The position numbers were made by a program, and so were the translations under genes. DNA of 64,000 nt, taken from NCBI GenBank assembly GCA_048013815.1, contig CM106585.1, positions 16,430,001 through 16,494,000 on the forward strand, in the 5' to 3' direction. The notes beneath the pieces are model-generated. The model was not told the DNA's origin. It saw nothing but the letters and a program-made list of their open reading frames with translations, and searched no databases. Of the stretch, positions 1-64,000 are shown piece by piece (positions within the stretch are counted from its first letter, which is position 1; each line of letters begins with the position of its first letter). Origin of the DNA: Setoptus koraiensis. Taxonomy: Eukaryota; Animalia; Arthropoda.

Positions 1-986
1 TCATATCGAATGGCCGTTGGGCGGTATAGCTGAATATGCATCTGCAACAAGATGTTTACTTGGTCTAGCTATGGGTCTTTAAGCCACATCCGTGCCGGTG
101 TCACCTTTTCTATCACACTACAACTCGCACCTATCCAACTAAAGTGAAACATTACAGATAGAGAAAGGTTACGTGCTACTTAAAAATAACCGACACCTCA
201 CCTAAGTACATTTCACCAATGATGTTATTTTGCTGCCGTCCGAATTTGAGATACCATTCGAGACATGCCTGTAAGGTTGCTAGTTGGATAGTCTGATCTA
301 ATGTAGCTCTGACACTTGGAAATCTCGGCTGGGAAATTGGAATTATACATTGGACGGCAGGCAATTCGTGAGTTTCGCATTTCTGTCTGAATTTTACACT
401 ACTACCGAATGACGTGTGTGACGGTGGTAACACACTAATCGAGTAACATGTCTTTTTTTTTGTCCGACATGCGCAATATGGCGAGTGCGAGCTCGATCGC
501 TAGGCACTTTCGTTTAGACAAAACTTTGTATGAGCAATTGGGCGCCCAAATCATATAGAACTGTGTGGGGGCGATCGGAATTGAATTAGAGGCTAGACTG
601 CTCTCTAGAGACTCAATACTCAATAGAATTGAGGGATTATAGATGGTGAAAAGGGTGATATTAGGTTTCAACGTACATCTTCTCTTTAACTTTATACATA
701 CCCTGAGTTGGTTTTGAGTATTAGTCAGTAGCTTCGGAGGGGGCCAGCATGAAACATCGTCATTAGCCGGCAGCAATAGGTTTAGTAACAACAACTCTAC
801 TCTAATTATTCGTCATCGTTAATCTCCTCGTGTCAGAAATACGTAGTCAAAATAGTAATCCTTGGACGAGCCGAAGATATTAGTAGTAAACAAATCAATC
901 AGTTGAATTTAAAAAGTGACTAGAGTGTATCGTGTTTGATATAAAAAAAGTTTTACTGAGTTTCATTCATTATCATTCATGACAAG

Positions 987-3346
987 ATGGCGGTCAAGGC
1001 CAATAGACAACAAGAAATATTACTAGTCAAAAAGTGTTGTCCAGATATTGGCAGAATATCATTTGCAATTAATTGTTTTACTATCATTTTAGTAACACTG
1101 CTAATAAGTGGCAATAAGATACATAAAAATATTGTTGATTGTCGTGTCGTTAATCATCAACAAGACAGTAGTAACAGTAACAACAACGCCAAACATACCA
1201 CTACTGACAACAGTAACAACAACATCGATTACAGCGATTACAACGACAATAAAAAGAACATATACAAGGACATTTACTTTGGGCCAGATATGATGGTTCC
1301 ACGACAAAACAATCGCGATGTTGTATCCGACGAGACTGCTTTGTCGTCAAATCGCAATAATGATGCCAACAATTTTGGGACTATGCTACGAACGGCCGCG
1401 TCACAACCGTCGTTCCTAGACAAGGACCAGCAGCAAGCGATTGGCAACGATCACGAGCTACCGCCCGATTACTATTATTATTACAGATTGCAACCCAAGA
1501 GCCAGCAACCAAATTACGGCGGCTCTATGGACAACATAGATGGTGGACGGTCTGCTCTACTAAACACCAACAATGGACACGCCAGCAACAATAACAACTA
1601 CAACAACAATATCAACAACAATCAGCAATACCAGAGAAGCAAAAGCATCAACACTTATGATGATATCAACACATTGGTATATCCCAACAGCAACCAAGGC
1701 AACTACGATCTAGAGAAGCGTCCTGATCTAGGAACAACCATGTCAACTCTGGAGAGTTACCTACCTAGATCGGCGCCACTTAGAACCAAACTGCTAGAGT
1801 AAGTACAACTACTAGAGGCATATATTGCACCTAACATGAATGTGTTTTGGTTAGTTTGGCCAGCATGAAATCAACTTGTTATCTAATCAAGCAAATGTAA
1901 ACTATGAAATGTTTTCTCTTTTTAGGATGATAAGCCAGGATATGGCCGTAGCCAGCAACGGGCTTCAACTATCGTAAGTACAACTATCTATCTCATGACC
2001 TACTGGCTTGTTAATTGCTCGCATTGCCGTTCCCACCACAATATTATCATCTTCATGAGAGTCCCCGCCAACTAAAACAATAAGTCTAATGTTTGGCAAC
2101 CAGAACGAGAAGCAGTGACCAAGTTAACAATGGTTGGCGAAATTATGCTGAATTGAGCTATTCACCTGATGTGAATAAATGACCAATTCCAGCGATAATT
2201 TATTTTTTCTTTTTATCGCCATTTCCAGCCAGTGGCTGATTGTATTAATGGCTGATACCATGACAAAGGCACCATGAGGGCTTCTTTTTGTGCTGGCCAC
2301 ATAAATTATCGGCCCCAATTGCATTGAGTGGCGCTCATTATTGGTCTGATGGGCAACTATGATGCACTCAATTAGAACGAAGCGCCATCGATATGACAAC
2401 TCACGAGATTTTATCATTAGGCTAATAGAGTGATCTAGAGAACATATTAGAGAATAGAGGGTCATTTGAAGCGTTCATTGCGAAGCTTTCCTTTCGTCAC
2501 TACCATAACCCGTCTGTTCAATTCACCAACAATTCCAGTGAAGTTGGCTAAGTGGCTACTGCAACCCCGTTTGCATAGATATATTTATGTGGGGGCTCAT
2601 CTAGTTGCTCTCCCATCATTACCGCTGCTGCTCCAATCGCAACTTCTGTTTGCTTGCCGACCCACCTAGGTCCAATAGTGAGTTCTATACTTCCGCAAAA
2701 TCTGTCCATATTTGTTGATTACGGTCGCTCAAATGACAAGTGGTGATTGCTGTGTATGATAACAATGGTACGAAAAAAAAAAATGTTCCTCATATCAGGG
2801 CCAGTGTTTGGCTGCTCTGCTGTGGTGGTCACATCTTTGCACTTCAACATGGTTGAACAGTTTCGTTGAGTGGCCACTGTCTGAGGTTCTGCAGCAACAA
2901 AACACAAACGGTTTGCTTAGTTGAGCGATGATGAGAAGTAAAACAATGGAGCACGGCGGGGGAGACAGGACCTAAATCAACAGACCCCAAATCATCAATT
3001 AGAACTCGATGCATATGGCCTAGAATTTTGTTTATTTGATTGCGTGTCACACAATTCAAGCGAGAATAATGATCGCGTTCCATCGCGACACAAGTTGGCA
3101 TCGGCATTGTTGTTTGTCGATTCATGCATCGTTCATAGTGTATTCTATTTGCATTGTTATCATATTCTGACGACTCTTTGCCCACTGTTCTGTCTTTACT
3201 ATTGTTATTATTAATATAGGAAACGCGGTCGCGGAAGTAGCTCTTGCAATTTCAATTCTGGACTCACCAGTAAATGCGACAATATGGACTATTTACAGGC
3301 CTGGAATCATCACAATTGGTTCCACAAGACGACTCTGCCAGGATAG
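987..3346 (+). CDS. Calcitonin-type neuropeptide precursor, 3 exons: 987-1798, 1926-1973, 3220-3346 (328 aa)
   Basis: GT-AG junctions (donors gtaagt at 1799 and 1974; acceptors ttttag at 1925 and aatatag at 3219) are all phase 2 and keep frame. Product has an N-terminal hydrophobic stretch (ISFAINCFTIILVTLLISG), an Asn/Gln-rich pro-region and ends KR-GRGSSSCNFNSGLTSKCDNMDYLQAWNHHNWFHKTTLPG-stop: dibasic site, two-Cys ring, C-terminal Pro-Gly amidation signal. Confidence 0.8.
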
Positions 3347-3594
3347 ATGTCGGCATGAGGAGGCCAAACCATTGTTGAGTTATGGCAACGATAAGACGCA
3401 CACACACACACACACACAAATATACTTACTACGATAAGCCAATCTATAATCAACACCAGAATGGATTGCACAACATCGAGGCAAAGAGACTTTCAAGAGT
3501 GGCACTTTACCTGTCGATGTAAAATCACAGCCAGGTCACGGGACAAAGATAACGGCGAAGAGAGATAAATATCAGTGAGACAGATTAGCAAGCA

Positions 3595-3740
3595 GAAAGA
3601 TAGAAAAGGGAGAGAGAGAGGGAGAGAGAGTCAAGTGGGAGAGACAAATACAGGAGAGAAAAAAATACAAAAAGACGAAAACAAGAGAGACAAATACAGG
3701 AGACACAAATACAAGAGACACAAATACAGGAGAGACAAAT
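3595..3740. repeat. Purine-rich low-complexity tract with gagacaaatacag-type repeats
   Basis: Directly visible; explains the 3575-3757 ORF. Confidence 0.75.
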
Positions 3741-4093
3741 GGGGGAATGACAATTAAAGTAGACGCAATTAGAGGTGAGATATTTGATTGTTCTCAGTTA
3801 CATCCGGCAAAACTGAGACTAATTGGGCACTGTCCAGGCACTCATCTTATTCATTGAATGTAACGTCTACTAATTTATCATGTATCTAACTCATTGTTAT
3901 CAGCACACACAAATTATAAGAGGTAGCACAAACAGACATAATAATACTAGCTAGATTAGTTTATATTAGACATAGTAATAATATATACAAACAAATGATG
4001 TGGAGATGGCTAATTGTCGTGTTTGTTTCTTTTTTTAATCATATCAGATCGTAGTGATTGAGTCTGATTTTCGCCATTCATTGTTTCACTAGT

Positions 4094-4510
4094 TCAATCG
4101 TAGGCATGTCGGTACCTATTGGCCATTTTTTGAACCGCAAATGCTTTCAATATCTCTATACCTCTTGGTGTTAGTGGTACGGCTGGTTTGGGTTTACAGC
4201 AATACAAATAAACGCAACAAACCAGTGCCACTATAAGGGCCAAAACAAATACAACAATAGACATAATTACAATGAAGAGTGTGGTATCATCCAAACTGCC
4301 CATACCCAAAAAGCCCGAGTCTTTTGTGGTAGTAGTAGGGTTGATAGGGGTAGCATTTGAAGCAGCACCAGTTGTTGCAATACTTGATGTAGATGATGGT
4401 TTGGTTGTGGTTGATGCAGCGGCTGCTTCGGTGTTGATTATTAAGCTATTACAGATGATAGCTATAAATATGTATAATATTGTTGTGGGTATGCGGCTCA
4501 ATGGCGCCAT
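4094..4510 (-). CDS. Small single-pass membrane protein (signal peptide, Thr/Ser-rich stalk, TM helix, Cys-rich juxtamembrane tail); function unknown
   Basis: ORF 4094-4570; first ATG giving a signal peptide is MAPLSRIPTTILYIFIAIICNSLII at 4510; then ASTTTKPSSTSS..., TM LFIVIMSIVVFVLALIVALVCCVYLY, and CCKPKP. Confidence 0.6.
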   Translation of the reverse strand: MAPLSRIPTTILYIFIAIICNSLIINTEAAAASTTTKPSSTSSIATTGAASNATPINPTTTTKDSGFLGMGSLDDTTLFIVIMSIVVFVLALIVALVCCVYLYCCKPKPAVPLTPRGIEILKAFAVQKMANRYRHAYD

Positions 4511-6482
4511 CTCTGGCAAACTAAGTTTGCTTAGGCAAGCAACTAGTAATAATAATACCAGTAAATACAATATATAATTTAGGTCCTAAGTGTGGCCGAG
4601 TGAGCGAGTTGAGTCTCGTTTATCAACGCAAAGTGACCACCAAAAAGTGTCGGAGATTGCAAAAAGCGCGTGCCCCTACACACTTCACACCAACCCGGTC
4701 AGTCACATATATATTGCAGTGACGACGATTGCCCCGATCACATGACAGTGCAAGCGATGTGTTGGCTCGAGACAATCGGTGATTGATTTGTGATTCGATA
4801 AATTGAGTATCGCAATTCATAAACACACGCTAACAATAGTAATTAGCACTAATTGGGTGCCCGCGAGAAGAGGCTGCTTGCAAATTGTCGCATGCATAGG
4901 CTATTTCATCTTACGCATACTTACAAATATTTGTTTGTTGTATTTGTCTCTCACATGTGACAAATATCTTTGCCACTTGACGCTGGCAACTCGCAAATTG
5001 GTTATTTGCTTGGGGGTATTTGGTGTGCGCTCCGGTTGGGCACCAGTGGCCGGCCAGGGCGCCCCAGGCACAAACAGCGATAATGACACCGGGGCGCCAT
5101 TGGGTGTCGGACATTCAGTGGTGGCGTTGCTTAGTCAAGTGGTGCTGTTGTTGTTTGTTGTTGGTGGCCGGTTGATGGTTGATGGCAGCGTTTCTGGTCC
5201 AATTGGCACCGATTGTAGAGCCAATTGACACCGACACACGGCACAGCTACAGCTATTATGCAACAACAATCCATCATGCCGCTGTTGTTGCTGCATAATA
5301 GGCATGTTACGCAATGGAACATATGAACAGAATAACAAGTTATAAACGGTTGTTGTCATGTGTGGGAAAAAGTGTGACACTGTTGTTGCGGTCACAAACA
5401 GCGACCGTGATACATTGATACTGTCGTCATTGATACTCCCGCAACCTGCATGACAAGCGTCAGAGATTTGTTTATGGAAAGTCGAAATGGTATAAACAAC
5501 AACAACAACAACAACAACAGCGTCTCTGTATTTGTATTGTGTCTGCTGTCGTCGGTGTCGCGGATGTGTCAGGCAACAGTATGGGAACTGCTAGAAGCGT
5601 TTGCTCACCGTTACCCGACACATTAGGCACGTACATTTTTTGTTGCCGGTCATTCGCACACTCGGCGCATCATCAATTGCTTGTCCTCACATTAGGCATC
5701 ATTCAATTATCTCTCCAATGTTATGTAGCTGTCGCCAGACTAGGTTAAACTGGCGCCGCCAACCGGCCCATCATGCAACTGATTTCGTCGGCTCCATTGG
5801 CTGATTGTTTTCCGCGTCAATGCACACTTGGCAATTTTGCTATTGCGAGCATTTCGAACGAGCTCTCTCTCTCTCTGTGGCTAATATTTTTCACCGGGCC
5901 CCAGTAGTGTTTTGCACACCACAACTGACACAAACAAGAGGATTCTCTTTTGCCCAAATCAATCTGTTTGTTATTTCTAGTTTGGTCGACACGTGGCTAA
6001 CCACCGCCAACTTGCTAATTGTGCGTGCGAGCCGCTTTGCCTCTGGCCAACTTTCAATTTTCACCACCACCGAATCCATAACCAATTACCACCACAATGA
6101 CACCGCCATGATATGATGATACCGTCGCGGGCCTGACGCGTGCCTGTGCAGATTGTTCTGACGCAAGAGATAGCGGATGTGAGGGAGAGAGAGAGAGAGA
6201 TTTTGATTCCAACAAGAATGTGTGTGAAGGTGATATATGCTCCGGTGCCTGACAATAGCCTATATGAGCAACGAAATGGACACGCTACCGTTATAACTGG
6301 AGTTATAAGCGTTTAAATGGGTGACAAAATCAAATGAAATGACCCGTGTGTGATCATCATGCTCTTCGGCTACATTGCTCGTTATTTATTAGCGCCGAAC
6401 ACTATTCGTATTCGGTTCACAATCTGGCCAGAGAGCCGGCTCGATATTGGTATGATACAATGGTGCTTACTTTGCTCGCGCG

Positions 6483-7125
6483 TTAGCTTGCCAGCGAGTC
6501 TTGGCGAGCGGCAATCATTTCGTTGTTGTTGGTATCGTTTGATGCGGGGCACTTTTTGGCGCGTTTCAATTGTTGTTGCTTCGAAGCCTCCACCGGGCCT
6601 TGCAACTCCGATGCGTTCGAAAATGGCTTAGCTGCTGCCGGTGCACAGTGTACGGAGGATCCGTCATTTGAATTGCATTGGGCATTGTTTGTTTGTTGTT
6701 GTTGATCGAGAGTCAACAGTTGATGATACGAGCGTTTGCTTGCCTCAGATTGCATAACTCCAAAATCCTCTAACCGAGCCCCGTGCGGACCATGTTGTTG
6801 CTGGCCGTGGCTCAATAGATTAATCTGTCTGCTGTCAGCAATCATATGAGAATCGGCCTCGAGGAGCTGGTGCCGCTGCTGCTGGTGATAATTCTGGTTG
6901 ACTTTGTGATTTCTGTGCGTCAATGATCTAGTTGCTTGCCCCGAGCAAATCTGATTAATATCCGGTGGGTTGTGAGCCGCCGTTGGCACCAGTTGCGCGC
7001 TTGTTTTAGTCTGGCTTGAATCGACACTGTCGTAGTGTTGACTGGGGTGCATCAAATGAGCAGCCTGAGACGACGACATAGATGACTCGATTAATTGCTG
7101 ATGTTGATGTTGTTGTGGTTGTTGG

Positions 7126-7163
<38 letters not shown>

Positions 7164-8151
7164 CTGTTGTTGTTGTGGTTGTTGCTGTTGTTGTTGCGGC
7201 GCAATTATGGCATTGTTGTTGTTGCTGGTGGCGCCCCCAGAGGTGACGTGGCCATTCGGATCCCCACAACGATATTCGTCGTTGTCTTGGTGATGACGGT
7301 AGTGATTATGAGGGCCGTGATGAAGGCCGCTTTGGGCTGATTTTCGGCTAGAGGAGAAGTTGCGCTTGTTCATTGGATTCACCCCGAGGTTCTCCCAATT
7401 AATCCATGATAATCTGGCTGTGAGATCGCTGGTATTCCAATCTTCGCTGCGACCGCCACGAATCTCGCCCGCCAGACAGCGCTCGATATAGGTGATCGGG
7501 TCCAGGTTTGTGTTGAGGATCTCCTTCAGCAGCGATATGTATGCTATGGCCAGCCTGAGAGTATCTATCTTGGACAATCTAAGAGTCGAGAAACATTGTA
7601 TTAATTATATTACGAAGCCATGGCAACTATGGTGTATATAGGCAATAAAGAGTTGTGCGAATGAATTACCTTTTCTCGAACGGGAACGTCGGCACATGCT
7701 GTCGGAGTTGCTCAAAAGCAGAATTGATGCTGAGCATTCGTTTTCTTTCGCGAACATTGGCAGCGAATCGTTGCACTTTATAGGGTCCGCCGCCTGGCGA
7801 GCAAGGATAACCGTACTCGTCGACATATTGTAATTCGCCACTATCATTGTCGTTTTCTTCGTAATAGTGACTCTGTTGTTGTTGATCATTTTGATTGGAT
7901 TGCATTTGTGAAGTTGTATCCATACAGTTGCTGGGAGATGGAGTGAGTGCCGTTGAGTGTTTCCTGGGAGTCTCATATAGATCATTGTTAGCATACATCA
8001 TAGGTTGCCTGTTGTCACTGGCAAAGTGATCCTCTGGTGCTTGTAGGCCGCTTGTTGCGACAAACGACCTATCCGTCAGAACAGAGCCTGGCTCTTGATG
8101 CCGATATGTCTGATTGGTCAATTCTTCCGTCTGTGAAAGTACAGTTTGCAT
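6483..8151 (-). CDS. Fer2: bHLH transcription factor of the Fer2/HLH-13 (PTF1-related) type; exons 8151-7670 and 7578-6483
   Basis: A 91-bp GT-AG intron (7579-7669) joins [35 protein letters not shown] to [21 protein letters not shown], followed by [19 protein letters not shown], which I recall as Fer2-typical. Long Gln/His-rich C-terminus. Confidence 0.85.
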
Positions 8152-9169
8152 GGATTAAATAGAAGAGGGAATGCAACTTTCGTTATTGCGTGTTCGTCAA
8201 CTGTGCATAGTACAACTACAATTAGTTTACTAACCTGATGATGGCGTTGGCCGTCTCTTACTATTATGTGTGATACAGGATTCAAGTAGCTTGCTGTTGA
8301 TGAATTCAAAGAGTTCTCTGTGGCTCCTATGTAATCTGGCGGAGCATTTGTTGATGATGACATTGCTAGTATGAGAAATCAATCGCGTTCGATTGATACA
8401 CAGTCGATCGTGCCTGAATAACAACTATATGTATTGAAATGATTTTTTTGCGATGTTGGCTAACTTTGAGCCAGTACTCAGCGTGAGATGTTGCCTGGAC
8501 CACAAAGCAAACTGGCACCGTCTAGATCACTTATATAACTTGAAGATATTGGAAAAGATTGAAGATTGAGCGAATTGATTTTCGGCGAATAGTGCACGAT
8601 TAGGTGAAGTTTGATGGTTCGGGAACAGTGTTTGCGAGTAAGAAAATGAAGAGCAAGACACCTCGGACACCATTATCAGGACTGCTTAATCTCATATCTA
8701 CTTTCTTCGACAAATTGATACAAAGATAGGGCGAAGTTTTGACTTGTACGCATGCTCTTCAATCAGCGCAGGGTCCTTCGCTGGGACTGTACGTGCGCAT
8801 AGCGCACTTTGCGCACACAAATATCATTCGCGAGTGATATAGGTCAAAACTAAAATCCAACGCGACATAGCTTCGGGACCAAAGATAATACCAGAAATTT
8901 TCCAAGCTACTAGAATTAGTCAATGTGACGAGTTGAAGAAAACAATCCCAATAAATGAAAGAAAAGTGAAGAGGCGAGAACGAGAAAATGGCACTGAAAA
9001 ATTGGTTGTTTAGTTCATTATCGGCACTTTATTCTCTTGCAGTAATGTATAACTAAAAGTGACGCTCTTTTGTCGAATCAATGCTATGATGCTCCTAATG
9101 AATGGGTTGAACTGAGGGGAATTAAGTTTGTTTGTACTAGACAGTAGATTGTTGTGGTTGAGCATGAGT

Positions 9170-10627
<1,458 letters not shown>

Positions 10628-10769
10628 TTAATTTTTTGGGTTAAAACTAATAATAGTATAGATGTTAACAATAATTAATATATGTAAAATATTTTGATGT
10701 CTGATAATGGTCTAATGAGTTGGCAGAGTGTAGAAATTTGTCGGTTGCCGTAAAAGGAGAAATCATTTG

Positions 10770-10847
10770 TGTGTGTGTGTCCGTGCGTGTGTCACGAATG
10801 AACGTTGCCATAGCTTTCGTGCCTGCAACTTACATGTGTGTGTGTGA

Positions 10848-10887
<40 letters not shown>

Positions 10888-11700
10888 ATATGTGTAAGGT
10901 TCATGGGTGTGTAACAGCTTCTAGACGCACAAGCAGACAGACACACAAGCAGACAGACGCACAAGCAGACAAACGGACGGACAGACAAACTAAATGCACC
11001 TACATGAAGTTGTGTGTGTGTGTGTGAGCAGCCTCAGCTTGAGCGGCTGCCGACGCTGCCGAATTGCCTCATTATACGCTATTTGGTGGCGCCCTCATCG
11101 TCGTCGTCGTCGCCGTCGTTGTTGTCGAGCATCGAACCTTTTCATTCTTTTGCTGCGAACGATGAATACGCTTGCACAGACAAGCGGACAAACGCACGCA
11201 CATCGCACATATACGCACAAGCTCGCGGGAAACTCTTAGCGGGCGGGGGTAGACATAAATAAAATGTTTGTATTGTGCATGTAACGTCGACTTTTCTATC
11301 CCCATTCGACAGCATTCGTTAGCGTTCGCTACATCTGCCAGTGTTGGTCGTTAATCGAAACAACACACACACAGAACAAGCTGCTGCTGCGCTCAAAAGT
11401 AAGGGCGGTGGTTGACGGGTGCAGCAGCAACAGCAGTCACTGTGCAAGAAAAACTGCTCACCACCACCACCACCACTGTGACCAAACAAACACACACACG
11501 CACACACATGCTGATTCCTGTTGTGGAGACAAACGAACGGACACACGCACACACATTTATTCTCCTTTTAGGGCAAACACACTCAATTTAGAAAGGGGGA
11601 GAGCAAGAAAAGAGCACACACGCACACACATTCGTATAACAACTGCCACCGAACAGACATTGATGCACGGAGAATTTAGTATAGCAGCAGCACCACACAC
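10770..11700. repeat. Microsatellite-rich spacer between the tubulin genes: (GT)n 10835-10885, AGACGCACAAGC-type short repeats 10922-10990, CA/CAC tracts
   Basis: Directly visible simple repeats; probably also the shared divergent promoter region. Confidence 0.8.
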
Positions 11701-11866
11701 TCACATTCATATAAATAAAATATATAGGGCAACCGACAATATTTCTACATTCTCCTAACATATTAAACCATAATCATCAGACTAAAAAAAATTATACATA
11801 AATATTTTACCTACATCAATTATTGTTAACATCTACACTATTATTTGTTTTAACCCAAAAAATTAA

Positions 11867-13345
<1,479 letters not shown>

Positions 13346-13588
13346 ACTCATGCTCAACCACAACAATCTACTGTCTAGTACAAACAAACTTAATTCCCTT
13401 CAGTTCCCAAATACTCCCATCATCTGAATCTGCATCATTACGCGGTACATGGACTAGCGGAGCGTGTACAACGAGATTAAAAAGAACATTCTGACAAACC
13501 AAAGAATTAATACATGATATAGTGACAAATTTTAACTCCATAAATTTTAACAAATTCAAAATTGTTGACAGTGTTTGGCGTAATTATT

Positions 13589-16500
13589 TCAATCTCTCAA
13601 GAATGCTGGGTTCGATAGACCGGCGCCTGCGGCGCTTCTCTGATGTGTCGGGTGATGAACTGAAAACTCTCTTAGTGGATACCCCTTGCTTTTGCCCATG
13701 AATTTTTCTGACTTGGCTGCTGCAATCAGGTTTATCGTAACGGACACAACAAGCGCTGTTCCAAGTAGTATGACCAGAATTATCAGAGTGTTATCAAGCT
13801 CGCTTGATGCCACCTCAACACAGTGGCCTTCCTTGTTTTCATAAGACGATGGTATACATCTACATTGTGTTCCAGATCTCACATCATAGTGGCAAGCTGA
13901 TCCAGGTTTGTACAAGCAAAACGTTGAGTTGCTCAGACAATGGTTGATCGCTGTTCGGAGTGGCGAGAGGATTGCAGATTAGAACATTAGTATTGTTAGC
14001 TACTGGTCAAAACAAGCCGGCATTCGAGTTTATGTAACGGTTGCTCATTTTTATGCTTCGCAGTTATTCTTAGGAAAGAATAAAGGAGGAATATATTCAA
14101 ATACTTACGAGCACATATTTGTTTAACTGGTATTTGTGACGGATCTTCGTGTCTGGGTAATAGATCTTTAACATCGATTACGTCAACATTTTCGGGACAT
14201 TTACACGAGCAATATGATGTGTTATTGTCCATTCTAACACTCTGGGCCTCCAATCCGCAGAATCCATCCAATTCACATGGTATGATCTGACGGAAGTTTA
14301 TGCTTGATTTCTCCGCAGCAGCGGATCTCTGTGTGATAATTTTATTATCTAATTTTTGTAACAATATCCTCGGTTTAATCCAACAGAACCTATTGTCCAT
14401 ACTGTTGCTATCGCACTGACTGAAAACTCTCTCTACGGGTTCTTTTTCCACAGGTGAGTTCGATTGTAAATAGATAGTACAATTCAAATATTGGCCACTT
14501 TTGTCAGTCTCATAACATTGGCTGTTATTAATGGTTACTGTGAATGGATTATAAATTATTTGTCTCAACGACTGTCTCACATCCTCCACTAGATCAGAAT
14601 TGAGTCTGTACTTTCTGACATTATCATGAATGCGTGCATTGCACTCCTCTATGGTGTCGACAAACGGATCTAGATCACTCTCGTAGGGATCTTCGAGAAC
14701 TGTTTTTGGTATTAGCGTTGTGATGTTGCACTGATTGAGATCCGTCAAAAATATTGATTTCTGTTGCTGTCGTAATTGCTTTTGTTGTCTTAATAATTGT
14801 GGCTCATGAGTTAATAGCTCCAAATCATGACTACTGTTGTTGGTTTCACCAGGCCTCGCGGGCTCCGGCATAGGCGATAGCCTATATTGTGGATGAAGAT
14901 ACGGAGAATCCGACTTGGGATCTGACAATTGATTGATGCCATTGAAAGGTTTGTCCTGCCATTGTCCAAGAAGGTGATGATGAGCCTGTGTCCCATTGGC
15001 GCCAGGAATAGCTGGTATCAACCTGTGATACCTAGACTCTGGATCATAATATTTGTTTACTAGCAACAATTGAAAACTGTAACTGTACTTGGCTATGAAA
15101 CACTTGTGATCTGTTTGATTGTGAATAAAACCAGGCAAACAATCGCAGCCAACTTTATCTTTGTCCAGTAATTTACAGACGGCCTGTTGTCTAAGGCAAT
15201 CGTAGCGTTTTGCGGCGCATTTCGGCTCGCAAGTGAATTCGTTAATCGTTCCCTGACCAAAGAATTTCTTCTCCGTCGAGGGCGGACAGACACAATCAAA
15301 CATACTTGCCTTACTGTAGTCGGGCACACAAATTGCTCCTTGATTAGTGCAAATATTGTAACTATTCGAGCCTCTGGTACAAACACGCCTCAATCGACAC
15401 AATGGCGACCCGAGCATATTAACGCCTCCAAAGTAATCCGACGACTCGTTGAGTCTCGGCTCATACCTGCTACTCAGCAGCGAGTTCAATGAGCCATCCG
15501 AACAGCGACACTTGAATGTCCCCGGATCACACAAACCCAACGGGCACACTTGTTGTATCTTGTCGAATTGATCGCGATTTTCGGCATAACTAGTAGAGCA
15601 AACATTCAAGCATCTCACTGATTGAGTATACTTGCCGCTAGAATTGCCCCCACGATCGTCTACAACTGTTTCGCCCTCGGCCAAATAACCGGGCTTACAT
15701 TTGCAACCTGCCTGGGTGCATATTTGATTGTCGCCTTGACAGAGTGGTCGGCACGACAACTGTTGCATCGGTCTACACGTTCGCTGGTCGCTGGCTAGCC
15801 TGAAACCGGGATGACAGGCACAAGTGTAGGGTCGTTGTCTGTCATTGTCATTGGGTAGGCAGATTTGATCGCAATCGTTTAGTGACGGCAAGAGACAAGC
15901 CGTTGATTTGCACGATTTTGTACCATCTTTCGAGTCTATTTCCAGCCTGAATTTGTCGGCACATTTGCAAATGGGTTTCTCGCCAGGGACTGTGGGCAGA
16001 CAGATATGAGCGTCAAAACCGCATTCCAATTTTCTGTTATGACACTGTTTGCGTACGCATCTTTCAAACAATTATATGATGATCATGGACGATATTAGTA
16101 TCAATTATTTAAACCCAATCAATAGCAACAAGATACACACAAACTACTGATAAACTCACCCGTTGACAGTATCTAAAGGGTCCTCGTACCAATCCTGGCT
16201 TTCATCGCAGTGGCAAGGTCTAGTTTCGTTGAATCTAAAAGAATAAAGCAATAATATCATGATGATGCACATGTAATCAATTGAATTCGATGACCGAAAT
16301 AGATAAATCAGGGTTAGCTTGCGTCTACTTACGGTTTTGTAATATCACAAGTCATGCCGATTGACGGGCACATGATTGAATTGCATTTATGGGCTTGCCG
16401 ACATCTGGAATCATCACTCAGATAATAGTCGCTCTGACAACTACAACGGAACGTCTTACCCTCCGAATCGTAGCTATTCTCGTCTAGAGGCACCTCCATA

Positions 16501-19227
16501 TTTGTACAATTGAATCCATTGCCCAATTTTTGTAGACAATACTCATCGCCAGTTATTAATTTGTTCGCCTGTAGGTTGGCCGTGGTTGGGGTCTTGACGG
16601 TGAAAGATTGACGTTGTAGTGACTGTAGTTGTTGTGGCGTTACATGAGGATAGTCACACCATTTACCAAAGTTACACCGTCGGCCCCAGTATTTATCCTG
16701 GCATTTGCAGTCCCAATCATCCAGACCTGTTCCTGTTTGATCACAGCCTCCAAATGAGCAAGGACTTGGATAGCAACGATCAGACACAGAAACGTTGGCC
16801 ACTTTCACGCTGAAATTTATCAAATTTGCGCCCAACAATTGAACTAGCGAACTGTCTAATTTGTTCCTAAAGCCACCAACGGATATGTCCAATGTTGTTA
16901 CGAGCTTGAATAATTTGTCGTCTTTCAATTTAAGCTTATTGTTGCTATCCACAAAATAGACATTGAACGAGTTGCTTTCGTTCGCCAAGCCATAGATGTG
17001 ATCTGTTGAGTTGGGCTTGATGTCGATCTCTAGTTGTCTGAAATCTTTATGAATTACAGAGAAATTTGAGTCCACAATTGAGTTGGTTACATTGATCGCA
17101 AATATTGTTTGTCTCGTGATGGATGGATCATCTATGGCTGTCTTGTTGAACGCAAACTCGTCATTGATTTGAGTACCAACTATTATGAAACCGGTCAGAT
17201 CAATATTGGCAGTATGTTCTAGCCAATCGCTTGTCATTGTATAGCTAGCCCCATCGTACAAATTCAACAAAGTGACATTATGGTCATCAATTTGCCAGTC
17301 CGACTTGGGCCTGAAATTCCAATTTAATTTTGGATTTGATTCGGGCCTCTGCCATGTGTTCAACCAGCGAGCAACGGGTGTCTTGATGGGCACATTAGTC
17401 ACCTTGTTGCTTGAGAGAGCAACAGCCACCAGAACCTCTTTTTTACCATCCATTAAGTTTTGATTGGTGTTCGAAGGCGAAGAATTGTCCTCATTTGTGA
17501 TCATCTCAAAACCTATAGCACATTGGCCAGCGCCACAATTTTGCGCTCCAAAGAACTCATTGAAGCATATTGTCTCCTCAATCCAGCCATCAGACTGAAT
17601 TGAGACCATCGTTGAATTTGGTAAGCTGGCTCTATTGTTTTCAGCTGTTGTCGAGGACCACACCACAGTTGGATTGCCTTTTGCCCATTGGCCGGTAGTA
17701 TTTTCACGATTAAGCCTAACCATTCTTAATTTAACGTCGTCCCCACTGACGTAGAGCGCCAAATCCACACAATGGTCTGATAATTGATGCGCTTTCGTTG
17801 CCAATTCTGTCTCCGATAAATAAATGTCTAGTATTTTAGATGGATCTCCGTAATTGAACTGATTGCTATTATAGTAGTATCCATGTCTCACTTTATCGTT
17901 TGCTGGCGGCATGCTAGCCAGGGACCATTGAATTTCGCTAGCTGATAGCCAATCACATTCACGGCTGTTGTAGCAAGTCAGGGTCAACAATTGGTCAGAA
18001 AATTGCTGTTGTAGTTGTTGTTGTTGGTCTACGACAACGGCATTTGCAACAGCATCTCGCTTTACCAATCTGTTCTGCCTCTTCGGAACAATATCAGCGC
18101 TCAGATGCTCATATTGCTTGGACAATGACGATGATCTGGGATATTGTTGATCAGAGGCACTCTGGCTAGGTTCAATTTGTGCCTTTGACGGGTAACTTTC
18201 CACGCTCGGTCGCACACTGGGATTGGCCTGATCGGATGTCTGAAAATCTGTCAATAGTTGCGGTGTTCGCCCCATAGATGGAATGACAGATACTGCTTGT
18301 TGCTGTTCCATTGGCGGATATGTTGATGACTGCGAATTGTAATTATTGTACGGATTGGCAGCCCTGAACAGAAATTCCACTAAAGAGAGTTCAAAAAAGA
18401 TAAATAAGATAAGAGAAAAAAGAGAGGTTCGCAATATTTTCAAGCGACTCTCACAGTTTCAGTATCAATTTTCATAGATTCACATCTATCTTTGCAGTCG
18501 GATCAACTCCGCCCTTTTAGCCAATCAACTCGAGCTTACATTTCAATTTTCGCATGGCTACAAGCGAAGGCGATTCTCTATTGACTAGAGATATTTTCAA
18601 CCAATCATCGGCTATCTTGCCTTTTTCGTTTGGTAGTTGCTCATTAAAAGTAACCCATTGCCTAATAGGTATCTGTTGTGATCTACTGTTGTCATTATCT
18701 GCACCGGTTGGTATCAAATTCTTGAATTGTACTCTATCCACATCAACTTTGATGGCGGGTAAAGCGGTCACTTTGAGATCATGGTCGAAATAGTATTCAA
18801 ATGATAAATTGATCTGCACTTGACTTTGGACAATATAATTATTGATATTATCGCGCATAGTTTGATTCATTGAGAGTAGCAGGTCATAATCGGTCTTCCT
18901 GGCCTTGTCTGAAAAGATAAATGGCATCTTTTGGTTATTTGATTGTTGGTCTAACATGACCGTTGTGGTTGTTGGTGTTGGTGATGATTTGTTTGTTGTT
19001 GGCCACATTTGATTGACACTTGGCCAACCATCTATGTTAATTACATGGCTAATAGTGGACACATCTGTACTTTCGGCTAATACTAGATCATCTTGTTGCT
19101 TCTTATTATTATTGCTGTCTTGTTGTATTGTTTGTTGTTGCGCGTAAGAGGCATACCGATCCAAGTCGACTAAAAGATATAATGTTGCTAGTAAAAAAAC
19201 TACAACTACAGCAGCCTTCTCGGGCAT
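13589..19227 (-). CDS. Large type I membrane protein with many EGF-like repeats (~1,707 aa); exons 19227-18540, 18379-16333, 16234-16160, 16060-14109, 13950-13589
   Basis: Five exons joined by frame-compatible GT-AG junctions total 5,124 nt. Signal peptide MPEKAAVVVVFLLATLYLLV, EGF patterns (CYPSPCSFGGCDQ...CKCQDKYWGRRC; CACHPGFRLASDQRTC), TM LIILVILLGTALVVSVTINLIAAA, short tail with NPAF. An alternative ATG exists at 19305. Confidence 0.8.
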
Positions 19228-20616
19228 GAGAGTTCTATGAGATAGTCTTACGTAAGAGAAACGATATATATCTCTCCTTAATTTCATGTGCTCTGTAGGT
19301 ATCATGTTGATGCTATAACGATGCGACCAAATTGTTTATGTTTCCTCTAATGAAAAGAAAGAAGAATTTAGTTATAATGTGTAAATTAACTCAATCGGCG
19401 ATGCAATATAATCATACATGTTAGCCAACAGGACACACGCTTTCTACACCGTTATATCTTTCGGTTGTTCCATGTAATGTGCAAAGTTTGCTGAACATTA
19501 ACTAAAATATAGTGTCATATATTATTAATTTTGCATGCAAAAATGGAGCTTTATTGCAATATGATGATTATAAATATTGAATTAAAGCAACAACCTCAAT
19601 TGATTCGTGTTAAATATGAGTAATACTAAACACAAAAAGAAACCTATTGCTATTACTACTGTGACTAACTAACCGCTACAATGCGATCGTTCACAACAAA
19701 CGACAACTAGACAGATATCATTTATACTACTACTATTACTACTACTGTGGTTAGTATTTCACATAGCTAAATTGTGTGTCAAAGTGAATCATCGGTGACT
19801 GATGTAGTTTTATGTAGTTACACAAGAGACACAAAGAGATGAAAGGAACTTAATAGAAGCTACAGCTAATATCTATAAATAACTAATTCATTTCTCTTAT
19901 GCGACAGGTGCAACATTGTTATGTATCTATAGATATGAGTATAGGATACACACTTGTTACAATATGAAATGCGATTCTATGTTGGTGTTTGTGAGCTACC
20001 AAGTCCCTTGTTTGCAATTGTTACGAGCTACCTAGTAATAATCATGTTTATTTGAAGTAGACACGGCCCTCATCAATCAGTACATTATATTGGCTAGACT
20101 TTCACACAGTTTAGACTGGGCTTCGCTTTCAGGAGACATAGCTTACACTCTAATTAGAGAAAGAGAGTGAGTTTTTACAAGATGAGATATTCGCAGAATT
20201 TTATGACATCTCATAGTTTTTGCAATGTAATAATATCACAAGGCCTGTGCAAACTCAAAACTTCATCAGCAAAAACTTGTTTACATTGTTAATTAATTGT
20301 TATTTACCCTAACGAGCACAATTAGTATATATATATTTATGTATAAGGTCGTTTAGCACACAGGACACATCTAATGAGTTAATTTAATATACTAATATAC
20401 ACAAATTGCAGGGCAATTGGTTTATTATACTTATTTGCTTATATATATATATATGGTGAGAGATGTTAAGATACAAAATAATAATAATGCTGTACAAGTA
20501 AAATGCTGCTCCTACAGTTGATGCTCGGTGGAGTCAAAAATCAAGGTTGTTGCTTGTTTGCAATTCAGTAAAAAGTTAAATTAATTATAATAATTCTTGG
20601 CTTGACCGAGACTCAT

Positions 20617-22131
20617 TCATCGACTTCTATCGTACCGGTACGAGCCATCACGCCTTGAATCTCTCTCATCTCTACGCCTAGAGTAATGGGGTGACCGGGA
20701 TCGCCTCCGTCGATCATGATAACTTTTCATTATCCTCGAATCGGGCGACGGTGTGCGAAATTTGAAAGATCCTCTACCTTTCATGGTTCGTCCAGATCTA
20801 GATACTCTAGTTGATTTTTCTACAGTTGCGACAGCACTGCAAATTAATTTCCCTCTATTGTTATTATTTGTATCATCAGTGGTCTCATCGTTATCACTGC
20901 TTTTGTCTTTGTATCTACTCAGATCTGTATCTACTTCAATAGGTTCTTCATCGTTGTTCACACTCTCATCCGATTTCTTTACTATCGGCCGAAACAAGAA
21001 TTTGTTTACCGGAATTTGGGGAATTTCGTCGGGCTTGACGCTGCAAGGATAATCTCGTTCGTCTTCGGCGTTTTTGTTATGTATGCTAGTTTTCTCTTGG
21101 ATTACCACATCGCTGTCATCGTCTTCATGGTTCCTTTCTAAATTAGCACCGTCTTCTCTGTCTTTTCTTTTACTTCTAACCTTACTTGATGATGATGTGT
21201 ATGACGAAGAAGACGATTCTTCAGAATGAGATCCATCAGAGGTAGAACTATCATCAGATGAGGTCGACCCTGCTACTGATGGCGACGAGTTGGCTGACGA
21301 ATTTGAGCTAGAAAGAGATGATGACGCGGATGACGATATTGATGAGACTGACGACGATGATGAGGACGATGACGATCTTGATGAGACCGACGACGATGAT
21401 GAGGACGATGAGGACGATGAGGATGCCGATGATGATCTTGATTGACGATGAGAGCGTCTTTTTGGGCTTGGCGACATTGAGTCTCTCCGACTAGAGTATT
21501 TTTTTGGTAATAGTCTCTCTTTATTTTTATCATATGACCGCTCCGACATCCCTCTCGATTTTTTGACGTCATAATTCTGATTTCTCTCAAGCGAGTCTTG
21601 TTTCAATTCGCCACAATCAACGATGAGGATCTTGGTGATCGGCCTTGATTTGGCGTCGACAGGCTGATTCTCAATTTCTTTGACAATGTCGAAACCATCA
21701 ATGAGCTCGCCAAATACTACATGCACTCCATCCAGATGCGAAGCCGGAGCTGTGGTGATGAAGAACTGTGACCTGTTTGTATCCTTTCCTCTATTAGCCA
21801 TGGACAATAGGTAGGGTTTGTCATGTTTCAACGTAAGATTCTCATCCTCGAATGGTCCACCGTAAATAGACTCGCCTCCTTTGCCGTCGCCACTAGTGAA
21901 ATCGCCTCCCTGTATCATAAAACCTTTCACCACGCGATGAAAGGTACTATTCTTGAAATGAAGAGCCTTGTCGAACTTGCTGCTGAATCCCCTCTCACCA
22001 GTGCAAAGACATTTGAAATTTTTGCATGTCTTAGGACAGACATCCGTATAGAGGCTAAACGTTAACCTTCCTAGTTTTCTCCCGGCAACTGCTATCTCAA
22101 GAAAACACTTAGAGGTTGATTTACTAGACAT
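20617..22131 (-). CDS. PPIG: Cyclophilin-type PPIase with Ser-rich and RS-rich tail (PPIG/Moca-cyp class), intronless
   Basis: GRLTFSLYTDVCPKTCKNF, FHRVVKGFMIQGGDF, LLSMANRGKDTNRSQFFIT, HLDGVHVVFG, then poly-Ser and RSRSPH/RRD repeats; SRSGRTMKGRG near the C-terminus. Confidence 0.9.
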   Translation of the reverse strand: MSSKSTSKCFLEIAVAGRKLGRLTFSLYTDVCPKTCKNFKCLCTGERGFSSKFDKALHFKNSTFHRVVKGFMIQGGDFTSGDGKGGESIYGGPFEDENLTLKHDKPYLLSMANRGKDTNRSQFFITTAPASHLDGVHVVFGELIDGFDIVKEIENQPVDAKSRPITKILIVDCGELKQDSLERNQNYDVKKSRGMSERSYDKNKERLLPKKYSSRRDSMSPSPKRRSHRQSRSSSASSSSSSSSSSSSVSSRSSSSSSSSSVSSISSSASSSLSSSNSSANSSPSVAGSTSSDDSSTSDGSHSEESSSSSYTSSSSKVRSKRKDREDGANLERNHEDDDSDVVIQEKTSIHNKNAEDERDYPCSVKPDEIPQIPVNKFLFRPIVKKSDESVNNDEEPIEVDTDLSRYKDKSSDNDETTDDTNNNNRGKLICSAVATVEKSTRVSRSGRTMKGRGSFKFRTPSPDSRIMKSYHDRRRRSRSPHYSRRRDERDSRRDGSYRYDRSR

Positions 22132-22510
22132 ATTAAGACAATATCGTTGAATACTGATGCGAAAGTCCTATAAATTGTACTTTCAGCTGACTTTATTCCA
22201 ATTTGCGGCTCCACTACACGTGTGCCATTCGAGTCACAGGTGCCGTTAAATACTGGAGCAATCCTACAGAACCTGCACACCTTTTGGGTGATACTAGAGG
22301 GCGCTTATATTTTTTTCCTTGTTACAAATAATTTACAACCGACACACATGGTTTTTGAAACCTGAAAGAAAAATAATTGTTCATTCGACAATAAAATTGA
22401 ACCAAACAAAGACATTATCCGAAGAATCCGACCCAAATGGTGGTCAATTATAACTATAATCCAGATATCTGTGCTACTACTCTAACTTAGGTTCCCGCTC
22501 GGATCCCATA
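22132..22510. promoter_or_regulatory. Probable bidirectional promoter between PPIG and EXOSC8
   Basis: The two start codons are divergent and 379 bp apart; no specific element identified. Confidence 0.4.
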
Positions 22511-23551
22511 ATGGCTGCTGAATTCCGTGTACTCAAACCTTTGGAGTTTCATAGGCAACTATTCAAGAAAGCAACTCGCGTTGATGGTCGAGATATGCTA
22601 TCCGCAAGACCGATCCACTTTGAAACAAACGCTATCAAAACCGCTGATTCATCATCTTTAGTTAAACTAGGCAATACCAGTGTTATTTGCGGCTGCAATG
22701 TCCAACTATTATCACTTAAGACATTGTTAGAGAGAAATGCGGATATAAACAGAACTCTTATTCAACAAACTACCAAGCCCACAACAATTCTCAGGTGTGA
22801 AACTGCCGATGCCGATCAGATTTTGGAAGAACTAGACTTGGTCAATATTAGAGTAGTTCTCCCTCCCATATGCTCCAACCCGTCTGGTTTCAACAGTCAG
22901 AATAGTATGAATAGGCCCTCGACAACAACTGCGTATACCATTCCCTCCAAGCAAAGCGAAGCCGCTGCTCTTTTGACTAGACTACTCAATAGGATTCTGA
23001 AAGACTCTAAATGCTTGGGCAATAATCAACTTAGGTTGGGCCAAACTAATTTCTTCTGGTTGCTAGACATAGAAGTCATTTGTCTAAATTATGATGGGTG
23101 TTTGATAGATTGCGCCCTAGTTGCTGCCTTAACTTCAATAAATTCGCTAAAATTACCAAAAGTTAGATTGCAAGTGTCAAGTGAAGAGGATGGAAATGAT
23201 GATATACCTTATGTAATTAATGAAAACAATAGTTTTCAGTCGATAACTCAAGACGAGCCAATGGATACGTGTGATAGCAATACTAAAATCATCGAGAGTA
23301 GTTTAGATTCAATTAATCTTCCTATTAGTACATCGTTCGCCATAATCGAAGACTACATCCTATGTGATCCATCTATGGAGGAAGAGAATCTCGCTTCGAG
23401 TGTCTTCTCTATAGCCATCGATTATAAGACAGAGCAAATATGTCTGATAGATAAAGTTGGTGGATGGCCGATTGAAGAAAACCAGTTGAACGACCTTGTT
23501 AGACGATCCATTAAGAGAGCAAAAAATATTGGAGACATGATTACTCGGTAG
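22511..23551 (+). CDS. EXOSC8: Exosome complex RNase PH-like subunit Rrp43, intronless
   Basis: MAAEFRVLKPLEFHRQLF...RVDGR..SARP, ADSSSLVKLGNTSVICG, WLLDIEVICLNYDGCLIDCAL.AAL, ILCDPSMEEE, IDKVGG. Confidence 0.85.
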   Translation: MAAEFRVLKPLEFHRQLFKKATRVDGRDMLSARPIHFETNAIKTADSSSLVKLGNTSVICGCNVQLLSLKTLLERNADINRTLIQQTTKPTTILRCETADADQILEELDLVNIRVVLPPICSNPSGFNSQNSMNRPSTTTAYTIPSKQSEAAALLTRLLNRILKDSKCLGNNQLRLGQTNFFWLLDIEVICLNYDGCLIDCALVAALTSINSLKLPKVRLQVSSEEDGNDDIPYVINENNSFQSITQDEPMDTCDSNTKIIESSLDSINLPISTSFAIIEDYILCDPSMEEENLASSVFSIAIDYKTEQICLIDKVGGWPIEENQLNDLVRRSIKRAKNIGDMITR

Positions 23552-23856
23552 CGTACCTCTAATAAAGAGTAATCAAAGAAGTAATATATATAACAAATAA
23601 AGAATGATTCCGTATAGTTCCGGGTAATATTTTTTATATTTATTTTTTATTGAGTTCAATAGGCAATATCAATATATATATATATATATATATATATTTG
23701 GATATATAAATACATTTAATATAATTTATATGACTTGGTAAATATGATGAAACTTAACTGGGATTTGATCACCAAGATTGTGCGCTCGGGCGTGGGATAA
23801 CATTCGTAAATGAGCATTTTATAATGATTAACAAACATTTGGTGCTTAGTCTGTTG

Positions 23857-26800
23857 TCATTTAAGAGATAAGGTGGGGGTTGATTTGTTGTCGCCATTCT
23901 GTCTATGAAGCCGATTATTGTGCTCGTTTTTATGACGTTTCATGTGTGCCGATCGGGATTTAATTTTGAGAAAAACTCTTCCACATACTTTACATGGAAA
24001 CTCTTCAGTTCCCACTGTAGAAGTGCTACTGGACGGTAATGGGCTAGAGGTACCCGACAAACAACTACTACTCTCGCCACCCAGAGAGGGTGGCGCTATA
24101 TTTTGAGGTGCGTTTTGACGACTGATTGGTTTAGAATTCGCTATGACTGCTTTCAATCCGTTATTGTTATTGTCTATATTACTTCTCATTACGAAACCTA
24201 TTTGTAACTCATCAATGTCTAAATCATTTCGGCAACTATTGTTATTGTTGAGATCCTCGTCAAGCCCAAATTTATTCTTTTCATGAATGTCTAGCTTATT
24301 CAACAGGCCTTCACGTTCATACCTTGAATTCCTCATACGATTATATTCATTAGTGCATACTTTTTTCCAGAAGTAATAGAATTGTATACATTCTTTAACA
24401 GTCTTAGTTTTGATATCTTTAGATATGAGGAAGAAATTTTTTTCATGCTTGGCAATGGCTCTATTGTAGGATTCAATTTCGTCTGTAGACCATTTGTCAG
24501 ACTCTGCAAAGAGAAGATTTAATATTAGATGTCAATGTGATTTTGATTGATTTGATTCCACGAATGTTCTCTATACTCTTGAAATGATTAAAAAACTTAC
24601 CTTGATAACTATAGCTATGGAGTGGATCTTGTTGACTAATAGAATAAGGATCTGGATTGAGCAGCTTTATGATGGCTTCTCTGAGATCACCGGAAGTTTT
24701 ATGAAGGAGATGCAGTGCGTATTCCCGATTTCTTCCGCCTCCTTTTATGCAAGATGTACATGATAGGTCAAGATATATATCAACATCTCTGTCTGTCAAT
24801 TGAGAGACTACTTCAGGTGCCCATATGAGGTCAGCGAAGTCTTCTCTGTACTTGTCGGTACATATTCCAAGATGTTCAGGTATCTGCGCTCTGATGTCTA
24901 AATCGGCCATTGGTAATATTCCAACAACCTTTATTACATCAATCAGCTAGTTGTTTGACGATTACACTGACAGTAGGTCTTTGTGTTATACTAATATCTC
25001 TATCTGACATGTTATAATCAGTTTTGTAACATTTATACATAATGGTCGTGTCCGCTATGTTAGACTTCTTGATGCTAATTAATGTAGTCAACTGCTCTTC
25101 TTGAAATAGTGCGTGCGCGTCCCTTGCGTTATCTAGTGCTAATATAATTTTTATATTATAATGTATGCTACAGTGTGCCACTAGGTGGCTAATATAACAG
25201 TGTAAATCTTTGTTGTTTTTTGTTGTTGTTTATGCACATAAGTTTAAATCGAGCTCACACGAGACTGATTTGGAGTAGTGATGTTCAAACTGATGTTTGA
25301 GTGAGTATTATATACAACATCGTGTTGTGTGTCAACATCTTCATACTTGCAGATTTTTAACGTCTCATCATTATTGTTCAAGTCACAACAAACACTCTGA
25401 TTATTATTATTAGTGTTCATATTTTGAGTATCACTCTCAGAGAAAACATCGTCTTCTAGTTCCCCACCCAAGTCAAAGCCAAGTTGAGGAACCGGCATCT
25501 GTTTCATGCCGCTAATTCTTGGTCTTATCGGCTGGGGAGGAGGTTGATTGTAGCTCGGACTGCTCATAGTGGCAATGTTCTTCAATTTACCCGACACATG
25601 ATTACCGGTATTAGCTAGGCGGAGAATCGAAGGATCTGATGGAAGTTGGTAATTATGGTTCAATAAGTCGTCGTTGGGATTGTAATCATCCTCTACTCTA
25701 CTAGAGGTAGAGTAATGATGATTGCTAGTCGTGGTGCTGGAAGAATAATCATCTAAGGAAACTTGTGATCCATAGACCTCTTCACTGTGGCGGTGGTGAT
25801 ATGCGAAATTATGATCATGACCATGATTCAAGTTATTGCCCATTCTCATATGTCCATTGGGAGTATTGTATGATACGAAGGGTAACCTAGGTCTTGTGTG
25901 CAACCCTGCCGGGAATGTGAAATGCTGATTTTGATCAGTAGGTGTCGCTGGCAAACTTATGCTAGGTTGCCTTATTGTATTGGATATGTGATGCATCTGA
26001 AATTGTTGATTTATAGCAATCTCTTCGCTGGCACCATCAGTGGCGACATTATGATCGTCTACCAAAGCGTAATGGTCATATGAGCTAGTAGAAGTGCTTT
26101 GGATTCGATTGTAGCCAGGCTGGATTTGTAGTGGTTGAAGCGGTTGCTGTTGTTGTTGTTGAGAGATTGATTCCTCAATGTGAGATCCGTTGGCAGTGAG
26201 TGTTACAGATTGATTCAGCGAGATCGCATCATCAGATGGATTAGTAGCTAAACGAAGAATCGAGGGATCCGATGAAATTTGGTAATTATGATTCAATAAA
26301 TCGTCGTTGGGATTGTAATCATCCTCTACTCTACTAGATGTAGAGTAATGCTGATTGCTAGTCGTGGTGCTGGAAGAATAATCATCTAAGGAAACTTGTG
26401 ATCCATATACCTCTTCACTATGGCGGTGGTGATATGCGAAATTATGATCATGACCATGATTCAAGTTATTGCCCATTCTCATATGTCCATTAGGAGTATT
26501 GTATGATACGAAGGGTAACCTAGGTCTTGTGTGCAACCCTGCCGGGAATGTGAAATGCTGATTTTGATCAGTAGGTGTCGCTGGCAAACTTATGCTAGGT
26601 TGCCTTATTGTATCGGATATGTGATGCATCTGAAATTGTTGATTTATAGTAATCTCTTCGCTGGCACCATCAGTGGCGACATTATGATCATCGACTAACG
26701 CATAATGATCATAGGAACTAGTGGAGGTGCTTTGAATTCGATTGTAGCCAAGCTGTAGTTGTTGTTGTTGATGGTGATGCTGTTGTTGCTGCTGCTGTGG

Positions 26801-27475
26801 CTGCAGCGGTTGTTGTTGATGCTGCTCTGAGATTGATTCCTCAACATGAGATCCGTTGGCAGTGAGCGGTTCAGATTGATTAAGCGTGATTGCATCATCA
26901 GATGGATGAGTTGGTAAATTAGTTGAAGACGATTGAAGTTGTTGAATTTGTTGTTGTGCTGGTGCTCTAATAGTAATAATGTTGTGATGATGCTCCTTAT
27001 GCCTACGCAACGATCTTGCATCACAATAAGTTTTATCACAACCCTGAACAGTGCATTCAAACGGTTTTCTATTACTATGTGTGAGCATGTGTCCAGTGAG
27101 GTGGTCGTGACGCTTGAACGCCTTGGAGCATTGTTTACAAACAAAACGTCTCTCATCTGAGTGTGTCAATTTATGCTTCGTTAAGGCACTTTGATTACTA
27201 AATTGTTTATTACACTGTGGACATATAGGCCTGACAGGTTCCGTCCTGATCTTTCTACGTCTTCCCCGTTGCTTAACATTGTTGCAACTAGTGTTGTTGT
27301 TGTTATCATTATTATTGGTAATATTATTGTGATTATTGTTGTTATTATGATTATTATTATTATTGTTATTATTAATATTATTATTATTGTCACTTTTATT
27401 ATTATTGTACATGATGAGGCTATATGGTGGTCGTGCAATAAGTAACAGTGTTGATGGTCGAATGTGTATTACCAT
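23857..27475 (-). CDS. C2H2 zinc finger - ELM2 - SANT transcriptional regulator (TRERF1/ZNF541/MIDEAS family), multi-exon
   Basis: Three N-terminal C2H2 fingers (CPQCNKQF..HKLTH; CKQCSKAFKRHDHLTGHMLTH; CTVQGCDKTYCDARSLRRH), ELM2 (RAQIPE..LIWAP..GRNREYALHLL), SANT across the 24510-24600 intron (DKWSTDEIESYNRAIAKHEKNFFLI..KTVKECIQFYYFWKK), C-terminal FPCKVCGRVFLKIKSRSAHMKRH. Junctions at 24900-25260 and the true start are not resolved. Confidence 0.85.
25613..26910 (-). repeat. In-frame tandem duplication (period 633-666 bp) inside the zinc-finger gene's first exon
   Basis: Block SDDAI.LNQS...SDPSILRLA occurs twice; anchors 26226/26892 and 25615/26248. Confidence 0.95.
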
Positions 27476-29303
27476 TCGTTACCATTCGCATGTTACCGTT
27501 CTTTCGTTCTCTCTCGCTCTCGCTCTCTATTGCTCGTTCGCTCTTTCTTTCTTTGTCTCTCTGTTGTTTGTTCCACAAAGATGACGATGACGACAAGCAA
27601 GATGATGAACATGATGAGATAGCCAACACAGAGACACACACGCATGCAAAAGCAACACATACCAGTACACACACACACACACACAAACAAAACAAACGAC
27701 GTGCGCACGCACGTCACTCCGCGCATCTAATCTTTCGCTTCCCTCTTTCGCCCAGCTCTTGCGTTAGCATACTGCAGCACGATTGCTACACTCACTTTCA
27801 AATTGATTCGGCCACTGATTAGTGAGAGCGAAGAAAATTCTGCGATGCCTACAAGACTGAATCTGAACACGCTCCCGTCGGCCTCCCCACTGGAGGTGCA
27901 CCAGAAAATGCTCGTGCTATGGCCTCTCCCCCTGGCTGGGAGATTAGTTTCGCGCATAGTAAATGTGCACAAATCGATAGATTTATATGAAAGCAAGTGT
28001 ATGCCACTGCTAGTACAGCTAGTACTACTAGCCTAGTAGTCTACGAGCAATAATATTACTGTACATTTACACCGTATTACAGTGCAGCGACCCACGGGCA
28101 TTTGGTACGGGCAGCTGGGGGCGTGGCGACGGAAATCGATCACGGATCGGATGTTTTAGCGCATCTTCGAGGTACTACCTACTAGACTAGATTGTACAAG
28201 TAGAAAATAAGCACATGTGCTCGAGCCGACAATTTGCTTGTTTAACCACAGCGTGGCGCTGTCTCGCCATGAATGTTTTGAAAGAGGAAGCTTTCACCGG
28301 AGCTGCGCCTGAATGTCTGTTTATGGTATAAGAACGCAGTGGCTAATGGCGGCGCTGCACAGTTTGCATGTGACTATTTCTGTTCGCTGTTCGCTCTTTT
28401 CTGTGCGCTCGCATTTGTGTGCCTGAAAATAAACACACCAAACTTGGTTGCCGACCATGCCTAAAAGGCGCTTGTGCACGACAACAGGTCTACTGACAAG
28501 CACGGCTCAAGCAAGAAGGGCGACCTCTGCGGTGCAAATTGTAAACTAAGCACGCTTTTGTATTCCGTGTTCCAGCACTTCAGAGCACTTTTTCACGCAG
28601 CACACCGCAGCAGCAGTATAGCAGTAGCGGCGACAGCAGCAGACCTCGCAGCAGCAACACCAGCATAAGTGTAGTTGTAGAGTAGATGTATTAATAAAAG
28701 CTGTCTACTGTTTTGTGTGCGCTTCTTCCCGAGCATATACATCGGTTCGAAGAAAAATCCGCGAGGGCGACGCTGCTACGCTCTCTTCGTGCAGCGTGAG
28801 TGTTGATGCAATGATCATCCGAAGCATGGACGATCAAGCGTAATCTGCTTCGGTGCACGCTGCGGGCTGTAGAAGCATGCAATCATATATGAGGAAACAT
28901 TTATCGAAACACTCCGTTTTTCTCTGTCCACTTTTAAGCGATACGAGCGCTTCTAGCGGATAAAATTACAAATTGGCGCGGACGCTTCGGAAAATAAGCA
29001 CACACGATAGCATTAGTTGTAGCAGCAACACCAACCAGCAACAGCATTAGCAGTGTGTCGCACAGTTGTGAGGAACAAGGACGAGAAGGCATTACATGGC
29101 TATTTGGTGTTTCACCTCGGATAATATTACTATTGCTACATGAATTTGTATAATACATCGGCTATTAGATTATCAGCAACACTATTGAACCTGATTTAAA
29201 TAATCTACATTCACAGAGCGCACACATACACCACAACATTTAGAAGGCTACCATTATTATATAAAGTCGAAATTTAATTTTTGTCAGAATCAATCAGTCT
29301 ATT

Positions 29304-30666
29304 ATGTCTAGTGGCCCAATGAACGATGGCAACACAGATTATGCCGGCAATGAACAGAGACTTGAACCACCTTACACGTTGTTCGTTGGAAATTTACCGG
29401 ATAATAGTATTCAAGGCGATGTTGATGTTATATTTGCTCCGCTAAAAAATGAAATTTTGCAGGTGCGAATGATACGGGATAAGGAAACTGACCAATTCAG
29501 AGGATTCTGCTATGTAGAATTCAAAACAGAAGACGCCATTAGACAGGCTCTGGAATTTAACGGCGCTGTAAGTTACCAATCCAATCGTACTTTCTCTGGC
29601 TTATTTTACAACAAATGGTGGCACAAATATTTGAACTCATGAAAAATTTGCTAGTCTCCGCATGAGGCTTGCTATATTGCGTTCGCCAACATGCTTTCTA
29701 CTCTCGGGCCAACGATTCTCTTATGTGCTATAATCTCTCACTCATACGATTTTTCATTTCAAATTCTTCCATTTTCAGGATTTTATGGGTAATCATCTTA
29801 AGATTGACATTGCAACAAATAAGCGGAACCCACAAAACAAAGGAGGATTCGGAGGTAACACAGCTACAGGTCACTACTATAATAACTGTTAGTTCGCACA
29901 TTCTCACGGCGACTGATATGTGTTCTATAATATTTTTGCTTGTATGAAGCAACTCTAACACATTTGACACTTTTTATTCAAATATTTGATAAAATTTGAA
30001 AATCAAATTATCACAGACCGTAATAGAGATTCAGACCGCGGAACCTACAGAGGCGGGCGCGGAGGTATGGACAATAATGATCGTGGTGGTCGTGGATACA
30101 ATAACTACAACCAGGGGAGGATGGATGGTGGTTATCAGAATCGTGATTACTACAATAATGGCAGAGGCTACAATAATAGATATGAAAATAGGGATGCTGG
30201 ATCTTTTGAACAAAGGGGTGGTGGTCATTACCAGCAGAGAACCTCTTACGACCAAACGGGCTACTCCCAGAATGGACATTACAGTAATCGTGGTGGGTAC
30301 GGGGATAGAGCCTACGGTGATCGTGGGGCTTACGGTAACCAACGTGATGGCCGGGATCAACAATATCAGCAACGAGGTGGAGGATATGGTTACAATAGAC
30401 GACGCGACAACCAGCCAGCTCAAGAAATTGTGCCAGTGCAACCTGCAGAAGGTCGAACAAAATTAATATTAGAGCCACGCAAACTACGCGAAGTAAACCC
30501 ACTCGACTCACTAGCTGATCAAGCAGCTAGATCCAAAATTTTTGGAGATGCTCTACCTAGGGAGTTTAATCCAAAGTTTAAACCTAACAAAGAAGAAAAT
30601 GAGAATGAAACTGAGGAGCAAAGTAATAATGATAACAATAATGATTCAACCACTGCTTGTACTTGA
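29304..30666 (+). CDS. EIF4H: Translation initiation factor 4H (RRM + RGG-rich); exons 29304-29567, 29779-29854, 30017-30666
   Basis: PPYTLFVGNLP..IQGDVDVIF, VRMIRDKETDQFRGFCYVEF, LKIDIA, Gly/Arg/Tyr-rich middle, GRTKLILEPR..NPLDSLA..RSKIFGDALPRE; splice phases 0 and 1 are consistent. Confidence 0.85.
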
Positions 30667-31980
30667 GAGCGCATATTCAGCACATTGGGCCCATGACGAG
30701 CCGTAAGACATATTAAAAATTGAAGATTAAAGATCATGCCCAATGGATGAACAATTAATGTAATGAATAATTATTAAAGCCACCATCGAGAAGAAAAAAT
30801 GAATATCAAACATCACAGAGTAAAGCTTCAAAGATAGTAATCAACCAAATTATATTGAGGAGAAATTATAATCTTCAAGGATGCAACAAGATAAATATGA
30901 AGACAGAATGGATGAAGAAAATGATTTTGAGTACATATTTGTATTAGTTAATATGCTTCATAATTCACCAAGACAATTCAATTCAACAACTAAATTACAA
31001 TTATCACGTACTACCATAAGTAAAATGCAAATGATTACTATTATTGTGTTCCATATTCATTATTACATAGATATTATTATCAATCACATTATCTGCTTGT
31101 ATATTTATAATAAACTAACGATCGGTAAAAGAAGATTGCTCGCTACATTCGATTACCAGGTCGGTTTTGATATTGGATTTTTTTCACCATCTCAAGTGCG
31201 CTAATGAGTTAGTAGTGATTAACAGAGGCAAATACTAGAAGTAGGTCGCCCACGCAACGAATAAAATTTGTTTGTTTGAGAATATCTCACTTGGTACATA
31301 CGAAGCGAAAGTTTTCTCAGTCAAACGTGTAGAATATTCTCAAGAGCTGTTGGCTCACTCCTGTCTAGATTCAAACTAAATGGTGGGATGCTTGTTGTTT
31401 CGAATAAAATCATTATCTCAGTGAGCCTTGCAATCGCTACAAAAGTAACTTTCAATGATATGGTACAACATAGGCAGCCTGAACAATGTAGTTAAAAACG
31501 AAGCCTCTTCCCAAGTACACATCAGTTGTTTGCTACCATGATGAATAGTTTGAATAGAAAGCTCAACTCTCTATATGCGCAATTCGTTATTATTATAATC
31601 TTTTCCATTTGGAATTAAGCTCACAATCTAAACCTCAAACTGTATGGCTAAGTAACCGCTCGATTCACTTGACTTGGAATGTGGGAAGTAGCTAAACTCA
31701 ACTATTTAGAAGTAATAAGGCTAACAGTGGGTTAAGTCTAGAGAGAGAATGAAAGAGTCGATAAAATTTGTCTTATGTCCATACATGGAAAGCAGAATCA
31801 CTCCTTAAATATCGCTCGCTAAAGTCAGTTCGCACATCCATATGGCTTATTCAATTGAATTTTTGTAGCCATTGAATAGATTTCATTCAGACAATAGAAA
31901 CATCTATTGAATTTTCGGATGACCAACCGAAAGTGACAGCAAATCATTGAACAGAATAGTTTTACAATTATAGCCTCATA

Positions 31981-33630
31981 ATGTTGTCTCCGAAATTCGG
32001 CCGCAGAAATCAATCTCGCCAATCAAATCAGTCAATAAGAGATTCTCCAGCTACTCCAACTTCATCCCCGCAACAATTCAATAACCTTAGCCAGTATCAA
32101 TACAATAGTAAAGAGTTTCAAAGACAGCAACAACAACAGAATCTACCTCATCATGGGCCGCCTGTATCGTTGTCGCACCCGCGCTTAGATATGAACAAAC
32201 AAGAATCTGGAGGATTCTTGGATTACATTGGCACATTGGGTCGCAAGAAGAAGCAACGCGAAGGTAAGCAACATATCTCCAACTGTTATCTCTCTATTTT
32301 TGTGTCCCATAGAACCTCGCTAGATAGGCTGATAATTTAGTTGCTCAAAAAACTATAAAACAAGTATGGTGATTAACGATGTCATTCAATATCGTGCAAA
32401 TTTTCTGCTCGAATGCTACATGACGATAATACAGTTGCTGAGCTGACAGTGGAACAAGTCGAACAAGAAGGAAAAGAGGCCATAGATGGAAATATCGTTC
32501 CCAGAATAATAGATGCCGGCGGCGATTACGGGCTTGGCGAGAACGAGAGCAGGGCGGTGATTGATCAGTCATCAAGAGATTCGCCACAATTTAACCATTT
32601 GGTCACTACATTGGTCAATTGGATTAATGATGAATTAAACGATCAGCGGATCATCGTGAAAACTCTAGAGCAAGATCTTTATGATGGTCAAGTTTTGGGT
32701 AAACTAGTTGAAAAACTGAGGTAAGTGCATGACGCTTTCGGTGGGTTGAATTATCAGACGAAAAATTATCGAAATGTCTCTATCATTTGAATAACGGATT
32801 TTCGTTGTATCTCTCTCAATAGCGGATCAAAATTAGACGTGGTTGAAGTGACTCAGAACGAAGATGCTCAAAGACGTAAATTGCGACAAGTCCTCGAGAC
32901 TATCAATAGAATATTGAACCTGAACGCCAAGTGGGCTGTAATAAAATGGACAGTAGAGGGTATTCACAGTAGAAACTCAGTTCAGATCATTCACTTATTA
33001 GTCACGATGATACGACATTTTAGAGCACCAATTCGTTTGCCCTCGGATGTTTCGGCGAGAGTTAATTTCGTGTCAAAACAAGGGGGCAAAATCATAACAA
33101 GAAGCATAGAGGAAAAACTGACAGAAACTTACAATGAATTAGGTTTAAAAACTGAGCCACGTGACGCATTTGACACCCTATTCGATCATGCGCCAGATAA
33201 ATTGGCCGCAGTTAAAAGGTCACTATGCAATTTCGTTAACAGACATCTTAACAAGATCAATATTGAATGCTTTTCTGTTCACACCGGAGGCGATTTGGAT
33301 CCCCAACAATTTAGCGATGGCCTTCTATTGATATTTCTTATGGCAAGTTTAGAGAACTATTTTGTACCACTGGGCAATATTTTTACACAACCTACGGACC
33401 CCATCGCTGATATGGCACCCAACGGCGTCCAAACAGCTCTTCAACATGAAAATTATGTCAATACGTCACCAATACACAAACTACATAATGTTAATGTGGC
33501 CTTCAAGCTAATGGAAGATGCGGACGTAGACCTAAAACAAAAAGTACGCGCTGAGGATATTGTAAACGCCGATCTCAAGTCAACTTTACGAGTATTATAC
33601 ATGATATTTAGCAAGTACAAACACGTCTAG
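31981..33630 (+). CDS. parvin: Parvin (two CH domains), copy 1; exons 31981-32263, 32435-32720, 32823-33630 (458 aa)
   Basis: GGFLDYIGTLGRKKK, LVNWINDEL..QRIIVK.LEQDLYDGQVLGKLVEKL, EVTQNEDAQRRKL, EPRDAFDTLFDHAPDKL..VKRSL..FVN.HL.K, HNVNVAF.LM, DIVNADLKSTLRVLY.IF.KYK; frame-consistent GT-AG introns. Confidence 0.95.
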
Positions 33631-33866
33631 AACGACATGAGAAGCATCAACAAAATTTACTCCACTAATCAGTATATTTCTAATGGTAATTTTGAGAATG
33701 TGCATGTGATCAACAATTTACATTAACTGCCATCTCTGTCTGTCACAATAATGTAAAAATCTTCATCAATTCTGATAAAATCAAAACATTAACCACATTT
33801 TCGGTCGATTAGTCGTTGGGTGTCACCTAATTCGCACGAACAGCTTTCCAACTAGATGGTTTTTTA

Positions 33867-35831
33867 TTATTCTTTATTTTCTTCGCTGCTATAACATTTA
33901 TCATTCATCATTATTGGGTCGAAGCCCATTTTCTTGAAATTGGTGAATACAGTGCCTCCCTCACTGCTGTCAGACACCAGTACTGTTCGTCTGGGCAATA
34001 AATGGAACAGCAGATGAACATCAGACATGCTGAACTCGTTACATTCGTATAGTAATAATGAATCAATTGAAAGCCCAAACCATGATGATGATCTCAGTGC
34101 ATCTGGAAAAGTGCATAAAATCACGTTACAATCTTCATCATAATAAAAGGACCCAGAATCGTACCTGTATATCTTCAATTCGCTCAGCTGGTAGATTTTC
34201 TCTGCGATTGCCTCAAGTGAAAGATCACTACTAGCACATATCATCATTTTTGTATAATTCGGATATGATATTGTGTTGTGCAAATGAATAGCCAATGACA
34301 CAATAGATTTTATCCTGTTCGCCTCTTGTCCTGGCGCATTCACCATGAGAGAGACCCGATTGAATGCTGCTGATTTGATGGCCTCATCCACTGTGTGTTC
34401 ATAGTAGAGCTCCCATGGTATCAGCGTGTTTTTAGAAGCTAAGTCACTCACGACTTGCACGTCTCCACAACTTTTTTCGATAATTTCACGCAACAGCTCA
34501 TCGCTCGAAATTCGTCTAATCTTTCGTTTTAGACTCTCGCAACCCACGTTATGGTGATGGAACAGGACATCTTCATTGACCAACCAGTAATTGCCTGATT
34601 CTGATCGGTCGCGTTTACATTCTTCTTCACTCATCTCGATGGACACATGTAAAATTTCCTCGCCGTTGATGATTCTTGGACATAGAAATGCACTGTCTGA
34701 CCACAACTCTTCACCACTCACGCAGTCGTATTCGGTCATTCGCAATACGGATGAGGTGACTCTGTCGAAACCAGAATTCTTTTTTATGAATGACTTGTCC
34801 AGTGTCCCACTACACGGGAACGCCTCGAGAAAATGTCTCCATTGCCGAGATTCTCGGCCCCATCGTACGGTCGATATTTGTTGTTGACACTCTGGCAGGA
34901 AATAATCTGTGTAGATTTGCGACACACGATCCTCCAAATCACGTATCGCTTTTGGGCTGGTAATTCCTGCAGGTATGTAATGAGCAGTGCTTTCTTTATA
35001 ATGCAATTCAGCTTGTTCGCCGCTGATAATTGTTGGCACGTCAATATTTGGCAATGGGCCGTAGTATTGATCGAGAACGAGTGTGCGCAACCGCGATGGG
35101 CGATTGTTAATGAATTTTTTTAGTTCGTCTATATCTCTAGACTCTCTTATTGTCACCGATAGACTCTCCAAATTCGGGAAGAAGGTGAGAACGGCATCCA
35201 TCTGGTACTTCATCTCGTTATAATAACGGTTCCTTCTGATATCGATCGAACGCAACACAGACCAGGGGCAATAATCTGAATAATAAAACATATCGGTTAT
35301 AACCCCAATCACGCTGAGATGCAATAACCTTCCTTCAATCAATTCCACCGATCTTCTCAGTTCGTTAACGTCCTCAAGCATGACATGATCCAGTTTGAGC
35401 GTCGTCAATTGATGACAATTGGTCACAATCATGGTCAGTTCATTGGGTGCAAAGGATATTCCATGACAATTGAGTGCTGTTAGTAGGCTGCAGTTGTCAG
35501 ACGGACTGAAATATGAGTCTGGCATGAATCTTCTGATGGCATAGCATTCTGAATGCAGGGTGAGTCGTTTTAGTTTGGGCAGCTTGCGAACAATTGGCTC
35601 CAACACTTGACAATCTGGCGAATCCGAAATATCGCTACTGAGTGTGCCCTCCTCTAGATTTTCGTTATCAATAAGCTCGCTGAATCTCGTAGACACTTGG
35701 GCCAAATTATGTCGATCGAGTAAATCGTTTAAATTTTCGATGATAATGAGCAACAGCTCAGGCGGAAGCATATCCAGGCGCCAGAGAGATCCTTCATTAT
35801 TGGGCTGGTCGACCGAAGAGTTGATTGGCAT
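33867..35831 (-). CDS. F-box + LRR + catalytically dead UPF1-like helicase fragment, copy 1 (intact, 654 aa, intronless)
   Basis: F-box [36 protein letters not shown]; LRR-like units [39 protein letters not shown]; C-terminal ~350 aa follows UPF1 motif order with degenerate Walker A/B. Confidence 0.8.
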   Translation of the reverse strand: [654 protein letters not shown]

Positions 35832-36333
35832 TGCTTGTGAATATATAGTAGGGCACTATTGGAACTGCCGTAAAATAGCTAGTATGGAAATGATAAAATA
35901 GATACAAGAGTTTGCACGAATTTGCAGAAAAATCTGGCCGAGATCGCTGATGTTCACTTGATGTATGTTGATGACGATAGAGACGATGAATCGAGGAATT
36001 TTATCATTGCTGGTCATTATTGAGATGGACAGTGTGATGCACACAAGCGGAGAGCGGGTATTCTGGACAAACAAGCGCCATTGTCCTTGCAAACAGACAA
36101 TGCTGACCAACTCACAACACTTTCGCTACCGCACTTCTCCAGTTGACATTCCCGTTAATGCGACGTGACCCGTGCTTAGAGCAGCTGAGCGTGCAAAGAA
36201 AAGAAAGGCAAGATAGATTGGAATCGGAATGGATCTCATTCAGACGATAGAGACATCTATAGAATTTTCGGATGACCAACCAAAAGTGACAGCAAATCAT
36301 TGAACAGAATAGTTTTACAATTGTAGCCTCATA

Positions 36334-37984
36334 ATGTTGTCTCCGAAATTCGGCCGCAGAAATCAATCTCGCCAATCAAATCAGTCAATAAGAGATTCTC
36401 CAGCTACTCCAACTTCATCCCCGCAACAATTCAATAACCTTAGCCAGTATCAATACAATAGTAAAGAGTTTCAAAGACAGCAACAACAACAGAATCTACC
36501 TCATCATGGGCCGCCTGTATCGTTGTCGCACTCGCGCTTAGATATGAACAAACAAGAATCTGGAGGATTCTTGGATTACATTGGCACACTTGGTCGCAAG
36601 AAGAAGCAACGCGAAGGTAAGCAACATATCTCCAACTGTTATCTCTCTATTTTTGTGTCCCATAGAACCTCGCTAGATAGGCTGATAATTTAGTTGCTCA
36701 AAAAACTATAAAACGAGTATCGTGATTAACGATGTCATTCAATATCGTGCAAATTTTCTGCTCGAATGCTACATGACGATAATACAGTTGCTGAGCTGAC
36801 AGTGGAACAAGTCGAACAAGAAGGAAAAGAGGCCATAGATGGAAATATCGTTCCCAGAATAATAGATGCCGGCGGCGATTACGGGCTTGGCGAGAACGAG
36901 AGCAGGGCGGTGATTGATCAGTCATCAAGAGATTCGCCACAATTTAACCATTTGGTCACTACATTGGTCAATTGGATTAATGATGAATTAAACGATCAGC
37001 GGATCATCGTGAAAAATCTAGAGCAAGATCTTTATGATGGTCAAGTTTTGGGTAAACTAGTTGAAAAACTGAGGTAAGTGCATGACGCTTTCGGTTGGTT
37101 TCAATTATCAGACGAAAAAGTATCGAAATGTCTCTATCATTTGAATAACGGATTTTCGTTGTATCTCTCCCAATAGCGGATCAAAATTAGACGTGGTTGA
37201 AGTGACTCAGAACGAAGATGCTCAAAGACGTAAATTGCGACAAGTCCTCGAGACTATCAATAGAATATTGAACCTGAACGCCAAGTGGGCTGTAATAAAA
37301 TGGACAGTAGAGGGTATTCACAGTAGAAACTCAGTTCAGATCATTCACTTATTAGTCACGATGATACGACATTTTAGAGCACCAATTCGTTTGCCCTCGG
37401 ATGTTTCGGCGAGAGTTAATTTCGTGTCAAAACAAGGGGGCAAAATCATAACAAGAAGCATAGAGGAAAAACTGACAGAAACTTACAATGAATTAGGTTT
37501 AAAAACTGAGCCACGTGACGCATTTGACACCCTATTCGATCATGCGCCAGATAAATTGGCCGCAGTTAAAAGGTCACTATGCAATTTCGTTAACAGACAT
37601 CTTAACAAGATCAATATTGAATGCTTTTCTGTTCACACCGGAGGCGATTTGGATCCCCAACAATTTAGCCATGGCCTTCTATTGATATTTCTTATGGCAA
37701 GTTTAGAGAACTATTTTGTACCACTGGGCAATATTTTTACACAACCTACGGACCCCATCGCTGATATGGCACCCAACGGCGTCCAAACAGCTCTTCAACA
37801 TGAAAATTATGTCAATACGTCACCAATACACAAACTACATAATGTTAATGTGGCCTTCAAGATAATGGAAGATGCGGACGTAGACCTAAAACAAAAAGTA
37901 CGCGCTGAGGATATTGTAAACGCCGATCTCAAGTCAACTTTACGAGTATTATACATGATATTTAGCAAGTGCAAACACGTCTAG
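36334..37984 (+). CDS. parvin: Parvin, copy 2; exons 36334-36616, 36788-37073, 37177-37984; open frame, five amino-acid differences from copy 1
   Basis: Near-identical to copy 1 including introns; may be an incipient pseudogene. Confidence 0.9.
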
Positions 37985-38220
37985 AACGACTTGAGAAGCA
38001 TCAACAAAATTTACTCCACTAATCAGTATATTTCTAATGGTAATTTTGAGAATGTGCATGTGATCAACAATTTACATTAACTGCCATCTCTGTCTGTCAC
38101 AATAATGTAAAAATCTTCATCAATTCTGATAAAATCAAAACATTAACCACATTTTCGGTCAATTAGTCGTTGGGTGTTACCTAATTCGCACGAACAGCTT
38201 TCCAACTAGATGGTTTTTTA

Positions 38221-40196
38221 TTATTCTTTATTTTCTTCGCTGCTATAACATTTATCATTCATCATTATTGGCTCGAAGCCCATTTTCTTGAAACTGGTGA
38301 ATACAGTGCCTCCCTCACTGCTGTCAGACACCAGTACTGTTCGTCTGGGCAATAAATGGAACAGCAGATGAACATCAGACATGCTGAACTGGTTACATTC
38401 GTAGAGTATTAATGAATAAATTGACAGCTCGCATACCGCCGACAATCTCAGTGCATCTGGAAAAGTGCATAAAATCACGTTACAATCCTTATAATCTCCG
38501 TACGCACCGCGTACGTACCTGTATATCTTCAATTCGCTCAGCTGGTGGATTTTCTCTGCGATTGCCTCAAGCGAACGATCACTACCAGCACATATCATCA
38601 TTTTCGGATAATTCCGATATGATATTGTGTTGTGCAAATGAATAGCCAATGACACAATAGATTTTATCCTGTTCGCCTCTTGTCCTGGCGCACTCACTAT
38701 GAGAGTGATTCGATTGAATAGTGCCGATTCGATAGCCTCATTCACTGAGTGTATATTGGCGTACTCTCGTTGTCTCAGCGTGTTTTTGGAAGCTAAGTCT
38801 CTCACGACTTGCACGTCTCCACAACTTTTCTCGATGATTTCACGCAACAACCCATCGCCCGAAATCCGTCTAATCTTCCGTTTTATATTATCGCAACCGA
38901 AGTTATAGTAATCGCACAGGGCAGTTTGATTGACCAACCAGTAATTGCCTGATTCTGATCGGTCCTGTTTATATTCTTCCTCACTCACCCGGAAGTGTAA
39001 ACGTGAAATTTCCTCGCCGTTGATGAGGTGGTACTTGAGTAATCCACCAGTGGACCACAACTCTTCACCACTCACGCAGTCGTATTCGGTCATTCGAATT
39101 CCAACGGACAAGTCATTCATTCTTAGGAATGACTTGTCCAGTGTCTGACCACACGGGAACGCAAAGAGAAGATAGCTGTAATATTCATATCTTCGTTCCC
39201 ATCGAACGGTCGATATTTGTTGTTGACACTCTGGCAGCAGATAATCTGTGTAGATTTGCGACACACGATCCTCCAAATCACGTATCGCTTTTGGGATGGT
39301 AATTCCTGCAGGTATGTAGTGAGCAGTGCTTTCTTTATAATGCAATTCAGCTTGTTCGCCGCTGATAATTGTGGGCACGTCAATATTTGGCAATGGGCCG
39401 TAGTATTGATCGAGAACGAGGGTGCGCAACGGCGTTCTCAAACGGTTCAAGATTCTAACCAGCTCGTCTAAATCTCTCGACGTTCTTATTGTAACCGATA
39501 GACTCTCCAAATTCCGATATGAGAAGAGAACGGCACTTATCTGGCCCTCGCCATCGTCCCCATAATGATGGTTCCTTCTCATATCCATCGAACGCAAAAC
39601 AGCCCTAGGCGGATTACCCGGATGACACATCAAATAGCGACTTAAACCAAACTCATCGGTTATAACCCCAATCACGCTGAGATGCAATAACCTTACATGA
39701 ACCAGTCCCATCAATCTTTTCAGTTCGCCAGGGTCCTCAAGCATGACATGATCCAGCTTGAGCGTCGTCAATTGATGACAATTGGTCACAATCATGGTCA
39801 GTTCATCGGGTGCAAAGGATATTCCATGACAATTGAGTGCTGTTAGTAGGCTGCAGTTGTCAGACAAACTGAAATATGAGTCTGGCATGAATCTTCTGAT
39901 GGCATAGCATTCTGAATGGAGGGTGAGTCGTTTTAGTTTGGGCAGCTTGCGAACAATTGGCTCCAACACTTGACATATGGCGAATCCGAAATATTACTAC
40001 TGAGTGTGCCATCCTCTAGATCTTTGTTTTTCAGATCGATGAGCTGGCTGAATATAATAGACACTTGGGCCAAATTATGTCGATCGAGTAAATCCTTTAA
40101 CTTTTCGATGATAGGGAGCAACAGCTCAGGCGGCAACATTTCCAGGCGCCAGAGAAATCCTTCATTGTGCTGGTCGACCGAAGTGTTGGTTGACAT
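38221..40196 (-). pseudogene. F-box-LRR-UPF1-like gene, copy 2, with a 1-nt deletion near 39975 separating the F-box from the rest
   Basis: Copy 1 reads cca gat tgt caa gtg (PDCQV); copy 2 reads cca tat gtc aag tg, one base shorter. The F-box (ATG 40196) runs out of frame, and the remaining 582 codons (38221-39969) stay open. Confidence 0.75.
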
Positions 40197-40686
40197 TGCT
40201 TGCGAATATATATTAATATAGTAGGAATATATAGTAATAGGCACTATTGGAACTGCCGTAAAATAGCTAGTATGGAAATGATGAAATTGATACAAGAGTT
40301 TGCACGAATTTGCAGAAAAATCTGGCCGAGATCGCTGATGTTCACTTGATGTATGTTGATGATGATAGAGACGGTGAATCGAGGGATTTTATCATAGCTG
40401 GTCATGAAGGAGATGGACAGTGTGATGCAGACAAGCGGAGAGCGGGTATTCTGGACAAACAAGCGCCATTGTCCGTGCAAACAGACAATGCTGACCAACT
40501 CACAACACTTTCGCTACAGCACTTCTCCAGTTGACAGTCCCGTTAATGCGGCGTGACCCGTGCTTAGAGAAGGTGAGCGTGCAAAGAAAAGAAAGGCAAG
40601 ATAGATTGAAATTGAGACAAGGTTCGACTTCGAGCCGCAACGCTAACGCTAGCAGTCAACAGGTCAGTTGCTGGGTGTACGATCAT

Positions 40687-42849
40687 TTATTTATCATTTA
40701 TTCTCTTCGGCTTGAAGCCCATATTTTTGAAACTATTGAACACAACGTCCACCTCGCTACCGTCTGACATAATTGTGATACGTTTGGGTAGAAAATGGAA
40801 TAATAGATGCACATCGGACATACTGAACTCGTTACATCTGTACAGTATCAAAGAATGAACTAAAAACTCGGTCCACGACGACAGTTTGAGTGCATCGTGA
40901 AAAGTGCATAAAATAACGTTACAATCAACATCATCTATGGAGTTATTGAAGAAAATGCTTCGTGCAGCAGGCATGCCCAAATCCGATTCCACTTTTAGAT
41001 CTCTGGTATCAATTCTTGAATTGTCGACATTGACGTTCTCGTAGTAATCATCATCTTCATCATCGACAATATCTTCATCATTGAGATCGTCAAAATAAGA
41101 AAAAGATGATTGGTGCGACTGACAGTCAGCCGAGCTGAAGATCTTGACCTTCAAATCAGCTAATTCATGGAGTTTCTCTGCTATGGCCTCGAGCGAATCA
41201 GCACTGCCGGCACATATCAACACTTTTGAATTACCGGTAGAAGGTGTCCGATCACTTTCTGATATTGTCTTGTGCAAGTGAGCCAATGACACGATGTCAA
41301 GTATGCCGATGGCCTCTTGTCCCGGCTCACTCACCAATATGGTAACTCTATTACATATTGCCGATTGTAAGGCCTCCTCGATGACCCATATACCTGTGTC
41401 ATCCGATCTCAGCGTGTTAAAATCCAAGTGGCACACATTTTTTCCCTCTCCACAACTTGTTTGGATAATTTCGCGCAATAGTGTATCGCCTGCGATGCGC
41501 CTGATGTTTCCTTTCAGCCTCTCCATCGACTGCTGATAAAATAGCTGTAGACTCTTGTTGATGACAGAATAATTGCCCGACTTTGGGTGGCCGCGTTTCA
41601 ATTCTTGCTCGTTTTCCATCTCGAATTTCAAATACAAAAATCGCTTGCTGTTGATGAGACGCAACATGGGCACTCCCTCGGCCGACCACAACTTTTTACC
41701 GCTGCTGTCGTATTCAATCATTTGCATCCTGTTGGAGTGATGGATTTTTCTTGCGAATGTCCTTTATAGCGTGTGGCGATCCAGTCTCGCTGTGACAAAA
41801 TGTTTTCGTTGGCAAGATTCTCGTTTCCAGCGTACCGAGGATATTTGTTGTTGACACTCGGGCAGCCAATGATCATTGTATAGTGACGACACACTGTCCT
41901 CCAGATCACGTATCGCCTTCGGGCAGGTGAGATTTTCTGGCTGTGACAGTTGTTTGGTAGTAGTGACGCTTTGTTCGTAATGCAGTTCAGCTCGCTCGCC
42001 GCTAATAACCGTTGGCACGTCAATAATATCCGAAGCCGGCCAGCAGCCGTAATATTGATCAAGAACAAGGGTACGCAAATGGGTATTGGACAGAATGCCG
42101 GTCAACTGGTGCACCCATTTGTCGTCTGTCAACGTTAGGGCGAGACTGTCCAATCGCTGGCACGCCAAGAGAAAATTTGCCGCATCGTAGTAGGCCGATG
42201 ACTGCTCGTCGATATTAATATCGTCCATAATGCGATTTCTCCTAATATCTAGCGAGCGCAATGCGAAATAATCGTGCTCGTGGTCGCAAAAGGGTCTCCG
42301 TTTAATTCCTATCATGCGAAGGTGCAAAAGCGTGAGGCAAAGTCGGGGCAACAGGGCGTTCAACTCGTCCGCATCGTCTAGCTCGATATGATCCAGTGTG
42401 AGCGCCGTCAACAGTGGCAACCGCAACACCAGCAAGGCCAGTTCCGTGGGCGCAAAGGATATTTTGTGCAATGTGAGCGTTGTTAGCAGGCCGCAATTGT
42501 CCGTCAAACTGAAATGAGAATCCGGTCCGAACCGTCTGATCGTCTGATTGTATTCCGACACCAGGCTCAGGCGCTCTATTTTGGGCACCGTGCAAAGAAT
42601 TGTTTCCAGCTCCCGACAATCTGGCCAATTGGCAAGCCCGCTACTGAGAGTGGCCTCCTCTACAAATCTGTTGGCGTCGTAAACGAGCTCGCCGAATCTC
42701 GGCGACATTTGGGCCAAATTGTGTCTGTCGCGTAAATCGTCCAGATGACCGATGATCATGAGCAGCAGCTCTGGCGGCACCGTCTCCAGCAGGCAAAATG
42801 TCTGTCCATCGCCGTCTGTTTCGTCCGAGTCGAACCGGTTAATATCCAT
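40687..42849 (-). pseudogene. F-box-LRR-UPF1-like gene, copy 3 (diverged), with one in-frame TAA at 41764-41766
   Basis: ORFs 41764-42858 and 40687-41727 are in the same frame: ...RLDRHTL*RTFARKIHHSNRMQMIEYDSSGKKLWS, aligning to copy 1 GTLDKSFIKK...RMTEYDCVSGEELWS. F-box LETVPPELLLMIIGHLDDLRDRHNLAQMSPRFGELV; first in-frame ATG at 42849. Confidence 0.75.
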
Positions 42850-44954
42850 GGTGTACACATAAACAAATATTAGATAATAATTATGTAACGGGCCTCAATG
42901 TGCGCGATAAAACGTATTTCGCTGGCCATTTCATTGTCGATGGAGACGCGGCCAATTTGCTCTGGTCACATGTTTTGCCACCCCTTGCCCTCTAACCACG
43001 TGCGCCCGAACCGCGAAAACACCCACCAATGCACCACATGCGCCCATTTCAGTCCGCCCGCTGAAGATGGCGCCATAGGCACCAGGCTCAATCATTGCGA
43101 GCCAAACGATTGACAATTGTGAGACTCGCCTATCGCGGACACTCTGCAATGTGTCGCTGGAGGCGAGCTTTTCTTTCTGTATGATTGTGGATTGTCTCTG
43201 TATGACGAGAGCGAGCTCGGGATACGGCTCGGGCCACTTCCGCCCGTCAGGCCGGCAAGTTTGGCGGCTGTCGCCGAAGGTTCGACGGCTTCTCGGTGCG
43301 CTCGCGTGAGCCGCCCTCGTCAGCCATTCACCTGTCGCATCCGTCGATATGGGTCTGACAGTTTTGTTTTTGTTTGCTTGCGTCGTGTTGCTCGCGGGCC
43401 CCAATCGGTGACGAGTGCGACAAGTGGGCGAGCACATGTGCGCAAATCGCGGCGCATTCGTAGCGCCACGAGGACCTTTTTTCCAGCTCGGGACCCGGCT
43501 GCGTATCCCGAGCTGACCGGCCGCAGCAGATTGGCCATGCGCGGCTCGCGAATAGCCACCCAACATCTTGGCGCCCGTCCATCGACTTGCCAGGCGCATG
43601 CCCATGCCCGAATTGCAATTATGGGGCCCACAAGATGAGTCACACGGCCCACGACAACGGCGCAATGTTGACTTTTGCGTCATTATAAAATTATGTAACG
43701 CGGGCAGGCATCTCTGGTGACATTTATTGCGTGGCTAATCTTAATCTTGTTTGCAACTTTTGATAATTGACACCATTGGCACGCAATTTAGGCGACGACA
43801 AGCCCATGGACAGCCAGGCCAGGCATTCCATTTGTGCGGGCCCGACTTGACTGAAGCGATTGAGCGCTTCTTGGGCACTCTGGCGTCTCTTGGCTGACAA
43901 GAAACGAGGCAGAATTGCAAGAATTTTGGCATTTTTGTCCATTGGACGGGCACGCGCTAAACGATCGAGCTAGCAAAAGTGTTACATCGTAACGCGGCGG
44001 TAACTGGGCCCGATTAGTGCGGTGCGGGCCCCGATGCGACGATAATCATTGCGAGCGGGCCCATGCCAGCAACCGACGAGAGAAATAGTTTCACCGTGGC
44101 CATTTATAACTCTGGTGTTTATTATTTGCGCTACTGCTGGCAGTGCAAGCCAACAGTTACAGTTACAGTTGTATATGGCGATAATCTGTTAAACAAACAG
44201 GGGCACCGATTTTGGGTGTGCGTGTGTGTGTGTGTGTGTGTGCTAATCTCGATCGATTAGATTCAGCGTGGCATAGAAGCACGAGAAGCAAGCGAAAAGC
44301 GGGCGCGGGGGGCCGATAATACACAAACAAGACAAACATTGGCATCGGCGGCCGCCATTAGTCAGCGGCCAATGGGCATTCTCCAGTGTCGCCCACTAAC
44401 TGACCACTGCACCATGCCATGCAGCACCTATGCACTTTTGGGCACTTCTGGCGCCGTTCACAACAGTGTCTTTCGCTCACGGTGCCCCGTTCGGTCACCT
44501 GAGGCCCGTTGCAAGAGCCGCGATCAGCTCGTAATTGATCGCTGCTTGACTTTGGCTTGACTTGAATTATTTATCCAAGATTATCCAAGCTAATCTGCGC
44601 TGTCCAGTGTGCAACAATGTGCAACAATGTGCAACAATTTCGCCACCAATAACCCGAGCCGGTCGTCATGTTACTCGGGCGCCCTCGCCGCCGGTTACGA
44701 AATGAGCCCCCTCGTACAAGTATTCGCCAGGCAAACAAGCGCTCCGAGAGTGTTATCGCGCCCTCTTGCAACGGCACGCCAGCCTACTCCAGTTACGAGT
44801 CCAGGTATTGTCCAGTTTGTGTTGAAAATAACAACAACAAACTGTTTCAAGTCAACAGTTTGTTATCATTAGTTTCGACTGCCATCGTTGTTTGCGCTCA
44901 ACTCGACGCCCAGCTAACGGTGCGATGCTATTTTTGTTACCTAACTCGCGCGCT

Positions 44955-45030
44955 TGTTTGTTTGCCCGTGTTTCGCTGTTTGTTTGGCCGTGTTTCGCTG
45001 TTTGTTTGCCCATGTTTCGCTGTTTGTTTG
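44955..45030. repeat. 22-bp minisatellite x3 (tgtttgcccgtgtttcgctgtt)
   Basis: Directly visible. Confidence 0.9.
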
Positions 45031-47125
45031 CGAAGCCGTGTAACACAATTTTGTCGGCCCACAGCACGTGCTGGCCGACGAAATCTACGCATTCGCTCGG
45101 CACGCCGATGGGTCTGTTCTTTACCTACCGTGCAGCGCCGTCTATGAGCGCTCTCCAGTCCGGGCGCGATCTTGTCGCCCGTGCTGGTTAGGCAACCGCT
45201 GCGATGGCGATCGCCTCAACGATGAATCGGATGATGAATGGTGGCGCTCACTTGTTGCTGCACCGGCGCCACCTATCGAAATTATCTCTTGATGACAATC
45301 AGCACCACGACCAGATATTCACCATTTGGCGACCAGTGCCTCGTGAATACTCATCGACAAGCCTCACCTGTCGAGCCCATGATACCTGCAGTCTGCGCGA
45401 TGTAGTGGATTTCGTCGACACCGACACCCAGACCACGCGCGCACCGAAACAACGGGCCGGCTCGAGGCAAACGGAAATTCAATATTCCCATTGGATATTC
45501 ACAGGGCCCAATGGAAATTATCTCCAGCGTGCCATTGTCGAAGATTATGCGATTATTCAATGGCCACTTTCCGGCAAATGCACCAAAAGTCAGTTGGCCG
45601 AGTCAGTTGGTCAGTGCTTAGCGCCCGGCGATAATACGCCTGGCGGCCGAGTCGATAATCGCCTCGTATACAAATTGTGGGGCCAATAACGTGTATATAT
45701 GGCACGTTTCGAATAGACTGGGATTATAGTTGCCGATCGATGGTTGGAGACGTGGGGCCAGCGCAACTCTGGCAGGCGCTGGCCCGCGTACAGAGAACGG
45801 GCCGTCAGGTGGACTCGATTCTTTGCCTGGTGTCAGCGATGATAATCGCCTATAATCTCGTTGCTCGTTGTTTGGGGGCCCGTCGTGCCCGTCGCGCCCT
45901 ATATGTCGTGTCCGGGAATGGGTGCACCACGACGAAACAGTTAGCAGTTGTGTGTGTGCGAACGTTGAAATACGGGCCAGAGCGCGGATTTTAGCGTTGG
46001 GTTTGATGGGATTTCGGGTCGGTCGGGCCGGCTCGGGCGGCCAGACTGGAGCGGGGCGCACAATCGATCAATTGAAAAGTAACTTGGGCGCAACTTAAGC
46101 GCCACTTAATCCCCTTCGGGCCGCCGACTAATTCTTTGCCGGCTGTCATTATTCACTAACTAGGATGGAAAATATCCATCAATGAATATACATTACCGAT
46201 GGCTGTGCGCCGCGCTGCATAATCGGTGGACATTTAAACGTGCTCTGGCTGACTTTTGTGTCGCAACGTTTTGTTTTGGCGTGCTTTTGTGTAGGTTGCG
46301 GTGGTGGCCAGAAGTTGTGGAGAGGAAAAAAGAAGACGAAGAAAACGCGAGCCTGCAAGCTGATTATTGCGATTGTTGCCGGCCGAGGCGGCCCGATAAC
46401 TGGCTGCATGTAATTGTTGTAATCCGTCTGGCGCTGCTGTTGTTGTCGTGCAGATTAAATAGAGATTAGGCCGGTTCGCGAAAAAAAAATCATCATCAGT
46501 ATCACGAGCGACAATGGGCAGCGGTGAGCAGATTTGCTTGAGCTAAAAAACGCCAGCGCTCCAGTGGAAACGGAATAAAAAGAATAGTGACACTGAAATT
46601 GGCCACTGGGCTCGCAGCGACATCGAAACCGGCGACACCGGCGACACCAACAACGACAACAACGACAACGACAACGGCAACAAATTTGCTTATTACACGC
46701 AAATCTGTGAATGGGCCGCAGACAAACGGGCTGCCCGGCCGCGGTTGCGAGATTCGCCCGTTGCAGCGGGCGTCGGATCATCGCGAGCAGATGAGCCCAG
46801 ACGATGGCGAGTAATCCCTTCTGTTTGGCCCGCTAATCTCTAGACCCTGAGTCTCCCAGACAAAGAAGCCCCGAGAAGCCGCCGGTTACCTGGCCCGGCT
46901 AAGCTGACCTAATCTATTTTGGGTTAGATTAGCGCCGGCGCGGATTCCAGCACGCACACAATGAATATTGATACACTAAGCGGCCCCCATGATATCACTG
47001 TCATTTGGCTCATTTGGATCATTTGGCGCCCTCAGTTGGCCGTTTGCGGGGCTCGGCGCAGACCGGTGGCCATCTGTTGCGCCGCACCGCGCCGGCCAGC
47101 TAGCCAGCCCGAGCCCGACGGGGCC

Positions 47126-47222
47126 GCGCCGAGCCGGACCGCACGGGCGCCCATCACGCGCCGAGCCGGACCGCACGGGCGCCCATCACGCGCCGAGCCG
47201 GACCGCGCGGGCGCCCATCACG
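47126..47222. repeat. 32-bp GC-rich minisatellite x3 (gcgccgagccggaccgcacgggcgcccatcac)
   Basis: Directly visible. Confidence 0.92.
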
Positions 47223-48560
47223 CCCCGGCCGCGGCCGCGCAAAGGGCGGCGCGACAACAATGTCGTGATATTGTTTGTGTATGTGTCATTTTTGACAAAG
47301 CGCGTGTTTGTTTGTTCCTCGTTGTCGCCCGTTTGACGGGCCACGGCGAGCACCGCCGAGTTATGATGCGCCCGGCGCGACAGCGGCGCGCACCAGGTAA
47401 CGACCAGTTGTCACCGGTGACAACTTTATCGACTCGTCATCGTCGACGGCCCGTCGGCCCGTCGACGATGACGAGCGTCGGGCAGGGCCACTGTCAGTGA
47501 CTGACAGACAGATGATACGCGCGGGCTATTAGCAGCGGTAAGTGGCAATAAAGCAAAAAATGATGTGATTGTCACGTCGGCTGGCCCGGTTTGGCGCTGC
47601 CAGGCATGCCGGCGATTTGTAAATATTTTCAATATTTACCATCGGAGTGTCACACGTTGCGTCGTGACATATTAATCGTAATTGACGTTAATTTTTCGCC
47701 TTCGCCTTCGACTTTGCTGCTTTGTCGCTTGCATGCTGGGCGCTGTCATTTCGTATATATTTTGTTCATATATTGTCGTCTATGCGATCATTGGTCGATG
47801 GCGCGATCGGCCATGCGATAGCGCATGACACAAGCGCCAAATTGACAGTGTGACATCTCTGTCTGGTTGCCAACAATGCAGCAGCAGCAGCAGCGATATG
47901 TCATTGTTGTGGCCCTCGCTGGGAATATCGCTGTCTGCGCCGGCATTGTTGTAGGCGCCCACTTGTGGCCGCAAGTCGGACAGTTGCTGTCGCGACGCGA
48001 TAACAGCGACACCGACAACAAGTTGTTCGCCCCAAGTTTGCGCATCTCTCGGCATCCCAAATCATCTCAGCACCGCGCCAGCTTAGAATCTCAGCCGAGC
48101 GGCCGAACCGGCCAAGAAGTGGGCGCTCGCGATTCGAGCCGCCAGCGCTCCGAATTCAACGAGATTTCAACAGCTGACCCACTGAAAACGATCTGCGGTG
48201 GCGTCACAGGTCCGATCAAGTGGCGGCGGTGCACCTTTTTGATGGCCCAATGCAATCGCGGCCCGAACATCGGCCCGAACACGTCAAACGCGGCGCAAAC
48301 TGACAAATGCGCCCATCAACAAATACATCACGCGCCGGTATAAACAATCGCGTCGACGTATCAGTTTGCGCGTATCGTGCGCGCCGCGTGTTTGCCGAGC
48401 AACGGCGTCCCTTTGTTTCGCCATTCCATTCGGTGAGCCCGATCTCGCCCGCGATCGTTGCCGTCCGATCCGGCCCGACATTCGATTTGTCCGAGCGTCT
48501 CGTCACTGGGCCGCATCTACGGCGCGAGCTGTCAACGAAACACCGCAGTCGTTCATAACT

Positions 48561-48656
48561 GGCCAGTTGTTTGCAATCGGCCAGTTGCTTGCAATCGGCC
48601 CGTTGCTTGCGACCGGCCCGTTGCTTGCGACCGGCCCGTTGCTTGCGACCGGCCCG
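48561..48656. repeat. 18-bp minisatellite x5 (ggcccgttgcttgcgacc), with variants graded along the array
   Basis: Directly visible; the first two units share ggccagttg.ttgcaatc and the last three are identical. Confidence 0.92.
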
Positions 48657-51265
48657 TGGGTTATGTCACCGACCGGGCGACGGCGCGCAAATTTCATTAT
48701 CGGCGCGAGCCATCTCGAGCAGCCAGCACATCAGCTGTTTTTTAGGCCGTGGGCAGGTTGCGGACGCGGATCTCTCTCATCACTTACAAATTGCGCGTTT
48801 CGGTCGCCCGTTAGCGACGCACTATTCGGTCGCCATTTCGGGCTCGTTCGGGTGCTCGCGGGGCTCGCCCTTGCGACGCCCGCCCGTCCTAGCGCAAAGC
48901 CAATTATGGTGATTGACAGCGGACAGCGGCGCGCCCATTAGGGCCCCTATGTGGTGGCTAAAAGGGCCGCATGGTGGGGGGCACCAACCGAAAACTGCAA
49001 CAGTGGTCACAGTTGTAGTTTTTGCCCGCTCTAACTCAATTAAGCGCTGATAGTCACGTTTTTGTGACTGTCACTCTGTTTGTTTGCATCACGCGGGCAT
49101 CACGTGATTTTTAGCGTGCTGTGTCAGCGATGATGATGTCACCGTCGCCAAAGAGCACTCATGTCTGTAATATGAGTTGTTGCTCTCTTGTTTAAAACGC
49201 GCACAGCCCAAGCTGCCAATTGCCAGTTGCAACGGGCACTCACTCTACCGTCGCTCGACTTAACCGTTGTGCCATCTAATATTAGTTGGCCCCATCTCGT
49301 GCACCCAATCTCGGCTGCATATGGTGACGTGCGCCGGCGATTGGGGCGAGTGCTAGTGCGAGTGTGACAGCGAGTGAAAAAACGAGTGGATAAAAAACGA
49401 TAAACAACAACGTACACGATCAAACAGATCAAATTACCAGCGAAAGTGTCAATTGAAGCGTGACAAGTGCATCCGCGCATTGAACTCGCTCTGCGCCCGA
49501 CAACGCCCGGCTGCCCGGTTGTAAATGGGCTCCATTTGGACGCGGCGCGCCGTAGGCACACACTGGCCCACCAGCGTCAGCACAACTAGCGCCGGGCCGG
49601 TTGTGCTGGCGCTGGTCGGCCCGCGACGGGCCGACGGCGCGGCCGCGAGCCTCGCGACTGAATGACCGGCCCAATTGTTGTGTGCGCGATATGCGAAAAT
49701 AGGGAGCCGCTGACAGGCAAGTGCAGAAAAACAAACGGCCAAAGTGACAAAGTGGGCATGACCGTCAGCCAATAATGAGCGATTGTCAAAACTTGTAAAA
49801 TTTGCTGGCCTACGGCCAGCATCGCTCAACGTGCGCGCGCGATCTAGATTGAGCCAATCATCGAGCAGTTCAGCAAATTCAGAGCGAGCAATTTTTTGCC
49901 TGCCCTTCATTTTATTCTACACGCTCATTTTTTTTTCTCGCTGGCCCTCATTTGTAACTGTCATTTTTGTTCCATGTGGGCACGCACAAATATGCAAATT
50001 AGAGCCAATTGGTGTCAATCACGCGCTAACGTGACCGAATGACCACTGTCACAACGGGTCGACAACGGGGCGTGCATTTTTGAGTGACTCAATGTAATGT
50101 GCGACTCTGCCACCGCTGGCACAGTCAGTGAAACTTGATCGTTGACCTATCATCGCCTAGTTGACATTTCGCACGTTGGCGTTGAGCGCCGGTATGCAGC
50201 GACCGACGGTCGGCCAGACAAGCGGGCGACAACTGGCGCCAGTGTCTAGCCAGTGACAGCGGCCAACGGAGTCGATATCACTCACTTGAGTCAATGTAAT
50301 TGTGCGCTGGCCATATTATACGCGCATACGCGCATACGATGTGTGCTGGCTGTAATGTGGCCATGTCATGGCAAACACGCGAGAATAAATGTGCGCACCA
50401 GGCACATTTGCGTCAATCAGCGGCGCCGTCAATTAGTGGTGGTGTGTGTGCATTTTGGCAACTTGGCTAAAATGTTTGCGCCGCTTGCGCTGCCAAAAGC
50501 GCGCTTAGGTGTCGCGTTTAGGCGTGAGAATTACGCATCAATGCGTTAACTAACTGTCATGTACGGTCATGCCACTGTCGTGTCGTCCCTGTAATTATCG
50601 ATTATTTGCCTTTAACGGGTTCCTTGCGCGCTCTCTTGCGCGCTCGCACACACAAAATCGCTTTCGCTCACCAACGGTGATTGACTCACGGTAGCGGGCC
50701 CAGTTGACACCGGTGACGGGCCGACCGTTGCCCGTGCCGTTGCCAGCGCCGTTGCTGGTGCCGCCGCCGGTGCCCTTGCACGGCAGTGCAGACCACCTAG
50801 CGACCGAGATTAATTTATTGGTCTGTCCCATTAGTGCCAATGGTGATTTACACGTGCGGCGGCCCTCCAATGCGCCGCCGACGCTAATGTGCGCTAACGA
50901 CTGGTCGGCCCCCGCGCGCCACTAGCGGCCCTGCCAATACATACCAATATATGTGTTCAGTATACTGCCACCAACACAATACGTGTATAATATGCAAATA
51001 TGTGCAGCGCAAACACGGTGCTGCGAATTGGTGCCGCGGCCGCTGAGCGCGGCCTGTTGGTCGGTCGCACGCCCCCGAGGCGGGACGCGGGCCGGACAGG
51101 CCCGCGAGAGGAGACAAATGAGCGAGCGTGCACAATAATGAGCAGACACAATGGAGGGGCAATTGTGTTGTTGTTGCAGTTGCATTCTATTGTCGTTGTT
51201 TGCTTTGTTGAGCCTTGACTTGTTGCAACCTCCAACGAAGTCGCCGCTGGCTCGCGAAGCCAACG

Positions 51266-51298
<33 letters not shown>

Positions 51299-54200
51299 AG
51301 CAGGCAAGAATCGAGCAACGAATCGCAACAACGTTCAATAATCGTAACATGCGCACAACAATGCCAACTTTATTTGCAACAATTACCAATTTATCCGTCT
51401 ATTCGCCGTCTATCTATCGGGCGTGACTAGCTTACAGTGGCGGCAGGTCGACTGGATAGTGCACAGTGGATATTCGGCCCAGTGGTTGTCGCTGGCCGTG
51501 TTGGTGGTGGCGAAAGAATGCTCATCATCAATTACCGAATTCGACTCACCTTGCAACAAGGACGGCGACGGCTCAAGTTGCGAACAGCACACACATTGTG
51601 CAACCATCAATACAACCATCTATCTATTCCTGATAACCGAACACCACCACTGACAGTCTGTGTCAGCTGATCGACTGTGGGCCATTTAACTGCTGGCCGC
51701 GAAGGCCGGCCGGCCGCTCGACAAGGGCAGCAGCTTCGAGCTGAATTAACTCTACTAAATGGCCCAGTCCGCTAATGGCCACCAATATCTCACCAGTGCG
51801 CGCAACGGCGCCGCTTCGACCAGGTTCGTGGCGGGTGTACTTGTTGCCGGTGACAGAGAATGGCAACAGGCAGCAATATCGGCGCTCTGTCTGTGCCGTT
51901 CGGAGCGCGTTCGCTGCACATCGTTCGAGAAGCGAATTTGTAAGGCGAAAAATAGTTCAAATTCCATTCTTTGCGCCGTTGCGCTGGCACACACACACAC
52001 ACACGCACACAGATGCAATCTACTGCAACCAAATGCATTGTGCTTCGTCGATCTAAATGTGACTCGAAATGTGACCCAAAATCAATAGCCACGGCGGGCA
52101 ACGTAAACAGCGGGCCCACGAGATGCATGCACTAATCAACAGTTACATGTTGTTTGTCCAACAACGTTTTATCTTGTTGCGTTTGATCGATAATCATTTG
52201 TGTGTTATGCGATACGCAATACGTGTTTGCAAATGTTTCAAACTTGAATTTGCCCACTGTCACCACTAGGCGCGTGTGTGTGTGTGTGATTTACTGGTCA
52301 GCGTGGGGCGCGAATTCCATTCGGGTGTCACATCGGGCCAGACAGCGGCCATCATCATTGTTTCACTGGGGTAGCAAATGGGACCAGTGTGACAGCGTAT
52401 GTTATAATTTATAATATACTACAATATTTGTTTGTTGCGCTGTTGTACAACTGGAAAATGATTGATACAGACCGATCCATGCCGGCCCCAGCACCAGCGA
52501 GGCCCGATCAAAATAATTGCCCAATTATTGTCGCTTGCTTTCACACAATCGCGCAGTGCAGTTGTGCTCGGCCACCGTATTGGTGGCGACCACAACTGGC
52601 CAGACTGCTGCCGGCCACCATAATTAGCCAAACTGGTGGCGACCGTAATTAGCTAGATTGCGTTAGTTACATTAGTCAAATTAGATTAGCCGGTGGCTGG
52701 GCCTGGGTCGGCGACGATGGCTGCAGTTTTGTGCAGTTTGAATTGCTATTTAAAATGGCTCTAAATACTGCTAAATAGTTAACATTCTTCCAGTAGCGCT
52801 TGTTTGCTTGTTTGCTCGTTTGCTGGCTTGTTTGTTTGGTTGTGCGAGCACAACTATTTGCGTCATTGCCATCATTATTACCATCTTATTATAGGTTACA
52901 TAATAGGCAGTAGCCGCTAGTGGTAAAAGCTGGTAGCTGCCACAGGCTGGCAGCGACCATTTTTAAGTAGCTGGCTTGTGGTGATACTGTGATAGGAGAC
53001 GAACAGCAATAAGAAGCGTCGGCCGGGGCAGCTCGTAAATAACTGCGCGACTGTGCCAGACTCGCGGGCTCGCAAACTGTCAGACTGAAAGACTCCGAGA
53101 ATTTGCGAAGCCGAGAAGCAGCAGCAGCAGCAGCAGAAACAAAGCAGCGTGAGAAGTATAGTAAAAACAGATAGAGAGGGGGCTTGTTGATGCGCGACCA
53201 GGTACCTGCAGCAGGCTGGGCCGCTCAGGTGAGCCGAGCGGAGGACGATAGCGACGATGAGGCGAGCGCAATTGTAACTGAGGCAATAACAAACCAATAA
53301 ACTACTTACATAATAATAACCGATGCTTGTATCATCGGTGGCCGGCCGAGTTACGCAATGCCCAGGCGGCTGCTCGTTGCTGGTTGCTTGCTGCTGTTGC
53401 CGCTGTTGTTGTTGCCGCTGTTGTTGTTGCCGCTGCTGCTGTTGCTCGGTGTCGTGCAGGTAGGTGTCTTCACAATGGCAAAAAACTAGTTACTTTCTCC
53501 TCGATGCGACAGCCAATTACACACACACACACACACACACTCGCCGTAGATATGTGCCGAGAATTATCATTGTTAGCCCCTCGTGATTGTTATTGCTTGC
53601 GTAAGTGCACAGTGGTGCCAGTTTTGGCCGGCCGACGGTGGGACGGGGACGCTTCTGTTTGTGCCATGGAGTTGATTTGATTATTGCTGCTGCCGGCGCT
53701 GTTATTGTTGCGATGATAACAATAATAATAGTCAACTCTGTTGGCTCAACAAGCTTCCACTAACCGGGCAGCGCCGACCCGCTCGCTCAGGTGAGCCAAT
53801 CAGTGCCAGTCGTATTGTTTTAGGCGCTTGTTGTGTGAGAGAGAGAGAGAGAGAGAGCGCGCGCGCGCGCTAAGACGCCGGCTTAAACCAGATGAGCCAA
53901 TCATAATCAGCATAAGTAGATTAAGCGCACCAGCAACAGCAACAAATAAAGTTAATATAGTTAACAACAACAATGCAAGCAGCGCCGGTTGCGCAATAAG
54001 TAGCCAAGGCAGTTAATTTACTCGATCGACCCATCAATCTCCATTGCTCTTTTACGACTTACTTGTTGGTCGTTGCGCCACTATCAATCTACAGGTAGCC
54101 AGTGTGCGGCTGGCCCGTTTTGCACGGCGCGCCACTTGTGGCCGCGAAACGAGCGGCCAAACGGAGCCAATGATGGATAATAATAATCAGATGATATATG

Positions 54201-54384
54201 AGCGCAGCTAATAAAAGGAGTTAGCCGAAATGGCTGAGCTCGCGGATGTTGCGCGCATCGCCGGGCGCCCACAATCGGCGCGCAACGCGCACAGTTGGCC
54301 GCACAGCAGTGGCAATCGCCGGCCAACAGGTGAATATTGGCCCGTGTTTAATTGATACAAGTCCGTCTGTCTGCGCCAATTCAA

Positions 54385-54425
54385 GCGCCAATCCGAGCGC
54401 CAATCCGAGCGCCAATCCGAGCGTC
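54385..54425. repeat. 12-bp tandem repeat x3 (gcgccaatccga)
   Basis: Directly visible. Confidence 0.85.
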
Positions 54426-57400
54426 GGCCCGAGCACCAGCCCAGTGCGCAGATAAGGAGCTGATGATCCAGATTAGCCGCGCCTAAGAGCGCCATCACTG
54501 GCCAACTGGCCAGAAGCTGGCCGCGGCCAAAACATTGACAGACAGCGCGACACAGTTTGCCAAGAATTAAGAATTGGATTATGGGATTATCCGGGCTAAT
54601 CATCATTGCACCGCATACCGGTGCAGCACAGATAAATAAAGTGTGATTTGAAATGCAAAAATTGTCCATATCTCTCTTCCGTGCGCAAACCGCGCGCGCC
54701 GTCTGCGTCGACCGTCTCAAGTGCCCGCAATCCGCCCCAACAATCCGCTCCCTCACCTGGGGGCTCATCCCGCCGACTCGTCCCGACCCATTGCGACCCG
54801 TTGCGACCCGCCCCAGACGAGTATCGCCAGAGCACAGAGTAGTGATTGCTTCAATTCTCTCGCCATCCAATGGCAGCTTTTGCTTCTTTTTGCTCTGCGG
54901 CAAATTCTCGAGCGCCGGCGATTGCGCAACACTTGGCCACTTGGCAGCGAGCAGCAGTTGTCTGCTGCTTGCGACCGCGATGACATAACCGAACAGGTGC
55001 ATATGCAAATGCAGCGTGCCATTCGTGCTTGCTGCAATAATAATAATCGCATGAAATCGGATCATCTTGTGGCTCTCTTAAAAAACGGCGCAGAAAAAAA
55101 CAAATCAAAGATGATCCCGGGATAATCACGTTTAAGTCGAACGAGCCACTTGCGTTTGCGTTATTTACTTGTCATTGGTTGGCTGGCGGTGTTTGCAGAT
55201 CATCATCACAGTAACACATATTGCGATACAGCTACAGCGTTCGCCCGAAAGAAGGTATCGCATGAAAGGTATCATTGGGGCACAATTGAGGTATCACTGT
55301 GGCTAAGGCACACACATTATATCAATTGGGAATGCGAAGATGACACATGAGACGAGATTAATGCCATTTACCTTCACTGACACCGCCAGAGTTAATCTGG
55401 CGCCCGAGAGTTAATCTCTGTCTCGTTGGCTGGCTGGCTGGCCGGCCGACTGGTTAGCAGTGCATCATTCAAGGATATCGCCTGGATATGTCTCTATGTG
55501 GTGTCTATATGCGGTTTAGTTAGGCCGTTATAAATTATGACTATTACATGTAATGACGACGCATTTGCATAGCATCGCAAGCGGCCATCTGATGCCGAGC
55601 GCCCGATGTGCGCCACTTAATCTAAAACGCATCAAGGCTCTAATATGAAATGGATAGGTCCATTTGCTCGCAGGTGAATATTGTGGTCGCGTTGGCGCGC
55701 CATCAACGGATTAGCAGAGCAGCCTGGCGAATTGGCGGCAGCTAGTGGTTCGCCCTTGACGGCTCCGCTCCGCCGCTGCCACAAACCGATCCGCCGCTGC
55801 AAACCGACACGACGCGCACCGAACGATGGCGCATCTTGGACGATGACGCAATCGTTGCAAAGTAATTATCTTTTCACGGATAATATAACAACTAATAATA
55901 ATAAATCCGGCCGGGCGCAGTTCGGGCTAGTTTGCTGCGGCGGTTGCCCTGGCGGCGAAACAGGCTCCGCAGGATAATGCGACGCCTATCGCACCATGAG
56001 CTCGATGAAGGATACAAGCTCATGCGACACGCGATTGGAGGGCACCTGTTGGTGACTTGGGCGCGCTTCGTGTGTCGTGTTGGCGGTGGCGCTGGCGCGA
56101 GGTCTGGCCGGCATGATGCGCCGTGAGTCGGTCATGATCGGATTCGCACGAAGCGCGCCAGTTCCACCAATCTAGCCCGAGAATCAAGACAGCGCCGCGA
56201 CGGAGCGAGCGGCATAAGCGTGCCCGGATTCGCGTTATCATCGGCGCGAGTCGCAAGTCGCGGGCCGCGCTGGTCACAAGTGGCCAGTCGGGCGCAATGG
56301 TATTGCGCAATGCGGTGTGCAAAGCAAATAAACAACCAGGTATTTGTGTGATGTGTGCGATATGATGGCTGCCAGTGGGCCAACGGCAACGTGATGGCGA
56401 CAACAAAGATCATGAGAAGATATATCAATTTTGGTGCGGGTTCAACAAACAAATGACACTGATTTTTCTGATTGATGACGCAACGTGATTTAACGATCTA
56501 CTCTAGGTGATCTATCATGCCGCTGCCGCCGCTGAATCACAGTCAACTGGTGCCAACTCGCATGCCTGTCGCTCGCTCTCTCTCTCTGTGCTCTTGCGTC
56601 ACTGGTCGATATGGCGTGATGACGCAACTTGCGCAACCAGTAGTAGTTACCTTAAACGAGACACACACATGCCAATGTGCACATTTGCATATTGGCGGCC
56701 CGCGTGTTCTCGTGCCGTGTCGTCGGGCCGTGCGACGCTTAATCAGGCCCAGATTCAATCAATTATCCAGCAATTCGAGTCTGGTGGCGCAGGGCGCAAT
56801 TTTGTGCCAGCCAAACGATCGAATGGCCAACATGATCGCGCCCACCTAGTCACTTGCTTAATTTAGTCATACCTGGCTCGGCCAGTGACACTGGCGCTGA
56901 ATGTCACTGGCCGCGCCAGCTTATCGTATATCTGGCGATACCCGCTGATCGGCGGGCCGCGTCGGCAGCCGCGGCCCCCGTCAAAAGCCGCATCGAAGCC
57001 GGCTCTGTGCGATGGCCGTCGTTGCACAAGAGGCATGTCGTGCCTGTGTGACCTATGGCATCAGCAACGACAACGCTAATGAGCGGCGGCTCATTTGCAT
57101 ATGAGACGCGCCTCGGCTCGGTAGGACGTTGGCGCCACTGAAAATAATAATTGCGCGGGCCCAATTATTTGCAAATGAGCCGCCGTCGGTGTGCGGCGGT
57201 CACCGGTGGTAGCCGCACAGTTGTATATGTTTGCTAGTTATACATATACCGTACTGTGACCGTCGATGATTGGATTGATCACATCATATGTCACCACCAC
57301 ACACAGCGACGTGCCGTCCAGTCGGCCGGTCAGGCACGTATTTCGCTCGACGGCGGCGGCGTGTTGTTTCAAATTACTATTACCATTTCGACAGTGTTTA

Positions 57401-57812
57401 TGCAAAACATCCCGCCCCCCCCCCGCCCGTCCATCTCTTACAGCTGACAAGCGGTGCATTCTGGAAAGCCGCATTGTCAACACACTGTCCGGGCTATCCG
57501 AGCCGGCCGCCGACACACTGTCGGGCAGATAAGGCACGCAAACACTCGACCAGTGCGATCTATATCGGCCACATCGATCTACAACGGCCACTGCCAGTGC
57601 TGGTCATCAATCATTGGTTGTGCAGCGCAATAATTGCCTGCAATAATGATTGAGACGGGCACAACAGCATTTCAATATCCAGCCCAGTGTCTGAATTATC
57701 CAGCAAATGGCCTGTCAGCCTCAGTGTGCCAAATCTGTGCCCCATTGTAACAGCAGTGGCACAGTGAGATATGAATCTCGGGCCGGGGTCGCAACAACGA
57801 ATTTGTCAATTG

Positions 57813-57847
<35 letters not shown>

Positions 57848-60800
57848 AACTCGACCAGTGTCCTTGCTCGACGACAGCGCTCGACTCAATGACGACGACG
57901 AGATGGCACGCCCGATAAACGGGCCTGAGTGACATAGTAGCCAACAGGGCGATACGGCCCGCGGGTTGTCAACAGGTGAAATATGCGCGCCGGCATTCCA
58001 GCCCGGCGGCCCGTTGCCCAATGCTCGCCGGCCGATACTCGCCGACCGGCTCCCATAGTCGGCCGATCGACTCGCCGATAGCGAGTGAATCAACAAATAT
58101 TTTGCTATTTGTCTGTCCGTTTGTCTGTCGGTGACATACCAGCCGGTGTGTACATATCGACACACCGTATGACACACGTATGCAAATGCGCATCGATGAT
58201 GATGATGACATTCGCGGCGAGTATGTTGTTATGCTGTTTGCGGCCAGTTATTTGAGCGATACCGGTGCGAGCCGGCGATGCCGCCCTCAGATAACACAAA
58301 AATTAATTAAAATTCCTGCCGCCAGTCCTGCTGTTTCGGACTGCACGCAACAGCGGCCAGTGAACGATAAAACGGTAAAACATTTACCGTAAAAGTGCGC
58401 TGGCCGAATTTGGCACAGTTTACTGAATTCAATTTAAACAATTGCAAGTTGATGAAATTGTCAGTCGGTGACAGTGAGCGGCCTTGATGGGGTGAAATTG
58501 ACCTGTGTGTGTGTGTGCGAGTGTGGCTGAAAATGGCACAATTTTCCCAATTTTGGCCGTGCCGTCTAGCGATAATGGGAAAATTTTGTGTGTGCTGGCT
58601 TTGGTTTGCGTGCGCGCTGTTCGTGTGTGGCCGCGCGTTTTCGCATCGTCGCATGCACACTGACAGAACACACAACATCAGCAGCAAATTGAACTGTTGT
58701 GCGGCGACAATGTTGCCAGGTGAGGCGCGCCACGAGTATGACAAGTATCATATAATAATAATAATAACAACAATAATAACAACAGTATGATACAACGCGA
58801 TTATTGTTATGTGCTGCTCGAGTTCACATGTATGTCGGCGCAGCGATGATTTGAATCTTGTTTGGGCAACTCATTCTGCCTGTCTGATTGTCTTTTCGCC
58901 CCAGTGGCTCCGGCCAGCGTCACAGCAATCAAGTTGGCAGCGACAAGGGCAACAACAGCGACACAACCACTCGCGCCGCTTGTAAATAATCAGCGTCGAC
59001 ACGAAATCTAGACTACTATTGCTCGTGCTTAATAATGCGTGACAACATGCTACTCATTCTCATTCTTTTGATCTGTTCGCTGCGGCCGTTCGAAAGGAGG
59101 CTCCGCGGCCCAGAGGACCGGCCGATCAATTGTTGTTGTTGTTGTTGCTGCGCTATGCAAATCGCGACTCGCGACAAGCGACAAGCAGCGGTAGGCGCCA
59201 GCGTGAGCAACTGGCACATTGTTTGTTGTGGGCCCATTGTTTGTCGCGCTAATTGATAGAACTGGCGCTGGTGGTGTGATTGACACTATATTATTATTAT
59301 TATTACTGGGTCCCTATTGTTGCTGTTGTGGTTGGCATTGTAGTTGTGCGGTTGTGATTGTCTGGCGTTGTTCGTGTGTGGTTGCATTCATGGGACCACA
59401 CCAACCGCAAACCGGCATCGCTGTTGGCCTGCCCGCCACACTGACAATCATTGAGCTGCTTCGCCGTGCGCTTCTTAATTTCAATTGCTTCTTAATTTTA
59501 TACACCAATCATTTTATTTTTATGGACTCCTCTCAGTGTCGCTGCTGCTGCTGCTTGTCGCTCAGGTCGCTTGTTTGGCCATCAATGTCGCTCTTTATAG
59601 GCACCATCGCATTCATGATAATACACGCACACAATACAGGTAAATCCTGCTGCAAACTGGCGCGAGAAACTGCCCCAACAAGGAGTCTGCATCAAAACTG
59701 ATTGAGACGTTGTAGCCATGATTTGTCAATGTGATAAGCTGTCTGTGTCTGTGAGCCACATCTCATATTATTATTATTCATTTAATTTTGTTTCATTTCA
59801 TTTCTCTCTCTCGCTCTCTCGCTCTTTGTGTGAGTGACATCCAGCCACTGGTCACAAGTTGTTGTTGTTGTTGTTGTTTGCATATAACAATGTCTTTGTT
59901 TGCTCTCTTGTCCGATCTCTCTTGTCCGCTCTACGGACAGTGTCTTGTGTCCCGTGCGTCGAGCCTTGTGTGTGCCAAAGTATGATCAAAAGTAGCCACA
60001 GATTGGCTTGTTGTCTTGAGCTCTTCCGCGTGTTATTCTCTTCCTCGAACTTGTTGATGGTGGCCGGCCGACGTTGCAGTCTCACAAGACTCGCACGACT
60101 CCGACTCAGAGTTCAGTTGACTGCTGCGACCAGCCAACCATCGCCGGGTTCAAGCGGCCGGCCGAGCGCCAGCCGACCGTTCGCGGCCATTGCGAGCCTC
60201 CGGTTGCAAGTTACAACCGCCCGCCCGCCGGCCGGCCGACCGACCGGCCAGCAACGCCGCTGCCGGGGATTAATTTCATTTTATTTCAATTCGTTTCGTT
60301 GGCCATTCGTTTATTCCATCATTTCATCATTTGGTCGTTGGTCGTTTGTGGCTCATTGCTCGCTGCTCGTCGCTCGTTGCTCGTTGCCTTCCATCATCGC
60401 GTCCGTCTTTGGCGCGGCTACGCTCTGCCCGAGTCTCCGCTCCGGCCCAGTCTCCGGCCTGCCCCGATCCCATCTGCGAGCGTCTGCCGGGCTCCGCGAG
60501 CGTCTGCCGGGATTCGCGCCGTCCGCGGCGGACCCCAGTTGAACTGGCAGTGTGTTGCGACGAACAAGCCCATGAATTTAGTGCGAAATTGTGTCCATTG
60601 ACACAACCGAGAGCGCACAAACAGAGCGAGCGAGGCCAGCGCTCAACGAGAGGCTTAGACGAAGATTATAGTATGCCCATATATAGGATAATAGGAGATG
60701 ATACCGGGATGAAACTTTCAAAGGGAGATTATCCCCTCATGTGTTTGTAGGCATTTGTTTGTTTGTTGGCTCGTCCGTGGTTCGCACTATCCGCCAGCCG

Positions 60801-63515
60801 CGTCGCTATCTGTGCCCGTCTGTCGTAACGAGCGTGCTCGCTCTCTCTCTCTCTCTCTCTAGTTCACTAGAGCCCCTCGTTCGGGCCGCCACTGAACGGG
60901 CCGGCGGATACACGCGCTGCTGCTGCTGACCCAACTGCGGGCCCCACGCCAGTGCATGCTGTAAGTATAGCGCGGTGTATGGGCCAGCGGGCCGGCCCAA
61001 AACCGCAATTGTCAACCACCAAATCACCGTCGCCGTTGACTAGATGAGCCTAAGTGAACACAAACACACATTTGCTCCTCTTTTTGTGTATATGCAAGCA
61101 GCCTCGCACCGGTCTACACTGTGCTGTCGGACTAAATACTGTCGGACTTCGCTGTCGGACTTCGCTGTCAGACTGGGCAGCGTCGGACGGCAGCGCCACA
61201 CAAACATATTTGCTGTTGTTGTTGTGTTTTTTGGTTGGATATCATTTCGCTTTTTTTCATTTCGCTACTTATTCGCGATATCATTTCGCCAACTGCGCGT
61301 CGGCTTGTCCCATTCGGAATGCGCGCTCCCCTCGCCGATTTAACTGGCTGATCGCGGTCGTGCGCACCATCTAATGGATGCGCTTCTGGGGATTTGCAGT
61401 CGGCCAACGACGACGACGACGACGACAGCAACGGGCGAAAATGGTTGCTGTCACGTGATGACGCTCCAGTTGTCTGATTAAAACGAAAGGAAGAACGAGA
61501 TTAATGAAATGAAATTAAGTGACTGGAAGTGGCGCACACAAACAGACATAATGACGTTAGAATGGGAATTATCGTCATCATGCGTGCGCCCCTTGCGAGC
61601 CCCGACCGGCAACGGCGAGCCGGCCCACAATCGCATATCCGAGTCTCTCTCTCTCTCTCTCTCGAGTCGCTGTGCGCCGGCTCATTGTTGGCCGGCCCTG
61701 TTTCGAGGGATTCTGTCGATTCTGTGCCGACAATTCGCAAACGGAATGCATGATTTATGCAGGCCAACGTGCACTCGGCGCGCCATAAAATGCGCGCGGG
61801 CGCACACAGAAGCGGCACACAGTTTGCAGCGAGCCGCCTATAATGACGAGAGCCAGTAAAGCAATTAGCGCCCGGCGCATTGTCTAACGGTGCCTATATG
61901 GGGCCGGCACGGCTCAATATGGCACACAACAGTGTCGTGGGCACCGTTATGTGCCGCGCTGCCACATATAACGGTGCGTTGCTATATATGGATGGCGCTG
62001 GGTGTGACGAGTGGCGGCGCTCTATATTGAGCTGCGCCAAAAATCACTTGCGATTTGCATAATCTATCGCATGCGCTCGATTGTCGTCGGCCGTGTCGCC
62101 GGCGTGTCGTTGCCCGTGTCGCCGGCGTGTCGTTGCGCTGCGATCGGGGCGCAGAGCGATGGGCCGAGCCGGGATAATTGCGCGCACGGGTAGTTGCGTC
62201 GACGGCCGACAGGGCTGGCCAGCGACGCAACCTTGGTGCCGCCGCCGGGGGGGGGCGGGGGGCGTTCGCCGGGCTTGCAGTTGCGGCTCGCGGGCGACAT
62301 TTGCATAAAAGGCCAACAACGAGCGACTATAGGAGCGCCACTGCGAAGGTTCCCACCGCGGCCGACAGCCAGCAGCAAGCGGCTGAAATGTGCCTCTGAC
62401 ATGTGTCTTGCATGTGTGTCAAAAACTGATGCCAAATGAGCCTGTCACCCGGGTGACAAATAGCGACAACAAGTGCGCCCTGCCGGCCCGACAAGCGACT
62501 TGTCGAGAAAACTTGTTTGTTTGTTTGTGCGCCCGGCTTGCGTTGCGGGCCAGCCAACTACTGACAACTATTGCACAAGTGCGCAATTGCGTCAACAGTG
62601 ACATTTGTCTTGTCGTTGTTGCTGCTGTCGCTGTCGCTGCTGTCGTTGTCGTCGTCGTCGTCGTCGTTGTTGCCGTCGGTGTTGCTGCTGTCGTTGTCGT
62701 TGCTGTCGTTGTCGCTGCTGTGGCGTCATTGTTGCGGTGGCGCTGTCAAGCGTCTGGCACAAGCTCACACGAAACGCTTGCTGAAATTTGCCTTATGTAA
62801 GACTGCCAAAGGTTGAGACCTCTGCCGTTGCGGCTTGTGGCTGCTCGGCAGAGCCCGGCGCTTGTTTGCGGCCCAGTCGGCCGACTCGAATAACCTGTCA
62901 CTGGCTGCTGCTCACAATGGCGGCTCCGATGGTGAGCTCAGCCAGCGCGCCGGCGGCCCGTACCGAGATAATCATGATTGGCAGTTGAATGCAAGTTGTG
63001 CGCTGTGGTGCAAAAAGTTGTTGGCTTGTCGTCGCAACAACCGTGGCTATAGGCTGACTGTATCGCGTATTATGCGCACAGACCGACAGGCCAACTCGAC
63101 TTGGCGCTGTTCTCGTTCTTGTTCTTGTCGCTCTCGCAGCCCGACAGTCGACACAACCGACACACACACACACACAATTACAAACACACAGATATAAATA
63201 TCGCCATGTCGGAAAAAATAAATGATGTTAATGTCTGGCGACGGGCAAGGTTGGCAGCGAGTTGCCACTGGCAATTGCCGACCCGATCGCCGTCTAGCCG
63301 GCAAGCGGCCACACAAACCACAGCCCGTCGCCGCGAATTCCTGCCGAGACGCAGTCGTTCGTTGGCTCGCCGACAGGCAGCCGGCCGACAGGCGAAATCG
63401 CAACAAATGGGCAAGTTGTTCGGCGCCGCCGAGCAAGCACGGCCTATACGCACGGCGAGCTTGCCAAGCGGCCTATATCGGCTGTATCGTTGGCGATAGC
63501 TGGCAGTCGGCAAGC

Positions 63516-63566
63516 GTCCAAGTCGGCGATCGTCCAAGTCGGCGATCGTCCAAGTCGGCGATCGTC
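63516..63566. repeat. 16-bp tandem repeat x3 (cgtccaagtcggcgat)
   Basis: Directly visible. Confidence 0.85.
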
Positions 63567-64000
63567 GCAGTATCCATGCGTGGATACCGCGATGCAAATT
63601 CATGTTTGCCGGCCCTGCTCACAGAATCTGTGACACAGATCGATGGGCACAATTTGACGAGTCGACAGACGCAACGGCGACGCCGAATAGCCGACAAATG
63701 CGACAGAGGCCAGATTCTCGATTTGGGGGCGCGTCTCGGCGCGACTGACCGGCGAGCGACATTGTCGACGGCGGCGCTCGCCCGATCGGGCCAACTCTGG
63801 GCCCAGGCGGCCGCCGAGAGGCAAGAGTCCCGCGTCAAGGCGAAAGAAGCGCTCCAAGAGGGGAAATTTCGGCCCGTCGGGGCATGCAAATGCGTGTGAG
63901 CTTGTGTCAAAAGTGTCTCATTGCGGCTCGATGGGCATCTCGCCGGTCTCTCAATGGATTACCGCGCGGTAATCCATTGAGCCCGGCTGAATGTGCCCTG

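Follow-up and report, generated by a model that had tools for sequence, protein, structure and literature searches.

The window analysed here, a 64-kb stretch of DNA, carries on its minus strand a gene (copy 1) that appears from its sequence to be an intact F-box and leucine-rich-repeat (LRR) gene, with a second half that corresponds to the first half of a UPF1-type RNA helicase. It is most likely a real protein-coding gene for a putative SCF-type substrate receptor. The reading we favour, with a probability of roughly 0.6, is that of an SCF substrate receptor that combines LRRs with a UPF1-derived pseudo-helicase scaffold, is directed at a protein target more probably than at naked RNA, and belongs to a birth-and-death family. 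The parts of copy 1 are as follows.

33867..35831, minus strand: copy 1 open reading frame (ORF), with F-box, LRRs and putatively dead UPF1-like half-helicase; single exon, stop codon included
35655..35774, minus strand: F-box, aa 20-59; Pfam F-box-like and F-box above curated cut-offs, three model helices at aa 24-56
35022..35651, minus strand: LRR solenoid, aa 61-270; AF2 beta/alpha repeats, hypervariable patch at aa 165-254
34509..34952, minus strand: stalk helix, 1B-like beta-barrel, stalk helix, aa 294-441; from model secondary structure, Foldseek and alignment to the UPF1 stalk/1B
33903..34400, minus strand: RecA1-like domain, aa 478-643, ending at the RecA1/RecA2 boundary; from VIA, family profile and alignment
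34314..34337, minus strand: degenerate Walker A, aa 499-506, APGQEANR (UPF1: PPGTGK); from the motif table
34035..34058, minus strand: degenerate motif II, aa 592-599, LLLYECNE (UPF1: VLIDESTQ); from the motif table

Copy 1 encodes 654 aa in an uninterrupted ORF whose start is the first ATG after an upstream stop. Its DNA is also present in five sequencing runs of unspecified kind; their short contigs are equally deep over the ORF and the intergenic DNA, break at variant sites and look genomic. Ordinary annotation would label copy 1 as an F-box protein only. The preliminary description had proposed an F-box, LRRs and a dead UPF1-derived half-helicase, and this anatomy was upheld in every detail tested.

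F-boxes bind Skp1, and the domains behind the F-box choose substrates. In copy 1 two Pfam models exceed their curated cut-offs, F-box-like (PF12937, 25.3 bits against 24.3, aa 20-57) and F-box (PF00646, 21.6 bits against 20.5, aa 20-59), and the matched nt 35655-35774 agree with the position first suggested, ~35670-35780. Pfam also finds the F-box in relatives of copy 1. The LRRs lie directly behind it, the arrangement that marks the FBXL subclass, and span about 210 aa that are Skp2/TIR1-like in the AF2 model. This model matches Skp2 with a VIA Z of 15.1 over aa 14-269, and TIR1/COI1 and FBXL17 are matched as well. Pfam LRR models stay below significance on copy 1 and, among its relatives, are significant only in P0005. 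The AF2 repeats at nt 35022-35651, together with the fold matches to Skp2, TIR1/COI1 and FBXL17, bear out the earlier placing of LRRs at ~35050-35620.

What, then, is the remainder of the protein? Homology to UPF1-like SF1B helicases covers the C-terminal ~350 aa, which correspond to the stalk, the 1B barrel and RecA1. In BLASTP, aa 290-654 of copy 1 align end to end with the UPF1-like helicase P0008 (aa 312-643 against 183-587), the E value being 2e-16 for the pair and 2e-9 in a search of 1.84 billion proteins. When a profile was made from the F-box family with all true helicases left out, it matched UPF1 RecA1 in the PDB at E 3e-17. A profile from the three window copies alone gave no significant match in the PDB; the link to UPF1 is reached through the wider family or by way of P0008. 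The curated cut-off of Pfam AAA_11 is passed by the relatives P0003, P0004 and P0007, all three of which also carry F-boxes, and a tblastn search with beetle UPF1 directly matched the stretch from Walker A to motif Ia (E 2.6e-4). On copy 1 itself the helicase-like family is not visible to Pfam.

The fold points the same way. With the copy 1 model, the top 10 PDB and top 11 Swiss-Prot matches in Foldseek are all UPF1, and aa 489-650 reach a VIA Z of about 15.7 to RecA domains. The AF2 model of the helicase-like domain has a pLDDT of 82.7 and a TM score of up to 0.56 to the UPF1-RNA complex 2xzo; both structure models were built from alignments containing true helicases, so that these fold matches do not count as evidence separate from the sequence homology. 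Identity of the copy 1 module to UPF1 is only 18-20%. The collinearity of the tail with the UPF1 core, as originally claimed, is thus real and not due to chance (BLASTP, the profile match, Foldseek), and the profile and AlphaFold/Foldseek check that had been suggested for aa ~290-654 places UPF1 on top, as predicted. All sequence and fold matches of the module are to UPF1/Sen1/IGHMBP2-type SF1B proteins, and no UvrD-family match leads any search. A viral or Helitron-type SF1 helicase was also considered and rejected, as the matches are to cellular UPF1 and there are no Rep or viral domains. The relatives were recovered only by exhaustive HMMER search. Phmmer of the single copy 1 protein against PDB sequences gave no match, a word-indexed homologue search with the copy 1 protein or with the family alignment gave nothing, and metagenome scans for the family found nothing. 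Language-model atlas searches returned AAA_11/MOV10 clusters at lead level only (0.65-0.73). The F-box/half-helicase family is absent from annotated databases.

The module has lost the residues on which catalysis depends in UPF1. The alignment confirms two substitutions pointed out before: EAN stands at aa 503-505 in place of the Walker A GK(T), and YE at aa 595-596 in place of the motif II DE. Other family members have YR, DN, ID, EN or NE in motif II, and in the motif table no member retains GK[TS] or DE. Motif III of copy 1 reads LVSD where UPF1 has LVGD. The supposed deletion of most of subdomain 1C also stands, about 65 columns being absent at its position in the alignment to UPF1, and so does the absence of RecA2: the protein ends 12 residues past the G-F-x-P motif, near the end of RecA1 and just before UPF1's QYRMHP, the first RecA2 motif, and the RecA2 of P0008 used as a tblastn query finds none within the window. 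Could RecA2 sit in a hidden downstream exon? This was rejected, given the lack of a tblastn match and of room, as only 236 nt separate the copy 1 stop from a convergent neighbour gene. With the P-loop lysine, the motif II aspartate, 1C and the whole of RecA2 gone, the helicase part is predicted to be unable to bind or hydrolyse ATP or to translocate, and would therefore serve as a folded scaffold. True UPF1 orthologues carry PF09416 and PF18141; the CH zinc-knuckle domain PF09416 has no match in copy 1, where the N-terminus consists of the F-box and LRRs. Nothing supports the suggestion of an NMD decoy or regulator: copy 1 has neither the CH domain that binds UPF2 nor the SQ tails.

The closest full-length helicase relative, P0008, comes from a public sequencing run and is a UPF1-like protein that is membrane-anchored and unannotated. 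Like the F-box-linked modules it has ECxQ...V.W at the start of 1B and LPRR before motif III; its motif II is NE, and GV replaces the lysine of its own Walker A. It differs in having an N-terminal hydrophobic anchor instead of the F-box and LRRs, and in keeping 1C and a complete RecA2 (Pfam AAA_12, E 1e-35). In the tree the modules form their own long-branched 100/100 clade beside UPF1 and ECM32, outside UPF1. P0008 falls together with the F-box-linked modules at 100/100 support, and support is only 86/57 for its position as sister to the whole set.

Is the module directed at RNA or at protein? The helicase-like module of copy 1 has a pI of 5.1 and a net charge of -17, and the same region in UPF1 orthologues has a pI of 8.0-8.6 in six of the eight compared; charge is a weak predictor of RNA binding. 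It also varies among the relatives (P0007, net +8). A half-helicase that binds ssRNA or an RNP through motifs Ia, Ic and 1B, and so brings the SCF to RNA-bound targets, would fit the family-wide conservation of motif Ia (ICAxS) and motif Ic (CCT/LCT) and the rank of the UPF1-RNA complex 2xzo as the closest structure. However, the conserved motifs are buried core strands, and maintenance of the fold alone can explain their conservation. In UPF1-RNA structures the RNA channel is formed jointly by RecA1, RecA2, 1B and 1C; copy 1 lacks two of these, RecA2 and 1C, and its module is acidic, in contrast to the basic character of these columns in most UPF1 orthologues. We consider an RNA- or RNP-directed adaptor unlikely. 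Because the module is acidic and without RecA2 and 1C, RNA recognition, one of the roles put forward in the preliminary description, is less likely than protein recognition, and the module more likely binds protein than naked RNA.

Copy 1 does not stand alone in the window.

38221..40196, minus strand: copy 2, a paralogue with 75% aa identity; F-box intact in another frame, a 1-nt deletion near 39975 breaking the frame (as assembled)
40687..42858, minus strand: copy 3, a paralogue with about 50% aa identity; single in-frame stop at 41764-41766
31874..40580, no strand assigned: tandem duplication with a 4.35-kb period, each unit consisting of a parvin-like gene and one F-box gene

Copy 3 keeps an acidic insert at the expected position of 1C. 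Within the duplicated unit, the parvin half is less than 1% diverged and the F-box half about 13%, in a mosaic pattern. Besides the two broken tandem paralogues in the window, two other sequencing samples contain the same dead, truncated design. By these comparisons, the F-box joined to a dead half-helicase represents a conserved family and no one-off. The gene family is lineage-restricted, tandemly duplicating and of the birth-and-death type.

Could the tail be no more than the decaying remnant of a full-length F-box-helicase gene that lost its 3' half, with no function of its own? A single disabling lesion interrupts each of two window copies out of three (the copy 2 frameshift and the copy 3 stop), the relative L005 carries both a stop and a frameshift, with its P-loop further deleted, and dN/dS between copies 1 and 2 is ~0.9; the family is turning over, and copy 1 itself could be on the way out. 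Against a functionless tail, dN/dS between copies 1 and 3 is 0.38 in the N-terminal half and 0.27 in the helicase-like half (overall ~0.3), values that are rough because dS is ~1 and saturated. Moreover, the module ends at the same point, just before the first RecA2 motif, in members that come from three samples and share just 22-27% identity, the core fold motifs are conserved family-wide, and AF2 folds the module confidently. A remnant is accordingly very improbable.

The differences between copies 1 and 2 are concentrated in two variable patches, the LRRs at aa 165-254 and the 1B barrel at aa 315-434, with the RecA1 core and stalk nearly invariant. That the most variable parts are the later LRRs and the 1B barrel is as expected of a diversifying recognition surface. 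In these patches dS is raised along with dN, consistent with gene conversion and with selection alike. Another reading is an integrated decoy, in which a dead UPF1 look-alike baits factors that bind or attack UPF1, for instance viral or transposon ones, and the F-box sends them to degradation. Tandem birth-and-death turnover, mosaic hypervariable patches on the exposed LRRs and 1B barrel and a narrow taxonomic range would suit it, and positive selection is strong in the expanded F-box families of nematodes, which have been connected with responses to pathogens (PMC8120010, PMC8665587). Yet the module is no recent copy of host UPF1, having its own long-branched clade beside UPF1 and ECM32, and at its low identity to UPF1 it would mimic that protein poorly; it also has neither the CH domain nor the SQ tails, and the raised dS leaves gene conversion as a fitting source of the patches. 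We know of no pathogen partner. A decoy of this kind is distinctly unlikely. Taken further, these genes might be an animal counterpart of the plant 'integrated decoy' immune receptors, a dead UPF1 look-alike wired to the SCF so that viral or transposon factors are ubiquitinated, the array and patches being the trace of an arms race; we hold this to be more doubtful still.

How would the favoured receptor work? The N-terminal F-box would dock on Skp1/Cul1, and the LRRs and the pseudo-helicase knob would jointly form the target-binding surface. In the pseudo-helicase, two stalk helices would hold the 1B beta-barrel above the RecA1 fold, giving a folded scaffold whose acidity makes a protein target likelier than naked RNA. 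Skp1 docking, ubiquitin-ligase function and a role of the pseudo-helicase in target choice are what we infer from this domain layout. What an SCF ubiquitin ligase destroys is set by its F-box protein, and whenever a new type of domain stands behind an F-box, a new class of targets is opened. Here an RNA-surveillance motor enzyme would have been stripped to a non-catalytic scaffold and reused behind an F-box, in a design that was kept and multiplied in one lineage, making a clean natural case of a pseudoenzyme turned adaptor module. If the target is an RNP or a virus or transposon product, it would provide a new link of ubiquitination to RNA surveillance or defence.

Among known systems, UPF1/Nam7, the SF1B RNA helicase of nonsense-mediated decay, has a stalk, 1B barrel and RecA1 collinear with the copy 1 module, in which motifs Ia, Ic and III can be recognised, as can the G-x-x-P end of RecA1. 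Unlike UPF1, copy 1 is without the CH domain, 1C, RecA2, the Walker A lysine and the motif II aspartate, and its module is acidic and fused behind an F-box and LRRs. Expanded, fast-evolving F-box families of nematodes and plants have likewise multiplied in tandem within particular lineages, with turnover through pseudogenes and variability in the domains that bind targets (PMC8120010, PMC8665587, PMC3030570); they use FTH/FBA, kelch, LRR or other domains, and none has been reported with a helicase-derived one. In the FBXL class (Skp2, FBXL17, TIR1/COI1) the F-box is likewise followed directly by the LRR solenoid, but these proteins end at the repeats or a short tail, whereas copy 1 adds a 360-aa pseudo-helicase module. 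In the literature we found no published description of a design with an F-box, LRRs and a dead UPF1-type half-helicase. The earlier statement that no protein with this architecture has been described stands to that extent and needs a qualifier, since FBH1/FBXO18 is a known F-box helicase (PMC2294136, PMC12946210). It is the one well-studied protein with an F-box and an SF1 helicase, and acts as an SCF ligase (PMC2294136, PMC4148199, PMC12946210). FBH1 has no LRRs, and its helicase is a complete, active UvrD-type SF1A 3'-5' DNA translocase. No such UvrD-type SF1A core lies behind the F-box of copy 1, whose module is instead UPF1-type SF1B, half-length and, as its motifs predict, catalytically dead.

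The copy 1 open reading frame runs for 654 codons without interruption, starting at the first ATG downstream of an in-frame stop. Near its N-terminus Pfam finds an F-box that scores above the curated threshold of each of its two F-box models; it finds nothing else even at an E-value of 10. A direct phmmer comparison with PDB sequences and a word-indexed homologue search gave no match. What, then, follows the F-box? An AF2 model of the whole protein (mean pLDDT 69.5, most folded-domain blocks at 70-88) gives this layout:

33867-35831, reverse strand: copy 1 open reading frame
aa 20-59: F-box (Pfam), three helices in the model
aa 61-270: leucine-rich repeat (LRR) solenoid, beta/alpha
aa 294-315: first long helix
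aa 316-419: beta-barrel
aa 420-441: second long helix
aa 492-643: alpha/beta domain

The F-box and repeats claimed in the preliminary description are thus both present, and in a structure search the N-terminal half of the model resembles Skp2, TIR1/COI1 and FBXL17. The top 10 PDB and top 11 Swiss-Prot matches returned by Foldseek for the whole model are all UPF1 orthologues, with alignments spanning aa 263-641 (most start at 265-276). Residues 290-654, folded separately with a deeper alignment (pLDDT 82.7, pTM 0.77), gave the UPF1 match that had been expected: the top 12 PDB entries are all UPF1, with a TM-score of up to 0.56 to a UPF1-RNA complex. The alignments behind both models held true helicases, so the fold agrees with the sequence and is not independent proof.

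Is the helicase similarity real? Pairwise, profile, direct tblastn and structural routes all say yes. HMMER, run exhaustively over 1.84 billion representative proteins, found only eight matches, all from unannotated assemblies of public sequencing runs and seven of them from one run. Four (P0001, P0003, P0004 and P0007; 670-723 aa) have the layout of copy 1, three are fragments, and the last, P0008 (824 aa, without an F-box), has the Pfam domains AAA_11 and AAA_12, both complete, one for each half of a UPF1-like SF1B helicase. P0003, P0004 and P0007 each combine an F-box with AAA_11, at 41.0, 28.5 and 40.3 bits against a Pfam curated score of 27. The last 365 aa of copy 1 align end to end with P0008 aa 183-587 (pairwise E 2e-16), and for P0008 the match to the helicase core of human UPF1 has E 3e-53. 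With P0008 left out, a profile of the F-box family still reached the RecA1 domains of UPF1 and Nam7 among PDB entries (E 3e-17 to 2e-13), with Sen1 far weaker (9e-5). The three window copies alone made a profile too thin to reach the PDB, so the UPF1 link rests on the wider family. Beetle UPF1 finds the stretch from Walker A to motif Ia directly by tblastn in copies 1 and 2 (E 2.6e-4 and 1e-5), and the proposed UPF1-like origin of the tail holds.

Motifs were compared in an alignment of the F-box-linked members and P0008 with eight true UPF1 orthologues, in which the coordinates and residue pairings first suggested for copy 1 proved essentially right.

Helicase motifs in UPF1 and copy 1
Walker A: UPF1 PPGTGK; copy 1 APGQEAN (aa 499-505)
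Motif Ia: UPF1 LVCAPSN; copy 1 MICASSD
Motif Ic: UPF1 ICCTC; copy 1 ILCTF
Motif II: UPF1 DESTQ; copy 1 YECNE
Motif III: UPF1 LVGDH; copy 1 LVSDS

The replacements of GKT by EAN and of DE by YE read earlier in copy 1 are confirmed, and no family member in the alignment keeps GK[TS] or DE. The predicted loss of most of subdomain 1C also stands: about 65 alignment columns are missing there from copies 1 and 2; in copy 3 and the distant relatives an insert is still present at this position. In copy 3 (C-terminal piece, window 40690-41727) the insert is long, very acidic and of low complexity, with runs of D and E; it occupies a region that copies 1 and 2 have lost. RecA2 is absent, as had been claimed. 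All F-box-linked members stop 2-14 residues past the G-x-x-P motif that closes RecA1, directly before the column of UPF1 QYRMHP, the first RecA2 motif. Nothing RecA2-like occurs in the whole 64-kb window, and only 236 nt separate the copy 1 stop codon from the convergent neighbouring gene. The sequence excludes ATP-driven activity of the module.

When was catalysis lost? The nearest full-length relative of the F-box-linked modules, P0008 (locus L002:892-3366), is a UPF1-like protein with a hydrophobic N-terminal membrane anchor. Its Walker A has GV for GK (lysine to valine) and its motif II NE for DE; it looks like a membrane-tethered helicase that is probably inactive. Catalysis may therefore have decayed before the protein was truncated, and perhaps even before the fusion. 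In database searches P0008 finds first true UPF1 orthologues (E 1e-44 to 1e-51), which carry the zinc-knuckle and 1B domains that Pfam defines for UPF1, and then ECM32-type, IGHMBP2-type and bacterial proteins near 1e-27. A maximum-likelihood tree of 28 sequences, with the root placed on the bacterial proteins, unites P0008 and the F-box-linked modules in one clade (100/100) whose stem is long. It forms a trichotomy with the clades of UPF1 (94/91) and ECM32, with IGHMBP2 outside. P0008 is sister to all F-box-linked modules with weak support (86/57), and four proteins of the other run cluster together (99/96). L005, a contig of a second run, codes for a closer relative (41-54% identity over aa 34-644) that joins the window copies (100/100); its frame is broken by a stop and a frameshift, and more of its P-loop is missing. 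Two metagenome scans found no family relatives. The module is thus UPF1-like, and among characterised proteins UPF1 is its nearest relative; the tree cannot show a recent copying from host UPF1.

The truncated F-box/half-helicase design is retained in members sharing only 22-27% identity. Between copies 1 and 3, dN/dS is 0.38 for the N-terminal half and 0.27 for the helicase-like half, values that are rough because dS is about 1. The runs holding copy 1 DNA look genomic, since intergenic DNA in their short contigs is covered as deeply as the reading frame and the contigs break at variant sites. The case for function is evolutionary: an intact reading frame, a kept design and the dN/dS values.

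The three F-box paralogues lie head to tail in the window, with these features around them:

13996-16071, reverse strand: EGF-like protein, neighbouring long open reading frame
20617-22131, reverse strand: cyclophilin-type isomerase with a long tail, likewise
22511-23551, forward strand: RNase PH-like exosome subunit, likewise
25244-27475, reverse strand: C2H2 zinc-finger protein, likewise
31874-40580: tandem duplication (4.35 kb) holding copies 1 and 2 and a parvin-like gene
32413-33630 and 36766-37984: parvin-like gene halves of the duplication
38221-40196: copy 2, 75% protein identity to copy 1
40687-42858: copy 3, about 50% identity to copy 1

Many genes of the window are one long exon or are split by introns of about 100 nt. 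Just past copy 3, G+C climbs from about 40-44% to 53-59% and remains high to the window end (about 42000-64000). In the assembly one lesion disables each of copies 2 and 3: a 1-nt deletion near 39975 (39975-39976), the only evident lesion of copy 2, whose F-box is intact in the other frame, and a single in-frame stop at 41764-41766 in copy 3.

The parvin half of the duplication is <1% diverged, introns and synonymous sites counted, whereas the F-box half averages about 13%, as a mosaic in which nearly identical stretches alternate with patches that have 15-32 mismatches per 100 nt. Neutral decay alone cannot give this contrast; it points to gene conversion with other paralogues or to selection that has homogenised one half. 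In the LRR solenoid the divergent patches cover repeats 4-6 (aa 165-254) and hardly touch the first ones. They also take in the 1B barrel (aa 315-434), aa 465-494 and the place where 1C used to be, and leave the two stalk helices and the RecA1 core nearly unchanged. Polarised with copy 3, derived changes split evenly between copies 1 and 2 (22 versus 25), so copy 2 has not drifted alone. Positive selection would explain the patches; synonymous changes are raised in them too, and mosaic gene conversion from other paralogues fits at least as well, although three copies cannot separate the two.

What might such a protein do? F-boxes dock on Skp1, and the domains behind them select the substrate. 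Copy 1 is best read as a putative SCF substrate receptor, whose predicted recognition surface would combine the repeats with the stalk-mounted 1B barrel on a RecA1 scaffold. The preliminary description had proposed a substrate- or RNA-recognition module, and its helicase-derived anatomy stands. RNA binding of the UPF1 kind requires RecA2 and 1C; both are gone and the module is acidic (pI 5.1, net -17; over these columns six of the eight UPF1 orthologues have pI 8.0-8.6), which would favour a protein target over RNA. For the suggested role as an NMD decoy or regulator there is no support, as the protein has neither the UPF2-binding CH domain nor the SQ tails. The turnover of the family makes a decoy role in defence attractive, but this is speculation.

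Is the architecture known? In AlphaFold DB, a fold-cluster search returned UPF1-type proteins and only one doubtful match spanning both halves of the model (query aa 20-641): I3EIJ7, a cluster representative of 1229 aa named 'Helicase ATP-binding domain-containing protein', which superposes poorly (rmsd 20.9, TM 0.16-0.25) and is perhaps an unrelated protein that joins LRRs to a helicase. By shape, the model also matched a 60-member cluster in the ESM Atlas, drawn mainly from Rotifera and sharing no Pfam family, whose 625-aa proteins, named only 'F-box domain-containing protein', align to aa 13-639 (TM 0.34-0.36); it may be an annotated, unrecognised branch of the family, a lead rather than a finding. 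A full-text literature search gave no relevant report joining an F-box with a UPF1-like helicase or pseudohelicase. One F-box helicase is established, FBH1/FBXO18, an active UvrD-type DNA translocase without leucine-rich repeats (PMC2294136, PMC12946210), and this qualifies the novelty first claimed; the observation itself is confirmed and its interpretation partly supported. In contrast to FBH1/FBXO18, copy 1 is of UPF1 type, has lost its catalytic residues and carries leucine-rich repeats: it is an F-box receptor with an undescribed helicase-derived, putative recognition module.
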